From: an uncultured Eubacteriales bacterium | GTDB lineage: Bacteria > Bacillota > Clostridia > Oscillospirales > CAG-382 | DNA length: 54,701 bases | Reading direction: 5' to 3' | Assembly: GCA_934444485.1 (NCBI GenBank) | Contig: CAKSCN010000002.1 | Span: forward strand, 1 to 54,701 | Part shown: in pieces, positions 1-54,701 of the stretch | How the letters are laid out: each line of letters begins with the position of its first letter | How positions within the stretch are numbered: position 1 is the first letter of the stretch | The notes under the pieces: model-generated | What the model saw: the letters and a program-made list of their open reading frames with translations, nothing else | The model's database searches: none | Told to the model about the DNA's origin: nothing | Translations under genes and position numbers: made by a program

Positions 1-497
1 TCGGGTGCGGGTTTGTCGCTTGCGTACATGGTGCAAACCCTGCTCAGCATCACGGCGGCTTCTTCTCTTGTGATCGGAGAAAACGGATCGAAAAGATTAT
101 TTCCTTTTCCCTTTACGATACCCATTGCCGCCGCCGTCATAATGTAATTTGCATATTCGGAGTCGGCAAGATCGTCAAACATAGTGATCTCGTCCGCCGG
201 CACCTTTGACAAGCTTCCGCCGTTTATATATAAATACTGCATATCGTCAAAATCCATATTGTTTTGATAGGCGGCGAACATCATGGCGGTTACGGCAAAC
301 TCTTCTCTTGTGATGTTTTTCGAATAATCCTTTTGCAGATTTTCCGCAACGATCCCAAGCTCGACGGCTTCTTCGATTTCGGCTGCCGCCCATTCCGACA
401 TATCGTTGTCGTCAAGAGCAAAAGACACGGGTGCCGCCGCCGTGAGCATAAGAAGCGACAGTAAAAGTGCGGTGATAATTTTAAACGCTTTTGTCAT
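1..497 (-). CDS. SLH-like secreted protein, partial (C-terminal part lies beyond the window start)
   Basis: Absent from the ORF track because it runs off the edge. The reverse strand from the ATG at 497 reads MTKAFKIITALLLSLLMLTAAAPVSFALDDNDMSEWAAAEIEEAVE..., a signal peptide plus an SLH-like W-A...E...A motif. The N-terminus is near-identical to the 1741..2397 product. Confidence 0.65.
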   Translation of the reverse strand, partial: MTKAFKIITALLLSLLMLTAAAPVSFALDDNDMSEWAAAEIEEAVELGIVAENLQKDYSKNITREEFAVTAMMFAAYQNNMDFDDMQYLYINGGSLSKVPADEITMFDDLADSEYANYIMTAAAMGIVKGKGNNLFDPFSPITREEAAVMLSRVCTMYASDKPAP

Positions 498-557
498 GAT
501 ATCAGACCTTTCTTGTCATTAGTGTTTTCAGTCGAATCAGCATGAAGCTCGTCAACA

Positions 558-1634
558 TCAATCGATCCTATACACCTTTGCATTTTCCAAATCGATTTTA
601 TAGTTTCGCCTTGTCTCTTTGCCGTTTGTCCTGTCAATCCACGTGCAGTACAGAGATTTTCCGTCATTGCTGAATTCGTAAAGCTTCTCGTCAAAGTATT
701 GCAGAGGAATATTTTCAAGCTGCTTCACCATATTTTTTCTTCCGCCGTTTTTGTAGATGATCCAAAAGTATTGGTTGCCGTTATGAATTGCCGAAGCATT
801 ACCTACCTCTATCGCACAGAATTCGTTTTCTCCGCTGTAGAAACTCCGGTAATTCGTAGTGCCAAGCGTGGAGGCTATGCGCAAATTCTCAAAAGAAGCA
901 AAGCAGGTATTGTCATTGTGATATCGGCTTATCAGGTTTTCGTTTTTGCAAAGCCGCATAAATGTTGCGTAGCATTGCTCACGGGTGTAAAGCCCTTTGG
1001 GCGAGAAAGAGCCGTCCGGCATTCCCTGCATTACGTCCAACGAATAAATCCTCTTCACGGACTCCTTTGCCCAATCGGAAACCTCGTCAAAGTCCTTGAT
1101 ATCTCCGGTGTCTTTCTCGGGAATATTGTTGTTTTCCTCCCACAAACCACAAACTCTGTCGAGCATAACGGCGGCTTCCTCGCGTGTAATCGGAGAGTCC
1201 GGATCGAAGACTTTGGGGCTTCTTCCGTTTACTATTCCGAGGCACATGGCAAAATATAGGAGGTTCTGGTATGGGTAACCTCTTTCATAGTCGCCATCCA
1301 CATCGCTGAAATAATCTCTGTCTCTATTCGTTTTTACCTTTTCTTTCAATTTTGGTGAGCTGTAATAGGAAGCCGGCAATTTACTCATATCGCCCATATC
1401 CATATTATTCTGATACGCAACATACATAAGCGAAGTTATGGCAAACTCTTCCCTCGTGATATTGTTTCCGTAGCCGCTCCTGAACTTTTCGGGAACGATT
1501 CCGAGATTTATCGCTTCTTCAACCTCCTCCTTTGCCCAGTCGGACACACCGTCGGCGGCATATGCGGTAAAAGACGAAATTGCGAAAACGCCGGTTAACA
1601 GCGCAGATGTGATGCGCAAAAATATTCTTTTCAT
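558..1634 (-). CDS. Secreted protein with two SLH-like repeats and an unknown conserved C-terminal domain
   Basis: Track ORF 558..1652 begins at a TTG overlapping the RBS. GGAGGG 10 nt upstream favours the ATG at 1634, giving the signal peptide MKRIFLRITSALLTGVFAISSFTAYA. Repeats are DWAKEEVEEAINLGIVPE...ITREEFA and DWAKESVKRIYSLDVMQG. Paralogue of 2457..3587. Confidence 0.75.
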   Translation of the reverse strand: MKRIFLRITSALLTGVFAISSFTAYAADGVSDWAKEEVEEAINLGIVPEKFRSGYGNNITREEFAITSLMYVAYQNNMDMGDMSKLPASYYSSPKLKEKVKTNRDRDYFSDVDGDYERGYPYQNLLYFAMCLGIVNGRSPKVFDPDSPITREEAAVMLDRVCGLWEENNNIPEKDTGDIKDFDEVSDWAKESVKRIYSLDVMQGMPDGSFSPKGLYTREQCYATFMRLCKNENLISRYHNDNTCFASFENLRIASTLGTTNYRSFYSGENEFCAIEVGNASAIHNGNQYFWIIYKNGGRKNMVKQLENIPLQYFDEKLYEFSNDGKSLYCTWIDRTNGKETRRNYKIDLENAKVYRID

Positions 1635-1667
1635 GTCATGATATCCCTCCAAAATAAACCATAGGTA

Positions 1668-1693
1668 GGGGTCAGCTTTTGAGGGCCGACCCC
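1668..1693 (-). terminator. Hairpin GGGGTC-N14-GACCCC between cassette genes (terminator or 5-prime UTR structure); second copy at 3621..3646
   Basis: Inverted repeat read directly. On the minus strand it is followed by the moderately U-rich UACCUAUGGUUUAUUUU and then the RBS of the next gene. Confidence 0.35.
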
Positions 1694-1740
1694 ACGGGTT
1701 GAGATGATTTTACATTAAAATGTCATTATTGGGGCGGATA

Positions 1741-2397
1741 TCAAAGCCCGGATAAGTCGTTTTTTATGAATCTCGAAATTGCCACAAAGTACTGTTCACG
1801 AGTAAAAATGCTCTGCGGAGCAAGTCTTCTTTCGCTTACTCCACGCATAATTCTGAAATCGTATACTACCCGCCATGCACCCGGGCGTGCGCCTATGCTT
1901 TCGTCCAAATCGTCAACATACTTATCCAAAAAATTAGCGGTTTGACTGAGTTTCCAGCCGGTTCTCCATCCCCCATACAGCCCTCCGAGGTAATCCGCCC
2001 CCTCGTCACGTGTCATGACCTTGTCGGGATTGAAATTTCCGTTCTCGTCAAGCGTCATCAATTCGTATTTCAGAGCGGTTCTCACGGCGTCCGTATACTC
2101 TGCGTTTTTTATTTCTGCGATATCTTTCGGCTCTTCAAAGTCGGTTGCCGGGAAATGCGGGTCTCCTTTGTTAAACAGTCTCACCATTACTACGGCGAAC
2201 TCTTCACGTGTTATTCCCTTGCGGTAATCGCAAAGAAGCTCATCGGGAATGAGTCCGAAGTCTTTCGCTTTCTCGACTTCTTCCTTTGCCCAATCGGAAA
2301 TCTCGTTGTCGTCAAGAGCAAAAGACACGGGTGCCGCCGACGTGAGCATAAGAAGCGACAGTAAAAGTGCGGTAATAATTTTAAATGCTTTTGTCAT
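1741..2397 (-). CDS. Small secreted SLH-like protein (218 aa)
   Basis: Signal peptide MTKAFKIITALLLSLLMLTSAAPVSFA, followed by SDWAKEEVEKAKDFGLIPDE...ITREEFAVVMVRL. Confidence 0.75.
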   Translation of the reverse strand: MTKAFKIITALLLSLLMLTSAAPVSFALDDNEISDWAKEEVEKAKDFGLIPDELLCDYRKGITREEFAVVMVRLFNKGDPHFPATDFEEPKDIAEIKNAEYTDAVRTALKYELMTLDENGNFNPDKVMTRDEGADYLGGLYGGWRTGWKLSQTANFLDKYVDDLDESIGARPGAWRVVYDFRIMRGVSERRLAPQSIFTREQYFVAISRFIKNDLSGL

Positions 2398-2456
2398 GGT
2401 ATCAGACCTTTCTTGTCATTAGTGTTTTCAGTCGAATCCGATGAAGCTCGTCAACA

Positions 2457-3587
2457 TCAATCGATCCTATACACCTTTGCATTTTCCAAATCAATTTTAT
2501 AGTTTCGCCTTGTCTCTTTGCCGTTTGTCCTGTCAATCCACGTGCAGTACAGCGATTTCCCGTCATTGCTGAATTCGTAAAGCTTCTCGTCGAATAGCCG
2601 CAAGGACATTTTTCCGAATTGTCCCGCCACATTTTTTCTTCCGCCGTTTTTGTAGATGATCCAAAAAAAGGGATTGTCGTTATGAATTGCCGGAGTATTA
2701 CCTACCTCTACCGCACAGAACTCGTTTTCTCCGCTGTAGTAATCATAGTAGTTTCTATATTCATAGCTTGTGGCTTCTTCTCGCAAATCCTCAAAAGAAG
2801 CAAAGCAGGCGTTGTCATTGTGATATCGGCTTATCAGGTTTTCGTTTTTGCAAAGCCGCATAAACGTTGCGTAGCATTGCTCACGGGTGTAAAGCCCTTT
2901 GGGAGAAAAAGAGCCGTCGGGCATTCCCTGCATTACGTCCAACGAATAAATCCTCTTCACGGACTCCTTTGCCCACTCCGAAACCTCGTCAAAGTCCTTG
3001 ATATCTCCTGTGTCCTTTTCGGGGATATTGTTGTTTTCCTCCCACAAACCACAAACTCTGTCGAGCATAACGGCGGCTTCCTCGCGTGTAATCGGAGAGT
3101 CCGGATCGAAGACTTTGGGGCTTCTTCCCTTTACAATTCCGAAGCACTCGGCATAATAAATGAGATCTTCATTTCTGAATAGGAATAACGGATTGGCAAC
3201 CGTGCCGTATTCGCCTTTTACATCGATGAAACGCCTTCCGTTTTCCGTTTCATCCAATCTTATTCTTTCCTTGTTCTTCTCTATTCTTTCTTTCAGCGAG
3301 CTGGGAACCCTGTAGCTGCTATCAACATATAGTTTGCACATATCGTCCATGTCCATATTGTTCTGATACGCAACATACATAAGCGAAGTTATGGCAAACT
3401 CTTCTCTTGTGATATTGTTTCCGTAGTCGCTTCTGTACTTTTCGGGAACGATTCCGAGATCTATCGCTTCTTCGACTTCTTCCTTTGCCCAGCCTGACAC
3501 ACCGTCGGCGGCATATGCGGTAAAAGACGAAATTGCGAAAACGCCGGTTAACAGCGCAGATGTGATGCGCAAAAATATTCTTTTCAT
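2457..3587 (-). CDS. Secreted protein with two SLH-like repeats, paralogue of 558..1634
   Basis: Same TTG/RBS situation as the paralogue, so the ATG at 3587 is preferred. The N-terminal ~95 aa and the C-terminal ~110 aa are almost identical to 558..1634, and the middle is divergent. Confidence 0.75.
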   Translation of the reverse strand: MKRIFLRITSALLTGVFAISSFTAYAADGVSGWAKEEVEEAIDLGIVPEKYRSDYGNNITREEFAITSLMYVAYQNNMDMDDMCKLYVDSSYRVPSSLKERIEKNKERIRLDETENGRRFIDVKGEYGTVANPLFLFRNEDLIYYAECFGIVKGRSPKVFDPDSPITREEAAVMLDRVCGLWEENNNIPEKDTGDIKDFDEVSEWAKESVKRIYSLDVMQGMPDGSFSPKGLYTREQCYATFMRLCKNENLISRYHNDNACFASFEDLREEATSYEYRNYYDYYSGENEFCAVEVGNTPAIHNDNPFFWIIYKNGGRKNVAGQFGKMSLRLFDEKLYEFSNDGKSLYCTWIDRTNGKETRRNYKIDLENAKVYRID

Positions 3588-3660
3588 GTCATGATATCCC
3601 TCCAAAATAAACCATAGGCAGGGGTCAGCTTTTGAGGGCCGACCCCACGGGTTGAGATGA

Positions 3661-4791
3661 TTAGGTTATAATCAGCTTATCGTTGTTGTCTCTGCCTTTG
3701 TAGCTGATATTGACCTTTTCGGTGCTCGGCGTAACGTCTATAAACTCATCGTTAAATGCAACCGCATACTGATTTATGGCAGAATTATACGGCCATGTGC
3801 CGGAAGAAGTCCCTCGTTTGATTGAACAGTCTTTAAAAGCCACGCCTTTGAAGTATTCTCCGCTGTTCAAATCTGTTGCGACGACACCGGGATCCGACGA
3901 ATTGCGAGGGCAAAGCGAAACAGACCTATATACCTCATGAGCCTTGCCGTCGCCGTAATAACCGTTGGCGGAAACACTTGCTGTATAACCCGAGTCGGTT
4001 ATGTTTGTAAAAATTCCGTCTTTCGTCCAAAGTTTGCCGTCATAGATAACTTTGAAAAGCAAATTATTGCCGAACAGATTCATCTCAAGCGTTACATCTT
4101 TTCCGGTATTTATCGAGTCTGTAATAGGGTTGCCAATGGTTGAAAGCTCATATCCGGTTCCGGGATCGATGTTTGTTACCACATACCACTTATATCCCGA
4201 ACCGACCTTTCGCAGCTGCAACCCTATCTCGCAGCCGCATGCTACCGCACGGATACCCAAAAAGAAATATGCGTTGTTTAAATACGTCAGATTTGTTCCT
4301 ATTCCCGACAGCGTAACGGTTACTTTTGCTGAGGTTGTCGATTTGCCGTCATAAGCCGACGACAGAGAACGCACAGCGTAGTAGCCGCCTGAAATTTTCT
4401 CCTGACGAGTATATACATCTTTCAGGCTGACGGCATTGTGTTTGTAAAGCACGGTTGATCTGCTGTTTGACATTGCGCCCGTTCCGTCAATCGCCTTGCT
4501 GTATCTGTAGTTGTTCAGCCACGTCAGCATTTTTGATTCATTGTCAAGTGTCGAGCATCCGGAGATTAAGTCACTGTGGCTGTATGACAAATTCGACGCT
4601 TTTGTTATGTAATCGTTGAATTGGTACAGATAAAAATCATTTGCATTGTCGTCTTTGCGGAAAACGACTCTGTTGTTGCCGTCTTTTATTTCTGTGCCGG
4701 TGGCCATGCCTTTGAGAGCGATCAGGGCTTTGTAAAATGTCGGATAAGTAGTGTTGTTTATTTTGTAAGTCGTGTCGGGTCTGAAAGCCAT
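3661..4791 (-). CDS. Hypothetical protein, 376 aa, no signal peptide, family not recognised
   Basis: Long ORF with RBS AAAGGAG 7 nt upstream of the ATG. It lies immediately upstream (same strand) of the SLH-like cassette and looks more AT-rich than neighbours by eye. Confidence 0.6.
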   Translation of the reverse strand: MAFRPDTTYKINNTTYPTFYKALIALKGMATGTEIKDGNNRVVFRKDDNANDFYLYQFNDYITKASNLSYSHSDLISGCSTLDNESKMLTWLNNYRYSKAIDGTGAMSNSRSTVLYKHNAVSLKDVYTRQEKISGGYYAVRSLSSAYDGKSTTSAKVTVTLSGIGTNLTYLNNAYFFLGIRAVACGCEIGLQLRKVGSGYKWYVVTNIDPGTGYELSTIGNPITDSINTGKDVTLEMNLFGNNLLFKVIYDGKLWTKDGIFTNITDSGYTASVSANGYYGDGKAHEVYRSVSLCPRNSSDPGVVATDLNSGEYFKGVAFKDCSIKRGTSSGTWPYNSAINQYAVAFNDEFIDVTPSTEKVNISYKGRDNNDKLIIT

Positions 4792-5088
4792 AATTATCTC
4801 CTTTCGCTTAAATCGTCCTTGTCTCTAACGTCAAATTCATATCTGCAATTAAATCAAACCATTGTCATCACCCCGCAACACTTCCGTCTGTTTAGACTTG
4901 CTTAATCACAAAATGTTCCGCAACAGTCAAAAAAATTCTGCGTTTTACGAAACAAATCGGATTTTGAGGAAAAATCCGTCCTCACTCTATATAACCGTTT
5001 TCGGAGCGATTTTGTCAGCGGTTTTTTGAAAAAAGTTTAATTTCTCCCTTTTACACAAAAACAAAGCCTCGCTTTTGGGCAAAATGAT

Positions 5089-5117
5089 AAGGCACCCCCA
5101 TTTTCGGAGAGTGCCTT
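5089..5117 (-). terminator. Intrinsic terminator hairpin; exact reverse complement of 16339..16367
   Basis: On the minus strand it reads AAGGCACUCUCC-GAAAAU-GGGGGUGCCUU, about 10 bp including G-U pairs, 19 nt after the stop of 5136..6647. Confidence 0.6.
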
Positions 5118-5135
5118 TTCAAATTATGCGCTTTA

Positions 5136-6647
5136 TTATTCAGCCATGCCGAGCTTTATGGTTTTTCCCTTGATTTCGGTCTTGCCGCCGTCGGTCGCGA
5201 CGGAGTCCGCAGTCAAGCCCACACGGTAGTTTGTACCGTCGAAGGTGAAGTCCGCACCGTCGGCGTTTACTGTTGCGCCGTCAAAGCTTCCGAAGCTCCA
5301 CGCAAGTCTCGTTTCGCCGCCCGTTACCGTGATGCACTTTTCGTCAAGACGGATTGCGGTCTCGTCCGCACTGCCCTCAGCCTTTGCGTATACGACAAGT
5401 GCGCCGCCGTCACGCTCTGTACGAAGGTATTCGTACTTTCCCTCAAATTCAAGGTCGGCGTCGTCGTTCTCGGTACACCAGATGCGCTCGTTTACGACGG
5501 GCAGTGCGTAGTACTCCGCTTTCCAGTCGAGGCACGGTGCGTCAAGGTAAGGCTCACGGAGCTTTTCGTCGTACTTCTGTATGTCACGGAAGTAGAGCCT
5601 GTCTCTGTCGAACATCACGTTCGCACGGTAGTACTTTCCCGTGTACCAGAACGAACGGTATCTCTTGCCGTTTATCGGAGCGTCCTCTTCGGCAACAAGA
5701 GCCGCCGGTGGGGTCATTTCGTAGGTTTCGGCGAACCTCTCTCCGGCGTCGCACATCTTCATGACCTCGACCTTGCCTGCGTCGGCATACTCCCTGAGAA
5801 GCTCATACTGCATCGCAAGTCCGTCCTTCATCGCTTTCCAGCCGAAGCTGTTCTCCTGACCTATCTGCGTGTAGGCGATGCCGAGATTTTCTTTGTCAAA
5901 GTAGCACTCGAAGAACCATCTCATGTAGTCCTTATCCTGTCCGTACTTCCATACCGGCTCCATCGTCGCACAGCCGCCGCACTTCGGGTCGTTGGCGTAG
6001 CGTGTCTCCCAGTAGCCTCTTATTGGCTCTATTCCGAGAAGACGGAACACCGGTGCGTGAAGCTCGTTCTCCTTGGTTGAGGCAGGGCAGAGTATATTGT
6101 TTTTCGACGGGAAATAGGGCTGATTGTAGGGACCGCCCCAGAGGGTGTAGGCGTCAACTCCGAGCTGTTCACGGCATATGCCGAACGCCTTTACGCCGTA
6201 CTTTTCGCTCATGTAGCGGACGGAGTCGATATCGAGAAGCCACGAGCCTGCGCTCTTCGGATATTCGCCGAAAACCTCTCGGAACTTTTCCATAAGCTCG
6301 TCGATGAGCAACGTCTTCTGCTCATATGTGTACGACGGAAGAAAGCCGGGGTCAACGTGCCAGTCCCAGTCGTAGCCGGGTCTTCCTCTCCACGCTATTC
6401 CCACCTTTTCGACAAGCGGACGTACTATCTCTATCCACACGCCGAGCTCTGTCTTTTCGTCACGCTCCGCAAGGAAAACGTCCGAGAACTTCTTGTCGAT
6501 TATCGCATCGTACTGAAGAAGAAACGTGTTCTCGAAGCCGAACCTTTTGTTGAGCGCAATCTGACCGAGTACCGGCGCAAGAAGGTCGAGAGAGGGGTTT
6601 CTCGGCTCAACGCCTCTGACAAAATTCATTATGTTCACTATATTCAT
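5136..6647 (-). CDS. Hypothetical cytoplasmic protein, possibly carbohydrate-active; family not recognised with confidence
   Basis: 503-aa ORF with RBS AAAGGAA 8 nt upstream and no signal peptide. It shares its terminator hairpin with the GH28 gene. Confidence 0.55.
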   Translation of the reverse strand: MNIVNIMNFVRGVEPRNPSLDLLAPVLGQIALNKRFGFENTFLLQYDAIIDKKFSDVFLAERDEKTELGVWIEIVRPLVEKVGIAWRGRPGYDWDWHVDPGFLPSYTYEQKTLLIDELMEKFREVFGEYPKSAGSWLLDIDSVRYMSEKYGVKAFGICREQLGVDAYTLWGGPYNQPYFPSKNNILCPASTKENELHAPVFRLLGIEPIRGYWETRYANDPKCGGCATMEPVWKYGQDKDYMRWFFECYFDKENLGIAYTQIGQENSFGWKAMKDGLAMQYELLREYADAGKVEVMKMCDAGERFAETYEMTPPAALVAEEDAPINGKRYRSFWYTGKYYRANVMFDRDRLYFRDIQKYDEKLREPYLDAPCLDWKAEYYALPVVNERIWCTENDDADLEFEGKYEYLRTERDGGALVVYAKAEGSADETAIRLDEKCITVTGGETRLAWSFGSFDGATVNADGADFTFDGTNYRVGLTADSVATDGGKTEIKGKTIKLGMAE

Positions 6648-6666
6648 AGCGTGAATTCCTTTCGCT

Positions 6667-8028
6667 TTAAATATTTACCCCTTGCTTTTCGGGCTTGTTT
6701 TCGGCGCAGATTCCGATTTCCGAATCCGACTTGCCGATATTTGACGAGGGCTTCTCTGCGGCTTTATCCGCAGTCTTCTCCGCAGACTCTTTCTTTGCGT
6801 TTGCAAGCATAAGCTTGAGTCTGTTCTCCTGATTTACACGGCTTGCGCCGGCGTCGTAGTCTATCGCAACGATGTTGACTCCGGGGAGCATTTCCTTTAT
6901 CGGCTTCATCATGCCCTTGCCGCAGATGTGGTTCGGCAGACAGCCGAAAGGCTGCGTGCATACGACGTTCGGGCAGCCGGACTCGGCAAGCTCTATCATC
7001 TCCGCCGTAAGAAGCCAACCCTCGCCCATCTTGACCGCCGTGTTTATCACGCTCTTCGCTATCTTCACGACGTCCTCAAAGTCGGTCCACGGTCTGAAAG
7101 AACCCTCTTCCTTTATGATATTGTTTATGTCTCGCTTGAAATCGCAGAGCTTTTTGTAGGCGATCTTGAACACCGGGTGCGACAGCACCTTCATTCTGTA
7201 AAGACCGAACTCCGCAACCTCGTTGTAGATGAAGAAAAGGCAGAAGTCGAGAAGTCCCGGCACGACGGGTTCCGCACCCTCGGAAATAAGGAAGTCCTCG
7301 AGTCCGTTGTTTGCAAGAGGGGAGTATTTTACGAATATCTCGCCGACAATGCCCACTCTCACAGCCTCTCTCTTTTCGAGAGGTATCTTTGCGAAGTCGT
7401 CAACCATTTTGCGGCAGTTTTCGAGAACGTCTCTGTAATTCGACCTTTTGCCGCTGCCAAGCTCACGTCCGAGCTTTTCCGTGTACTCTGCGCAGAGTCT
7501 GTCGGTGTCGCCCTTTGTCACTTCATAAGGCTTTGTCTGATTTGCAAGGCTCATCATGAGGTCGCCGTAAGCCGCCGCATAGAACATACTCTTGAGCATC
7601 TTTATGCTGAGCTTGAAGCCGGGGTGATTTTCGAGTCCCAAAAGGCTGAACGATATTACGGGAATGTAACCGTACCCCGCCTTTGCGAGAGCCTTTCTGA
7701 TGAGCGATATGTAATTCGACGCACGGCAGCCGCCGCCTGTCTGGAACATTATGAGCGCCGTCTTTTGCGGATCATACTTTCCCGACTGAAGAGCGTCGAT
7801 GAACTGACCGATAACGAGTATCGCCGGGTAGCAGGTGTCGTTGTGGGTGTACTTGAGTCCCGTCTCGGCAATCTCTTTTCCCGTTGTTTCGAGAAGCTCC
7901 ATGTTGAAGCCGTAGGTACGCATTACGCTGATTATCAGCTTAAAGTGTACCGGCAGCATATTCGGGACAAGTATCTTGTAGTCCCGTTTCATTTCCTTTG
8001 TAAAGGGTATGTACTTTCTGTCTTGCAT
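6667..8028 (-). CDS. 2-hydroxyacyl-CoA dehydratase-related protein (activase-associated partner subunit)
   Basis: N-terminus IPFTKEMKRDYKILVPNMLPVHFKLI...HNDTCYPAILVIGQ...FQTGGGCRASNY is typical of the partner proteins encoded next to BcrA/BadF-type activases. C-terminal part contains CTQPFGCLPNH. Confidence 0.75.
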   Translation of the reverse strand: MQDRKYIPFTKEMKRDYKILVPNMLPVHFKLIISVMRTYGFNMELLETTGKEIAETGLKYTHNDTCYPAILVIGQFIDALQSGKYDPQKTALIMFQTGGGCRASNYISLIRKALAKAGYGYIPVISFSLLGLENHPGFKLSIKMLKSMFYAAAYGDLMMSLANQTKPYEVTKGDTDRLCAEYTEKLGRELGSGKRSNYRDVLENCRKMVDDFAKIPLEKREAVRVGIVGEIFVKYSPLANNGLEDFLISEGAEPVVPGLLDFCLFFIYNEVAEFGLYRMKVLSHPVFKIAYKKLCDFKRDINNIIKEEGSFRPWTDFEDVVKIAKSVINTAVKMGEGWLLTAEMIELAESGCPNVVCTQPFGCLPNHICGKGMMKPIKEMLPGVNIVAIDYDAGASRVNQENRLKLMLANAKKESAEKTADKAAEKPSSNIGKSDSEIGICAENKPEKQGVNI

Positions 8029-8384
8029 AAAACCACCAAACCAAATAAATAATTGAGAATTGAAAATTGAGAATGGAGAATTGAATCAGAGTGGAGAGTA
8101 CGAAAGCAAAGCTTTCGTCAGAGTGAAGAGTGGAGAGTGGAGAGTGGAGTTAAGGTAGAAAAGCTTTGCTTTTCAAATTGGAAATCTCTCTTCCGTTGTC
8201 GTACACGCTTTAAATTCGCACCAAATAATTATTGAAGAAAAACGACGGCAGGAGTTTTTCAACACTAACGTGCCGCAGACACATTTCACATCGAGCGAAG
8301 CGAGATATTTCACGCATTCCGCAAGGAATGCATTTCACGTGTTCCGCAAGGAACACATTTCACTTGGAAAAGCCCTGCTTTTCC
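8029..8384. repeat. Modular repeat locus L1 (microsatellite words, mini-hairpins, GTGAAAT four-hairpin module)
   Basis: Contents: GAGAAT/GAGTGGA 7-nt words at 8051-8086 and 8121-8149. Hairpins ACGAAAGC-AAA-GCTTTCGT, GAAAAGC-TTT-GCTTTTC and GAAAAAC-N10-GTTTTTC. ATTTCAC at 8283, 8307, 8332 and 8357, each separated by a hairpin. Confidence 0.85.
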
Positions 8385-11335
8385 TCTATCGCTCCCATAA
8401 GGCTTCTCAGGCGAATCTTCACCGCACCGAGGTTTGTTATCTCGTCTATTTTTATCTGGGTGTAGTACTTGCCGTGACTTTCGAGAATTGTGCGCACCTC
8501 GTCGGTCGTTATCGCATCGACGCCGCAGCCGAAGGACACAAGCTGAACAAGCTCGACGTCGCCGTGAGCCGCCGCATATCCTGCCGCACGGTAGAGTCTC
8601 GAATGGAAAGTCCACTGGTCAAGCACCGCCACCTTCTGCACAGGCGCAAGATGACATATGCTGTCCTCGCTCACAACGGCAAAGCCGAGAGAATTTGCAA
8701 GCTTGTCTATGCCGTGACCTATCTCCGGGTCGATGTGATAGGGACGTCCGGCAAGAACCATTATGCGGTTTCCGTTCGCCCTCGCTTCGGCAAGCGCCCT
8801 CTCGCCCTCGGCACGCAGAGCCACCGTGTACTTTTTGTACGCCGCAAAGCCCCTCTTCACCGCCGCCTTTACCTCACGCTTCGTTATCGTCCCGTCGTGC
8901 GCCGAAAGTGCCGGGTAAAGCGTGCGCACAAGAGCATTCTCACTCGCAACGCTGAGGTACGGGTGCAGAAAATCGACGTTCTTCAGACACTCCATGTTTG
9001 CGTGGAGAAGCTCGGCGTAGTAAGCGACTATCGGGCAGTTGTAGTGGTTGTCGCCGGCGTGTTCGTCGATGTTGTAGGTAAGACCGGGATAGAATATAGT
9101 CGTGATGCCGCTCTCGACAAGCTCCGCCATGTGACCGTGCATTATCTTCGCCGGGTAGCACGCCGTGTCGGAGGGAATGGTGAACTGTCCCTTTTCGTAG
9201 GTCGCACGGTTTGAAAGCGGCGTGAATACCACCTCGTAGCCGAGTGCGGTGAACAGCTCATGCCAGAGCGGCGCAAACTCATAGATTGAAAGTGCCGTGG
9301 GTATGCCGAGTTTTCCCCTCGCCGGAGCTTTTTCGTCCTTTTTCGGTACGAGCGACGTTATGTACTGTCTTTTCCACTCGTGCAGGTTCGGAAGCGGCTT
9401 TACGTCGGTAATACCGAGTCCCCTCTCGCACTGATTGCCCGAGATGAAGCGTTTGCCGTCCGAGAATTTGTTTATTGTGAGGTGACAGCCGTTCGCACAG
9501 CCGTGACATACCGCCGAGGTCGAGGTGTGGGTAAACTTCTCAAGCTCTTCGAGGGAAAGAAGCGTGCTTTCCTTGTTCTTCATGACGTGAAGCGCCGCAC
9601 CGTATGCGCCCATGAGTCCTGCGACCGACGGACGTATGACGTTTCTGCCAAGCTCCTTTTCAAAGGCACGGAGTACGGCGTCGTTGTAAAATGTGCCGCC
9701 CTGAACGACAATCGACTTTCCCAGCTCGTCCGGGTTTGCCGCACGGATAACCTTGTATATCGCATTCTTGACGACGCTCACCGAAAGACCTGCCGAGATG
9801 TCCTCGACCGATGCGCCGTCCTTCTGCGACTGCTTGACCGATGAATTCATGAACACCGTACAGCGTGAGCCGAGGTTGACGGGAGCCTTTGCGTGAAGTC
9901 CCTTTTCGGCAAACTCCGCAACATCGTAGCCCATCGACTTCGCAAAGGTCTCGATGAAAGAGCCGCAGCCGGAGGAACACGCTTCGTTGAGCATTATGCT
10001 GTCGATTGCGCCGTTGCGGATCTTGAAGCACTTGATGTCCTGACCTCCTATGTCGAGAATGAAATCGACGCCGGGCATGAAGTATTTCGCCGCCGTGTAG
10101 TGAGCTATTGTCTCAACGACGCCTTCGTCGGCGTGAAAGGCGTGCTTTATAAGATCCTCGCCGTAGCCCGTCACCGACGCACCGCAGATTTTTACTCTGC
10201 CGCCGCACTTTTTGCGGATGTCGATGAGAACCTCACGCACAAGCGTCACGGGGTTTCCCTTGTTGGAGCTGTAGTAAGAGTATATGATAGACTTGTCCTC
10301 TCCTATGAGAACGAGCTTTGTCGTTGTGCTTCCGCAGTCGATTCCGAGCCATGCGTTTCCGGAGTAATCCTCGATTTTTCCGACTTTTACCGACGCCTTT
10401 GCGTGGCGTTCGCAGAACTCTTTGTATTCGTTATCGTTCGCAAAGAGCGGAGGAAGCCTGTCCGCACCGACCTTTTCGGCTTTCGCACTGTCCTCTATCT
10501 TTTTTATTATGTCGCCGAACGCTATAGGCTCTCCGACGGCTCTGCCGGCATACATCGCCGCACCGTAAGCCACGGCGTAAAGAGCATATTCCGGGAACAC
10601 AGCCGTCTCGCCGTCAAGTCCGAGAGTTTCGCAGAAAGCCTTTTTGAGTCCGTTGCAGTAGTAGAGCGGACCGCCCAAGAACATGACCTTGCCCTCGATT
10701 TTCCGACCCTGTATAAGTCCCGTGACCGTCTGGTTGACGACCGCCTGATATATGCTTGCGGCAATGTCGCTTTTGTTTGCGCCCTGATTGAGAAGCGGCT
10801 GTATGTCGGTTTTTGCGAACACTCCGCATCTTGACGCTATGGGGTACTTCCTCGTTGCCTTAAGGCTTGCGGCGTCCATTTCGTCGGCGGTCATGTCGAG
10901 AAGCACCGCCATCTGGTCGATAAAAGCTCCCGTGCCGCCGGCGCAGGTACCGTTCATTCTTTCGTCGAAGCCGCCCTTGTAGAAGATAACCTTTGCGTCC
11001 TCGCCGCCAAGCTCGATAACGACTCCCGTGTCGGGTGCAAGAGCCGACACAACCTCGCCGGTCGAGTAAACCTCCTGCACGAAGGGAAGCCCGGCAGCCT
11101 CCGCAATACCGAGTCCGGCAGAACCCGAGACCGCAACACGGAGCTTTGATATGTCGTATTTCGGCGCAAGCTCGCTCTCCATGTCACGGAGCATTTCGAG
11201 TGTCGTGCTGCGTGCCTTTGAGAGGTGACGCTTATATTTTTCGTATATTACCTCGCCGCCGTCGAGTAAGACGAGTTTTGCCGTCGTCGAACCGATGTCG
11301 ATGCCGAGACACATTTTTTTGCTTTCGTTGGGCAT
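8360..11335 (-). CDS. CoA-substrate-specific enzyme activase: two BcrA/BadF/HgdC-type ATPase domains plus a C-terminal DUF2229-like domain
   Basis: Two acetate/sugar-kinase-fold starts, CLGIDIGSTTAKLVLLD and WLGIDCGSTTTKLVLIG. Cluster-ligand regions NGTCAGGTGAFIDQ and NEACSSGCGSFIET. The track start at 11404 is unlikely; GGAGA lies 11 nt before the ATG at 11335 (MPNESKK). Confidence 0.85.
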   Translation of the reverse strand: MPNESKKMCLGIDIGSTTAKLVLLDGGEVIYEKYKRHLSKARSTTLEMLRDMESELAPKYDISKLRVAVSGSAGLGIAEAAGLPFVQEVYSTGEVVSALAPDTGVVIELGGEDAKVIFYKGGFDERMNGTCAGGTGAFIDQMAVLLDMTADEMDAASLKATRKYPIASRCGVFAKTDIQPLLNQGANKSDIAASIYQAVVNQTVTGLIQGRKIEGKVMFLGGPLYYCNGLKKAFCETLGLDGETAVFPEYALYAVAYGAAMYAGRAVGEPIAFGDIIKKIEDSAKAEKVGADRLPPLFANDNEYKEFCERHAKASVKVGKIEDYSGNAWLGIDCGSTTTKLVLIGEDKSIIYSYYSSNKGNPVTLVREVLIDIRKKCGGRVKICGASVTGYGEDLIKHAFHADEGVVETIAHYTAAKYFMPGVDFILDIGGQDIKCFKIRNGAIDSIMLNEACSSGCGSFIETFAKSMGYDVAEFAEKGLHAKAPVNLGSRCTVFMNSSVKQSQKDGASVEDISAGLSVSVVKNAIYKVIRAANPDELGKSIVVQGGTFYNDAVLRAFEKELGRNVIRPSVAGLMGAYGAALHVMKNKESTLLSLEELEKFTHTSTSAVCHGCANGCHLTINKFSDGKRFISGNQCERGLGITDVKPLPNLHEWKRQYITSLVPKKDEKAPARGKLGIPTALSIYEFAPLWHELFTALGYEVVFTPLSNRATYEKGQFTIPSDTACYPAKIMHGHMAELVESGITTIFYPGLTYNIDEHAGDNHYNCPIVAYYAELLHANMECLKNVDFLHPYLSVASENALVRTLYPALSAHDGTITKREVKAAVKRGFAAYKKYTVALRAEGERALAEARANGNRIMVLAGRPYHIDPEIGHGIDKLANSLGFAVVSEDSICHLAPVQKVAVLDQWTFHSRLYRAAGYAAAHGDVELVQLVSFGCGVDAITTDEVRTILESHGKYYTQIKIDEITNLGAVKIRLRSLMGAIEEKQGFSK

Positions 11336-11619
11336 TTGCACCATGTCTCCTTGCCGTATAATTAACAAAGTTACACTTACGTATACTAACAGCATACCAC
11401 ACAAACCTAAAAATAGTCTTAAGTAAATGAAAATTTTTGTCGAATGACGCTAAGATTCCGCTAAGAAACGGTGGGAGTAATGTAATTTGTCGCTGCGAAT
11501 GGAATATGATGCCAAACACAAACCGAAGGCAATTGCGGCTTTTGTGTTAACGAAAAGTAAAAAACGGCTTTGCATTGACTTTATGCCGCACAAAACACTC
11601 TTATAATGCAAATTCGGTA

Positions 11620-11648
11620 TTGATTTTGTTCTCGATTTGGAATATAAT
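11620..11648 (+). promoter_or_regulatory. Candidate sigma-A promoter of the R-M operon
   Basis: TTGATT (11620-11625), 17-nt spacer, TATAAT (11643-11648), 62 nt upstream of the ATG. Confidence 0.5.
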
Positions 11649-11709
11649 AATACCGTCAATTACTTGACCGTAAATTTTTAATTATATATGTTGCGAGGAG
11701 ATATGTGTA

Positions 11710-12780
11710 ATGGAAATAATGACTGCAAAAGAAGCGGCGGAAAAATGGGGGATTTCTCAGAGAAGAGTTGCCGTTTTTTGCTCCGAGAACAGAATACCGG
11801 GTGCTCAAATGGTCGGGAATATGTGGCTTATTCCGAAAGGAACCGAAAAACCGGTTGATGCAAGATGCTCCGGCGTTGATAAAGACAGCACAAAGAGTGT
11901 AAAACCTTTTTTGAAATGGGCAGGCGGAAAAGGACAGCTGTTGAAGGAAATTGAGAAATACTATCCGTTCGGCGACGGCAAGATTACAAGGTATGCCGAA
12001 CCGTTTGTCGGCGGAGGTGCGGTGCTTTTCGACATTCTCGGCAAATACGAGCTTGAAGCGGTATATATAAGCGATATAAATGCGGAGCTTATAAACGCCT
12101 ACACAACAGTTCGTGATCACGTTGACGAGCTGACGGAAATGTTGTCTAAATATCAGAGCGAATATGTGCCTTTGGAAACTGAAATGCGGAAAAAGTACTA
12201 TGCTCAAAAAAGGGAAGTTTTCAATTCTTTGAAGACTGCCGGAAACGACAAGGACGGTATCGAAAAAGCGGCGCTTATGATTTTTTTGAACAAGACTTGT
12301 TTCAACGGCTTATACAGAGTCAACAGAAAGGGTTTGTTCAACGTACCCATGGGAGCGTATAAAAATCCTCTTATTTGTGACGAAAAGAATCTCTACGGCG
12401 TTTCCGAAAAGCTCCGTAACGTGAAAATAGTATGCGGCGATTATAAATTATCCGCCGATTTTATCGATGAACACACCTTTGCGTATTTCGACCCTCCGTA
12501 CAGACCGCTTACCGATACGGCAAGTTTTACGGCATATACGGAAAATTCATTCGACGATGATAAACAAATCGAACTCGCAAGGTTTGTTGACAAGATGAGC
12601 GAAAAAACGGCGAAGGTGACGGTGAGCAATTCAGAGCCGAAAAATATTGACGGAAATGACAGTTTCTTTGATGATATTTACGCTAATCACAGGATAAAGC
12701 AGGTAGAAGCAACAAGAATGATTAACTGTAACAGCGAGGCAAGAGGAAGAATTAAGGAGCTGCTTATCAGCAATTATTGA
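11710..12780 (+). CDS. Dam-family N6-adenine DNA methyltransferase with an N-terminal helix-turn-helix extension
   Basis: Motifs FLKWAGGKGQLL and FAYFDPPY (D12 class). The first ~45 aa, MTAKEAAEKWGISQRRVAVFCSENRIPGAQ, look like an excisionase/MerR-type HTH. RBS GAGGAGA 8 nt upstream. Confidence 0.9.
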   Translation: MEIMTAKEAAEKWGISQRRVAVFCSENRIPGAQMVGNMWLIPKGTEKPVDARCSGVDKDSTKSVKPFLKWAGGKGQLLKEIEKYYPFGDGKITRYAEPFVGGGAVLFDILGKYELEAVYISDINAELINAYTTVRDHVDELTEMLSKYQSEYVPLETEMRKKYYAQKREVFNSLKTAGNDKDGIEKAALMIFLNKTCFNGLYRVNRKGLFNVPMGAYKNPLICDEKNLYGVSEKLRNVKIVCGDYKLSADFIDEHTFAYFDPPYRPLTDTASFTAYTENSFDDDKQIELARFVDKMSEKTAKVTVSNSEPKNIDGNDSFFDDIYANHRIKQVEATRMINCNSEARGRIKELLISNY

Positions 12781-12792
12781 GGAGGTTTAAAA

Positions 12793-13329
12793 ATGGACAT
12801 AAGAGAAGGCACTCAACTTATAGATAAAGGCTCGAGAAAAGCAATCATAGAATTTGTTTTCACCGATTATATTATTTTTGTTTTTCAGGGGAGTTTGTCA
12901 CAGTTTGATATTGTTATTAAATACAGAAAAGACGGCAAGCGTATGAGGACTCCCAAACATATCCATTGGGTAGTAGATATTTTGATGAAAATGCAAGGCA
13001 ACGGAGAATTGACAAAGAAGTATTTGTTGTCTGTGCAAAACTGTTGGAATGCTTGTGTTCCGCTTTCAAACAATGATTTTGAAACACTGAAGAATTTAAT
13101 TGAAAACGGAGAAAAGAGAATTGAAATTGAACAGTATTTTGACTTAAATGATTTTGGCGAATATGATGTTGAATTTCTGTATGTTTTGATGGAGTTATTG
13201 GCAGTGCAAGAAAAGACAAACAGGGCAGATGCCTATATGTTTGGCAGTATTATTGAAGAATTGCTTGAAGCTGACAGAGATATTTTCAAAATTATTTCCA
13301 CGGCAGGCTTCGGCGGAAGAAGAGGTTGA
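12793..13329 (+). CDS. Hypothetical protein (178 aa) embedded in the R-M operon
   Basis: RBS GAGGAGG 8 nt upstream. Its stop TGA (13327-13329) is 1 nt before the endonuclease ATG. I could not recognise a motif. Confidence 0.65.
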   Translation: MDIREGTQLIDKGSRKAIIEFVFTDYIIFVFQGSLSQFDIVIKYRKDGKRMRTPKHIHWVVDILMKMQGNGELTKKYLLSVQNCWNACVPLSNNDFETLKNLIENGEKRIEIEQYFDLNDFGEYDVEFLYVLMELLAVQEKTNRADAYMFGSIIEELLEADRDIFKIISTAGFGGRRG

Positions 13330-13330
13330 T

Positions 13331-14194
13331 ATGACAAACAGAAATTTTAACACATGGCTTTCCGGTTTTCGCGAGAGCATTGCCGATTATTCCTATTACG
13401 TGAATTTTGAGAAAGTCTACAGGAATGTTGATAAGGTTAAGGTTGAACTCAACATATTGAATTCGCTTATCGGTTCAAGAGACATCGAAAGAGCTTTTGA
13501 CACTTTAATCGAAAGATATCCGGAAGTTTTAAGGTGCATTCCGTTACTGTTAGCAGTGAGGGCAAATGAGATTTATGCTATTGACGGAGACGGAGAATTT
13601 ATATACAACTTCAAAACTACAAACCAACCAATGGAACAGTACAAAGTATTTATGCAAAAAAACGGTTTGTTCGATTTGATATCTAATCACATTATCAATA
13701 ATTTGGTGGATTATGTAACCGGTGTTGAAACAGGACTTGATTCCAACGGCAGAAAGAACCGCACCGGTCACACCATGGAGAATTTGGTAGAAAGTTATAT
13801 TAAAAAAGCCGGATTTGTTAAAGATGAAAATTATTTCAAGGAAATGTATATTCATCAAATTACCGAAAAATGGGGCATGGATTTATCGGCGATTTCCAAT
13901 CAAGGTAAAATGGAAAAGCGTTTCGATTATGTAATTAAAACGCCTAATATGATTTATGGCATTGAAACTAACTTTTATGGCAGTGGCGGCAGTAAGCTAA
14001 ATGAAACAGCCCGTAGTTATAAAACACTGGCATTAGAAACCGATACCATAGACGGTTTTACATTTGTATGGTTTACAGACGGAAAAGGCTGGACAAGTGC
14101 AAGACATAATCTTGAAGAAACATTTGATGTTATGGAACACATTTATAATATTGATGATATGGAAAACGGGATAATTCAAGAGGTTTTTAAATAA
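13331..14194 (+). CDS. Type II restriction endonuclease, DpnII/MboI family (predicted GATC)
   Basis: 288 aa from the ATG at 13331; the track ORF starts earlier at 13229, inside the previous gene. Blocks NILNSLIGS, LVDYVTGVETGLDSNGRKNRTGHTMEN, NFYGSGGSKLNETARSYK and WFTDGKGW match my memory of R.DpnII. Confidence 0.8.
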   Translation: MTNRNFNTWLSGFRESIADYSYYVNFEKVYRNVDKVKVELNILNSLIGSRDIERAFDTLIERYPEVLRCIPLLLAVRANEIYAIDGDGEFIYNFKTTNQPMEQYKVFMQKNGLFDLISNHIINNLVDYVTGVETGLDSNGRKNRTGHTMENLVESYIKKAGFVKDENYFKEMYIHQITEKWGMDLSAISNQGKMEKRFDYVIKTPNMIYGIETNFYGSGGSKLNETARSYKTLALETDTIDGFTFVWFTDGKGWTSARHNLEETFDVMEHIYNIDDMENGIIQEVFK

Positions 14195-14943
14195 TGGCAG
14201 AAAAGAAAATTAAAAAGTGGGAGCCTGATGATTTTGAACTTGAAATGACTACGCACTGGTCATTCCCAAAGCGTGGCGATTGGGCAACTCATGATGCAAA
14301 ATGGCGTGGAAATTGGTCACCTTATATACCCAGAAATATTATATTAAGATATTCCGATGAGGGAGATTTAGTTCTTGATCAGTTTGCCGGAGGAGGTACT
14401 ACTCTTGTAGAAGCGAAGCTTTTGAATCGTAATATAATCGGCGTGGATATAAATGATATTGCCCTTGAGCGGTGCAGAGAAAAGACAAGCTTTGAATACG
14501 AACCGGCAAAAGGAAAAGTGTATATCAAGAAGGGCGATGCAAGGAAACTCGATTTTGTACCGGATGAAAGCATAGACCTTATATGCACGCACCCTCCGTA
14601 TGCCGATATTATCAAATACAGCGACGGTATTGACGGAGATTTGTCACAACTGAAAGTGAAGGATTTTCTCGAAGAAATGAAAAAGGTTGCGGCAGAGAGT
14701 TACCGTGTGCTAAAGAAAGATAAATTCTGCGCCGTTCTTGTGGGCGACACAAGACAAAAGGGCTGTATGATACCTATGTCTTTTGATGTAATGCGTATTT
14801 TTGAAGATGCAGGGTTCAAACTAAAGGAGCTTATTATAAAAGAACAACATAATTGTAAAGCAACGGGATATTGGAAAACCAACAGTGTAAAGTATAATTT
14901 TTTACTTATCGCCCACGAATATTTGTTTATCTTCAGAAAATGA
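14194..14943 (+). CDS. SAM-dependent DNA methyltransferase (N6-A or N4-C type), second methylase of the R-M operon
   Basis: LDQFAGGGTTLVEA (FxGxG) and THPPYADI (PPY catalytic motif). The start overlaps the endonuclease stop (TAATG). Confidence 0.75.
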   Translation: MAEKKIKKWEPDDFELEMTTHWSFPKRGDWATHDAKWRGNWSPYIPRNIILRYSDEGDLVLDQFAGGGTTLVEAKLLNRNIIGVDINDIALERCREKTSFEYEPAKGKVYIKKGDARKLDFVPDESIDLICTHPPYADIIKYSDGIDGDLSQLKVKDFLEEMKKVAAESYRVLKKDKFCAVLVGDTRQKGCMIPMSFDVMRIFEDAGFKLKELIIKEQHNCKATGYWKTNSVKYNFLLIAHEYLFIFRK

Positions 14944-14974
14944 GCTTTCCGAAAATTTTTCGTTCGGAATCCCG

Positions 14975-15003
14975 TTGACAATCGCCGCACGGTACTGTAT
15001 AAT
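14975..15003 (+). promoter_or_regulatory. Consensus sigma-A promoter of the GH28 gene
   Basis: TTGACA (14975-14980), 17 nt, TATAAT (14998-15003). Confidence 0.6.
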
Positions 15004-15045
15004 GTCGTAGGAACACTGAAATAAGCGTGCGAAAGGAACGATAGC

Positions 15046-16320
15046 ATGAACGTAAGCATACTCGATTTCGGCGCTGTCGGAGACGGAAAAACGCTCTGCA
15101 CCGAGAGCATAAACAAGGCGATAGAACATTGCTCAAAGACCGGCGGCAGAGTCACCGTACCGGCAGGGACATACCTCACCGGCACAGTTTGGCTTGGGAG
15201 CGGCGTTGAGCTTCATCTCGAGCAGGGGGCTGTAATTCTCGGAAGTCCCGACTTCGCAGACTACTGTGCGGACGACGCTTATCCGCAGAATTTCGGCGTT
15301 GCCGACGAAGAATGGACAGGCGGTCATCTTCTTGTTGCCGTCGGCTGTCACGATGTTGCGATAACCGGGCTCGGCACGATAGACGGAAACTCCGAAAGCT
15401 TTTTCGGCAAGGCGTCGGTGAAGCATGAGCCGTGGACGGCATACGGCTGGAGAGAGGGCTTCAGACGCACGAAAAGACCCGGTCAGATGATAAACTTCGT
15501 CGAGTGCGAGAGGGTTCGTGTCGAGAACGTAACTCTGCAAAATTCGCCGTCGTGGTGCCTTTTCCTCTACGGAAGCGAGACGGTCAACATTCACGGCGTA
15601 CGCATTTTCAACCCGCCTTACAACGCCAACACCGACGGTATCGACATCGACTCCTGCCGTTACGTGACGGTGTCCGACTGCATAATCGATACCGGCGACG
15701 ACGCAATTGCCGTGCGCAACGGCGCAAAGAGACTCACCGACAAGGAGCGTGTGTGCGAGTACATAAACGTTTCAAACTGCGTGCTGTCGGCGTGCGCCTG
15801 CATGGTGAGAGTGGGAGTCGGAAGCGGACTTATACGCTGCGTGCGTTTTTCAAACATAACCTCGAAAAGATCGGGCGTGCTGATAAGCTTCTGCACGGAA
15901 TACGGCGGAAAGCCGCTCACGCCTCTCGACGACATAAACTTCGACGGAATCTCGGCTGACGACGCCGGCGCTGTCGTTAGAATGAACGGTGACTACGGCG
16001 TTTCGTCAAAGCATCTCACGGTGCAGAACGTCAGAGCGCACTCACGCAGAGGAATAAGCATTACAAACGCCGTTCCCGGGGCATTTGCCGACGTGACCCT
16101 CAGAAACATCGACATTTTCCTCATTGACAAGCCCTCTGAGATTACCGACGAGATACGCAAAATGCGGGGCGACACGATAATTGAGGCGTGGAACGTGTCG
16201 GATCTCACTCTTGACGGTGTGCGCCTTTTTGCGGATGATGAGCTTCGTGCGAAGTGGAAGAACGTCACATCTTTCTCGACCTGCCCGAACCTCGAGGTCA
16301 AAAATTGCAGATTTGAGTAA
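15046..16320 (+). CDS. Glycoside hydrolase family 28 (polygalacturonase-like)
   Basis: N-terminus ILDFGAVGDGKTLCTESINKAI and active-site region NTDGIDIDSCRYVTVSDCIIDTGDDAIAV. No signal peptide. Confidence 0.85.
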   Translation: MNVSILDFGAVGDGKTLCTESINKAIEHCSKTGGRVTVPAGTYLTGTVWLGSGVELHLEQGAVILGSPDFADYCADDAYPQNFGVADEEWTGGHLLVAVGCHDVAITGLGTIDGNSESFFGKASVKHEPWTAYGWREGFRRTKRPGQMINFVECERVRVENVTLQNSPSWCLFLYGSETVNIHGVRIFNPPYNANTDGIDIDSCRYVTVSDCIIDTGDDAIAVRNGAKRLTDKERVCEYINVSNCVLSACACMVRVGVGSGLIRCVRFSNITSKRSGVLISFCTEYGGKPLTPLDDINFDGISADDAGAVVRMNGDYGVSSKHLTVQNVRAHSRRGISITNAVPGAFADVTLRNIDIFLIDKPSEITDEIRKMRGDTIIEAWNVSDLTLDGVRLFADDELRAKWKNVTSFSTCPNLEVKNCRFE

Positions 16321-16338
16321 ATAAGCGGTAATATAAAT

Positions 16339-16367
16339 AAGGCACTCTCCGAAAATGGGGGTGCCTT
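16339..16367. terminator. Bidirectional terminator hairpin between the GH28 (+) and hepT (-) genes
   Basis: AAGGCACTCTCC-GAAAAT-GGGGGTGCCTT followed by TCTTCGT. The 29-mer is the exact reverse complement of 5089..5117. Confidence 0.6.
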
Positions 16368-16374
16368 CTTCGTA

Positions 16375-16713
16375 TCATTCCCGGATGTTCTTCAGCTCTT
16401 CAATCAATACCGGAATGTCATTTTTCAGTGTGTTGTATATCACGCTCATGTCAACGTTGCCGTACTCGTGGACTATGCGGTTTCGGAGTCCCTTGACTGC
16501 TCTCCACGGAATGGACGAATGTGAGGCTTTGAACGCATCGCTGAGCTTTCCCGAGTTTTCCGATACCTGTATAAGTCGGAACATCACGGAATCGACAAGA
16601 ACCTCGTTGCTTTCAAGCTCATCCTGCGTCAGACCGTCAGTGTGAGCGAGGACGAAAGACAGGTCGGAGATGATTTTGTCGGTGTAATACCGGCCTGTTT
16701 TTACATTATCCAT
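16375..16713 (-). CDS. hepT: HepT-like (DUF86) toxin of a type VII HepT/MNT pair
   Basis: RNRIVHEY matches the Rx4HxY motif. 112 aa, overlapping the upstream MNT gene by 8 nt. Confidence 0.85.
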   Translation of the reverse strand: MDNVKTGRYYTDKIISDLSFVLAHTDGLTQDELESNEVLVDSVMFRLIQVSENSGKLSDAFKASHSSIPWRAVKGLRNRIVHEYGNVDMSVIYNTLKNDIPVLIEELKNIRE

Positions 16714-17176
16714 AGATTTTCACACCGTCCTTGAGGATTTCGTTTACGAGAAGGGGATTATCTTTCAGCTGATCCGTGTTCAGAACATCCGCATTTTTTC
16801 GCAGTTTTTCGTGCAAAAGCTCAACGAGGTCGTAAAACTTTATTCCCGTGACCGGTGTGGATACAAGAAGGTCAACGTCGCTTTGTTCCGTTGCCTTGTT
16901 TTTTGCATACGAGCCGAAGAGATAGCAGTATTCCACCTCGAAAGCCGGAAAAATCTCTTCGCAAATCTCTTTTATACGCTCTGCGGTGAGAATGCCGTGA
17001 CTCTCGTCAACAAACCCGTATTCGGAAAGCTTCCGCATAATATACGCATACTTTAACGATGTGCTTTTTGAACCGTCGTTTTCGTAATTGATGTATGTGC
17101 GAAGAGGCATCCCGAGATATGCGGCGCATTCTTTTTGCGTCAGCTTTTTGCTCTTTCGCAGTTCTTTAAGCGTCAA
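16706..17176 (-). CDS. MNT nucleotidyltransferase antitoxin fused to an N-terminal XRE-type HTH
   Basis: LFGSYAKNKATEQSDVDLLV (GS...DxD NTase motif) and N-terminal LKELRKSKKLTQKECAAYLGMPLRTYINYE. Start uncertain: the TTG at 17176 follows GAGGTGA, while the track uses the GTG at 17185. Confidence 0.8.
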   Translation of the reverse strand: MTLKELRKSKKLTQKECAAYLGMPLRTYINYENDGSKSTSLKYAYIMRKLSEYGFVDESHGILTAERIKEICEEIFPAFEVEYCYLFGSYAKNKATEQSDVDLLVSTPVTGIKFYDLVELLHEKLRKNADVLNTDQLKDNPLLVNEILKDGVKIYG

Positions 17177-17194
17177 ACTTATCACCTCGGTACT

Positions 17195-17223
17195 ATTTTA
17201 CCCCGAAAATGTGAATTATGCAA
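17195..17223 (-). promoter_or_regulatory. Candidate promoter of the MNT-HepT operon
   Basis: On the minus strand: TTGCAT (17223-17218), 17 nt, TAAAAT (17200-17195). It lies within an array of ATATGCAA/TGCA boxes. Confidence 0.45.
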
Positions 17224-17345
17224 CAACAAAGTGCAAAACTTGCATACTTTGCGCCAAACAAATACGCCAAAATTGCACATATTCCGCAAGCACAATATGC
17301 AAAAGCTGCACACTATTCTCTTCCAAAATATGCAACGATGGTGAT

Positions 17346-19319
17346 TTAACCTCTGCGCACGGCGCACACCGCTTTTGCCGACACCGCTCCGACCGTCACG
17401 GCGGCGTTCTCCGAGAGGTCGAGGGCTTCCTCCGTGAGAGCGTCCGTGAAGGTGTACTTTGCGATGTTGCCGCCGAAGACTCCGCCGAAATCAAAGACGA
17501 AATCGTTCTCCGATGCGTTTGCGGCGACATACAATTCCTCGCCGCTTTTTTTGTCTGTCCGCTTGAAAACATACGTGCCGTGACCGTGGTACACCGTCTC
17601 AAAGTCTCCGCCTTGCAGGCAGACGCACTCTTTTCTCATCTTTCCGAGAGCCTTGTAGTGTTCGAGAAGCTCGCTGTCCTCAAGTCCCCACGGGTACGGC
17701 GTGCGGCAGAACGGGTCGTGACCTCCCTCAACTCCTGCCTCATCGCCGTAGTAGACCGACGGGAAGCCGTAGACCGTGTATTGAAGAGTCGAGGCGAGCT
17801 TGAGCCGCTTTACGGCAAGTCGGCGTGAGTCGTCCGACATTTTGTGATGCGAAAGCTCTGCGTTTGAAAGTCCCGACAGGTCCTCGTCGGAAAGCTCCGT
17901 TAATATTCTCGACGTGTCGTGAGTGCCGAGAAGGTTCATAAGCACGCCGCAGACCGCCGTCGGATAGCTTGCGTATATCTCCGTGAGAGTGTTGTAAAGA
18001 GTCTCGTCGTCGCCGTGAAGCACGAACGCAAGCACCGCATTCTTAAAGGGATAGTTCATCACGCTGTCAAGCTGACCGCCGCCGAGATAATTTCTGAGTT
18101 TGCCGTAGGCGACCTTGTCCGCAGCGTTTTCCCACACCTCGCCGATTATGAGAGCGTCCTTGTTTGCCGCTTTGACACGTCGGCGAAGCTCATCGAGAAA
18201 CACCTCCGGAAGCTCGTCCGCAACGTCAAGCCGCCAGCCGTCGATACCCATGCGGATGTACTTTTCGCACACGCCGTCATTGCCGGTGAAGAACGCGCGG
18301 CAGTTTTCGTTCGTCTGATTGAGCTTCGGCAGAATGTCAATGCCCCACCACGACTCGTATTTGTCCGGGAACTCGCCGAAAATGTACCAGTCGTGATAGG
18401 GAGAATTTTCGCTTTGGTATGCGCCGACAGAGCCGTACTTCCCGTATCGGTTGAAGTAGACGCTGTTGTCGCCCGTGTGGTTGAATACGCCGTCGAGAAT
18501 TATCTTTATGCCGGCGGAATGCGCCTTTTCGATAAGTTCCGCGAGAGCTTCGTCGCCGCCGAACATCGCATCGACCTTCATGTAGTCGCCGGTGTCGTAC
18601 TTGTGGTTCGAGTACGCCTCGAATATCGGATTGAGGTAGAGCATCGTCACGCCGAGCGACGAGAGGTAGTCAAGCTTTTCGGCAATTCCGACGAGGTTTC
18701 CGCCGAAGAAAACGTTGTTCTTTACGAACGCTCCCGGATATTCGGCGTATTCGGTGATACCGCCGTACCAGTCCTCATTGAGAACGGCGTCGTCACGCAC
18801 GGGAAACTTTCTGCCGCCGTCGGAAAAGCGGTCGGGGAATATCTGATACATCACTCCGCCGAAGCCCACCGGCACGGTGAAGCCGTCCTCATAGCAGAGA
18901 ATGCGAAAGGGCGTGACATCGGCGCTGTCGGACAGAGTGAAATCGACGTTGTTTATGCTGTCGGTGAAGTATTCCGTGCCGTCGGTCAAGGTCAGCACGA
19001 AGCGGCAGCGAAGCAGGTATGACGTACATTCCGGCGCAAGCTCCGACGCAAGCATACCGAGAGCGAGAGGCTGAGAGAATCTGATACTGCCGCCGTCGTC
19101 GTCAAGGCTCATCATCGGGAACGTCACGGTCGGCTCAAAGGTCTTCTCGCTTCCTCTTGCAAGCTCAATCCGAGCCGATGAAACGCCGCTTTCGGCGGTA
19201 ATCTCGAATACGACGGTCGAGGAAATCGGAAACGCTCCGAGGCGGGAAACGTCCTCTCCGAGTATGTATTTTTTGACCGAAACCTCCGGTGGCTTGCGTG
19301 TGCTTGCAGTATCTGTCAT
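17346..19319 (-). CDS. Glycoside hydrolase family 13 (neopullulanase/cyclomaltodextrinase-like alpha-amylase), cytoplasmic
   Basis: GH13 regions DGVFNHTG, GWRLDVADE, EVWE and LLGTHDT. Start taken at the ATG at 19319 (MTDTAST); the track start at 19388 is possible. Confidence 0.9.
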   Translation of the reverse strand: MTDTASTRKPPEVSVKKYILGEDVSRLGAFPISSTVVFEITAESGVSSARIELARGSEKTFEPTVTFPMMSLDDDGGSIRFSQPLALGMLASELAPECTSYLLRCRFVLTLTDGTEYFTDSINNVDFTLSDSADVTPFRILCYEDGFTVPVGFGGVMYQIFPDRFSDGGRKFPVRDDAVLNEDWYGGITEYAEYPGAFVKNNVFFGGNLVGIAEKLDYLSSLGVTMLYLNPIFEAYSNHKYDTGDYMKVDAMFGGDEALAELIEKAHSAGIKIILDGVFNHTGDNSVYFNRYGKYGSVGAYQSENSPYHDWYIFGEFPDKYESWWGIDILPKLNQTNENCRAFFTGNDGVCEKYIRMGIDGWRLDVADELPEVFLDELRRRVKAANKDALIIGEVWENAADKVAYGKLRNYLGGGQLDSVMNYPFKNAVLAFVLHGDDETLYNTLTEIYASYPTAVCGVLMNLLGTHDTSRILTELSDEDLSGLSNAELSHHKMSDDSRRLAVKRLKLASTLQYTVYGFPSVYYGDEAGVEGGHDPFCRTPYPWGLEDSELLEHYKALGKMRKECVCLQGGDFETVYHGHGTYVFKRTDKKSGEELYVAANASENDFVFDFGGVFGGNIAKYTFTDALTEEALDLSENAAVTVGAVSAKAVCAVRRG

Positions 19320-19440
19320 TGCCTTGTGTCCTTTCGCTGACGTCGTTTTTCGATAACACAGTATACCATTTTCGGGACGGTTTGTCAAGGGCGGGGAAAT
19401 GTGAATAAATGTAAATATGAAATTTTTTTCTCAAAAACTA

Positions 19441-19469
19441 TTGACAAACGCTTTCGGCTGTGATATAAT
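19441..19469 (+). promoter_or_regulatory. Consensus sigma-A promoter of tRNA-Arg
   Basis: TTGACA (19441-19446), 17 nt, TATAAT (19464-19469). Confidence 0.65.
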
Positions 19470-19509
19470 ACCAAGGTACTCGGGGGAAACCGTGAGTGCC
19501 GAATATGTT

Positions 19510-19587
19510 TGCGTCGTTAGCTCAGCTGGATAGAGTGACTGGCTACGAACCAGTAGGTCAGGGGTTCGAGTCCCTTACGACGCGCCA
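19510..19587 (+). tRNA. tRNA-Arg (anticodon ACG), CCA encoded
   Basis: Hand fold: acceptor GCGTCGT/ACGACGC, D arm GCTC-AGCTGGATA-GAGT, anticodon arm ACTGG-CTACGAA-CCAGT, T arm GGGGG-TTCGAGT-CCCTT, discriminator G, then CCA. By my count the variable region is 6 nt (AGGTCA). Confidence 0.9.
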
Positions 19588-19982
19588 ACAAAGGTTGCAC
19601 ACCGAATGGTGTGTGACCTTTGTTTTTTGTCAGGGACTCGAACGGTTCGTGTCAAAAAAATAGTCCGGGGAATGTTTTTCCGCACCGGTGCCGTCCGCAG
19701 ACGGGTGAGTCCCTTACGACGCGCCAATAAAAGCTATGCATTGTATGATGTGTGGCTTTTTTTGTTATTGACTCGAACGGTGCGTGTCAAAAAATAGTCC
19801 GGGGAATGTTTTTCCGCACCGGTGCCGTCCGCAGACGGGCGAGTCCCTTACGACGCGCCAATAAAAGCTATGCATTGTATGATGTGTGGCTTTTTTGTTA
19901 TTGACTCGAACGGTTCGTGTCAAAAAAATAGTCCGGGGAATGTTTTTCCGCACCGGTGCCGCCCGCAGACTGCGACTCGCCA
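19568..19982 (+). repeat. Tandem units of about 122-139 bp, each ending in a copy of the tRNA-Arg 3-prime end
   Basis: GAGTCCCTTACGACGCGCCA occurs at 19568, 19707 and 19841, with a degenerate GCGACTCGCCA at 19972. Each unit also carries GACTCGAAC, the inverted T-loop, and a decayed hairpin. Confidence 0.85.
19589..19628 (+). terminator. Intrinsic terminator after tRNA-Arg
   Basis: CAAAGGTTGCACACC-GAAT-GGTGTGTGACCTTTG followed by TTTTTT. Confidence 0.8.
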
Positions 19983-20189
19983 ATAATGGGGTTATGCATT
20001 GTGTGTGCGCAGCCCTTGTTTTGTTTAATGCCCAAACGCTGCGTGCTTTCCCGTGCATCAGCCGAGAGTATACGCCCTTTCTCGGAAGCCTTATACCTCG
20101 CATTTACAAAACGGTCGTGATATATTTACAAAATTACGATTTATCCGAAACCCCATAAAGGTTACAATTATTACAGAAAACTTTCGGAG

Positions 20190-20918
20190 GTGAAGATATT
20201 GTACGCAATTGTCAAAAACGGTGACGGAACCTACTATACCTCGGCTGTGTTCGGCGAATTCTGCCGCATAACGGCGGAGGACGATAAGGGAAAGTATCAT
20301 GAGCGTGTACACAATTGGTTTTATGTCGTTCTCGACCGTGAGAAGAAAAAGCTCGTAAAGAAATACGTCTATCCTGCGGAAAACAAATATCTCGACCCAC
20401 GTGTGCTTGTTACGGACTGCGACAAAAGCGGATGGGTTCTTGACGAAAAGGGTTACGGCTGTTCGGATTTTCTCGCCGGCACGGATTTTTATGCTGACGA
20501 GCCGAAGCTCACTCCCTTAATGCTCAAAAGGTGTATTGAAGAGGACGCCGCATATACGTACAAAGAGGTTGTCGATGTCGAGAGCGACACGGACCTCAAA
20601 AATCTGGACTGCGCCGCCGGGGGATTTCACGACGCTTACGTCGAAAAAGCCGAGAAAAACGGAGACTCGGTGTATGTGCTGTTCGGCGGCGTGTGGGGCT
20701 GTGAAGTGGAAATGTTCTTTGACGGTGATGCGGACTTTTGCATTGACGCAAGAAGCGGAGAGCACGACGATCCCTATTGGTTTGATTCGACGCTTTTCCG
20801 TGACGGAGAGTACATTTACCTTGCTGACGCAGAGAAACTGAAGCCGGGCGACATAACGAATAATTACTGCTGGTTCAGGGGCAAACACCTGAAATACCGG
20901 ATTATCCCGGGCGAATAA
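20190..20918 (+). CDS. Hypothetical protein (about 240 aa), family not recognised
   Basis: The track GTG at 20190 overlaps the GGAGG RBS. The TTG at 20199, 8 nt after GGAGG, is the more likely start. A terminator follows. Confidence 0.55.
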   Translation: MKILYAIVKNGDGTYYTSAVFGEFCRITAEDDKGKYHERVHNWFYVVLDREKKKLVKKYVYPAENKYLDPRVLVTDCDKSGWVLDEKGYGCSDFLAGTDFYADEPKLTPLMLKRCIEEDAAYTYKEVVDVESDTDLKNLDCAAGGFHDAYVEKAEKNGDSVYVLFGGVWGCEVEMFFDGDADFCIDARSGEHDDPYWFDSTLFRDGEYIYLADAEKLKPGDITNNYCWFRGKHLKYRIIPGE

Positions 20919-20934
20919 ATATTCACATATTCCG

Positions 20935-20970
20935 CAGAGGCACTCTTTTTCAAGTGTCTCTGTTCTTTTT
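20935..20970 (+). terminator. Intrinsic terminator
   Basis: CAGAGGCACT-N8-AGTGTCTCTG followed by TTCTTTTT. Confidence 0.7.
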
Positions 20971-21157
20971 ACGTGAAAATGTTTCACAGCGGCTTTGAAA
21001 AGCACGTAAGAAAGTCTTTGTGGAAAAAGTACGTATTTGCGCTGTTTTTGACGTGGCAAACAGTGAAAAACACAGGGAAATATCTCCAAAAGTCGGAAGA
21101 CAGTGTTTCACAAATGAGTCCTGACGGTTAATTAAACGTTAAAACATATATACAACC

Positions 21158-21186
21158 TTGACAATATGGAAGAAACATGGTATACT
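21158..21186 (+). promoter_or_regulatory. Sigma-A promoter of the protease gene
   Basis: TTGACA (21158-21163), 17 nt, TATACT (21181-21186). Confidence 0.6.
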
Positions 21187-21256
21187 GTACATGGTTCGGG
21201 TGCCGAAGCGGCAAGGCGCACGGGCAAATTCAGACAACATTGTACAGGGGGTAACC

Positions 21257-23323
21257 ATGAAAAGATTTACAGCGGTTTTGTTGACCATCGTAATGGCATT
21301 GAGCGCAATGTGCGTTCCTTTTTCGGCAAGTGCCGAGAGAGATGTTTCGGCCGAAGAAGCCTTGGCGACAGAACTCAAAAGCCTCGGACTTTTCAAGGGC
21401 GTTTCCGACACTGATTTCGCACTCGGAAGAGCGCCGTCGAGAGTCGAGGCTATAGTAATGCTTATCCGTGTTCTCGGCAAAGAGAGCGAAACAACCGCAA
21501 AATCATGGAATCACCCCTTTACCGACGTGCCGACGTGGGCTGACGGATATGTCGGATACGCATACGAAAGCGGCCTCACCAAGGGAAGCTCCGCCACGCA
21601 GTTCGGCACGGGCAGTGCGACCGGCGCCATGTATGTGACGTTCGTTCTCCGTGCACTCGGTTATTCCGACGCCGACGGCAAGGACTTCACCTGGAACGAC
21701 CCCTTTACGCTTGCCGAGGAAATCGGCATATTGCCCGAGGGCGTTGACAGAGACGCCTTTCTCCGTGCCGACGTTGCGACGGTTTCCCATGCGGCGCTCT
21801 CCGCAAAGCTCAAGGACTCCGACAAGACTCTTGCCGAGAAGCTCATGGAAGCGGGCGTTTTCACGGAAGAGGACTACGGCAAGTACTGCACGCACAAGCC
21901 CGAGAAGCCTGCTGAAGAGCCTCTGAAGGAGATGAGTGCCGAGGAGATTTACGCAAACTGCGCACCGGCGGTTTTCTACATTGAAGTGTCCGACAAGGAC
22001 GGCAACGTGACCTCCACCGGAAGCGGCTTCTTCATAGACGACAAGGGAACTGCGGTCACGAACTACCACGTAATAGACGACGCACACTCTGCGACCGCTC
22101 AGTTCTCCGACGGAGACAAGAAATACGATATTCTCGGCGTTTACGATTGCAGCAGTGACGAAGACTGGGCTGTTGTAAAGGTTGACTGCGAGGAAAATCC
22201 TTATCTCAAGGTCGGCGAAGAATCGACGGTTGTGGGTGCGTCCACGGTGTACGCCATAGGAAGTCCCAAGGGACTCCAGAACACCATTACCACGGGCATC
22301 ATTTCCAATCCGTCGAGAGAAGACGGCGGCATTAAGTACATACAGACCTCTGCCGCAATATCTGCCGGAAGCAGCGGCGGTGCGCTTATAAACAAGTACG
22401 GTCAGGTCATCGGAATAACCTCCGGAAGCTACCTCGGCGGTCAGAACCTCAATGTTGCGCTTCCCATGACATACGTCGGCGACTACAGAAGCGCATCTCT
22501 CATCGACCTTGCTACCTTCTCGACAGCAGAGATAGAGTACACGATAGACCCTAAGAAGATTGAGGTTTACGAGGGCGGAGAGGCGTATATCACGCTCAAC
22601 TTCACCTGCACGGGATTCCCCGAGGACTTCAAGGATTATGACATAATGGTAGGCTGCGAAGACACGGAAATTGCGACTATAGAGTTTACCGACGAGGACG
22701 AAAACGCACGTCCGATAAACATCAAGCTCACCGGTCTTTCCAAGGGTACGACAATGCTCGTTGTGAGCAACAACCGCAACTATCAGACAAAGAGCGTGCG
22801 TGTTGACGTAAGAGCGAAGGACTTTGTTTCCTACACACGTGAGACGGCGCGCGAATACCTGACTAACTGGCTCAAGGAGAACTGCGAGGAGAAAGACGGC
22901 GTATATTCGGTGGGCTATACGATAAGAGATACCGATACGGCGCAGGTATGGTATACCTCCATATACTACAAGCCCGAAAAGAATGAGCTTGTCGTCGGCG
23001 GAATCAGGCTCCTGAGCGGCGGCGAGACATTCATGGTAAGCCTTGATATTCCGCTTAACAGAGATGTGAAATTCACCTGCTCCGTTTCAAAGGGCGACGA
23101 CCTTGTCCGAGGGGGATACGGTGTAATAGACCGTGCTTCTTTCAGAGCCGATACGACGGTAAAATTCGATTATTATACCGGTGAGAACAGCGAAAGACGT
23201 AATTTCTCCGAACAAAGTACGGAGGGCATTCACCAGATGATCAAGCTTTTCGGCTACTGCCTTGATAACAACGTCGGCGAAATCTCCATTGAGGATTTCG
23301 GCTTCACGGTATACGAAGACTGA
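21257..23323 (+). CDS. Secreted trypsin-like (S1C/HtrA-type) serine protease with N-terminal SLH-like repeats and C-terminal Ig-like/unknown domains
   Basis: Start moved to the ATG at 21257, giving signal peptide MKRFTAVLLTIVMALSAMCVPFSASA with RBS AGGGGG. Protease blocks GSGFFIDDKGTAVTNYHVIDD and TSAAISAGSSGGALINKYGQVIGI. Confidence 0.8.
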   Translation: MKRFTAVLLTIVMALSAMCVPFSASAERDVSAEEALATELKSLGLFKGVSDTDFALGRAPSRVEAIVMLIRVLGKESETTAKSWNHPFTDVPTWADGYVGYAYESGLTKGSSATQFGTGSATGAMYVTFVLRALGYSDADGKDFTWNDPFTLAEEIGILPEGVDRDAFLRADVATVSHAALSAKLKDSDKTLAEKLMEAGVFTEEDYGKYCTHKPEKPAEEPLKEMSAEEIYANCAPAVFYIEVSDKDGNVTSTGSGFFIDDKGTAVTNYHVIDDAHSATAQFSDGDKKYDILGVYDCSSDEDWAVVKVDCEENPYLKVGEESTVVGASTVYAIGSPKGLQNTITTGIISNPSREDGGIKYIQTSAAISAGSSGGALINKYGQVIGITSGSYLGGQNLNVALPMTYVGDYRSASLIDLATFSTAEIEYTIDPKKIEVYEGGEAYITLNFTCTGFPEDFKDYDIMVGCEDTEIATIEFTDEDENARPINIKLTGLSKGTTMLVVSNNRNYQTKSVRVDVRAKDFVSYTRETAREYLTNWLKENCEEKDGVYSVGYTIRDTDTAQVWYTSIYYKPEKNELVVGGIRLLSGGETFMVSLDIPLNRDVKFTCSVSKGDDLVRGGYGVIDRASFRADTTVKFDYYTGENSERRNFSEQSTEGIHQMIKLFGYCLDNNVGEISIEDFGFTVYED

Positions 23324-23360
23324 ACCCCTCACATCAACCGACTCTGAATAAGTAAGAGCC

Positions 23361-23395
23361 GCACCCCGGAGTGAAAGCTTTGGGGTGCGTTTTTT
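23361..23395 (+). terminator. Intrinsic terminator
   Basis: GCACCCC-N14-GGGGTGC followed by GTTTTTT. Confidence 0.8.
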
Positions 23396-23477
23396 GCCTG
23401 CGGAAGCATAAATATCACGCTTTTCTCTGCCGTCACCTTGCGCAAACAAACTTGCACTTTACTCTACCGCAGACCGA

Positions 23478-23927
23478 ACATAGCTTTGAAAAGCGAAGCT
23501 TTTTGCCCACAATCGTCAATTGTCAATTTTGAAAGCGCAGCTTCCCGTCATCGCACAACATTTAGACTCGCACAATATAATCATTGCAGAAAAACGACGT
23601 CAGGAGTTTTTCCACCCCAATTCTCCATTTTCCACTTTCAATTCTCAATTATTGAAAAGCGACTTTAGGAGCTTTTCCACAACAACGTTGCGAAGCAACA
23701 TTTCACATCGAGCGCAGCGAGATATTTCACGCACCGAAGGTGCATTTCACGGTTTGCGTAAGCAAAACATTTCACTCGAAAGCGAAGCTTTCATTTTACC
23801 GCTCACGCCTCAAATTCGCACCATATAATCATTGCAGAAAAACGACGTCAGGAGTTTTTCCACCCCAATTCTCCATTCTCAATTCTCCATTCTCCACTCT
23901 CCACTCTCCACTCTCCATTCTTCACTC
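23478..23927. repeat. Modular repeat locus L2
   Basis: Same modules as L1, and it abuts the AraC stop codon. ATTTCAC at 23700, 23724, 23744 and 23769, separated by hairpins. Internal 62-nt direct repeat 23568-23629 / 23816-23877 with 1 mismatch. CGTCAAT and CTCCA(T/C)T 7-nt words. Confidence 0.85.
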
Positions 23928-24725
23928 GCTCCCCCTCGGCGTCTCGCCGAATTCCTTTTTGTACGCCTTGCAGAAGTAGCTCGTGTCACTGTAACCGCAG
24001 GCGGCGGCTATCAGCTCAAGCTTTACGTGAGGCTCACTCTTCAGCATTACCTTTGCGTGCGAAAGACGGATTTTCCCGAGCATTTCAAATGCACTCATAC
24101 CGTACTTCGCCGAAAAATCACGGCAGAGCTTCGACTTCGAGTAGGGGTAAAACTCCATTATGTCGCCGAGAGTGAGCGGCTTTGAGTAGTTTGCCTCGAG
24201 AAAGTGAAGTACGTTCTCTATCGGCGTGTATTCGACCTTCAGTGCCTCTCCGAAGAAAGCGCATACCGTTTTGTAAGTCAGTGCCGACAGCATGGCTGAA
24301 TCACGCAGACTTTCGCTCTTTTCGAGAAATTCCTTTATCTCAAGCTCGGCACGCTCCGAGTTCTTCCCCTTGTATGCTCCGCTTGTCCCCACACCGTAGT
24401 AATCAAAAATGCTGTCGCAGATCGTGCCGCCGAAACCGAGAAACGTCGTCTTGAAATCGTCGTCGCCGTAGTAATAGTGCGGTACGTCCCGACGGACGAA
24501 AAACATATCGCCCTTGTCGAGCATGACCTCGTCCCCGTTTGCACCGAATACTCCGCTCCCGTCGGAAACCACAAACAGCTGCTCTATCCATACCCCGTGA
24601 ATGCTGCATATGTCCTCCTGACGGTGGCATATCTCACAGGTCGCAGGGTAAATCGGCAGCGGCTCCTCTCGGTCGAATATGAAGGTCTTCATCCTCTCGT
24701 GTATTCTCGTCTGAAACGTTTTCAT
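23922..24725 (-). CDS. AraC family transcriptional regulator (cupin + HTH)
   Basis: The C-terminus LTLGDIMEFYPYSKSKLCRDFSAKYGMSAFEMLGKIRLSHAKVML...GYSDTSYFCKAYKKEFGETP is the typical AraC dual HTH. Confidence 0.85.
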   Translation of the reverse strand: MKTFQTRIHERMKTFIFDREEPLPIYPATCEICHRQEDICSIHGVWIEQLFVVSDGSGVFGANGDEVMLDKGDMFFVRRDVPHYYYGDDDFKTTFLGFGGTICDSIFDYYGVGTSGAYKGKNSERAELEIKEFLEKSESLRDSAMLSALTYKTVCAFFGEALKVEYTPIENVLHFLEANYSKPLTLGDIMEFYPYSKSKLCRDFSAKYGMSAFEMLGKIRLSHAKVMLKSEPHVKLELIAAACGYSDTSYFCKAYKKEFGETPRGSE

Positions 24726-24873
24726 GTAAATACCTCGTGCAATATTTTTATACGTGCCGGCTTAATTTCCGCTTCGGTGCGGAATAGTGCGGCAATACAG
24801 TTATATTTTACCACGCAGCAGGGCAAATGTCAAGAGATTGAAAATATATTCCGCATTTTCCCGATTTTGTGCG

Positions 24874-24902
24874 TTGACAAAAGAACACTTGCGGTGTATA
24901 AT
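24874..24902 (+). promoter_or_regulatory. Consensus sigma-A promoter
   Basis: TTGACA (24874-24879), 17 nt, TATAAT (24897-24902). Confidence 0.6.
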
Positions 24903-24995
24903 TACGTATACAGAGGATAAATCATACACAGCTTCCGCAAACTTCACTCCGAGTCCTGACCTTCCGAATGCGGATAAGAAAGGAAAGGTGACGGA

Positions 24996-25820
24996 ATGAA
25001 ACACAGACGCAGACTGAAAGTCCTCACGGCGATTGTTGCCGCAATGTGCCTTGCCGCACCGTGTTCGGCGAAATCCGAGAGCGCACCCGACACGGAGAAT
25101 ATCGTGCTTCACGAAAGATATACCGAAAATGCGGAGGGCTTTTACATAGAAAACAACACGGCGTTTATGCCTGTGAGAAGCCTTGCGGCAATGTGCCTTG
25201 ACTCCCCATATGTCGCATGGAATCCCGCTTTGCGCACGGCTTACGTGTCCTCCGAGAACGCCGACCTTGCCGTAACCGACCTTGAAAAAGAGGCGCTGAG
25301 CATGGGCGAGACGTCAAGACTCTCTTCCGCTCCGAGGGTGAAAAACGGCAAAATGTACGTCCCCGTGAGGGACACCGCAGAGCTTTTGGGATACAGCGCA
25401 GAATGGGATGCCGCCGACAGAAGCATAACGCTTTTAAAGGACACTCCGGACGACTCCGACAGCACGCTCTTCTGGCTTTCACGCATTATCTTCGCCGAGG
25501 CAAGGGGAGAGCCGTTCGAGGGTAAGCTTGCCGTCGGCAACGTCGTTCTCGAGAGAGCCGCAAGCGGTGAATTTCCCGACACCGTCTACGGAGTTATATT
25601 CGACCGTGACCCCGTCGTGCAGTTTACGCCGCTCTCGAATTTCACCCTCTTCAATATCCCGGACGAAGAGTGCATCGACGCCGCAAAGCGTGTTCTCTCG
25701 GGCGAAAAGGCGGTGGACGGCTGCCTGTACTTCGTAAACCCCGTCACAACCTCGTCCGATTGGGTCATGAAAAACCGCGAGTTCGTCACCATGATAGGCA
25801 ACCACGCCTTCTATAAATGA
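24996..25820 (+). CDS. SleB-type cell wall hydrolase with an N-terminal copper-amine-oxidase-like (stalk) domain
   Basis: Signal peptide, then FMPVRSLAAM...KNGKMYVPVRDTAELLGYSAEWD, then the hydrolase block LSRIIFAEARGEPFEGKLAVGNVVLER...VQFTP. Confidence 0.8.
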   Translation: MKHRRRLKVLTAIVAAMCLAAPCSAKSESAPDTENIVLHERYTENAEGFYIENNTAFMPVRSLAAMCLDSPYVAWNPALRTAYVSSENADLAVTDLEKEALSMGETSRLSSAPRVKNGKMYVPVRDTAELLGYSAEWDAADRSITLLKDTPDDSDSTLFWLSRIIFAEARGEPFEGKLAVGNVVLERAASGEFPDTVYGVIFDRDPVVQFTPLSNFTLFNIPDEECIDAAKRVLSGEKAVDGCLYFVNPVTTSSDWVMKNREFVTMIGNHAFYK

Positions 25821-25858
25821 CGCAATTTTCAAAAAAGTGTAAACTTTCGCAAGAATAC

Positions 25859-25887
25859 TTGACTTTTAAGAGAAACTCTGATATAAT
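25859..25887 (+). promoter_or_regulatory. Sigma-A promoter of rplS
   Basis: TTGACT (25859-25864), 17 nt, TATAAT (25882-25887). Confidence 0.6.
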
Positions 25888-25893
25888 CACCCT

Positions 25894-25986
25894 GTTACTG
25901 TGCCGTGGCTTGCGGTGCAGGTACAGAATATGGATATTCCTCTGCAGCTGCTGCAAGAATGTCTGAAATTTAAGGAGGAAAGCACG
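25894..25986 (+). promoter_or_regulatory. Structured 5-prime UTR of rplS (candidate L19 ribosomal-protein leader)
   Basis: About 93-nt leader with nested pairing: CTTGC (25909-25913) with GCAAG (25953-25957), and TGCAG (25916-25920) with CTGCA (25942-25946). Firmicute rplS genes are known to carry an autoregulatory leader. The identity here is not verified. Confidence 0.35.
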
Positions 25987-26331
25987 ATGAACAACATTGT
26001 AAATGCTTTTGCAAACGAGCAGCTTAAGACCGAGGTTCCCTCGTTCAACATCGGTGATACCGTTAAGGTTCACAACAGAATCAAGGAAGGTCAGAGAGAA
26101 AGAATACAGCTCTTCGAGGGCACGGTAATTGCCAAGAAGAACGGCGGTATTTCCGAGAGCTTCACCGTAAGACGTGTTGCTTACGGCTGCGGCGTGGAAA
26201 AGACATTCCCTCTTCACTCCCCCAACGTAGTTAAGGTTGAGGTAGTAAGAACCGGTAAGGTCAGAAGATCCAAGCTCTACTACATCAGAGAGCGTATCGG
26301 TAAGAGCGCTAAGGTCAAGGAAAAGATCTGA
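25987..26331 (+). CDS. rplS: 50S ribosomal protein L19
   Basis: [54 protein letters not shown]... RBS AAGGAGG. The track ORF starts upstream at 25900. Confidence 0.95.
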
Positions 26332-26472
26332 GTTTGATTTGATGAAACGTAAATCGGGGTCGGCGGTTGTCGGCTCCGGTTCGTTTTTACGGCAAAAATC
26401 ACACTTGCAGAGCGAAAAAGCACAAGGAATTTGTCGGAAAGCAACAAATTTTCGATTTTCTCAAAAAAGCTC

Positions 26473-26501
26473 TTGACAAACGCCGACTTGTGTGGTATCA
26501 T
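26473..26501 (+). promoter_or_regulatory. Sigma-A promoter (extended -10) of the T-box leader
   Basis: TTGACA (26473-26478), 17 nt, TGgTATCAT (-10 at 26496-26501). Confidence 0.6.
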
Positions 26502-26507
26502 AATCGC

Positions 26508-26828
26508 AACAAATAAATCGAACGGCAAAACCGAGCGGTTTCATACAAAACCTGTGATTAAGAGTAGTAGCGATCATCGGAAACTCAAAGAGAGCCGCAG
26601 ACAGTGAGATTGCGGCAGCGGAAGGGTTCGTGAATGGACTTATGAGGGCGACCGAACGCACGGAGCATTTCGTGTCAGTAGCATTCGACGGGTACCGAGC
26701 CTGTTACAAATTCGGAGCGTATCAATGACGGTACGGCAGAGAGGGCGCACGGCAGCGTCAATTTGGGTGGCAACACGGATATGATTATTCGTCCCAAGTG
26801 AGGGTAAGACTTCGCTTGGGATTTTTTG
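26508..26828 (+). promoter_or_regulatory. T-box riboswitch leader, specifier read as UGG (Trp)
   Basis: Stem I elements AAGAGTAGTA and AGAGAG. Specifier context GAA-TGG-A-CTTA, with TGG at 26635-26637. T-box sequence AATTTGGGTGGCAACACGG at 26760-26778. Terminator CCCAAG-N16-CTTGGG + ATTTTTT at 26793-26828. Confidence 0.8.
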
Positions 26829-26958
26829 TTTTGTACGAAAGGAGAGGGCGCACATGAAAAATACGGACTACGGCCGATGGCGAAGAGAAACGTCCTCGTC
26901 ACACCGAAAATCGTAAATCATCACAAACAAAAACACAATTTGAAAAGGAGATAACATC

Positions 26959-28035
26959 ATGAAAAAGCTTACATCAATCATACTCACCGCACTTCTCGCA
27001 GTAGGAACATTCGCATTCACCGCCTGCAACGGCACGACAAACACCGACACCCCCGACAATCCCGACGACACGAAGGTCGAGACTCCGACCGATGACAAGA
27101 CGGACGACAAGACAGACGACGAGACTCCGACCGACGATAAGACCGACGACAAGGTATTCGTGATAGGCATAAGCCAGTTCGGCGAACACGGTTCACTCGA
27201 CAATTGCCGCGAGGGCTTCATTGAAGGTCTCAAGGAGGAGGGCTTCGAGGACGGCAAGAACATCAAGATCGACTACAAGAACGCAAGCTTCGATACCGGC
27301 AACTGCACCACAATCGCTCAGGGCTTTGTGTCCAACGGTGCCGACCTCATATGCGCGATAGCGACTCCCTCGGCGCAGGCGGCGTTCAATGCGGCGGTTG
27401 AGGAAGAGATTCCCGTTGTTTACACCGCAATTACCGACCCCGACGGCGCAGGACTCACAACCGGCGGCGAAGTAACCGGAACGAGCGACGCACTCCCCGT
27501 AAAGGCACAGCTTGAGCTTATCCGTGAGATGCTCCCCGACGCAAAGAAGGTCGGCATTCTCTACACCACAAGCGAACCCAACTCCCTCTACACGATTGAC
27601 ATCTACAAGGAGCTTGCTCCCGACTACGGCTTTGAAATAGTAGACAAGGGCGTTACCGCAGCAGCAGACGTTCCGCTTGCAATAGAGGCAATTCTTCCCG
27701 ACGTTGACTGCATAAGCAACCTCACGGACAACACCGTTGTAGGTCAGCTCGACATTATGCTCGACAAAGCGTTTGAAGCGGGCAAGCCGATATTCGGAAG
27801 CGAAATTGAGCAGGTAAAGAAGGGCTGTGTAGCCGCAGAAGGTCTTGAGTACTACAACCTCGGCATCCAGACAGGCAAGATGGCGGCAAAAATTCTCAAG
27901 GGTGAAGCAAAGGCATCCGAAATGCCCTTCGAGACCGTTACCGACAATTACCTCTACGTAAACAAGGTGTCCGCTGACGAGCTCGGCATCACTCTCACAG
28001 ACAAGGTAAACGAGAGAGCAAACTTCGTCGGCTGA
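26959..28035 (+). CDS. ABC transporter substrate-binding lipoprotein (ABC_sub_bind / TrpX-like family)
   Basis: Lipobox AFTAC, a TDDK-rich linker, then VIGISQFGEHGSLD...ICAIATPSAQAA...VVYTAITDP, typical of this SBP family. Confidence 0.8.
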   Translation: MKKLTSIILTALLAVGTFAFTACNGTTNTDTPDNPDDTKVETPTDDKTDDKTDDETPTDDKTDDKVFVIGISQFGEHGSLDNCREGFIEGLKEEGFEDGKNIKIDYKNASFDTGNCTTIAQGFVSNGADLICAIATPSAQAAFNAAVEEEIPVVYTAITDPDGAGLTTGGEVTGTSDALPVKAQLELIREMLPDAKKVGILYTTSEPNSLYTIDIYKELAPDYGFEIVDKGVTAAADVPLAIEAILPDVDCISNLTDNTVVGQLDIMLDKAFEAGKPIFGSEIEQVKKGCVAAEGLEYYNLGIQTGKMAAKILKGEAKASEMPFETVTDNYLYVNKVSADELGITLTDKVNERANFVG

Positions 28036-28160
28036 GCAGCTTCGGAAACCGGATTGTTTTAAGTTATGGGTCAAGTCTTTTCGGAGGCTTGACCTAAATT
28101 GAAGAAAAAGACCGCATTATTTGACGTTCACCGCAAAATAACGATGTCAGGAGATATAAC

Positions 28161-29105
28161 ATGAGCTTGGGACTTATCATCAGCTCCGTCGAGCTTGGCG
28201 GCGTCTATGCCGTGATGGCACTCGGAATATACATAACCTACAAAATCCTCGATTTCCCGGATCTCACGGTTGACGGAAGCTTTCCCCTCGGAAGTGCGAT
28301 AGCCGCCGCAATGCTTACACGAGGCTGCAACGTATTCGTCACGATGGCTGCGGCTGCGGCGGCAGGTGTTGTTGCCGGGCTTCTCACGGGAGTCGTACAC
28401 GTGAAATTCAAGGTGAGGGATCTTCTCTCGGGTATCATTCTCATGACTGCGCTTTACTCGGTGAACAGCATGATTTCCTCCGGCAAGGCGAATGTCAACC
28501 TCACACGAGACAAGGTGACTATTTTCTCAAACAACGTTGTGACCTCGCTTTTCGGCGGCAAGAACGACGTCTCCGCACCTCTTTACTTCCTGCGTGACTA
28601 CAGAAAGATTCTCATTCTCGCGGTTATCCTCATTGTGCTGAAAATCGCTCTCGACTTCTTCATGAGTTCAAAGAGAGGGTATTTACTCCGTGCCATGGGC
28701 GACAATCCCAGAGTCGTTGCGACGCTCGCCAAAAACGGCGGCAACATCAAGATAATGGGACTTATGATAGCGAACGGTTTTGTCGCTCTTTCGGGTGCGC
28801 TTTACTGTCAGTACATAAGCGCATTCAACCTCACCGACGGCACGGGCAAGATGGTTATAGGTCTTGCGTCGGTAATAATCGGCGTCAACATCTTCGGCAG
28901 ACTCAAGTTTCTGAAGAGTACGACTGCGGTTATAATCGGAAGCGTTGTATACACGGCGTGCGTTTCGATTGCGCTCAACCGCTTCGACGCAAGCGTTAAG
29001 AACCTTGTCACGGCGGTGCTGTTCTTCGTGGTACTCGTTCTCGGTCAGCTTGAGATAAAGAGGAAGAAAAAGAAGAATGCCGTTTCGGAAGGAGAAGTTC
29101 GATGA
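28161..29105 (+). CDS. ABC transporter permease (TrpY-like)
   Basis: Polytopic hydrophobic protein of 314 aa, next to the SBP and overlapping the ATPase gene. Confidence 0.8.
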   Translation: MSLGLIISSVELGGVYAVMALGIYITYKILDFPDLTVDGSFPLGSAIAAAMLTRGCNVFVTMAAAAAAGVVAGLLTGVVHVKFKVRDLLSGIILMTALYSVNSMISSGKANVNLTRDKVTIFSNNVVTSLFGGKNDVSAPLYFLRDYRKILILAVILIVLKIALDFFMSSKRGYLLRAMGDNPRVVATLAKNGGNIKIMGLMIANGFVALSGALYCQYISAFNLTDGTGKMVIGLASVIIGVNIFGRLKFLKSTTAVIIGSVVYTACVSIALNRFDASVKNLVTAVLFFVVLVLGQLEIKRKKKKNAVSEGEVR

Positions 29106-29875
29106 TAGAGCTCAAAGGTATATGTAAAAAATTCAACGCAGGCACGGTCAACGAATCGACTCTCTTCGACGGTTTTTCGTTCAAGGTAAATCCCGGTGAC
29201 TTCGTATCGGTTGTCGGAAGCAACGGAAGCGGTAAGACAACGATGTTAAACCTCATCTGCGGCACTCTCGCACCTGACAGCGGCAAGGTGATAATCGGCG
29301 GCGTCGATATGACGGGAAAGCCTGACTACGTTCGCTACAAAAAGATAGGAAGAGTATATCAGGATCCGTCGTTCGGAACCTGTGCGGAGATGACGGTTTT
29401 CGAGAATATGTCGCTTGCGGACAACAAGGGAAAGTCTTTCGGACTCACACCCGGACTCAACAAGAAGAGGTACGAGGAATACCGCAATATGCTCTCCGAC
29501 CTCGGACTCGGACTTGAGGACAAAATGCACGTCAAGGTCGGCTGTCTTTCGGGCGGTCAGAGGCAGGCTATGTCGCTTCTTATGTCGGTTATGACGCCGG
29601 TTGACTGTCTCATTCTCGACGAACACACCGCCGCTCTTGACCCCAAGACCTCCGAGGTAATAATGCACATTACCGACAAGATAATAAAGGAAAGAAAGCT
29701 CACGGCTCTCATGGTAACTCACAATCTGCGCTTCGCCGTCGAATACGGCAACAGAATCGTCATGATGCACGAGGGCAACATTGTTCTCGAAAAGTCGGGA
29801 GACGAGAAGCATGAGACGAAAACGGAGGATCTCATGGCGATATTCAACAAGATAAGCGTTGAGTGCGGAAACTGA
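29102..29875 (+). CDS. ABC transporter ATP-binding protein (TrpZ-like)
   Basis: Walker A GSNGSGKTT, signature LSGGQRQ, Walker B LILDEHTAALD. Confidence 0.9.
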   Translation: MIELKGICKKFNAGTVNESTLFDGFSFKVNPGDFVSVVGSNGSGKTTMLNLICGTLAPDSGKVIIGGVDMTGKPDYVRYKKIGRVYQDPSFGTCAEMTVFENMSLADNKGKSFGLTPGLNKKRYEEYRNMLSDLGLGLEDKMHVKVGCLSGGQRQAMSLLMSVMTPVDCLILDEHTAALDPKTSEVIMHITDKIIKERKLTALMVTHNLRFAVEYGNRIVMMHEGNIVLEKSGDEKHETKTEDLMAIFNKISVECGN

Positions 29876-30858
29876 GTATTTGCGTCGGAAAAACTGCGGA
29901 AAGGAATGATTTACCTCTGTCTCTCGAACTTCTTGATTACACCGCCTCGGCGATACTGCCGGTGTTCTTCGTAATATTTATAGGCGTACTTTTGAATAAA
30001 CTCGGATTTTTCTCGCAGAAGACCAAGGATGAGATAGTGAAGCTTGTGTTTTACGTCGGAACGCCGTGTCTTATATTTAAAAACACGTCGTCTGCGGACT
30101 TTCATGCGATTTTCGACGCTCGCTTTATCGGATTTACTCTTGCGCTGATTGCGGCGCTGATTGTGCTGTCGATTGCGCTCTGCTTTTTCATAAAGGATCC
30201 GAGGAAGAAGGCGTCGGTTGTACAGACTGCGTACCGGTCGAATTTTGCGATTGCCGGAATGCCGATTGCGATGAACCTCATGAACGAGGACGGAGTTGCG
30301 CTGACGGCGATAACGCTTTCGTTTGTGGTATTGTTTTACAACGTTACGGCGGTTACTCTCCTTTCGTACTACTGCGGAAAGAGCAAGAGTCCGAAGTCGG
30401 TGGCACTCGGGATAGTGAAGAATCCGCTCATAATAGCGACGTTTCTCGGACTTATATTCTCCGTGTTTGCGATACCGCTTCCGAAAGCCGTGGTGTCAAC
30501 TGTAGGTTATCTCGGAGATATCGCTTCGAGCATGGGACTTCTGACGATAGGAGCGACGATAACGCTCTCGGGCTTCAAAAACGACAGGGGACTTATCCTT
30601 TACAGCGTATTTTTACGCAACGTATTTGCGCCTGTATTTATACTCGTGACGGCGTACCTTTTCGGCGTGCGGGGCGACAATCTTCTCGTTCTTGCGGTTA
30701 TGTCCTCGACTCCTGCCGCCGTGAACTGTTTTGCGATGTCGAAGCAGATGGGCGCTGACGCCGAAATCTCGGCATACGGCGTTTCTCTCACAAGTATTGC
30801 AAGTATCGTGAGCGTCTTCCTCGCCGTCTACCTCGTGAAAGCTCTCGGCTTGGCGTAA
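29863..30858 (+). CDS. AEC (auxin efflux carrier) family transporter
   Basis: ILPVFFVIFIGVLLNKLGFF...VFYVGTPCLIF with about 10 TM segments. GTG start overlapping the ATPase gene; the exact start is uncertain. Confidence 0.7.
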   Translation: MRKLSICVGKTAERNDLPLSLELLDYTASAILPVFFVIFIGVLLNKLGFFSQKTKDEIVKLVFYVGTPCLIFKNTSSADFHAIFDARFIGFTLALIAALIVLSIALCFFIKDPRKKASVVQTAYRSNFAIAGMPIAMNLMNEDGVALTAITLSFVVLFYNVTAVTLLSYYCGKSKSPKSVALGIVKNPLIIATFLGLIFSVFAIPLPKAVVSTVGYLGDIASSMGLLTIGATITLSGFKNDRGLILYSVFLRNVFAPVFILVTAYLFGVRGDNLLVLAVMSSTPAAVNCFAMSKQMGADAEISAYGVSLTSIASIVSVFLAVYLVKALGLA

Positions 30859-31745
30859 GGGCGCAGGGCTTACGGGGGCTTACGGGGGCGTTCTTTCTTA
30901 AAAGAAAGAACCAAAGAACTTTAAGGAGCAAAGCTGGCGCTTTGCAGGGACGGATTATATTGTAATTTGAAGGCACTGCCGAAGTCGGCGTCCATATACG
31001 CAAGCCGCCGACTTAGATGAGGTAAGACACATCTTATCCGAGATAGTACGAAAGTCGGTGGCGCATATATGCGCATCATATGCGCAAGTGACCGACTTAG
31101 ATTTTTGTAGCATCAGATTTTGTGGGGAATGTAATTCGGGGAAACACCGTTCGCAATGAAACGCCTCGCACAGCTCGACAATTTCATTTTTGCGAAGATG
31201 AGGCTCTTGGCGTGTGCGTGAATTGTGGTTGGCACTTTCTTTGTGGGAAATTCGGTAAAAATGTAGCTCTTTGGCGTGTACGCAGCTCGAAGTTCACATT
31301 CTCTCCTTGGTGTATTGGAGGCGGCAAAGCCGCCAGAGAAATTGCGAAGCAATTTACTCTCGAGTTGACCGTGTCAACTCCGGAGGCATCCTCTTGTGCA
31401 ACCGGTTGCAAGGCAACCTCTGGAGCTGTCAGCGAAGCTGACTGAGGGACTGTCGGATAAGCACTCTCTCCATGGGGAATTTCGGGGAAAATGTAGCACT
31501 TTGACGTGTACATAGCTCGAGATTCGCATTCTCTCCATGGTATACCGTAGGGACACACAGGATGCGAAGCATCTGCGTAGATTGCTCCGTCCGCAAAAAC
31601 CCAACGTAAGATTATGTATACCTCTTCGTAGAACCGCAACAATCGGCAAGCACCGTACAAACGATAAAGAAAAACGGCTTTCGCCGTTTTTCTGCATCAA
31701 TTCTCAATTGCACATCAGTCTTCGGTTTACTCGTAATTGAAGCCG
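30859..31745. repeat. Modular repeat locus L3 (887 nt without a credible ORF)
   Basis: A chain of mini-hairpins: TTCTTTCTT/AAGAAAGAA, GCAAAGC-TGGC-GCTTTGC, GGCGGC-AAA-GCCGCC, AAATTGC-GAA-GCAATTT, GAGTTGAC-CGT-GTCAACTC, TTGCAACC/GGTTGCAA, GTCAGC-GAA-GCTGAC, GGATGC-GAA-GCATCT and GAAAAACGGC-TTTC-GCCGTTTTTC. There is also a 66-nt direct repeat, 31245-31310 / 31475-31540. Confidence 0.85.
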
Positions 31746-31760
31746 TAACCGATGAACTTA

Positions 31761-33332
31761 TTAGTTTATGATTATGATTGAGGCTGTTTGCTTGTAGTTG
31801 TTGGCAATGTTCCAGTTCATGAGCACCGAAACACAGTCCATTCCGAACACGGCATTAACGAAGTCTGCCGCAACGTAGGTTGTGCCGTTCTTCACGAAAG
31901 GCGCATTGATAAACTCAACCTTTTCTCCGTTCACCGTTGCGACAGTCTTGCCGATATCGAATTCAAGAGTTTCAAACGGAACGTTGTCAAGAATCTTTAC
32001 GGTGACATGACCGTTATCGTAAGCAATTTCGAGATTATCCTCGCCGAATACCTCTGTAAACACTTCACGCATACTGAAGTATACGTTCTGCTCTACGGCA
32101 TTGTAGACAACATTGTCGGTGTCAAGCCTGTGGTAGCCAAGGAAAGGATAGTCGAAGGCACCGCCGTCATCGGGTACGGGAACCGGGGCTGCGAGGATTT
32201 TGTCAACGAAGCTTACGCTGTTTGCTTCGGTAAGCTCGGGGTATTCGACGACAACATCGCCGCCGACGTTTGTGTAGGCGTCCGTGCTGATTACGTCGAA
32301 GGAGACGTCGGAGTTTTCACGTGTGAGCCACTCGGGCATGACGTAGGAAAGAAGCTCTTCGTTTGCTCCCTCGGGCATAACGAGCTTTGCGACGAGGTCG
32401 TATATGTTGAAGTCAACGTCGATCAGCGTCTCGGAGGAAGCAATCGAACCGCCTGCGCCGAGGGTGTACTTCATTGTGAGTCCGTCCTTACCGAAAATTC
32501 CGGCGGTTTCGATGAAAGTGGAGATTTGAGAAGCGACGTCGCCAAATTCGGCGAGTGTTTCTTCATCGTAAACTCCGCCGCCGACGGTTTTGAGAACATC
32601 AATGTATATGTCGGCAATGCCCTTTACGTAGTTTGCAAGACCTTCGTTGTCGAGAGTTACCGTGACGGAGGTTATTCTCTTTGTGATGTTTGCGTTCTCG
32701 TAGAGAAGATTTATGATTTTGTCGGTGAGACCGTTTATATACTCACTGTCGAATATCTTTTCAACGCCGCTGACAGCATCGGTAATGAGCTTATTCGACT
32801 CGGGAGCCTCGGAGGTTGCCGCAAGCGCCTCTTTAAGGTCGATGTAGAAGTACTTTCTGAAAATCGGGTAGTCGTATATGACGCACATATCGGGGTTTTC
32901 GGCGTCGGTAAAGTCGTACCTTATCCACATATTCGCCTTGATGTCTGCGGTGAGCTTGAGGTTCTTGTAAAGCTCTGCCGGGAGGTTTACCTTAAAGCCT
33001 GCGTATATGTCGGCTTTCTTCATGTCGGGCGATACCGAAACCTTCGAGTCCGCATCGACTCTGAAATTGAAGAGCGACTCCGAGAGAAGCTTGTAATCGG
33101 GATTTACAACCGAAGTGCCGAAAGTGTCGTTTTCGTCGGTGTAGCGCTGGTAGTCCGCAAGGAACGTGAGCGGCTTGTTGAGCTTGAGGGTGAAAGTTGA
33201 GGTCTGCTCATAGCTCAACATGGGATCCCTGAGGAAACGAAGCGCATCCTCTGTGGCTGCCGCAAATACGGAAAGCGACATTACTGCGGCGAGAATAATG
33301 CTTACGACGCTGAGGCGTACCGTTTTTTTCAT
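31761..33332 (-). CDS. Secreted protein of unknown function with a C-terminal copper-amine-oxidase-like (stalk) domain
   Basis: Start moved to the ATG at 33332 (MKKTVRLSVVSIILAAVMSLSVFAA, RBS AAAGGAGA). C-terminus VATVNGEKVEFINAPFVKNGTTYVAADFVNAVFG. Confidence 0.7.
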   Translation of the reverse strand: MKKTVRLSVVSIILAAVMSLSVFAAATEDALRFLRDPMLSYEQTSTFTLKLNKPLTFLADYQRYTDENDTFGTSVVNPDYKLLSESLFNFRVDADSKVSVSPDMKKADIYAGFKVNLPAELYKNLKLTADIKANMWIRYDFTDAENPDMCVIYDYPIFRKYFYIDLKEALAATSEAPESNKLITDAVSGVEKIFDSEYINGLTDKIINLLYENANITKRITSVTVTLDNEGLANYVKGIADIYIDVLKTVGGGVYDEETLAEFGDVASQISTFIETAGIFGKDGLTMKYTLGAGGSIASSETLIDVDFNIYDLVAKLVMPEGANEELLSYVMPEWLTRENSDVSFDVISTDAYTNVGGDVVVEYPELTEANSVSFVDKILAAPVPVPDDGGAFDYPFLGYHRLDTDNVVYNAVEQNVYFSMREVFTEVFGEDNLEIAYDNGHVTVKILDNVPFETLEFDIGKTVATVNGEKVEFINAPFVKNGTTYVAADFVNAVFGMDCVSVLMNWNIANNYKQTASIIIIN

Positions 33333-33562
33333 GGTGTTGTCTCCTTTATTGTTATATTTCGGGCGTTTTGTACCCACATCTTAATTTTATCACCTATATG
33401 TTTCCGCATAGTGGATATTATATTAAAAAATGCTAAAATCACGAGCCGCCGCAACGCAAAAAGTTTTTGATTTTGTGCAACTAATTGACGTTCTCATTTG
33501 TTTTGTAGGTGAGGACCTCAAAACGGAAAAACACCAAAACAAAAGTAAAGGAGTAATGAGTT

Positions 33563-34042
33563 ATGAAAAAGACAATGTGTATGCTTATCGCCTGCGGTAT
33601 TCTCGCCGCAAATGCCGGAATGGCGGCTCTTGCAGAAACGGAACCCATGGTCATCGCACCTGCACCCGAAACCTCAGAAGCGCTTGAAATCGCCCCCACA
33701 CCCTATGCCGATTCTTACTCGGTTGTTGTCGGTGGCGAAACCCTTGACCTCGGCGAAAATGCGGTTTACGTATCCGACGGACACCTCATGATTCCGCTCC
33801 GTGCCGTTGCCGAAAAGCTCGGCTTCGCCGTGACATGGGACGCCGAATACAGAGGCATTGCCCTTGACAACGGAACGGTAAACTCCAAAATTGCCGTCGG
33901 TGAGGACAGCTACTTTGCCGCTTCGTCCTTTGCGATAGGAATGAGCACACTCCGACCGTTTCCCGCAACGCAAAAATCCGCTCTTTCCGCAGCGTTATCG
34001 GAATCGCAGCCTGCTTTGCGGTTGTGTCGGCGGTGCTTCTGA
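33563..34042 (+). CDS. Secreted copper-amine-oxidase-like domain protein, probably C-terminally disrupted
   Basis: Signal peptide plus VYVSDGHLMIPLRAVAEKLGFAVTWDAEYRGIALDNG. The last ~30 codons look out of frame (TLRPFPATQKSALSAALSESQPALRLCRRCF). Confidence 0.5.
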   Translation: MKKTMCMLIACGILAANAGMAALAETEPMVIAPAPETSEALEIAPTPYADSYSVVVGGETLDLGENAVYVSDGHLMIPLRAVAEKLGFAVTWDAEYRGIALDNGTVNSKIAVGEDSYFAASSFAIGMSTLRPFPATQKSALSAALSESQPALRLCRRCF

Positions 34043-34515
34043 CAGTACACTTCAATTCATCGACAGACCCCGTGACGCCTCCCGACGTTGTGAACGATCC
34101 TCCCGTGCTTGCGGTGAACCCGTTCGAGGAAATGACGTCTCTCGAAGAGGCGGGCGAAAAGGTCGGATATGAGGTGATGTCGCCGTCATACCTTCCCGAC
34201 GGTTACGAAACAGACTGCATATCCCTCATCTTCGGCGAGCTTGTCGAGGTGACGTACAAAAACTCCGACGGCGGCGAGATAACCTACCGCACGCAAAAGA
34301 CAGAGAGCGACGTGAGCGGCGACTACAACAGCTACGAAAGCACCGAGAGCGCAGAGCTTGAGTTCGACGGCGGCAAGGTCACGGCGGAGCTGAAATCCGA
34401 CGGCGGAAAGTACCGTCTCTGCACCTGGAAAAGCGGAGAGTCGTCGTTCTCGCTCTCATCTTCCGACGGACTCGGTAAAGACGAGCTTTCAAAAATCGTC
34501 GGAGGTATAAAGTAA
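34024..34515 (+). CDS. DUF4367-like extracytoplasmic domain protein, probably N-terminally truncated
   Basis: LPDGYETDCISLIFGELVEVTYKNSDGGEITYRTQK resembles DUF4367. This frame is open from 33904 and encodes a TM helix, IGIAACFAVVSAVLLTV, just upstream of the annotated GTG. Confidence 0.45.
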   Translation: MSAVLLTVHFNSSTDPVTPPDVVNDPPVLAVNPFEEMTSLEEAGEKVGYEVMSPSYLPDGYETDCISLIFGELVEVTYKNSDGGEITYRTQKTESDVSGDYNSYESTESAELEFDGGKVTAELKSDGGKYRLCTWKSGESSFSLSSSDGLGKDELSKIVGGIK

Positions 34516-34615
34516 AAAAACGGTGCGGAAAGCGCAATGATATATTACCGGACAATTTCCTTTTCACAACATAAAGCGTGTCACAGACTATGGTTTTGCG
34601 GCACGCTCTTTTTAT

Positions 34616-35566
34616 TTACGCCGCTCCGACGACAAACGCCGTATATACCGCATAAGACAAAAGCAAGAGAACGCCGAGAAGTTTCGACGCCTTTTCACGC
34701 ACAAGCATCGGAACAAGAGCGAGGCATACCGTCGCAATGCAAACGGGAATATCGAAGAAAATGCTTCCCTGCAAAACGGGAATGCGCTCGCCCGAGACAA
34801 GGGAGCAGACCGGGAGAATGAGTGCGGTGTCTATTACGTTTGCGCCGACGATGTTGCCGACCGACAGTGCGTACTCCTTTTTTGCAATCGCCGTGAGAGT
34901 GGTGACAAGCTCCGGGAGAGATGTGCCGACGGCAACAAGAGTGAGCGATATAATTCTTTCGGAGACTCCGAACAAGAGCGCAATTTCGCTTCCGTATTCA
35001 ACCATGAACCGACTGCCGACCACAATGCCGACAGCTCCCGAGAGAAAGTAAAGAATGTCCCTTGACGAGAGCACGGAGCGTTCTTCGGTGCCGCCCTCAC
35101 ATTCTGCGGCACGTTTGGCACTGCGTATGTTTTCCGCCATAAAAAGCGCAAATATCGCCGCAAGAACGACGCTTCCTACGGCGCTCAGCGTCCCCGAGAG
35201 GGAGGAGAAAAAAAGCACGACCGTCGCCGCAATGAGAAGCACGCACTGCCGCATATACTTTTTTCTCGGACAGTTAACTCTCATCGCCGTCATCGCAATA
35301 CCGAGGATAAGTCCCGTGTTGCACGTCACCGACCCAACGGCGTTGCCTATCGCCATGTCGTTTTTTCCCCCGAGAGCCGCCATTACCGACACGATCATTT
35401 CCGGCATCGTCGTTGCAAGGCTAACGACCGTCGCACCTATGATAAACGACGGAATCCTCATCGCTCTCGCAATGCCCCCGGCACCGTCAACAAATAGGTC
35501 GCCGCCCTTTATTATGAGAATTACGCCGACGGCAAAGAAAATACAGCAAAAAAGCATACCGTTCAT
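34616..35566 (-). CDS. Ca2+/Na+ antiporter (CaCA family, YrbG-like)
   Basis: Alpha-repeat motifs GNAVGSVTCNTGLILG and GNIVGANVIDTALIL, plus GTSLPELVTT. Confidence 0.85.
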   Translation of the reverse strand: MNGMLFCCIFFAVGVILIIKGGDLFVDGAGGIARAMRIPSFIIGATVVSLATTMPEMIVSVMAALGGKNDMAIGNAVGSVTCNTGLILGIAMTAMRVNCPRKKYMRQCVLLIAATVVLFFSSLSGTLSAVGSVVLAAIFALFMAENIRSAKRAAECEGGTEERSVLSSRDILYFLSGAVGIVVGSRFMVEYGSEIALLFGVSERIISLTLVAVGTSLPELVTTLTAIAKKEYALSVGNIVGANVIDTALILPVCSLVSGERIPVLQGSIFFDIPVCIATVCLALVPMLVREKASKLLGVLLLLSYAVYTAFVVGAA

Positions 35567-35662
35567 TCTGTGTTTCGTCCTTTCACGGTGAAATACACTG
35601 TAATTCTATTCACCGCACGGAGAAAACAGACCTCGCACCGAGGAATACTTTTTGCAAGCTCT

Positions 35663-36355
35663 CTACAGAATTATTACCTCGTCGGCGTCGTCTGCGGTGC
35701 AGAGAGTGAAGGTCGCTTTTTTGTGGAGCTTTGCCGACGTGAAGAGAAACACCTTCCTCTCACAGTTCGGGAGAACCGCACGGCGCACCGAGTTTTGAGC
35801 TTCGTCGCTGTCGCTTATGATGCCGTCGTCGGAAAGCGCCGAGGTCGAGAAAAAGCCGACGTCGATGTTTATTTTGCGCAGATATTCCTCGGCGTCCGAG
35901 CCTATCGTGCATTTGTCTCGGGGGAAGTACCTGCCGCCGGCGATAAGGCAGGGGATATCGTGCTTCGCCGCCTCTGCGAGACACTGCACCGAGTTTGTGA
36001 CGACGGTTATTCCCTCGCAGTCCGCAAGAAGCGGAATTATATACTCGCAGGTTGAGGAGCTGTCTATGAACACCGTCTCGAAGTCGTGCAGATACTTCTT
36101 CGTTTTCTCCGAGAGACTGCGTTTTTCTTCTGCGCTGAGAAGAAGCCTCGACTCAATCGGCATTGCAAGGTAGTCGCTGCTGTATACCGCTCCGCCGTTG
36201 TAGCGTTTGAGGCAGCTGCCGTTTTCGAGTTCACGCAAATCACGCCTTATCGTCATCTCGCTGACGTAAAACTTCGCCGCAAGCTTTTTGACCGACGCTC
36301 TGCCGACCTCTTTTAAGTACGCAAGTATCTGTATCTGTCTGTCGTTCGGTATCAT
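35663..36355 (-). CDS. DeoR family transcriptional regulator
   Basis: N-terminal HTH RQIQILAYLKEVGRASVKKLAAKFYVSEMTIRRDLRELE plus a DeoR C-terminal sensor-like domain. It overlaps the upstream AraC gene by 4 nt. Confidence 0.85.
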   Translation of the reverse strand: MIPNDRQIQILAYLKEVGRASVKKLAAKFYVSEMTIRRDLRELENGSCLKRYNGGAVYSSDYLAMPIESRLLLSAEEKRSLSEKTKKYLHDFETVFIDSSSTCEYIIPLLADCEGITVVTNSVQCLAEAAKHDIPCLIAGGRYFPRDKCTIGSDAEEYLRKINIDVGFFSTSALSDDGIISDSDEAQNSVRRAVLPNCERKVFLFTSAKLHKKATFTLCTADDADEVIIL

Positions 36356-37182
36356 GACGGTGTTTCCTCCTTTTTGCGTGCGCTGTCCGCATTTTCACGG
36401 TAGTTTTTCGGCGATACGCCGGTATTCTGCTTGAAGAATTTTGAAAACGCCGTCACCTCTCCGTAGCCGAGCGACTTTGCGATATCGGTAACGGTGAGAG
36501 TCGTTTCGGAGAGAAGCCGCCTTGCCTCGGCGCATTTGCGTGTGTCGATGTACCTTTTCGGAGACATATTGTGCCTGCCACGGAAAATTCTGTAAAGGTA
36601 AGGCTGGGTTATGCCGAGAACCGACGTAAGCTCCGAAACGCCGAGAGGACGGAAAAGGTTTGAGCCGATATAGCTTTCGGCATAAGAGCAGTAAGTGTCC
36701 GCCGCACTCTCCGGGACGGTATGCAAAAGGTTTTGGTTGTTGTATATATGCAGGAAAAACTCAAGCATTTCGGTCGGCGCAAAGAAGCATTCGGGTGATT
36801 CCGGCTTAAGCGACGTGAGCTTATCCCTCATGCCGAACACGACGCCGGTGTTGCTGTAAGCGAAGATGCTTGTCCTGCTGTCGGCACGGAAGCCGTCGAA
36901 GATACTCTCCATTCCCTCGTCGCTCGAGATTACCCAAAGAAACGACCACGGGTCGCTCTCATCGGGAAAGTAATGCTCGAATGTTCCCGGGCGAATGAGA
37001 AAGCCCTCTCCGGTGCGGACGGGATTGCCGTTGAAAAAACCTTTGCCGGAGAGAACGTAGTGGATTATGTATTGATTTCTCTTTGTCGGACCGAAGCGTG
37101 TCACCGATATGTCGTCACTGTAGCCTATGCAGTCTATCGCCGTCACTCCGCTGCCTCCGCTCGAAAATACGCTGTACCTCAC
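36352..37182 (-). CDS. AraC family transcriptional regulator
   Basis: C-terminus LTSVLGITQPYLYRIFRGRHNMSPKRYIDTRKCAEARRLL...GYGEVTAFSKFFKQNTGVSPKNYR. GTG start with AAGGAG 8 nt upstream. Confidence 0.85.
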   Translation of the reverse strand: MRYSVFSSGGSGVTAIDCIGYSDDISVTRFGPTKRNQYIIHYVLSGKGFFNGNPVRTGEGFLIRPGTFEHYFPDESDPWSFLWVISSDEGMESIFDGFRADSRTSIFAYSNTGVVFGMRDKLTSLKPESPECFFAPTEMLEFFLHIYNNQNLLHTVPESAADTYCSYAESYIGSNLFRPLGVSELTSVLGITQPYLYRIFRGRHNMSPKRYIDTRKCAEARRLLSETTLTVTDIAKSLGYGEVTAFSKFFKQNTGVSPKNYRENADSARKKEETPS

Positions 37183-37299
37183 AGTATCACTCCTTTGTTA
37201 TGATTTTACCATGAATGGTTATGATTTGTCAATAGACAAAAACGAAAAAGTGCGGTATACTTAAGAAAAAACTTACCGCAGGTCAAGGAGTGAAACCGA

Positions 37300-39273
37300 A
37301 TGTACAGCGAAGATTTCAAGAGAATCGGCGAATATGCCGCCGCAGGAGCTTACGAAGAACCGGGGAGAAGTCTCTTTTACAGAAAGTCTCTCATGATAAG
37401 ACGCTATTATGAAAACTGCAAGCTTTATCCTTACAACGGAAAGCCGCTCTATCCGTCCGGGACGTGTAACCAGAGTATGCATATCGTGCCACACTACTTA
37501 AAGGGTTATGCGATATTTCCCGGCGGTGCCGACGAGGAGGCAAAGAAGCTTTTCGGCATGTTCGAGAGCGACTTCGGAAAATTCCGCTCGAAAGTACCGT
37601 CCGAACACACCGTCGCAGGCGATATGTTCTGCCACTCGATACCGCACTACGGCAGGATAATGTGCGAGGGACTCGATTCCTACATACCGAGAATAGAGAA
37701 GATCGCCGACCGTGATATGCGAGAGGGACTTTTGCACATCTGCGAGGGTGTGCGGTGCTATGTCGGTCGGTGCGTCGAATATCTCGAGAGCGCAGATGCC
37801 GACAGCCGGCTTATAGAAGCTCTGCGCAGGGTGCCGTTCGGCAAGGCGGAGAACATATACGAGGCGACGGTTTCGATGAACTTTGTGATGTACCTCGACA
37901 ACTGTGACAATCTCGGCTGTGCCGCAAGGGATTTGTACCCGTTCTTTAAGGGTGAGGATATCACCGACCTTCTCGAAAACCTCTTTTCCAATCTCGACGA
38001 AAACGGCGGCTACTCTATGTCTCTCGGCACGGATTACAACGAGCTGACCCTGCAGTGTCTCAATGCGGCGAGGGGAAAGCGTCGTCCGATGATTGAGCTT
38101 TTCGTTGACGACAGCACGCCCGGCGAGGTATGGGACACTGCATTTTCGCTAATGCGCACGCACGGTGGTCAGCCGGCGTTCTACAGTCCGAAGCTTATTG
38201 AGAAGCTGCACGAACGTCTCGGCGTAAGGGAAGAGGATCTCGGTCGATTCTGCGGAGGCGGCTGTACGGAGAGTATGTTTGCAGGGCTTTCGGCGGTCGG
38301 TTCTCTCGACGCCGGGATAAATCTGCCGCTTATTCTCGAAAAGACGATATACGAGCGTCTTTCGTCCGCAGGGAGCTTCGAGGACTTTTACCGTGCGTTC
38401 ACTTCCGATGTGAGGGCTGTTGCCGACAGAGTGACCGATGGGATAAGTCTTTCGCAGAAAGAGAGAGCCGAGGTATGTCCCGTTCCGATGCGCACGCTTT
38501 TGGTTGACGACTGCATAGACAACGGACGTGATTTTTACGCCGGAGGTGCAAGGTACAGCTGGAGCATAGTCAATTTTGCCGGCACGGTGAACGTTATCGA
38601 CTCGATGCTTGCGGTACGGGAGCTTGTCTTTGACGATAAGAAGTACAGTGCTGTGGATTTTTGTAAAAAGCTTCGCGAAAACGACGCCGATTTTCTCAAG
38701 GAATGCCGCACGGCAAAGAAAGTTTTCGGTGTGGACGATGCGGAGGTAAACGCTTTTGCCGAGAGGCTTACCGGAGACATATTCTCGACTCTCGACGGAA
38801 AGGTTCCGTACATCGGAACAGGCTTTATTGCGGCGTCGATACAGTTCATGTCGCAGGTTTATGCCGGAAAAAGGGTCGGCGCGACTCCCGACGGAAGAGG
38901 GTGTGCAGCACCGCTGTGCGACTCGCTGGGTGCGATATTCGGCAAGGACAAGAAAGGGCCTACGGCGCTTCTCAACAGTGTTGCGTCAATGCGGCTCGAC
39001 AAGCTCATCGGCACGCCGATACTCAACTTCAATATTGACGAGTCTTGGAACGACAACATTCTTAAGAATCTCATTCTCACGTACATGGACATGGGCGGTT
39101 TACAGATGCAGATAACCTGCATTTCGGCTGAGCTTTTGATGGAAGCCTACCGCCACCCGGAGCTTCACGGAAACCTTGTCGTGCGCGTCGGCGGCTACTC
39201 CGAATATTTCTGCCGCCTGTCGGATGAGCTGAAAAAGATGATTATCCAAAGAACAATCCAAAGCATGAACTGA
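37300..39273 (+). CDS. Glycyl radical enzyme (PFL-like), unusually short (657 aa)
   Basis: C-terminal glycyl-radical signature VVRVGGYSEYF (G632, codon 39193-39195) followed by LKKMIIQRT. Cys-loop GGGCTES (C322, E324). RBS AAGGAG 8 nt upstream. Confidence 0.8.
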   Translation: MYSEDFKRIGEYAAAGAYEEPGRSLFYRKSLMIRRYYENCKLYPYNGKPLYPSGTCNQSMHIVPHYLKGYAIFPGGADEEAKKLFGMFESDFGKFRSKVPSEHTVAGDMFCHSIPHYGRIMCEGLDSYIPRIEKIADRDMREGLLHICEGVRCYVGRCVEYLESADADSRLIEALRRVPFGKAENIYEATVSMNFVMYLDNCDNLGCAARDLYPFFKGEDITDLLENLFSNLDENGGYSMSLGTDYNELTLQCLNAARGKRRPMIELFVDDSTPGEVWDTAFSLMRTHGGQPAFYSPKLIEKLHERLGVREEDLGRFCGGGCTESMFAGLSAVGSLDAGINLPLILEKTIYERLSSAGSFEDFYRAFTSDVRAVADRVTDGISLSQKERAEVCPVPMRTLLVDDCIDNGRDFYAGGARYSWSIVNFAGTVNVIDSMLAVRELVFDDKKYSAVDFCKKLRENDADFLKECRTAKKVFGVDDAEVNAFAERLTGDIFSTLDGKVPYIGTGFIAASIQFMSQVYAGKRVGATPDGRGCAAPLCDSLGAIFGKDKKGPTALLNSVASMRLDKLIGTPILNFNIDESWNDNILKNLILTYMDMGGLQMQITCISAELLMEAYRHPELHGNLVVRVGGYSEYFCRLSDELKKMIIQRTIQSMN

Positions 39274-39745
39274 CACCGCAAAACAATTGACGATTGTGGA
39301 GTTGACGAGGTCAACTCGAGAGGAAATGTACGCTTACGCTGAGTGCTTCGCACTCACATTTCTCTCCGCTTCCTACATAGCGTTTGTGCTTGATTGAATG
39401 GTGCGAATTTTGAGGTTGTACCATAGACGGAATGTCGGATTTTATCCGAGGTTGTTGGGGTTCAATGTGGTGCGATTATCACAAACCTCCATGACATTCC
39501 GTAGGGCGGGTGAACGCAGACTACGCTAGCGTAATCTCCCACCGCAAGAACTCAACGTAAAGTTATGTATATCGCCATGTAGAAAATCGACAAGCGGTAA
39601 GCACTATACAATATTGAAGAAAAGCGAAGCTTTTCCACCACAATTTTCCATTTTCCGCTCTCAATTCTCAATTTCAAAGCGACTTCAGGAGCTTTTCAAC
39701 GCTAATCGTCAATCGTCAATTCCCAATTTCAACGCCGCTTTGTAA
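39274..39745. repeat. Modular repeat locus L4
   Basis: Shares GAGTTGAC-NNN-GTCAACTC and the 113-116-nt element with L3. Shares GAAAAGC-GAA-GCTTTTC, CTCAATT words and GAAAAGC-N10-GCTTTTC with L1, L2 and L5. CGTCAAT words at 39703-39735. Confidence 0.85.
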
Positions 39746-39870
39746 CTTTCCCTGTTCGCTTTTATGTTCGTTTTCAAACATATCGAACAACTATTGACAT
39801 TCCGCTCCTTTTGCTGTATTATATGTGAGTCGCCGGGGGCGGCGCAGACAGCGAAAGGAACGGTATTTTT

Positions 39871-40419
39871 ATGTTTAATCTCGGAGAAACAGAACTTATA
39901 TTTGAAATAGTCTCGCAGACTGTGGGTATAATCGGCATAATCGCAAGCATACTGTCGTTTCAGTGCAGGGAGCATAAGAAGCTCATGCTTTTCAGAACCG
40001 CCAACGAATCGCTCTTTGCCGTGCAGTACATCATGCTCGGAGCGTATACGGGTGCGGCGATGAACATCTTCGGAAGCATACGCAACGTCGTTTTCTCGAA
40101 GCTTGTCGAAAAGGGAAAAAGCACCGTTGCGGCAAGAGCGGTTTTCAGCGTGCTGTTCGCTTTGTTCACCGTCCTCACATGGGCGGGTCCGAAGAGTCTC
40201 TTGAGCGGTGCGGCGAAGATACTTTCCACCGTCGCTTACGGAAGCAGTGACACGGCGTTTGTCCGCAGGGTGATTTTTGCGACGAGTGCGGCGTGGCTCG
40301 TGTACAACTATTCCGTCGGCTCGTATGCCGGCTGTGTCTGCGAGATACTCACGCTTGCGTCGATTGTCGTCGGCTTTGTGCGGCTCGACCTCCCGAAGCT
40401 CATGAGAAAACACGCCTGA
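39871..40419 (+). CDS. YgjV-family inner membrane protein
   Basis: 182 aa, about 5-6 TM segments. IGIIGIIASILSFQCREHKKLMLFRTANESLFAVQYIMLGAYTGAAMN resembles YgjV-type proteins. Confidence 0.55.
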   Translation: MFNLGETELIFEIVSQTVGIIGIIASILSFQCREHKKLMLFRTANESLFAVQYIMLGAYTGAAMNIFGSIRNVVFSKLVEKGKSTVAARAVFSVLFALFTVLTWAGPKSLLSGAAKILSTVAYGSSDTAFVRRVIFATSAAWLVYNYSVGSYAGCVCEILTLASIVVGFVRLDLPKLMRKHA

Positions 40420-40533
40420 ATATACGAAAACGGTGTTATTTTGCAGTATTATCGCATTCTTTTGACATTGACATCCTCCTCGGAATATGGTAAAATACAT
40501 GTGTGATTACAGTATTCTGAAAGGAAACGACAT

Positions 40534-42156
40534 ATGAATATAAGATATCCCGACGCGCTTGCGGTATATTGCGGAAATGCGTCCGCAGACGTGACTGCAA
40601 AGGTCAAAGGAGAAAATACGCTCGTAAAGGACGACGTGAACGTCGCTCTCACACTTTCGGACGGTGCGCTCTGCGTGAGCCTTGCGGCGGACAAAACGCC
40701 GGTGAGATACGTAAAACTGCGGTGGAACTTCGCCGAGAGCGAGAAAAGGCGTGACGGTATTAAGGTCTACGGCGACGTGTGGGAAAGAGGCTACGGCGAC
40801 CTCGAATGGAAAGGTATCGTCCCCGACAGAGCAATGCCGTGGGTGTGCGCCGTATCGAACGGATCGGACAGAAATCCCGATACCGCAGGACGCTGTACCG
40901 AATGCTTCGGCGTTGCGGTGCGTCCTCACGCAATGTGCTTCTGGAACTACGACACCGCCGGAGTTACCCTTTGGCTTGACACAAGGTGCGGAGGAAACGG
41001 AGTCGTTCTCTCCGGAAGAAATGTAGAGCTTTGCACCGTGCTTTTTGCCGAGTACCGTGATACGACGGCGTTTTTTGCACTGCGTGACTACTACAAAAAG
41101 CTGAATCCCTCGCCGCTTACGTGCGGACATAAGGTCTACGGCGAGAACAACTGGTACTACGCCTACGGCAAAACCTCACACGCCGATGCGCTCAGCGACG
41201 CCGCACTTCTGTCCGAGATGACCGCAGAACTCGAAAACCGCCCGTACTCGGTGCTTGACGACGGCTGGCAGAAGAATAGGTGCGACGCACCGTGGAATGT
41301 CCTCAGAGAGGGGAAGTTTCACGACATGAAAGCCTTTGCCGACGAGGTGAAAGCGAAAAACGTGCATCCCGGAATATGGATGCGTCCGCTTCGTGACAAG
41401 AACTTCGAGGTGACGCCGCCCGACTCAGAAATGCGCCTTTTGCGTGATAAGGAATTCCTCGACCCGTCCCACCCCGACACACTTGCATACGTCGCAAAAA
41501 CGGTTGATATGATATGCTTATGGGGCTTTGAGCTTATAAAGCACGATTTTTCGACGTTCGACGCCGTCGGCTTCTGGGGCTTTCAGCGGCATGATATTTT
41601 CGCAGACGACGACTGGAACTACTTCGACCGCAGTAAGACGACCGCCGAGGTTATCCTTGCGCTCTATGAGACGATATACGAAGCGGCAAAGGGAAGAGCG
41701 CTCATTCTCGGCTGCAACGTCATCGGACACCTTGCGGCAGGACTCGTTCACCTGAACAGAACCGGCGACGACACAAGCGGCAGAGAGTGGCACCGCATGA
41801 TAAAGTACGGCGTAAACGCCCTTGCTTTCAGACTTCTCCATCACGGCGCATTTTACGAAAGCGACGCCGACTGCGTTGGCATAATGGGACTTATCGATTG
41901 GAAGTACAATAAGCAGTGGCTGTATCTGCTTGCGCACAGCGGCACTCCGCTCTTTGTCTCTCCCGACCCCAAGGCGCTTACGGAAGAGGAGAGGCGTGAC
42001 GTCGAAGAGGCGTACAGAGTGAACTCCGTGCAGAGCGACATTGCAATTCCTCTCGACTGGATGGAGAACAACGCTCCGGAAAACTGGCTTATAAACGGAG
42101 AGTACGTACACTTCGACTGGTATCCCGAGGACGGCGTAAACTTCATAAAGGCGTGA
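40534..42156 (+). CDS. Alpha-galactosidase-like glycoside hydrolase (clan GH-D, GH36/GH27-related)
   Basis: LDDGWQ, GIWMRP and the FELIKHDF catalytic-region-like motifs. No signal peptide. Confidence 0.6.
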   Translation: MNIRYPDALAVYCGNASADVTAKVKGENTLVKDDVNVALTLSDGALCVSLAADKTPVRYVKLRWNFAESEKRRDGIKVYGDVWERGYGDLEWKGIVPDRAMPWVCAVSNGSDRNPDTAGRCTECFGVAVRPHAMCFWNYDTAGVTLWLDTRCGGNGVVLSGRNVELCTVLFAEYRDTTAFFALRDYYKKLNPSPLTCGHKVYGENNWYYAYGKTSHADALSDAALLSEMTAELENRPYSVLDDGWQKNRCDAPWNVLREGKFHDMKAFADEVKAKNVHPGIWMRPLRDKNFEVTPPDSEMRLLRDKEFLDPSHPDTLAYVAKTVDMICLWGFELIKHDFSTFDAVGFWGFQRHDIFADDDWNYFDRSKTTAEVILALYETIYEAAKGRALILGCNVIGHLAAGLVHLNRTGDDTSGREWHRMIKYGVNALAFRLLHHGAFYESDADCVGIMGLIDWKYNKQWLYLLAHSGTPLFVSPDPKALTEEERRDVEEAYRVNSVQSDIAIPLDWMENNAPENWLINGEYVHFDWYPEDGVNFIKA

Positions 42157-42228
42157 AACCGTGAGGACGGCGTTACTCTTGCCGACGGCGCAGCGCAGAG
42201 CAGAGCAGCGCAGAGTGGCACAGGGTGC

Positions 42229-42666
42229 TCATTTTTTGGGTTCGGATTTGTCAGACGGCAGGTCCGAGCCTTTTTTGTGATATTTCGTACACGTAACCGG
42301 CAGGTATTCGGTCTCGCAGAAAGCGTCGTCGCCCTCGCAGCGGATGAAAATTCTGACCTTCACGCCGAGCTTGCGGCACTCTTCGATAACGTGCTTTGTA
42401 CCGGCGGATTTTCCGTCCCAAAATGCGAGAACGATGTCCGCCGCCTTTATGATTTCAACGTTGCGCACAAGGGGAGCGGCTCTGCCGTAGCGCTCGTATT
42501 CCGGCAGAAATTCCGTCAGCCGCAGTCCGTGTCTCTCGGCGTACTCCTTTGCAAGCGTGTCAACTCCGACTGCGCCTCCCGAGATTATTTCGTCGGTTTC
42601 CTCCGGGACATAGTTTTCAAGGTTGACGTTGTCTATTTTGCGTGAACCGATTATAGCTGTTTTCAT
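42229..42666 (-). CDS. SLOG-fold protein (DUF2493/DprA-like)
   Basis: MKTAIIGSRKI...IISGGAVGVDTLAKEYAERHG...VLAFWDGKSAGTKHVIEECRKLG is the pattern of DUF2493-type SLOG proteins. Confidence 0.6.
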   Translation of the reverse strand: MKTAIIGSRKIDNVNLENYVPEETDEIISGGAVGVDTLAKEYAERHGLRLTEFLPEYERYGRAAPLVRNVEIIKAADIVLAFWDGKSAGTKHVIEECRKLGVKVRIFIRCEGDDAFCETEYLPVTCTKYHKKGSDLPSDKSEPKK

Positions 42667-42799
42667 TTTTGCTGATACCTCTTATCTAATAACTAATTTT
42701 TAACAATTATACCACGCAATCTTGTGAAATTCTGCAATACAAATGCAATGCATACAATCATTTCGCCGCAGACTATAATTAGGGTGTGGGAGTGGTTGT

Positions 42800-43036
42800 A
42801 TGAAAAAATTCAAGATACCATCTGTGCCGCCAACAACAAACAAATGTATAAGATTCCCAAATGACATAATTGACAGCACGGAAAAAGCAATAGAGGGCAA
42901 AGACTGCACATTTACCGCATTTGTGGTTGAGGCGGTGCGTGTTGCGCTCGAAAACCTCGATTCGCCGGAGAATACGGAAAACACTGAGAATACGGAGAAT
43001 TCGGACGGCGGCGAACGGCGCAAAGACGGAGAATGA
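42800..43036 (+). CDS. Small putative ribbon-helix-helix-like protein with an acidic repeat tail
   Basis: 78 aa. CIRFPNDIIDSTEKAIEGKDCTFTAFVVEAVRVALENL fits a beta-strand/helix/helix pattern. The tail is ENTENTENTEN. Divergent from the SLOG gene. Confidence 0.4.
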   Translation: MKKFKIPSVPPTTNKCIRFPNDIIDSTEKAIEGKDCTFTAFVVEAVRVALENLDSPENTENTENTENSDGGERRKDGE

Positions 43037-43330
43037 GCATAAAGCCGGGAGGACATGGGCTTCGGAGAGCGGCATGAGCCGTTCTTTTTTTGTCAGAATA
43101 TAAATTTACCGTTTAATCACAGAAAAAGCGATACAGGGTTTCTTTTGGTTGCGGACTTTTCATTTGTTTTAAGGTAAAATATACGGTGACGGCATACCGG
43201 AATGCTTTTGAAACGGTGTGCGGAAAATCGACCCCGCAATTTTCGACGAGACAAAAGAATAAGGTCTACTGAATTAGACTGCATAATCAACGCCGCACGG
43301 TTTTATCGCTGTGCGGATGTTTTTTTGCGT

Positions 43331-43368
43331 GAAAAATCTCCGCTCAATCATATGCGAAAGAGCGGAGG
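43331..43368 (-). terminator. Terminator of the GH39-like gene
   Basis: On the minus strand: CCTCCGCTC-N14-GAGCGGAGA followed by TTTTT. Confidence 0.55.
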
Positions 43369-43402
43369 CGTGTTTTATATACCGAGTCTATAGCGATAGA
43401 CC

Positions 43403-44752
43403 TTACATTCTTATTTCGACCGAAGCATACGGCTTCACGGTGAGCCTGCCGTTTTCGATTGTGCCGCCGACGAGGGTGTGCATATATTCGCTGTCGGTGA
43501 TAACGACCTCGGCGTCCGAAAGGTCGGCTCCCTTGACGTCAAATTCTACCGTCTGCGGCTTGTCTGTCATGTTTGCGAAAACGAGAACCTTTTTTCCGTC
43601 CTTTGCCGCACCGCCTACATAGAGGTTTTCGTCGTCGGAGGAGGTTTCAATCTCGTTTTCGAGCTTGTACAGGCTGTTGAATGAAACGAAGGAATAGTAG
43701 GTCTTATAAGGCGTGTGAGTGTCGGGGTTGAACATTCCGCCGTAAACGCTCGCACCGATGCGTGCGTCGTAGTAGCAGAGTACCGAAGGACTCCTCTTCT
43801 GCATACCGAGCATGAACGCAAGGCTTGCCGCCGCCGCATACGCACTCGGACGTTCTTCGACAGACGCCGCACAGTTCCATTCGTTGAGTATGTCCGGAAC
43901 GTCGTCGTAGCCGTACATATTCATTATCTTTCTCATGTAGTCAGCGATGAGGAATGCTCCGGGGAAATCCGTAAGGTCGGGTTTTACGTAGATGTGCCAC
44001 GAGAAGAAGTCGATGGGCGAGCCGTGCGCCTTTATGTATTTGAAGAAGCCGTGCATGAATTCGAGGAAGAACTGAGTGAAGTTTTCCGCTTTCTTGCCGC
44101 CTGCGAAAAGTGTGCCGTCGGGGTCGTCACGGAACGCAAATCCGCCGCAGGAGGCGTAACCGCCGACCTTGATGCTGTCGCCGAACACCGCTTTCAGGTG
44201 CTTTGCGGTAATGTCGTAAAGCTCGAAGTATTCCTCGGGCGTGCCTCGCCACATGGAGGAGGTCTCTTCTTTATAGCAGTCGTCCGGCTCGTTCCAGATT
44301 TCCCAGTAGGTTATGCCGTAGCGGAAGCCGTCTGCCCAGCCTTCGTTGTAGTGACGGATAACGTGCTCGCAGATTCTCGCCCACTTGCCGTAGTCCTTCG
44401 GCGGAAAAATGCGGAACGGACGGAGCATATGCTCGTTTTCAATGGTAACTCCGAGACGGAAAAACGGCTCGACTTTGTTGTCATGAAGAAGCTTCAAAAG
44501 GCGGTCGGTGTACGCAAATTCGTAGTTTTTGGGGTCGGTTTCGTCGGCGTCGAAGTTCGGGAAAAGGTTGGGGATATCGACGAAAAGTCCCTGACCCATC
44601 CATCCGCCGACGTCGTGCAGACGGGAATAGGGAATACCTGCGTCCTTGAGATACTTGTAAAGGTAACTCCACGATATCGACGGCGGCTGTCCTACGCCGT
44701 GCATGGGTTTTATTTTGCCCGTGATTTTATTGAAATCGGCCGTAATTTTCAT
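43403..44752 (-). CDS. Clan GH-A glycoside hydrolase (GH39-like)
   Basis: N-terminus ITGKIKPMHGVGQPP and the acid/base region YWEIWNEPD. Cytoplasmic. RBS GGGAGGAA. Confidence 0.65.
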   Translation of the reverse strand: MKITADFNKITGKIKPMHGVGQPPSISWSYLYKYLKDAGIPYSRLHDVGGWMGQGLFVDIPNLFPNFDADETDPKNYEFAYTDRLLKLLHDNKVEPFFRLGVTIENEHMLRPFRIFPPKDYGKWARICEHVIRHYNEGWADGFRYGITYWEIWNEPDDCYKEETSSMWRGTPEEYFELYDITAKHLKAVFGDSIKVGGYASCGGFAFRDDPDGTLFAGGKKAENFTQFFLEFMHGFFKYIKAHGSPIDFFSWHIYVKPDLTDFPGAFLIADYMRKIMNMYGYDDVPDILNEWNCAASVEERPSAYAAAASLAFMLGMQKRSPSVLCYYDARIGASVYGGMFNPDTHTPYKTYYSFVSFNSLYKLENEIETSSDDENLYVGGAAKDGKKVLVFANMTDKPQTVEFDVKGADLSDAEVVITDSEYMHTLVGGTIENGRLTVKPYASVEIRM

Positions 44753-44930
44753 AACAGCGGTTCCTCCCGTATTTTTTAATTTTTACCGTACCGATTGTAA
44801 CACAGCCGTAACGAAAAGTCAACACGCAAGGCTACGAAAAATTTTCGTAAAGTCACATAATCATCGCCGCCGAATAGAATAACGGTAGGGCAGAGTATTT
44901 ATGCCCGGAAAGGAACGGTGAAAACGAAGA

Positions 44931-45203
44931 ATGAAAGGTAAACAACTGTTGAAGCTTTCCGATATAGTGCCGGGTGAAAAGGCGTATGTCGAGAAAATAG
45001 GGGCGGACGCACAGAGCTCCGCTATCGATTCCTCCATGAAAAAGCGGCTCATGGATATAGGACTTATCCCCGGGACGGCGGTCGAGTGCGTTGGCGAAAG
45101 TCCGCTCGGAGATCCGAGAGCGTACCTCATAAGAGGCGCTGTCATTGCAATACGCCGCACCGACGGCCGTGAAATAAGCGTTTTCGGGGGTGAGGACTCG
45201 TGA
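44931..45203 (+). CDS. feoA: FeoA family iron transport protein
   Basis: LSDIVPGEKAYVEKI...RLMDIGLIPGTAVECVGESPLGDPRAYLIRGAVIAIRRTD is the typical FeoA SH3-like domain. Confidence 0.85.
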   Translation: MKGKQLLKLSDIVPGEKAYVEKIGADAQSSAIDSSMKKRLMDIGLIPGTAVECVGESPLGDPRAYLIRGAVIAIRRTDGREISVFGGEDS

Positions 45204-47533
45204 AAAACGAAAATGTTTGCGGCACCGAAAAAGCCTGCGGCGGCTGTGCCTGCGGAAAGTGCGGCTGTGCGTCGTGTACGTGCGAAAACAAATGTAAAAA
45301 ATCTCACCGCACCGACTGTGACGTGAATGCACCGTGCAAGGGGACAAAGACTGTAGACTTTGTCAAGGCAAGGCAGACGGAGCCATGCAGAGAGACGAAG
45401 CTTATTGCCCTTGCAGAGGCAAGGCGTACGGAGCCGTGTAGAGGGACTAAGCTCATTGCCCTTGCCGGAAATCCGAACGTCGGAAAAAGCACGGTTTTCA
45501 ACGCTCTCACCGGCATGAAACAGCACACCGGCAACTGGACGGGAAAGACCGTTGCGAGTGCAAGGGGACGATTTACGGTCGGCGACAGATCGTTTGAAAT
45601 AGAGGATATCCCCGGAACATATTCGCTTTGCGCACACTCGAGCGAGGAGGAGGTGGCACGCAATTTTCTGTGCTTCGGAGGTGCGGACGCCGTTGTGACT
45701 GTCTGCGATGCGACCTGCCTTTCACGCAACATGATTCTCTTGCTTCAGATACTCGAGGTGACTGGGAAAGTTGTCTGCTGCGTAAACCTCATGGACGAAG
45801 CACGGCGAAAGGGAATACACCCCGACCTTGACCTGCTCTCGGAAAGACTCGGAATACCGGTTGTGGGAGCGTCGGCACGTGACAAAAGAACGCTTTCGGC
45901 GCTCACGGAGACCCTCGCCGCAGAAGCCGACAGAGATTTCGGAGAACGTGCGCCGCTTTCGGTCGAGTACAGTAGACCTATCGAGGAAGCGCTCTCCGCT
46001 CTCGCTCCGACCGTAGCACGTGTGTGCGGACTGCGGATAAATCCACGGTGGCTTTCGTTAAAGCTTCTGGAGAGGGATGCGTCGTTTGAAAGTGAGCTTC
46101 ACCGCTTTTTCGGCTTCGGACTCTACGAAAACGAAGAGATTGCCGCCGCTCTCGACGACGCCGAAGCACTCCTTGAAAAGGGCGGAGTAACCTCACCCGA
46201 AAAGCTCTCGGAACTCTGCGCCGAAACTGTTGTGAAGCACGCCGAAAGGCTCTGCGAGGGAGTCGTCGCCTCGGACGAAAGCTCTTTCGGAAGCTATTCC
46301 GCACGTGACAGAGCCGCCGACCGCATACTTACGGGAAAATTTACGGCGTTTCCCGTTATGGCGCTGTTCTTTGCGTTTATCTTCTGGCTGACGATAAGCG
46401 GCGCAAACTACCCCTCGCAGCTTTTGTCCGAGTTTTTCTTCTCGGTCGGAGACAGGCTTCTTGCGGCGCTTACCGCACTCGGTACACCGGCGATTGTCAC
46501 CGACATACTCATAGGCGGAGTGTACAACGTCCTTGCGTGGGTGGTATCGGTCATGCTTCCGCCGATGGCGATATTCTTTCCGCTGTTCACGCTTCTCGAG
46601 GACGTCGGTTATCTTCCCCGTTTTGCCTACAACCTCGACCGACCGTTCAGAGCCTGCCGTGCCTGCGGAAAACAGGGTCTCACCATGTGCATGGGCTTCG
46701 GGTGCAACGCCGTCGGAGTTACCGGGTGCAGGATAATCGATTCTCCCCGTGAGAGACTGCTTGCGGTTTTGACAAATGTGTTCGTCCCGTGCAACGGCAG
46801 ACTCCCGGCACTTGCGGCAGTTACGGCGATGTTCTTTACCGTGGGAGTCGGCGTCGGTGCGTCGGCGGTGTCGGCGGTTGTGATGACGTCGTTTATCGCA
46901 CTCGGCGTTGCCGTGACCTTCGGCGTGACACGGCTTCTTTCACAGACACTTCTTCGCGGCGTGCCGTCGTCGTTCACCCTTGAGCTTCCGCCCTACCGTA
47001 AGCCGCAGTTTCTCAAGATTCTGACACGCTCCGTGTTCGACCGCACTCTTTTTGTCCTCGGACGTGCGGTGTGCGTCGCCGCTCCTGCCGGACTTGTCAT
47101 CTGGATTCTTGCGAATGTTTCGGTCGGCGGAGAGAGCCTTTTACACACGGCGTCGGAATTTCTTGATCCCCTTGGGCGCATAATGGGACTTGACGGAGTG
47201 CTTCTGCTTGCGTTTATCCTCGGCTTCCCGGCAAACGAGATTGTGCTTCCCATTGCGATAATGGCGTATACCGGAACGTCAACTCTTGCGGAACTGTCGT
47301 CATACGCCGAGATGAGGGCGATTTTTGCCGCCAACGGCTGGACGGGCGTCACTGCGGTGTGCGTGCTTCTCTTCACGCTCTTTCACTTCCCCTGCTCGAC
47401 AACGCTTCTTACAGTGAAAAAGGAGACGGGAAGTGTGAAGTATACCTTCCTTGCCGCCGTTATCCCCACCGCCGTCGGTTTTCTTCTCTGTACTGCGGTG
47501 AACCTTGCGGCGCATTTGCTCGGATTGGTCTAA
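45200..47533 (+). CDS. feoB: Ferrous iron transporter FeoB with a Cys-rich N-terminal extension
   Basis: G1 motif GNPNVGKST, DIPGTYS and NLMD motifs, and a polytopic C-terminal permease. The GTG start overlaps the feoA stop (GTGA) after GGGGGTGAGGA. The first ~95 aa are an unusual extension. Confidence 0.9.
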   Translation: MKNENVCGTEKACGGCACGKCGCASCTCENKCKKSHRTDCDVNAPCKGTKTVDFVKARQTEPCRETKLIALAEARRTEPCRGTKLIALAGNPNVGKSTVFNALTGMKQHTGNWTGKTVASARGRFTVGDRSFEIEDIPGTYSLCAHSSEEEVARNFLCFGGADAVVTVCDATCLSRNMILLLQILEVTGKVVCCVNLMDEARRKGIHPDLDLLSERLGIPVVGASARDKRTLSALTETLAAEADRDFGERAPLSVEYSRPIEEALSALAPTVARVCGLRINPRWLSLKLLERDASFESELHRFFGFGLYENEEIAAALDDAEALLEKGGVTSPEKLSELCAETVVKHAERLCEGVVASDESSFGSYSARDRAADRILTGKFTAFPVMALFFAFIFWLTISGANYPSQLLSEFFFSVGDRLLAALTALGTPAIVTDILIGGVYNVLAWVVSVMLPPMAIFFPLFTLLEDVGYLPRFAYNLDRPFRACRACGKQGLTMCMGFGCNAVGVTGCRIIDSPRERLLAVLTNVFVPCNGRLPALAAVTAMFFTVGVGVGASAVSAVVMTSFIALGVAVTFGVTRLLSQTLLRGVPSSFTLELPPYRKPQFLKILTRSVFDRTLFVLGRAVCVAAPAGLVIWILANVSVGGESLLHTASEFLDPLGRIMGLDGVLLLAFILGFPANEIVLPIAIMAYTGTSTLAELSSYAEMRAIFAANGWTGVTAVCVLLFTLFHFPCSTTLLTVKKETGSVKYTFLAAVIPTAVGFLLCTAVNLAAHLLGLV

Positions 47534-47638
47534 TGCTGTAGACTGCGGCTCGGCACATTCTGCCGCACAATAAATTAACTCCCCGATACAGAGGAACTGT
47601 CTGCGTCGGGGAAAACCTTGCATATTGGGTCGAATGCG

Positions 47639-48409
47639 TTAGACCTTGCTCTTTGCCGAGGCTTTTTTCACGGCTTCGGAATACTTTTTCGGCGTTGTTC
47701 CGAAGGTGCGTTTGAAAAGGCGTGAGAAGTACTCGACGTCCGCAAAGCCCGAAAGCTCCGCAAGACGTGCAACTCCGAGAGAGCCGCCGTAAACCGAGAT
47801 AAGCCTTGCGGCATGTTCCGCTCTCAGGCGGTTTACGTACTCCACCGGCGTTTTTCCGAGGCGGCGTCTGAAGCATTCACGTATGTAATCGACAGCATAT
47901 CCGCTCTCCGAAAGAAGCTTCGACACACGAAAGTCAGTGTCGGCAAACGAGTATAGAATCTTTTCCTTTATTGCGTCAACCGCCTCGTCAACTCCGCTCT
48001 TGCGCTCAAGCCCCCGAACGAGAAATGCGGCGTATGCACCGATGAGCGCCGACGAAAACGCACCGCCGTCGGAGTCTGTACAGTCGGAGTTGCGGTAAAT
48101 CATTGCGGCGAGAGCGTGACCGTCGCCCGACGAATCCCTTATCACGGTGACGTCCTCAAAGACCGAGAGACCGCCGCCCGCTTCCTCGAGGCTCACCGAG
48201 ATGTTTCGGAAGGTGCCGCCCTCGGCGCATGAGCCGTGAAGTATTCCCGGAGGCACGACGATTATCGTCTTTTCGTCGAAGGGGTATTTTGCGGTTTCGG
48301 TCGCAAGGACGCCGTGTCCCTTTATGTAGCACATGACCTCGAAAAAATCGTGGCGGTGCATTACCCATTTTTCGACACCCTCGGGCGTGAGCGAAGCGGA
48401 GAATTTCAC
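47639..48409 (-). CDS. AraC family transcriptional regulator
   Basis: C-terminus VSKLLSESGYAVDYIRECFRRRLGKTPVEYVNRLRAEHAARLI...GFADVEYFSRLFKRTFGTTPKKY. GTG start after GAGGTGA. Confidence 0.85.
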   Translation of the reverse strand: MKFSASLTPEGVEKWVMHRHDFFEVMCYIKGHGVLATETAKYPFDEKTIIVVPPGILHGSCAEGGTFRNISVSLEEAGGGLSVFEDVTVIRDSSGDGHALAAMIYRNSDCTDSDGGAFSSALIGAYAAFLVRGLERKSGVDEAVDAIKEKILYSFADTDFRVSKLLSESGYAVDYIRECFRRRLGKTPVEYVNRLRAEHAARLISVYGGSLGVARLAELSGFADVEYFSRLFKRTFGTTPKKYSEAVKKASAKSKV

Positions 48410-48552
48410 GTCGTATCACCTCGTATAATATAGGTTTTGTACGGTTTTGCAGAGCTTTGGTTCTTGCCGTGTGCGGCGCAAAGTACTATAATCGTTAATG
48501 TAAAGAATACACTGTGCAAGAAAAATAAGACTATGCACTGAAAGGAAACACT

Positions 48553-49641
48553 ATGAAAAAATTCACAGGCTTTGAACACGGAATGGGAATGGGCGGATGG
48601 CTCACCAACTACAAGCGTCTCGGCATTCTTCCCGAAAAATGGAGACTTACGATAACCGAAGGCGACCTTGAACACTTCGACAGCTACATCACTGAAAAGG
48701 ATATAGAGTACATCGCCTCTCTCGGCATGGATCATATACGCCTCGGCTTTGACCAGATTGTAATGGAAGAAGAACCGTTCAAGTACCGTGAGAGAACTTT
48801 CCTCTGCATCGACCGCTTTATTGAGTGGTGCGGGAAGTACGGTCTCGGAATAGTGCTGAATATGCACAAGGCTGTCGGCAACTACTGCGACGTAAAAGAG
48901 GACAAGGAGCTTCTCGACGATGAAGAGCTTCAGGAGCGCTTTATCGCAATGTGGGTGTACTTCGAGAAGCGTTATCACGGCAAGCCCGACGTTATCTTTG
49001 AGCTTCTCAACGAGGTGCGCAACGTATCGCCCGACAAATGGAACGACCTCGCCGAAAAGACGATAAAGGCAATACGTGAGCTTAACCCCACACGCCGCAT
49101 TATCGTCGGCTCAACCTGCTGGAACTCGCCCGACACCCTGAGCGAACTTCGCCTTTACGACGACGAGAACGTAATCTACACGTTCCACTTCTACGAGCCG
49201 TTCGAGTTTACGCATCAGAGAGGCGTGCTTCAGCCGCCCTGCGCCTACTACAACCGTGAGATGCCGTACCCGGGAGATATCGAGAGATACCGTGATTTCC
49301 GCCGCTTCGTAAACGGTGAGGAAAACCCCTATCCCGACTACATCGCCGTTAACCGTGATATGCTTCACAGAAAGCTTAAAGCCGCTCTCGATTTTGCCGA
49401 CGCTCACCCCGACAAGATTTTGTGGTTCGGCGAATTCGGCACGATACGCCACGCAAACATAAAGTACCGTGAGGCATGGATGCGGGACGTCATTTCGATC
49501 GTCAAGGAAAAGGATATACCTTTCTGCGTCTGGAACTACCTCAGCACGCCATACGACGGCAACCGTTTCAGCCTTGTGGACGACGACAACCGCCGTATCG
49601 TGAGCGAAGAGATGGCGAAGATAATAAGAGGCGAGGTATAA
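48553..49641 (+). CDS. Glycoside hydrolase family 5
   Basis: Acid/base FELLNEV and nucleophile WFGEFG, in a TIM-barrel pattern. No signal peptide. Confidence 0.85.
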   Translation: MKKFTGFEHGMGMGGWLTNYKRLGILPEKWRLTITEGDLEHFDSYITEKDIEYIASLGMDHIRLGFDQIVMEEEPFKYRERTFLCIDRFIEWCGKYGLGIVLNMHKAVGNYCDVKEDKELLDDEELQERFIAMWVYFEKRYHGKPDVIFELLNEVRNVSPDKWNDLAEKTIKAIRELNPTRRIIVGSTCWNSPDTLSELRLYDDENVIYTFHFYEPFEFTHQRGVLQPPCAYYNREMPYPGDIERYRDFRRFVNGEENPYPDYIAVNRDMLHRKLKAALDFADAHPDKILWFGEFGTIRHANIKYREAWMRDVISIVKEKDIPFCVWNYLSTPYDGNRFSLVDDDNRRIVSEEMAKIIRGEV

Positions 49642-49703
49642 CCTTTGCTTTTGCGTGCCGCAGGGGAGTTTGACTGCATTTGCGATGCGCACATTTTAAA
49701 TAT

Positions 49704-49737
49704 CGGAGTGCTGAGACTTGCTGCGGCACTCCGTTTT
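49704..49737. terminator. Bidirectional terminator between the convergent GH5 and obg genes
   Basis: CGGAGTGC-N13-GCACTCCG followed by TTTTG on the plus strand and ATATTTAAAAT on the minus strand. Confidence 0.6.
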
Positions 49738-49738
49738 G

Positions 49739-51025
49739 TTATCTGTAATACTCAAATTCCGCACCGTAGATAGACACAATCTGACCTTCCTGTATGCCCT
49801 TTTCTTCGAGTGCGTCTATGACTCCGCTCTTTCGGAGTATTTTCTGGAAGTATGCGACCGACTCACGATCCGTGAAGTTTATGGAGTTGATGACGTTGAT
49901 TATTCTCGGAGCTTCGACGAAGAATGTGTCGTTCTCACGTGTGACGGTGATTTCCTCGCTTGCTTCGTCCGAGAACAGCTCTTCCTCGGGAACAACCTCC
50001 GTCTCAAACACCTTGAGAGGGGGAAGAGCCGAAAGCTTCTCGGCAATCATGCACGCAAGCTCGTCCGTACCCTCGGCAATCGCCGCACAGATGAAGATTA
50101 TGTCCCAGCCGTGCGCTTTTGCATATTCGGTGAGCCGCTTTTTGGTGTCCTCTTCGGTCATGTCAAGCTTGTTTCCAACGAGTATTCTCGGTCTCTCTGC
50201 AAGCTCAGGACTGTAAAGCTTAAGCTCCTCGCTTATCTTCTCGACGTCCTCTATGGGGTCTCGACCCTCACAGCCGGAGGCGTCAACAACGTGAACCAAA
50301 AGCCGACAGCGGTCAATGTGGCGCAGAAACTGATGACCGAGTCCGAGTCCCTCAGACGCTCCCTCAATAAGTCCCGGGAGGTCGGCGAGAACAAAGTTTC
50401 CGCACTTCGTCGATACCACGCCGAGCATGGGGGCAAGCGTTGTGAAGTGGTAGTCGGCAATCTTCGGCTTTGCGCTGCTGAGAACCGAGAGTATCGTCGA
50501 TTTGCCGGCACTCGGCATACCTACAAGACCTGCGTCGGCAAGCATCTTAAGCTCAAGCTCAACCTCAAGCTCACGTCCCTTGATGCCCGACTTTGCGAAG
50601 TTCGGAGTTTGCCTTGTGGGAGTGGCGAAGTGGGTGTTGCCGAAGCCACCCTTGCCGCCGGAGAGGAGAGTGAAGCCGCCCTTTTCGTCAACGTCGCTGT
50701 CCGACATATCCTTTATTATGCGTCCGCTCTCGGCGTCCTTGATTACTGTACCTCTCGGCACGGGAATGAGAAGATCGGGTGCGTTCTTTCCGTGGAACTT
50801 CGCCGCTTTGCCGTCCTCACCGTTTTCGGCAACGAACTTTCTTCTGTACTTGAACTTGAGAAGAGTGTTTTCGCCCTCGTCTATGACGAAAATTATACTG
50901 CCGCCCTTGCCGCCGTCGCCTCCGTCCGGACCGCCGTGGGAAACGTACTTTTCACGTCTGAACGAAACGCAGCCGTTGCCGCCGTTGCCGGATTTTACGT
51001 ATATTTTTACCTTATCTATAAACAT
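49739..51025 (-). CDS. obg: GTPase Obg/CgtA
   Basis: MFIDKVKIYVKSGNGGNGCVSFRREKYVSHGGPDGGDGGKGGSIIF, G motifs GMPSAGKST and DLPGLIEGA, and a C-terminal OCT domain. Confidence 0.95.
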   Translation of the reverse strand: MFIDKVKIYVKSGNGGNGCVSFRREKYVSHGGPDGGDGGKGGSIIFVIDEGENTLLKFKYRRKFVAENGEDGKAAKFHGKNAPDLLIPVPRGTVIKDAESGRIIKDMSDSDVDEKGGFTLLSGGKGGFGNTHFATPTRQTPNFAKSGIKGRELEVELELKMLADAGLVGMPSAGKSTILSVLSSAKPKIADYHFTTLAPMLGVVSTKCGNFVLADLPGLIEGASEGLGLGHQFLRHIDRCRLLVHVVDASGCEGRDPIEDVEKISEELKLYSPELAERPRILVGNKLDMTEEDTKKRLTEYAKAHGWDIIFICAAIAEGTDELACMIAEKLSALPPLKVFETEVVPEEELFSDEASEEITVTRENDTFFVEAPRIINVINSINFTDRESVAYFQKILRKSGVIDALEEKGIQEGQIVSIYGAEFEYYR

Positions 51026-51046
51026 TTTTCCGTCCTTTCTCTCTTA

Positions 51047-51084
51047 CAAAGAAATAAGGCTGCCCGGGATAGTTGCGGACAGCC
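51047..51084 (-). terminator. Hairpin/attenuator between rpmA and obg
   Basis: On the minus strand: GGCTGTCC-N11-GGGCAGCC followed by TTATTTCTTTG. Confidence 0.45.
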
Positions 51085-51114
51085 ATTTGGACTTTGTTTT
51101 GCTCGGCAGCGGAC

Positions 51115-51396
51115 TTACGCCTCAGTGTGAACGCTTACGCGCTTTCTTCCGCCTGCGATATGTTCAAACTTAACAACGCCCGCTTCAAGAGCAAAGAGCG
51201 TGTCATCGCTTCCGATACCGACATTCTTACCGGGGTGAATCTTTGTGCCGCGCTGTCTTACGATGATGTTGCCGGCGAGAACGGGCTGACCGTCTGCCTT
51301 CTTAACGCCGAGACGCTTGGACTCGGAATCTCTGCCGTTCTTGGTAGAGCCGACACCCTTTTTATGAGCAAAAAACTGAATTCCCAATCTCATCAT
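51115..51396 (-). CDS. rpmA: 50S ribosomal protein L27 with a cleavable N-terminal extension
   Basis: MMRLGIQFF|[23 protein letters not shown]... The ...QFF-A(S/H)KKG junction is the known Prp cleavage context in Firmicutes. Confidence 0.95.
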
Positions 51397-51749
51397 TGCA
51401 GTATCTTCCTTTCTGTAATTTTTACGTTTTCCGGATAGAGAGAACCCAAATCCGAAAGACGCTCCCGGAGTGTGGTGAGTATCTTTGCGATATCGTGACC
51501 TTTCGCCGAATTTGCGGCACAGTCCTCAATAACGCACTCAACGCACGCCGTGTCCTCCGAAACATCAAGCCTTGCTTTGACTCCGTATGCGTCGCACAAA
51601 AGCGACAGTGCAAACTCGACCGCCGACGAAATATAAGCGCACACAATGTCGCTTCCCTCGTCCGCATAGCCTGAGTGACCGCTCACACGGAACGCCGAAT
51701 AGCCGTACTTTTTATCGGGGACAAATTCGATAGTCGTCATGTGAATCAA
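51393..51749 (-). CDS. prp: Ribosomal-processing cysteine protease Prp
   Basis: Located between rplU and rpm[21 protein letters not shown] contains the His/Cys dyad region. Start is the TTG at 51749 (overlapping the rplU stop) or the ATG at 51740. Confidence 0.85.
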
Positions 51750-52057
51750 AGAGAGATCTTCTTGATCTGAAGCTTGGTATAGGGCTGTCTGTGACCCATC
51801 TTCTTCTTCTCGTTCTTCTTCGACTTGTACTTGATGATTGTAATCTTCTTAGCCTTGTCGTTCTTTACAACGTTTGCCTCAACCGTGCAACCGTCAACAT
51901 AAGGAGCGCCGACCTTGATACCGTCATCGCCGGAAACTGCAAGTACTGTATTGAGAGTTATGTCGGAGCCTGCTTCAACGCCGAGCTTTTCAACGTAGAT
52001 TACGTCTCCTTCGGAAACCTTGTACTGCTTTCCGCCTGTTTCTACAACTGCAAACAC
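51746..52057 (-). CDS. rplU: 50S ribosomal protein L21
   Basis: (M)[24 protein letters not shown]. The GTG at 52057 gives a canonical N-terminus. The track ATG at 52069 abuts the AAAGG RBS with no spacing. Confidence 0.9.
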
Positions 52058-52149
52058 GAAAAGCACCATCCTTTCTTTCTGTCTCGCTGAATCGGGACCG
52101 ACCGGTGCGTGACCCGTCGAATTTTTCTGCCCTTATCATGCGGCGATTT

Positions 52150-52178
52150 ATTATACCACTTTATAAATGCCGTGTCAA
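52150..52178 (-). promoter_or_regulatory. Consensus sigma-A promoter of the rplU-prp-rpmA operon
   Basis: On the minus strand: TTGACA (52178-52173), 17 nt, TATAAT (52155-52150). It leaves a 5-prime UTR of about 75-85 nt that may correspond to the Firmicute L21 leader (not verified). Confidence 0.65.
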
Positions 52179-52216
52179 CGGAATATCCGTAAGTTTTCCG
52201 CGGGTTCACGTTTTTT

Positions 52217-52900
52217 TTACATATCGGCAACGCCGCACGCTTCCTCGAGGTTGTTTACGGTGTAGGTTGCGCCGTTCGGTTCGGGAAAATTGCGTCCCCA
52301 TTCGACAAGGCACGTATCAATGCCGAACGCATCCCCACCCTTGATGTCGGTTGCGGGGGAGTCGCCTATCATGAGCGAGCGGCTCTTGTCAAAGTCACGT
52401 ATGCGCTCTGCGGCACGCTCAAAGAAGCGCACGTCGGGCTTTCTCTCGCCAAGCTCTTCGGAGGTGAATATATCCTCGAAGTACTTCTCCGTGCCGGACG
52501 CCGCAAGTCTCGAACGCTGCGTTTTTCCGATGCCGTTCGAGAGGATAAAGAGCCTGTGGTTTTCCGAGAGCTTTTCGAGAACCGTCGCCGCACCGGGCAT
52601 AAGGTCGTGTCCCTCGGACAAAAGACTTCTGTAGTATGCGTCCCATTCTGCACCGTCAACCGTGTGACCGAGACTCTGCATTGTGAGCGTGAAGCGGTTT
52701 GCAAGAATATCGGCGACCTCGATTTTGCCGCATTCGTAGTCGTGCCAGAGACGTAAATTTATCGAGCGGTAGAGCTTTTCGGTGTCGGCGTCGAACGGAA
52801 AACCGAACTTTTTGAACACGCACGGCAGCGACTCACGTTCGCTCTTGTCGAAGTCGAGAATTGTGTTGTCGAGGTCGAAGAGAAGTATGGGGTATTTCAT
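52217..52900 (-). CDS. HAD-IA hydrolase, YjjG-like nucleotidase
   Basis: Motif I LLFDLDNTILDF, then SNG, K-P, and motif IV MIGDSPATDIKGG. The ATG overlaps the stop of the upstream CARF-nuclease gene (ATGA). Confidence 0.85.
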   Translation of the reverse strand: MKYPILLFDLDNTILDFDKSERESLPCVFKKFGFPFDADTEKLYRSINLRLWHDYECGKIEVADILANRFTLTMQSLGHTVDGAEWDAYYRSLLSEGHDLMPGAATVLEKLSENHRLFILSNGIGKTQRSRLAASGTEKYFEDIFTSEELGERKPDVRFFERAAERIRDFDKSRSLMIGDSPATDIKGGDAFGIDTCLVEWGRNFPEPNGATYTVNNLEEACGVADM

Positions 52901-54120
52901 CTTTGCATCTTCCTTTCGTCCGTGGCGCAGATACTGCGGAGCTTTGCGATGAATTTTTCCGCAGAAATGACGTCGGTGTCGCCTATCACGGCAATTCCCA
53001 TGTTTTCGGCTCTTTCGAGGAGCGAGAGTCGTGCCGATTCGTTCGCACGGTCGGACGTTGTCACGAGTATCTTCACTGCGTGTTCGCCGCCGTAATGACG
53101 TGCCACGGTGTCAAGCTCGTAGAGTGCTTCCTTTTTTGCGCCGCCGTTCTTGCACGAGATGAATACCGGCACAAAGCCGTGCATGGCAACGACGTCGATT
53201 TCATTTTTCGTACCGCTCTGCGGAACGCCGTCCCAGTCTGCCGAAACGCTCACGGCAATGTCGCCGAAGAAGTCCTTTTCACATTCGGAGAGCATAACGG
53301 CGCACATATAGACGTAGTTTTCGAGAATGTTCCCGGCTTTCGACATACATGAGCGCACAAAATCGTTCTTGTAGCGGTAGGATATTCTGCCGTCGAAGAC
53401 ACGGTAGCCGCTCACAAGACCGGCGAGCATGAGGTCCGACATGAAGTTCACCGACGGAAGCTCGATGTTCTTAAAACGCTCGCTTTTTAAGTAGATGTTT
53501 ATTCTGTTTCCGTTTCTGCCGTACTGTTCGAGAGAAGAGAGCACGGAAATCTGCCTGTTCCAGAGCCTTGTGTCACGGCGGCAAATGCCCCACAGAGCGT
53601 TAATGTCACGCCTGTCGTTTTCGGAAAGCACCCTGCGGCAGTCGGAGTCACGCTCGCTCAAAACCGCACCGCCGTAAAGTGCGACCGATTCGCCGACCGA
53701 CAGACCTTCACGGTAAATTCGGGCGTGTTCGGCAAAGCTCTGCGCATTTTTAAGCGGCAGTACCGTCATGCCGTTTACGTCGGACTTCACCATGCAGAGC
53801 TTCATTACCTGCGCTACCGCACCGAAAGCCGCCGCAATAAGCTCGTCGCCTCCCGAGAGGTCGAACACGCAGCTGTCGGCGTACTTGTTTGCAATGTAGG
53901 CAACGGCACGCTCAATTTCGGTAAAGTCGCCGTGCGGCACATTGACGTACTCGACGAAGCGTGTGCCGGCGTTCTTTTTGAGAAAGCGTGTGAGAGCCGA
54001 ACGGCGAGACTCGGTCATTTCGTCGGCGTAGCCGATATAGACGGCACGCTCGGGTCGCAGGAGCATTACTCCGGCGGCATTTTCAAGCTGACAGGGGTCA
54101 AATAGTTCGATAAGTGTCAT
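52897..54120 (-). CDS. Card1/Can2-like protein: CARF-like N-terminal domain + PD-(D/E)xK nuclease domain (DUF1887-like)
   Basis: N-terminal FDLSGGDELIAAAFG resembles the CARF D-x-(T/S)-G-G motif. C-terminal NEIDVVAMHGFVPVFISCKNGGAKKEALYELDTVARHYGGEHAVKILVTT resembles the ExD...(E/S)CK nuclease core of DUF1887. RBS GGAGG. Confidence 0.6.
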   Translation of the reverse strand: MTLIELFDPCQLENAAGVMLLRPERAVYIGYADEMTESRRSALTRFLKKNAGTRFVEYVNVPHGDFTEIERAVAYIANKYADSCVFDLSGGDELIAAAFGAVAQVMKLCMVKSDVNGMTVLPLKNAQSFAEHARIYREGLSVGESVALYGGAVLSERDSDCRRVLSENDRRDINALWGICRRDTRLWNRQISVLSSLEQYGRNGNRINIYLKSERFKNIELPSVNFMSDLMLAGLVSGYRVFDGRISYRYKNDFVRSCMSKAGNILENYVYMCAVMLSECEKDFFGDIAVSVSADWDGVPQSGTKNEIDVVAMHGFVPVFISCKNGGAKKEALYELDTVARHYGGEHAVKILVTTSDRANESARLSLLERAENMGIAVIGDTDVISAEKFIAKLRSICATDERKMQR

Positions 54121-54701
54121 AGAACCTCCGGAGAGAGAAAAGCGGGGCTTTTCAGTGAAATTTGCCCTTCGGGCAAGTGATATACGCCTGCGGCGTGTGA
54201 AATATCTCGCTTCGCTCGATGTGAAATGTTGCTTCGCAACGTTGGGGAGGAAAAGCTCCTAAAGTCGCTTTGAAATTGAGAGTGGAGAGTGGAGAATGGA
54301 GAATTGATGTTGAAAAGCGGAGCTTTTCAAAAATTGAAAATTGAGAATGGAAAATGGAGAATTGATGTGGAAAAACGCTGAAGCGTTTTTCTTCAATATT
54401 TGAATGGTGCGGAGTTTGAGGGTGTGCGGCGAAGGGAAAGAAAGGCAGAATTCATAATGCATAATTCATAATGCATAATGCATAATTGACGTTGAAAAGC
54501 TTAGCTTTTCTTCAATATTTGAATGGTGCGGAGTTTGAGGGTGTGCGGCGAAGGGAAAGAAAGGCAGAATTCATAATGCATAATTCATAATGCATAATGC
54601 ATAATTGACGTTGAAAAGCTTAGCTTTTCTTCAATATTTGAATGGTGCGGAGTTTGAGGGTGTGCGGCGAAGGGAAAGAAAGGCAGAATTCATAATGCAT
54701 A
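54121..54701. repeat. Modular repeat locus L5, including a 119-bp tandem array that runs off the window
   Basis: Four-hairpin GTGAAAT module at 54137-54240. GAGAATG/GAGTGGA words at 54272-54309 and 54329-54367. Identical 119-bp units at 54391-54509 and 54510-54628, with a partial unit at 54629-54701. Confidence 0.9.

Follow-up and report, generated by a model that had tools for sequence, protein, structure and literature searches.

Does the gene at one end of this 54,701-nucleotide stretch of DNA (the window), which resembles the signal-activated nucleases of type III CRISPR systems, form an undescribed two-gene system with the HAD nucleotidase gene that it overlaps, and to what signal might its product respond? 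An earlier note, made from the sequence, had proposed the pairing. The 407-residue translation contains all of the peptides quoted there as marks of a CARF-nuclease architecture (FDLSGGDELIAAAFG, NEIDVV, FISCKNG, and LYELDTVARHYGG), and the inferred translational coupling could be read directly from the DNA, where the TGA stop codon of the nuclease gene (52899-52897) overlaps the ATG of the HAD gene (52900-52898) and an AAGGAAG Shine-Dalgarno sequence lies 8 nt 5' of that ATG. The same ATGA overlap was found in the related loci L089, L001, and L088. A promoter-like site between the HAD gene and rplU suggests that the rplU-prp-rpmA-obg operon has a promoter of its own (Table 1).

Table 1. Features of the window locus, with gene orders of the four cas-linked relatives (member, protein of the same family; aa, residues of the 407-aa protein).
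Feature	Position in window	Strand	Basis or detail
Can2/Card1-like CARF + PD-(D/E)xK gene	52897..54120	-	407 aa; ORF, Pfam, PADLOC, AF2, Foldseek
CARF (Rossmann-like) domain, ~aa 1-125	53746..54120	-	Secondary structure of model; alignment to Can2 7BDV and to NVTGGTK of Cdn1
Helical/beta insertion joining CARF and nuclease domains, ~aa 126-258	53347..53745	-	AF2 model; boundaries estimated
PD-(D/E)xK (REase) domain, ~aa 259-400	52921..53346	-	Columns invariant in 40 and in 79 sequences
YjjG/YfnB-family HAD-IA pyrimidine 5'-nucleotidase gene	52217..52900	-	227 aa; TIGR02254, Pfam HAD_2
ATGA stop/start overlap of nuclease and HAD genes	52897..52900	-	Read from sequence
GGAGG Shine-Dalgarno, 4 nt 5' of nuclease ATG	54125..54129	-	Read from sequence
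TTGACA-17-TATAAT promoter-like site (with TG), HAD stop to rplU	52150..52178	-	Promoter scan, 12/12 match
Gut-1 RNA motif (RF01706), just upstream of nuclease gene, opposite strand	54153..54232	+	Rfam 63.4 bits, gathering 50
Relative L011			member-cmr1-cas10b-cmr3-cmr4-cmr5-cmr6-corA-cas6b; gaps 9-25 nt
Relative L047			Locus of same type as L011 (cmr1-6 + corA)
Relative L084			cmr genes-corA-member
Relative L087			Type III-D: member-cas6b-csx20-csx1/csm6-cas10d-cas5/7 IIId

Several searches support assignment of the 407-aa protein to the CARF and DUF1887 types. First, it matched the Pfam Card1_endonuc family (PF09002) with an E-value of 7e-10 (39 bits; cut-off 26.4), and the PADLOC model CARF4--CARF_PDDEXK spanned residues 2-397, essentially its full length, at 1.3e-27, with the CARF4 label resting on PADLOC model names and the Can2 literature. 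Second, Foldseek comparison of an AF2 model (pLDDT 89.6, pTM 0.89) gave VC1899 as the best match (4e-22; TM 0.72/0.76), followed by Can2 (7BDV; ~1e-19), Cdn1 (2.5e-18), and Card1, in alignments spanning ~400 columns. Third, a profile built from 40 homologues matched Can2 7BDV (1e-8) and VC1899 (4e-4); these profile and fold searches were needed because a single-sequence phmmer search of the PDB returned nothing relevant. Finally, a CARF domain, a helical insertion, and a C-terminal PD-(D/E)xK domain lie on one polypeptide of a length within the ~350-440 aa range of Can2/Card1 proteins, and the insertion (model elements H142-H258, four helices and a beta hairpin) matches that described for Can2 and VC1899 (PMC7969007, PMC10783487). 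Both the profile and the structural checks suggested in the earlier note therefore upheld its assignment. The kinship of the 407-aa protein with the CRISPR-associated, signal-activated nucleases Can2 and Card1 is real, although the protein itself is uncharacterised.

The nuclease active site of this protein is well preserved. E267, N306-E307-I-D309, and S322-C323-K324 make up the REase motif, which aligns with NELD...IECK of Can2 and VC1899. E267, N306-E307-x-D309, and F320-x-S322-C323-K324 were invariant in 79/79 loci, SCK was found in 263/263 family proteins, and a further invariant segment of the REase domain, D295-W296-D297-G298 (DWDG), is specific to the clade. E-ExD-(E/S)CK is the REase motif of most Can2 orthologues (PMC10783487), and it is intact here. 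With S322 where ExK has its glutamate, an inactivated nuclease was considered, but the idea was dropped, because (E/S)CK is itself the published Can2 motif and Ser356 of TbrCan2, the equivalent of S322, takes part in outer-sphere metal coordination (PMC10783487).

The ligand motif of the CARF domain has changed. An NxTGGTK motif is reported to be conserved in all seven Can2 clades (PMC10783487), whereas the corresponding segment of the 407-aa protein is D87-L-S-G-G-D92-E93 (DLSGGDE). The change is common to the whole clade, for which the consensus is DxTGG(K/D/E)(E/D): the Asn position is Asp in 216 of 234 clade proteins, and the Lys position is acidic in 226 and basic in just one. D8 and N14 are the other conserved residues of the CARF domain. 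Can2 contacts cA4 through S19, T42, K99, and Y118 (PMC7969007). In the profile alignment to 7BDV, S19 corresponds to D8 (Asp in 66/79 loci), K99 to E93, and Y118 to K112 (Gln or Arg in most loci); the alignment at T42 crosses a gap and is uncertain. Acidic residues of DLSGGDE occupy the positions of the phosphate-binding Asn and Lys of Can2. Canonical cA4 activation seems doubtful because of DLSGGDE, because of D8 and E93 at cA4-contact positions, and because cA4 fails to activate VC1899, an orphan whose pocket is similarly acidic (PMC7969007). Activation by cA4 or cA6, implicit in the earlier note, is weakened by the altered motif.

The neighboring 227-aa protein was expected to be YjjG-like, and it is: residues 5-220 matched NCBIfam TIGR02254 (YjjG_YfnB) with 205.5 bits, above the equivalog cut-off of 159.9, Pfam HAD_2 matched at 1e-22, and the HAD motifs are intact in the translation (FDLDNT for DxDxT, SNG, K, and GDSPATD for GDSxxxD). 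HAD models were its only matches in Pfam and NCBIfam, and PADLOC gave none. Could the two proteins nonetheless form a module, with the phosphatase acting, for example, on the signal or on the nucleotides that the nuclease sets free? The ATGA overlap and internal Shine-Dalgarno sequence indicate co-translation, the promoter-like site for rplU makes the two genes appear as a separate unit, pair and overlap are kept in relatives of down to 68% identity, with synonymous sites saturated (dS ~1.8), and CARF-fused HAD phosphatases such as Chp can act as type III effectors (PMC12715507). Conserved linkage was missing, however, and the module is largely refuted for that reason. A YjjG-like neighbor was found only in the window's own lineage (the window, L089, L001/L002/L003/L008, and L088), whose members, relatives of 96, 88, and 68% identity, share the same VanY-...-rplU-obg synteny, so that shared ancestry explains the pairing. 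A tblastn search of ±10 kb detected no YjjG-like gene in 77 other species-level loci of the family, and in L051 and L063 the nuclease gene lies directly 5' of rplU without the HAD gene. Together with the score of the HAD protein as an ordinary YjjG/YfnB equivalog, these results make the module very improbable. The pairing is confined to one lineage and is therefore not a new two-gene system; the co-occurrence check proposed in the earlier note came out against it. The downstream HAD protein is an ordinary house-cleaning enzyme, and the overlap is a gene-order trait of one lineage. Because that overlap has outlasted a dS of ~1.8, the two genes may be functionally coupled within this lineage.

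If the HAD protein is incidental, is the nuclease tied to a CRISPR system? In the window, an Rfam scan gave no CRISPR-DR match, a tandem-repeat scan revealed no repeat-spacer array, and among the best 25 of 60 matched families in a PADLOC search of 46 ORFs there were only R-M and other non-cas models, in agreement with the earlier report of no cas gene or CRISPR array in the 54.7-kb window. Past the window edge, the sequence was judged from relatives of 88-96% identity; the 88% relative L001 had no cas gene in the next 10 kb. Hence, no type III neighbor of the window copy was found within the 54.7 kb or the 10 kb beyond as represented in L001. The upstream side, described earlier as filled with repeats, is a repeat-rich spacer (54121-54701) with hairpin repeats, a 119-bp tandem repeat of 2.6 copies, and a Gut-1 RNA motif. 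The 119-bp repeats were rejected as a CRISPR array, as whole units are 100% identical, have no unique spacers, and lack a match to Rfam CRISPR-DR. The Gut-1 motif, which we regard as context, is also present in L089; the spacer is absent from L088.

The wider clade, with 531 GTDB species and 768 clusters at 50% identity, is a large one; its members are chromosomal and restricted to Clostridia. One explanation of its distribution is that these proteins, like the orphan VC1899, serve a non-CRISPR role as vertically inherited chromosomal nucleases that respond to a non-Cas10 cellular ligand or are ungated, with cas links being secondary or ancestral. We judge this explanation unlikely, although much of the genomic context agrees with it. 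With ORFs of related loci called crudely as greedy longest ORFs, 75 of 79 loci (~95%) had no cas gene at positions ±1 or ±2, and ~95%, including the window locus, sit among housekeeping genes. No homologue was found on the plasmids, phages, or viral (IMG/VR) contigs searched. Synteny with core genes (SecA, the rplU operon, mreBCD, Spo0A) is stable within sub-clades, and in two separate sub-clades (the window's, and that of L051 and L063) the nuclease gene lies 5' of rplU-prp-rpmA-obg. No neighbor cluster was shared by more than 7 of 79 loci, and two distant representatives, on short contigs, also had housekeeping neighbors. The dN/dS of the nuclease gene was 0.12-0.15 (~0.13) against relatives of 96, 88, and 68% identity, and the gene is under purifying selection. 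Its stable synteny and chromosomal carriage resemble those of a chromosomal gene passed on vertically more than those of a typical defence gene. The best structural match to an orphan, VC1899, and the acidic CARF pocket shared with that cA4-unresponsive protein point the same way.

Against a purely cellular role, 4 of the 79 family members (2 of the 43 in loci whose flanks both reach 5 kb or more) are operonic with type III cas genes, three in III-B loci with cmr1-6 and corA and one in a III-D locus, which makes this a type III accessory family with the window copy as a stand-alone member. In three of the four, gaps of only 9-25 nt lie between the member and cas genes. In the family tree, L011, L047, L084, and L087 fall in two separate places among stand-alone copies, and each carries the full set of clade motifs, with the acidic-acidic GG(D/E)(D/E) of the window protein among them. 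Moreover, type III accessory genes may be encoded far from cas loci, and our comparison was of loci rather than whole genomes. No further cas matches were found at ±1 or ±2 across the 79 loci. A k-mer screen detected CRISPR arrays in none of the related loci, the cas-linked four included, but was uninformative because arrays presumably lie outside the flanks. The description of the window gene as an orphan thus holds for its surroundings, in which neither cas gene nor array was found, but must be qualified for its family.

On balance, we consider it somewhat probable that the 407-aa protein belongs, as a stand-alone member, to a Clostridia clade of Can2/Card1-family CARF nucleases, that its signal is most likely a Cas10-made second messenger, provided that the genome has a type III locus elsewhere, and that the HAD gene beside it is incidental. 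By analogy with Can2 and Card1, the protein would act as a homodimer, a small nucleotide signal would bind at the CARF dimer interface, and binding would reposition the two nuclease domains; the E267/E307/D309/K324 site might then bind a divalent metal and cut ssDNA or RNA non-specifically.

Which Cas10 product might such an acidic pocket accept? One proposal, to which we give little credence, replaces cyclic oligoadenylate by SAM-AMP or a different Cas10 product of positive charge, which the clade would sense or else degrade; in the cmr + corA loci, the protein could be a second SAM-AMP-dependent effector or a stand-in for the NrN, DEDD, or lyase enzyme that degrades the signal. Three of the four cas-linked loci are of the cmr1-6 + corA type. 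CorA proteins of the CorA-1 cluster are activated by SAM-AMP and are normally accompanied by a degrading enzyme (PMC10600005, PMC11229360), and a single signal per locus is the tendency (PMC11229360). In L011, between PGA_cap and HlyD, all called and scanned ORFs were cas genes, corA, or the family member, with one 75-aa antisense ORF left unscanned, and no NrN, DEDD, or lyase gene was found among the scanned ORFs. In addition, the nearly universal CARF changes of Asn to Asp and Lys to Glu/Asp resemble the N300->D70 and R436->E151 changes by which Cas10 adapts to the positive methionine moiety of SAM (PMC10600005). This evidence is purely correlative, however, and comes from three loci in two sub-clades. 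The III-D locus L087 also encodes a CARF-HEPN Csx1/Csm6 protein, pointing to cOA signalling there, use of cA6 has been proposed for some CorA clades (PMC11229360), and all of this concerns the stand-alone window copy only indirectly. That the SCK/acidic-CARF clade is not a cOA receptor at all, its pocket having evolved for a cationic Cas10 product such as SAM-AMP, is likewise improbable. If it were so, SAM-AMP signalling would gain its first CARF effector or else its first phosphodiesterase that is gated by a CARF domain and degrades the signal. Stand-alone copies, the window's included, might respond to an endogenous nucleotide, SAM-derived or otherwise cationic, or heed a type III locus far away.

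The window locus itself is mostly ordinary: in a single lineage of gut Clostridia, a Can2-like gene has come to lie beside a house-cleaning nucleotidase, 5' of the rplU operon. More notable is the clade, a large one under strong conservation, in which the Can2 catalytic site is kept and the supposedly universal NxTGGTK motif has turned acidic. Its members reside mostly away from cas genes, and the cas-linked ones lie mainly in cmr + corA loci where no SAM-AMP-degrading enzyme was found. The clade bears on whether SAM-AMP signalling has effectors besides CorA and on what orphan CARF proteins such as VC1899 sense.

Can2 and Card1 (SthCan2 and TsuCan2 7BDV; TresuCard1, 6WXW/6XL1; TbrCan2, 8Q3Y) are cA4-activated ancillary nucleases of type III CRISPR systems. 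The 407-aa protein has the same CARF-helical insertion-PD-(D/E)xK domain order and the full E-ExD-(E/S)CK motif, its Foldseek matches to them range from 1e-19 to 1e-13 (TM 0.64-0.69 for SthCan2 and Card1, ~0.55 for TbrCan2), and, as for Can2/Card1, type III-B or III-D cas genes share an operon with some members of the clade. Unlike Can2 and Card1, the protein has DLSGGDE for NxTGGTK, D8/E93 for S19/K99, and the clade-specific DWDG, and it is only 13-16% identical to them in sequence. VC1899 of Vibrio cholerae (PDB 1XMX), the founding DUF1887 member and an orphan CARF nuclease of unknown function, shares the acidic putative ligand pocket, with Asp9 at the position of Can2 Ser19 (PMC7969007). 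It comes from a different phylum, however, has ECK where the clade has SCK and Arg96 where the clade has Glu/Asp (the Can2 Lys99 position), and is not itself cas-associated (PMC7969007), whereas clade members sometimes are. Cdn1 (PDB 8Z4I/9U49), a CARF nuclease activated by both cA3 and cA4, has the same overall fold and shows that pockets of this fold family can take ligands besides cA4 (PMC12825302), but it keeps NVTGGTK and is CRISPR-associated. For the HAD protein, no difference from YjjG/YfnB (TIGR02254) was detected, and only its genomic position beside a Can2-like gene is unusual. There is a precedent for linking a HAD phosphatase with CARF. Chp, the CRISPR-associated HAD phosphatase described in 2025, comprises HAD-TM-CARF fusion effectors, each a single membrane protein from a type III-A locus, whose HAD domain acts on ATP, dATP, and IMP (PMC12715507). 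Chp couples a HAD phosphatase functionally to a CARF sensor, as was imagined for the window pair. The window pair is no such fusion in a type III locus: its HAD protein is a separate, soluble, 227-aa YjjG-type enzyme without CARF domain or TM helices, its CARF protein carries its own nuclease, and the adjacency of the two is specific to one lineage.

The 407-residue protein belongs to the Can2/Card1 fold family, within an uncharacterized clade whose CARF motif is altered and whose genomic context is mostly non-cas. It passed the Pfam Card1_endonuc model (PF09002; E=7e-10), and its full length was covered by the PADLOC CARF4--CARF_PDDEXK models (E=1.3e-27). A single-sequence search of the PDB gave no match, and a 40-homolog profile matched Can2 (7BDV; 1e-8) and VC1899, an orphan CARF nuclease of Vibrio cholerae (1XMX; 4e-4). 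An AlphaFold2 model of the protein was confident (pLDDT 89.6, pTM 0.89) and had VC1899 as its top structural neighbor (4e-22; TM 0.72/0.76), with Can2, Cdn1, Card1, and Can1 as the other best neighbors. Profile and fold matches thus agree that the CARF-nuclease architecture proposed in the earlier note, whose quoted peptide strings were all found in the window, is correct. The catalytic motif (E267, E307-I-D309, S322-C-K324) was unchanged in 79/79 related loci, and SCK was present in 263/263 family proteins. Because the published Can2 motif is E-ExD-(E/S)CK (PMC10783487), the invariant serine that replaces the ExK glutamate in S322-C323-K324 does not mark an inactivated nuclease, and that reading was ruled out. 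In TbrCan2, the catalytic residues are E304, E341, D343, and K369, and the equivalent Ser356 helps outer-sphere metal coordination (PMC10783487). As judged from its residues, the 407-residue protein is likely to be nuclease-competent.

Coordinates of features in the window and in related loci (L-handles); "member" is the family gene of a locus
Feature	Position	Strand	Remarks
Nuclease ORF, 407 aa	52897..54120	minus	ORF call
HAD ORF, 227 aa	52217..52900	minus	ORF call
ATGA overlap	52900-52897		TGA stop of nuclease gene overlaps HAD ATG
Perfect TTGACA-17-TATAAT with TG	52150-52178	minus	extended -10 sigma-70 consensus, between HAD stop and rplU
Gut-1 RNA motif (RF01706)	54153-54232	+	Rfam 63.4 bits, gathering score 50
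Gut-1 in 96% relative	L089:176-255
119-bp tandem repeat	54387-54701		2.6 copies, 100% identity, runs off window end
Similar heptamer and hairpin repeats	8051-8363; 23868-23927		intergenic
DpnII-type restriction-modification module	~11700-15000
Members with PF00753 domain	L006/L007/L029:10001-12100
AAA+ gene, 809 aa	L074:7443-9872
Members upstream of rplU-prp-rpmA(-obg)	L051:7887-11499; L063:9995-12069		no HAD between
PGA_cap / member-cmr1-cas10b-cmr3-cmr4-cmr5-cmr6-corA-cas6b / HlyD	L011:1485-11202		type III-B
Locus type as L011	L047:10040-18912		type III-B
cmr1-cas10b-cmr3-cmr4-(unscanned gap at cmr5 position)-cmr6-corA-member	L084:1-7745		type III-B
member-cas6b-csx20-csx1/csm6-cas10d-cas5/cas7	L087		type III-D

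The neighboring 227-residue protein is a YjjG/YfnB-type HAD-IA pyrimidine nucleotidase, scoring 205.5 bits against TIGR02254 (cut-off 159.9) and matching Pfam HAD_2 (1e-22); a PADLOC search with it gave no match. GGAGG precedes the nuclease gene, AAGGAAG lies as a Shine-Dalgarno sequence 8 nt upstream of the HAD start, and the translational overlap of the two genes described earlier was seen. The HAD gene is followed, on its own strand, by rplU, the Prp protease gene, rpmA, and obg. The promoter-consensus site between the HAD stop and rplU indicates that the ribosomal operon probably has its own promoter and that the nuclease and HAD genes are probably a separate unit. Rfam gave no L21-leader match in the 147-nt spacer ahead of rplU (E≤0.1).

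The proposal that nuclease and nucleotidase form a system did not survive comparison across genomes, and it is refuted under the condition set in the earlier note, a lack of conserved linkage elsewhere. Only the window and the loci of its 96% (L089), 88% (L001, L002, L003, and L008), and 68% (L088) identical relatives had a YjjG-like gene after the family member; there the order VanY ... nuclease-HAD-rplU-prp-rpmA-obg and the ATGA overlap were always kept; among the 79 species-level loci, tblastn found no such gene within ±10 kb at any other. In a second sub-clade, unrelated to that of the window, the member lies ~130 nt upstream of the rplU operon with no intervening HAD gene (L051, L063), and rplU-operon adjacency therefore recurs independently of HAD. 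The adjacency thus reflects gene order within a single lineage. Purifying selection acts on both genes (dN/dS 0.09-0.15), they could conceivably be functionally coupled in that lineage, and Chp effectors, which are CARF-HAD fusions (PMC12715507), give the concept of such coupling a precedent.

Other elements of the window were also recorded. On the strand opposite to the nuclease gene, 33 nt ahead of its start codon, sits the Gut-1 motif, which is conserved in the 96% relative and went undetected in the 88% relatives; the 68% relative lacks the whole spacer. The 119-bp repeat, with its runs of the heptamer ATGCATT and its AAAAGC-nnn-GCTTTT hairpins, was rejected as a CRISPR array, as its units are identical throughout without unique spacers and a CRISPR-DR search of the window gave no match; it seems to belong to a family of intergenic repeats specific to this genome. 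The sole clear defense system detected in the window is the DpnII-type module (Pfam DpnII endonuclease, D12-class N6-adenine methyltransferase, N6_N4 methylase), in a low-GC patch (GC 0.38 at 12-14 kb).

The 407-residue protein has just three close database relatives (96, 88, and 68% identity); the remaining homologs are 32-40% identical to it and strongly conserved (mean column identity 55%). The clade is large, spanning 531 GTDB species (almost all of them MAGs of Clostridia) and 768 clusters at 50% identity (E≤1e-30), with no relative found in plasmids, phages, or IMG/VR contigs. When ORFs were called in the 79 loci and neighbors were clustered, the commonest neighbor family reached at most 7/79; neighbors were mostly housekeeping (for example SecA, Spo0A, response regulators, mreBCD, and an AAA+ ATPase gene with clpP), and synteny was kept within sub-clades only. 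In some members, including P0077 and P0105 (699 aa), the CARF nuclease is fused to a second hydrolase, a metallo-beta-lactamase-fold domain (PF00753) at the C terminus; their genes lie between response-regulator and GDSL lipase genes. A few stand-alone members have defense-like neighbors, namely the L074 AAA+ protein, which matches PDC-M37B/DolB/TRIP13 models, two TIR_2-domain proteins, and two RyR-domain proteins, so some copies may be in defense islands.

No cas model was among the 25 best of the 60 PADLOC families matched by ORFs of the window, and the CRISPR-DR search of the window gave no match, in agreement with the stand-alone position first noticed, and the 88% relative has VanY, aconitase, and other metabolic genes in the 10 kb past the window edge. 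Across the 79 loci, a PADLOC census of ±1 and ±2 neighbors and targeted scans identified four cas-linked members (L011, L047, L084, and L087), with intergenic gaps to the cas genes of 9-25 nt in three of them; of the 43 loci flanked by 5 kb or more on each side, 2 were cas-linked. In a neighbor-joining tree, these four fall in two separate places amid stand-alone copies, and they carry all clade motifs as well as the acidic-acidic GG(D/E)(D/E) of the window protein. Based upon these loci, tree positions, and common motifs, the family is a genuine type III accessory family, most members of which are encoded away from cas genes.

By analogy with Can2 and Card1, the 407-residue protein would probably act as a dimer, with a nucleotide signal binding the CARF interface and switching on a two-metal PD-(D/E)xK site that would cut single-stranded DNA or RNA. 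We lean modestly toward this overall picture, in which the signal, on the simplest reading, would be made by the Cas10 of a type III locus encoded far away. NxTGGTK mediates cOA binding and is reportedly kept in each of the seven Can2 clades (PMC10783487); the corresponding motif here reads D87-L-S-G-G-D92-E93. Of 234 clade proteins, 216 have D at the Asn position, while at the Lys position 226 have an acidic residue and only 1 a basic one; the cA4 contacts S19 and K99 of Can2 (PMC7969007) align to D8 and E93. These Asn-to-Asp and Lys-to-Glu changes resemble those fitting SAM-AMP-synthesizing Cas10 to the SAM positive charge (PMC10600005), and cmr genes with corA occur in 3/4 cas-linked loci (L011, L047, and L084), where the clade member is the only other accessory gene. 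CorA is normally accompanied by NrN, DEDD, or SAM-AMP lyase (PMC10600005, PMC11229360), whereas none was found between the flanking housekeeping genes of these loci (ORFs were called and scanned in L011). Sensing or degradation of SAM-AMP by the clade is thus conceivable but quite improbable; the argument is correlative and is weakened by the Csx1/Csm6 gene of L087, which points to cOA signaling. A VC1899-like, non-CRISPR role, the main rival to the Cas10-product reading, seems rather unlikely; the chromosomal, syntenic, housekeeping contexts of the family speak for it. VC1899, the known orphan of the Can2 fold, does not respond to cA4, and its pocket is acidic (PMC7969007); the pocket of the 407-residue protein is likewise acidic, and this precedent together with the acidic CARF motif makes canonical cA4 sensing doubtful.

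Follow-up and report, generated by a model that had tools for sequence, protein, structure and literature searches.

Within the window, i.e. the entire 54,701-nt stretch of DNA that was analyzed, there are three modules in which short hairpins alternate with the heptamer GTGAAAT. A sequence-only reading had pointed them out, and the hairpins it quoted are all present, at 54137-54240 on the plus strand (copy D) and at 8270-8383 (copy A) and 23687-23792 (copy B) on the minus strand; for copy A, its location and strand hold, but its start of 8384 is one base off (8383). Its count of four linkers per copy could likewise be read directly in all three, the one GTGATAT being in copy D. As a whole element, copy D spans 54137-54271 (+). 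It opens with the leading hairpin GAAAAGC-GGG-GCTTTTC (54137-54153), which has an A-rich 5' arm and a T-rich 3' arm and appears terminator-like in both directions. The array core, read at 54155-54240, contains the linkers GTGAAAT (54155-54161), GTGATAT (54177-54183), GTGAAAT (54197-54203), and GTGAAAT (54221-54227), each followed by a hairpin (54162-54176, 54184-54196, 54204-54220, and 54228-54240, respectively). The third of these is the conserved ATCTCGC-TTC-GCTCGAT, which carries a TC/TC mismatch. A purine-rich tail, GTTGGGGAG (54241-54249), precedes the trailing hairpin GAAAAGC-TCCTAAAGTC-GCTTT(G) (54250-54271), and this same tail and trailing hairpin also follow copy B. A near-copy of the tail/trailing-hairpin module can be found near 39676-39698 as well, where it is not accompanied by an array. 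The sole visible neighbor of copy D is the minus-strand gene 52897-54120, to which the copy is antisense, lying about 17-37 nt upstream of its ATG (54120), with the leading hairpin ending 17 nt away from this codon.

Copy A (8237-8383, minus strand) begins with a leading hairpin at 8367-8383, continues with linkers at 8357-8363, 8332-8338, 8307-8313, and 8283-8289 and hairpins at 8339-8356, 8314-8331, 8290-8306, and 8270-8282, and ends in a tail (8261-8269) and trailing hairpin (8237-8260). Its first two hairpins form a 25-nt tandem duplicate in which the stem changes are fully compensated. The TGA stop codon of the ORF at 8360-11404 falls within linker 1 and therefore the array must belong to the 3' UTR of that mRNA. 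Copy B (23654-23792, minus strand) has its leading hairpin at 23778-23792, linkers at 23769-23775, 23744-23750, 23724-23730, and 23700-23706, hairpins at 23751-23768, 23731-23743, 23707-23723, and 23687-23699, a tail at 23678-23686, and a trailing hairpin at 23654-23677. It is located in a convergent intergenic region, 146 nt downstream of a co-oriented AraC-family gene (23922-24725). The arrays sit in a mosaic of other repeat modules, comprising heptad repeats and 15 GAAAAGC-loop-GCTTTTC "punctuation" hairpins, one of which is the leading hairpin of copy D.

The arrangement goes beyond chance expectation. The window contains 20 occurrences of GTGAAAT versus 9.2 expected, with 11 of the 20 inside the three modules, and three heptamers separated by 10-22 nt each (GTGAAAT-N10-22-GTGAAAT-N10-22-GTGAAAT) were matched four times versus 0.00 in 100 shuffles. 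A generic scan of the window for at least three adjacent perfect hairpins recovered these three sites plus one unrelated cluster, while our covariance model R1 yielded exactly three matches, namely copy D with 65.8 bits (54155-54227), copy A with 100 bits (8283-8363), and copy B with 76.9 bits (23700-23775).

Identity with the Gut-1 motif

Judged by Rfam covariance-model scores and anatomy, the three window modules are copies of the catalogued Gut-1 RNA motif (RF01706). Copy D scores 63.4 bits at 54153-54232, which is above the curated gathering score of 50 bits, whereas copy A (48.1 bits at 8260-8340, E-value 2e-8) and copy B (47.5 bits at 23680-23752, E-value 3e-8, both in 601-nt searches) fall 2-2.5 bits short, because the three-hairpin Gut-1 model slides along the four hairpins and onto hairpins 2-4. 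Related arrays from genome-bin loci score 50-80 bits, and other Rfam families gave sub-threshold noise only (e.g. Clostridiales-2, 17 bits versus a threshold of 58.6). The short hairpins in a row with GUGAAAU between them that characterize Gut-1 are found four to a copy, with as many linkers (one GTGATAT). The modules further resemble Gut-1 in the covarying stems of their short hairpins, in their C-G closed UNC/UUGC loops, and in their habitat, uncultured gut bacteria. They differ in that the Rfam model comprises three hairpins; each window copy contains four, framed by a leading and a trailing one. The sequence-only reading had recognized no described RNA family and had named a clear match to one as a result that would count against it; RF01706 is such a match and contradicts it on this point.

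Gut-1 was reported in 2010 from human-gut metagenomes, without host, gene context, or function, and was described as "human gut only, not in any sequenced organism" (Weinberg et al. 2010, PMC2864571). The same authors graded it as "certainly an RNA" and not cis-regulatory (PMC2864571). Rfam lists it as "Gene; sRNA", and our literature search for Gut-1, RF01706, or the heptamer found nothing beyond the 2010 study. The motif identity is thus already known and, as the re-discovery of an orphan motif, ordinary. Compared with the published description, the hosts can now be placed and a multi-copy, terminator-linked, and tRNA-linked behavior has come into view.

Pairing, loops, and strand

Among 147 related arrays from gut Clostridia and Akkermansia bins, 95.2% of the cells pair versus 50.7% in shuffles, a value to be read with the caveat that the alignment was fitted to the structure model, and none of 500 pairing shuffles reached the observed level. 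In these arrays, all 21 of the 21 modeled pairs change on both sides in a compensatory manner, the covariation score reaches 0.76, against 0.14 for shuffles and no more than 0.07 for slid partners, and the slid-partner controls pair at about 40%. The proposal that selection acts upon pairing and not upon stem sequence is therefore borne out. The same is true of the observation that hairpin 3 is conserved among the window copies while hairpins 1 and 2 are unrelated, as can be read directly, although hairpin 4 (partly) and the trailer are conserved as well. Across families, the linkers are almost invariant, whereas the stems differ. One possible compensatory linker-linker case was encountered (locus L059, GTGAAGT with ACTTCAC). 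Linker-linker pairing between the arrays of a composite would create a ladder of four-way junctions.

The loops are asymmetric, as had been noted: UUC, UGC, and UUGC on the GTGAAAT strand and GNA or GNRA on the other, such that the strand used by Rfam is not the one with the stable C(GNA)G and C(GNRA)G loop types. The stems are 96% Watson-Crick, and G.U and A.C are found 27 and 23 times, respectively, among 1638 pairs, so that G.U is not enriched over A.C; divided by context, the counts are 10/9, 3/8, and 14/6, and the differences are not significant. These counts were consequently uninformative for strand assignment. The lack of a G.U excess is unusual for a one-strand RNA and also fits a role at the DNA level or on both strands. 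GTGAAAT as the putative RNA strand, which the sequence-only reading implied, agrees with Rfam and with gene context, the latter in the co-orientation of arrays with upstream genes and tRNAs and in the 3'-UTR position of copy A, but this agreement does not prove the strand.

A further feature of the arrays is that their hairpin units are shuffled and duplicated. Depending upon the array, ATCTCGC...GCTCGAT is its first, second, third, or only hairpin. Such shuffling and duplication of hairpin units, including the tandem duplicate in copy A, is what might be expected if the arrays were a non-functional by-product of tandem duplication or slippage at 7-nt microhomologies, with template-switch repair keeping the palindromes perfect and the resulting selfish or neutral DNA being tolerated only in intergenic 3' regions. 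The equal frequency of G:T and A:C mismatches is also compatible with this scenario. However, the Clostridia families and Akkermansia have the linker, the C-G closing pair, the classes of loop, and the overall architecture in common, the closing stem covaries, and the orientation to tRNA genes is strict, all of which would be hard to maintain without selection. Accordingly, we regard a purely mutational origin as very unlikely.

Distribution and genomic setting

Exact matches to proteins of the window were found in metagenome assemblies only (ERZ28613651, ERZ27287185, and Logan ERR7738626). In over 70 genome bins of gut Clostridia and Akkermansia, none of whose loci belongs to a close relative of the window organism, it is apparent that Gut-1 arrays are carried by Clostridia (Oscillospiraceae, Acutalibacteraceae, Ruminococcaceae, Christensenellaceae, and others) and by Akkermansia, with the bins originating from the guts of humans, ruminants, deer, and horses. 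Their density is considerable, with three copies in the 54.7-kb window and two up to seven arrays per 8-kb locus. Several matches are spread over separate contigs of a single genome bin, and contig ends likewise carry several. Most arrays (104/119) do not overlap a long ORF, and the genes beside them are ordinary and unrelated, being either housekeeping or accessory. Akkermansia also encodes sister arrays with other linkers, one of which is CGAGATT and another GATATAACC, paired with its complement GGTTATATC. A phage origin was considered and set aside, as a pattern scan of viral contigs gave almost only unrelated tandem repeats; among the approximately 125 linker arrays listed (120 stretches), about 11 passed a loose hairpin filter, several of these being false positives.

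Most arrays lie 3' of a co-oriented unit, and strikingly often they come right after tRNA genes. Of the 119 arrays, 41 have a tRNA gene no more than 300 nt away, and all but one of these (40/41) are downstream of it, the linked tRNAs spanning 14 isotypes. GTGAAAT is on the tRNA strand in 25 of the 41, including the tRNA-nearest array of each inverted pair, whereas the 16 with the reverse orientation are for the most part the distal partners of a pair. The 5' neighbor of a solo array is co-oriented in 30 cases versus 13 in which it is not. Not every copy fits a 3'-end role, as copy D is antisense to its neighbor and upstream of the start codon. The leading hairpin, with an A-tract in its 5' arm and a T-tract in its 3' arm, looks like a bidirectional intrinsic terminator. 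A terminator-like hairpin was found at the 5' end of 11 of the 39 solo arrays, compared with 2-3 of 39 on the other side, and in many genome bins the leading hairpin qualifies as a good bidirectional terminator (A-tract, stem, T6), which under a strict rule applies to 11/39 solo and 18/58 paired arrays. The leading hairpins of the window (GAAAAGC-NNN-GCTTTTC) are weak, and at copy D the consensus scan detected no terminator. Behind the array hairpins themselves stands GUGAAAU on one strand and AUUUCAC on the other, an intrinsic terminator being a GC-rich hairpin with a U-tract directly after it.

This setting bears directly upon the Rfam designation, under which Gut-1 might be a stand-alone trans-acting sRNA of approximately 80-110 nt that exposes 3-5 single-stranded GUGAAAU sites in its linkers and acts as a CsrB/RsmZ-style protein sponge or scaffold. 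Like the CsrB/RsmZ sponge sRNAs, Gut-1 presents a short invariant motif in many repeats, displayed by hairpins with varying stems, and an invariant heptamer amid free stems is what repeated single-stranded binding sites would lead one to expect. The earlier RNA grading (Weinberg et al. 2010, PMC2864571) argues in the same direction, as does the predicted fold of the GUGAAAU strand (-51.4 kcal/mol, z = -3.0). On the other hand, the GGA motifs of CsrB/RsmZ are mainly in loops, and these RNAs come from single-copy genes that possess a promoter and a terminator of their own, whereas the Gut-1 motif is an inter-hairpin linker within a dispersed repeat, with several copies per genome and different hairpins in each. 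A conserved promoter was not found upstream of the arrays, only 2 of the 39 solo arrays have a terminator behind them, and the terminator-like hairpin instead precedes the array. Copy A even begins within the stop codon of a gene, and both array orientations occur inside composite units. Furthermore, each stem can be lengthened (A-U plus U.G) by the last two bases of one linker and the opening two of the linker that follows, which leaves GAA alone unpaired. A stand-alone sRNA therefore seems improbable to us. What the arrays display is the behavior of a multi-copy, terminator-linked extragenic repeat and not that of a lone sRNA gene or of a regulator of one gene.

Two further properties concern the repeat as a unit of DNA. 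Firstly, 32 of the 33 array pairs are convergent, i.e. inverted; in the inverted partner array, AUUUCAC stands behind every GC-rich hairpin. Secondly, two loci (L033 and L064) each contain two copies that share approximately 99% identity along some 212 nt; this stretch starts at the A-tract of the terminator hairpin and ends with the outermost ATTTCAC, beyond which the flanks are unrelated. No target-site duplication was evident by eye in these two aligned pairs. Both properties would be natural for an element working at the DNA level, the palindromes of which extrude as cruciforms or fold as single-stranded hairpins while the linkers remain duplex, serving as recognition or cleavage sites for an HUH/Y1 transposase that mobilizes the unit (REP-RAYT/REPIN style) or for a topoisomerase (BIME-2/gyrase style) after heavily transcribed tRNA genes. 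Sharp-edged duplicated units, inverted pairs as in REPINs and BIMEs, and a position downstream of highly transcribed tRNA genes all speak for it, as do the largely Watson-Crick stems, in which G:T is no commoner than A:C, and the C(GNA)G triloops of the ATTTCAC strand, which are an unusually stable type of DNA mini-hairpin. In addition, a Y1_Tnp gene is located approximately 220 nt from an array in one Akkermansiaceae locus (L008). Despite this, Y1_Tnp is absent from all of the Clostridia loci and from the window, and three Akkermansia relatives of the L008 transposase, in 14 loci, have different inverted repeats of their own on either side and no GTGAAAT arrays. RAYT/IS200-like mobilization was not supported either, since tblastn searches of about 2 Mb, a span that limits their sensitivity, with an IS200 TnpA query and with the L008 Y1_Tnp protein returned the L008 gene only. 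A palindrome of 13-18 bp does not readily extrude from duplex DNA, the variable stems speak against sequence-specific protein recognition of the hairpins, and the orientation bias relative to tRNA and upstream genes suits a role at the transcript level at least equally. Overall, we consider a DNA-level element unlikely.

Gut-1 as a possible terminator-linked hairpin-array repeat

From the comparative sequence data, our best reading is that Gut-1 may constitute a REP/BIME-like, terminator-linked hairpin-array repeat and not a classical single-copy sRNA, for which we estimate a probability of about 0.45; its mechanism is inferred. Presumably, the array would be transcribed either as the tail of the upstream unit or through read-through, and at the tRNA loci, where a strong terminator stands ahead of the array on the GTGAAAT strand, only by the latter route. 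A row of very stable hairpins could then form a barrier or insulator between adjoining transcription units, which might block 3' exonucleases or serve as a back-up terminator. The invariant linkers would be putative recognition sites for a host factor common to these gut bacteria.

There are parallels to the REP, BIME, and REPIN elements of Enterobacteria and Pseudomonas. Gut-1 resembles these in being hairpin-forming and non-coding, in appearing multi-copy and mostly extragenic, in combining in direct and inverted fashion with other short modules into mosaics, in its preference for the 3' ends of transcription units, and in its duplication as discrete units. In contrast, the REP palindrome is kept in sequence within a genome, whereas the Gut-1 stems are free and the 7-nt linker alone is conserved; the Gut-1 units are also much shorter (11-22 nt hairpins), the taxa differ, and a cognate RAYT was not found for Gut-1 in the roughly 2 Mb searched. 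The view of the sequence-only reading that the modules are neither CRISPR nor of REP type accordingly stands for CRISPR and for classical REP with a conserved palindrome. The BOX elements of Streptococcus pneumoniae (boxA-boxB(n)-boxC) are similar in being modular extragenic repeats of a Firmicute, with a variable number of internal units between distinct end modules and stable predicted transcript folds. Unlike Gut-1, BOX modules are conserved in sequence and 45-59 nt in length, and have neither an invariant short linker with variable hairpins nor a known tRNA linkage.

Several other known systems were considered and dismissed. CRISPR arrays have repeats of 23-50 nt and non-palindromic spacers, whereas here the conserved part is 7 nt, the variable parts are self-complementary and 11-22 nt in length, and there are at most 4-5 units. 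The RNA of type III toxin-antitoxin systems (ToxI-like), in which near-identical tandem repeats stand just ahead of a toxin endoribonuclease gene, was rejected as the units differ in sequence and the neighbors are unrelated housekeeping or accessory genes. Integron attC sites and parS/NBS half-sites were dropped because the anatomy is unfit or the resemblance is limited to the 7-mer.

A broader, and in our estimation rather doubtful, proposition is that "linker-conserved hairpin arrays" could represent a hitherto unrecognized class of interspersed repeats with Gut-1 as its known core, in which a fixed A/T-rich linker is combined with free hairpins in a non-autonomous unit of approximately 210 nt with a bidirectional terminator hairpin. 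Within the genomes of gut Clostridia and Akkermansia, such units would spread in fixed orientation to the 3' ends of transcription units, tRNA genes included, with the linker specifying a trans-acting factor.

Beyond the only paper that we found, the current analysis places Gut-1 in uncultured gut Clostridia and Akkermansia, describes it as a multi-copy repeat that is duplicated as a sharply bounded unit, and provides a genomic rule for its location, i.e. after a terminator hairpin and directly behind tRNA genes, in fixed orientation and often then followed by an inverted partner array. If these observations hold, they would call for caution against annotating each Gut-1 copy as an sRNA gene. 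Moreover, the Gut-1 "sRNA" would turn into a tractable question of how abundant gut bacteria punctuate or insulate their transcription units and, further, of what reads the invariant GUGAAAU linker.

Identity of the hairpin modules in the window

The three four-hairpin modules described in the sequence-only reading are present in the window, at 54137-54240 (+, copy D), 8270-8383 (-, copy A) and 23687-23792 (-, copy B). On the strand that spells GTGAAAT, each begins with a leading hairpin whose 5' arm is rich in A and whose 3' arm is rich in T (GAAAAGC-NNN-GCTTTTC or GAAAGC-TTC-GCTTTC), continues with four linkers, all GTGAAAT except for one GTGATAT and each with a hairpin of 13-18 nt behind it, and ends with a purine-rich tail (GTTGGGGAG, GTTGTTGTG or GTTAGTGTT) and a trailing hairpin, again of GAAAAGC...GCTTTTC type, whose loop measures 10 nt. 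A chance origin is excluded: GTGAAAT occurs 20 times versus 9.2 expected, with 11 of the 20 inside the modules, the triple-linker pattern gives 4 matches versus 0.00 in 100 shuffles, a generic scan for runs of perfect hairpins returns only the three modules and one unrelated cluster, and a covariance model finds exactly three matches in the window.

An Rfam scan of the whole window yielded three matches above threshold, a T-box leader, a tRNA and the Gut-1 motif (RF01706), the last of which falls on copy D (54153-54232, +) at 63.4 bits, where the gathering score is 50. In a local search, copies A and B scored 48.1 and 47.5 bits, respectively. The Rfam model comprises three hairpins, which on a four-hairpin array align to hairpins 1-3 (copy D) or 2-4, and the alignments indicate that A and B remain below threshold because placement on hairpins 2-4 leaves the 3' flank unmatched. 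The identity of the modules with Gut-1 is therefore practically certain. The initial claim that they belong to no described family was wrong, as the Rfam search it had itself proposed, with a hit to an existing family counting against it, gives just such a clear match. Weinberg et al. 2010 (PMC2864571) described Gut-1 as "certainly an RNA" that is neither cis-regulatory nor a riboswitch, so the finding as such is already known; our literature search for Gut-1 found no mention beyond that paper.

Covariation and hairpin anatomy

Scanning one genome per species for three linkers at 10-22 nt spacing matched at least 120 loci; about two thirds of those listed are true linker-plus-hairpin arrays and the remainder unrelated tandem repeats. 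Among the matches listed, the true arrays score 50-80 bits with Rfam Gut-1 and fall into two groups, namely four Akkermansia/Akkermansiaceae bins and uncultured gut Clostridia of human, ruminant, deer, horse and bird hosts (Oscillospiraceae, Acutalibacteraceae, Ruminococcaceae, Christensenellaceae, Faecousia and unclassified "Eubacteriales" or "Clostridia bacterium" bins). With 11 arrays as its basis, a three-hairpin model recovered at least 147 arrays from at least 82 sources. In the resulting 147-array alignment, standard pairing occupies 95.2% of cells versus 50.7% in shuffles (none of 500 as high), both-sided changes occur at 21 of 21 pairs, compensatory cells number 1110 versus 296 in shuffles, and sliding the partner by 1-3 columns lowers pairing to 34-43%, all of these figures being somewhat inflated by the fit of the alignment to the model. 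Raw, alignment-free hairpin listings likewise exhibit stem covariation. Both the pairing and the linker sequence are thus under selection, and the covarying stems of the sequence-only reading are borne out.

Across 284 distinct hairpins, stem length ranges over 3-9 bp and peaks at 5 and 7, a C-G pair closes the loop in nearly every case, and the loops on the GTGAAAT strand are TTC, TGC, TAC, TTGC or TTAC. Watson-Crick pairs make up 96%, and G:T pairs (27) are in no excess over A:C (23). On the GTGAAAT strand, the two bases that end one linker could pair with the two that open the following one, adding one A-U and one U.G pair to each stem and leaving only GAA of the linker unpaired, whereas on the opposite strand the second of these pairs would become a C.A mismatch. 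Hairpins 1 and 2 of copy A form a 25-nt tandem duplicate in which loop and linker are identical and all four stem differences are compensated. That the arrays are slippage products, whether neutral or selfish, strikes us as very unlikely.

Hairpin 3 of the window (54204-54220, 8290-8306 and 23707-23723) reads ATCTCGC-loop-GCTCGAT and conserves an internal TC/TC mismatch. Eighteen metagenome contigs also carry it, and there it may be the first, second, third or sole hairpin of an array; hairpin units are therefore shuffled modules. A G-C to A-T exchange yields an ATCTCAC...GTTCGAT variant. The mismatch is kept across many organisms at any array position (L245-L262 and the window), which suggests a specific recognition module within arrays of otherwise free sequence.

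Genomic setting, tRNA linkage and duplication

The arrays appear to be multi-copy and extragenic. There are three in the 54.7 kb of the window and seven in one 8-kb Akkermansia locus; several bins have several array-bearing contigs, with arrays frequently at contig ends. Among the matches listed, their neighbors are ordinary, unrelated genes with no tie to one gene family. Copy A starts within the TGA of a 1014-aa BcrAD/BadFG-type gene and thus certainly lies in the 3' UTR of that mRNA, and copy B lies 146 nt past an AraC-family gene, in the spacer between two convergent genes. Copy D departs from this pattern, being antisense to a Card1-like-domain gene (52897-54120), with its first linker just 34 nt upstream of the ATG. 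A stand-alone sRNA of the sponge type would fit the invariant linkers, but the copy number, the missing promoter and terminator and the position of copy A render it improbable.

Copies A, B and D are all set within a mosaic of other short repeats, among them heptad repeats, a TTCAATA...GGTGCG module and 15 hairpins of the GAAAAGC type. These "punctuation" hairpins fit the pattern GAAA(A)(G/A)C-loop-G(C/T)TTT(T)C, are all found in repeat-rich intergenic regions (8102-8383, 23589-23860, 31669-31692, 39619-39635 and 54137-54629) and bracket the Gut-1 arrays as well as the other components; near 39676 there is a trailing module with no array attached. Degenerate heptad tandem repeats (GGAGAAT, GGAGAGT, TGAGAAT and complements) adjoin the hairpin modules at 8051-8149, 23868-23927, 39640-39673 and 54273-54360 and produce spurious promoter-like matches. 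A 119-nt unit, present 2.6 times at 100% identity (54387-54701) and continuing past the window end, holds GCATAAT heptads and a GAAAAGC hairpin; it shows a weak, non-significant resemblance to Rfam Clostridiales-2 (17 bits versus 58.6). At 19511-19970, a tRNA gene and terminator are followed by a 134-nt repeat (2.6 copies), every copy of which bears the tRNA 3' end GAGTCCCTTACGACGCGCCA; these may be integration-site remnants. The window also includes a ~1.9-kb tandem duplication of paralogous SLH-domain protein genes (291-3632, 80-96% identity) and defense-type genes, namely the Card1-like endonuclease-domain gene adjoining copy D (- strand), a DpnII-type restriction gene with two methyltransferases (11710-14943, +) and a HepT/MNT toxin-antitoxin pair (16375-17185, -).

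Among the matches listed, 41 of 119 arrays have a tRNA gene within 300 nt, and 40 of these 41 lie downstream of the tRNA (e.g. L033:94-385, and others at loci L017, L064, L073, L007, L058 and L114 of the scan). Since the tRNAs span 14 isotypes, this linkage does not reflect one orthologous locus. GTGAAAT lies on the tRNA's strand in 25 of the 41, including the tRNA-proximal member of each inverted pair (26-72 nt), and most of the other 16, which have it on the opposite strand, are the distal members of pairs. Order and orientation are fixed: the tRNA comes first, then a bidirectional terminator-like hairpin, then an array that has GTGAAAT on the strand of the tRNA and, often, an inverted second array, and 40 of the 41 tRNA-linked arrays conform to this. 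The published description of Gut-1 is silent on the rule, and its alignment file (Weinberg et al. 2010, PMC2864571) annotates neither tRNAs nor terminators. In composite-bearing genome bins, the leading hairpin has the classic make-up of a bidirectional terminator (A-tract, GC-rich stem, T6), and the window has a weaker form of it in GAAAAGC-NNN-GCTTTTC. Array orientation is likewise non-random among unpaired arrays in the matches listed, as the 5'-side feature is co-oriented in 30 versus 13, and a terminator-like hairpin stands at the 5' end in 11 of 39 versus only 2-3 of 39 on the other side.

Inverted pairs occur in many genome bins, and 32 of 33 among the matches listed read GTGAAAT...GTGAAAT followed by ATTTCAC...ATTTCAC. 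In these composites, a closing stem of 10-12 bp, absent from the Rfam Gut-1 model, surrounds the terminator- or tRNA-proximal array (e.g. L033:209-219 with 360-370). Its sequence varies by lineage, with four covarying variants (GAAATAAATCC, GAAATTCGCC, GAAATTTGCCC and TAAATCCACCC); the distal arm is perfectly complementary in every case and directly precedes the first ATTTCAC, and the 5' arm could form a competing local hairpin. The composite is also duplicated as a bounded unit of ~212 nt at ~99% identity, with two copies each in L033 (175-395 and 2905-3125) and L064 (4262-4475 and 4977-5190). The unit comprises the terminator hairpin and both arrays and has sharp edges, set by the terminator A-tract on one side and the outermost ATTTCAC on the other. 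Its flanking sequences share no similarity, and inspection by eye reveals no target duplication at either locus.

Such sharp boundaries, together with the inverted pairing, the lack of a G.U excess and the GNA/GNRA loops on the strand opposite GTGAAAT, would suit a DNA-level element whose hairpins or cruciforms are recognized by an HUH transposase or topoisomerase. We nevertheless regard this as unlikely, given the failed RAYT test. A Y1_Tnp (IS200/RAYT-like) gene does lie ~220 nt from a Gut-1 array in an Akkermansiaceae locus (L008:7300-7842, -), but the proximity looks coincidental, because different REP-like inverted repeats border its relatives in Akkermansia; no Y1_Tnp gene was found in the Clostridia loci listed.

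A proposed punctuation of transcription units

Repeat-like behavior of Gut-1 arrays is probable. We tentatively favor the reading that they act as REP/BIME- or BOX-like punctuation of transcription units (probability about 0.45). An array would be transcribed as a 3' tail or via read-through, could serve as an exonuclease barrier, back-up terminator or insulator, and its GTGAAAT linker might be read by a conserved host factor, although any such specific mechanism is doubtful. Gut-1 arrays appear to work most like REP/BIME and BOX repeats, yet they fail on two defining features of REP elements, a conserved palindrome and a cognate RAYT, and should not be filed as such.

Unexpectedly, the same hairpin-array grammar appears with different linkers in an Akkermansia sp. 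bin (L004:2200-2900 and 5750-7000): CGAGATT in some arrays and GATATAACC in others, the latter being followed by arrays whose linker is the complement, GGTTATATC. These are arranged as tandem units of ~195 nt that surround a 23S-rRNA-IVS-protein gene, and they point to a possible wider class of such arrays. Our literature search found no paper that gives the hosts, the rule for tRNAs and terminators or the boundaries of the unit, and these points merit a short follow-up.
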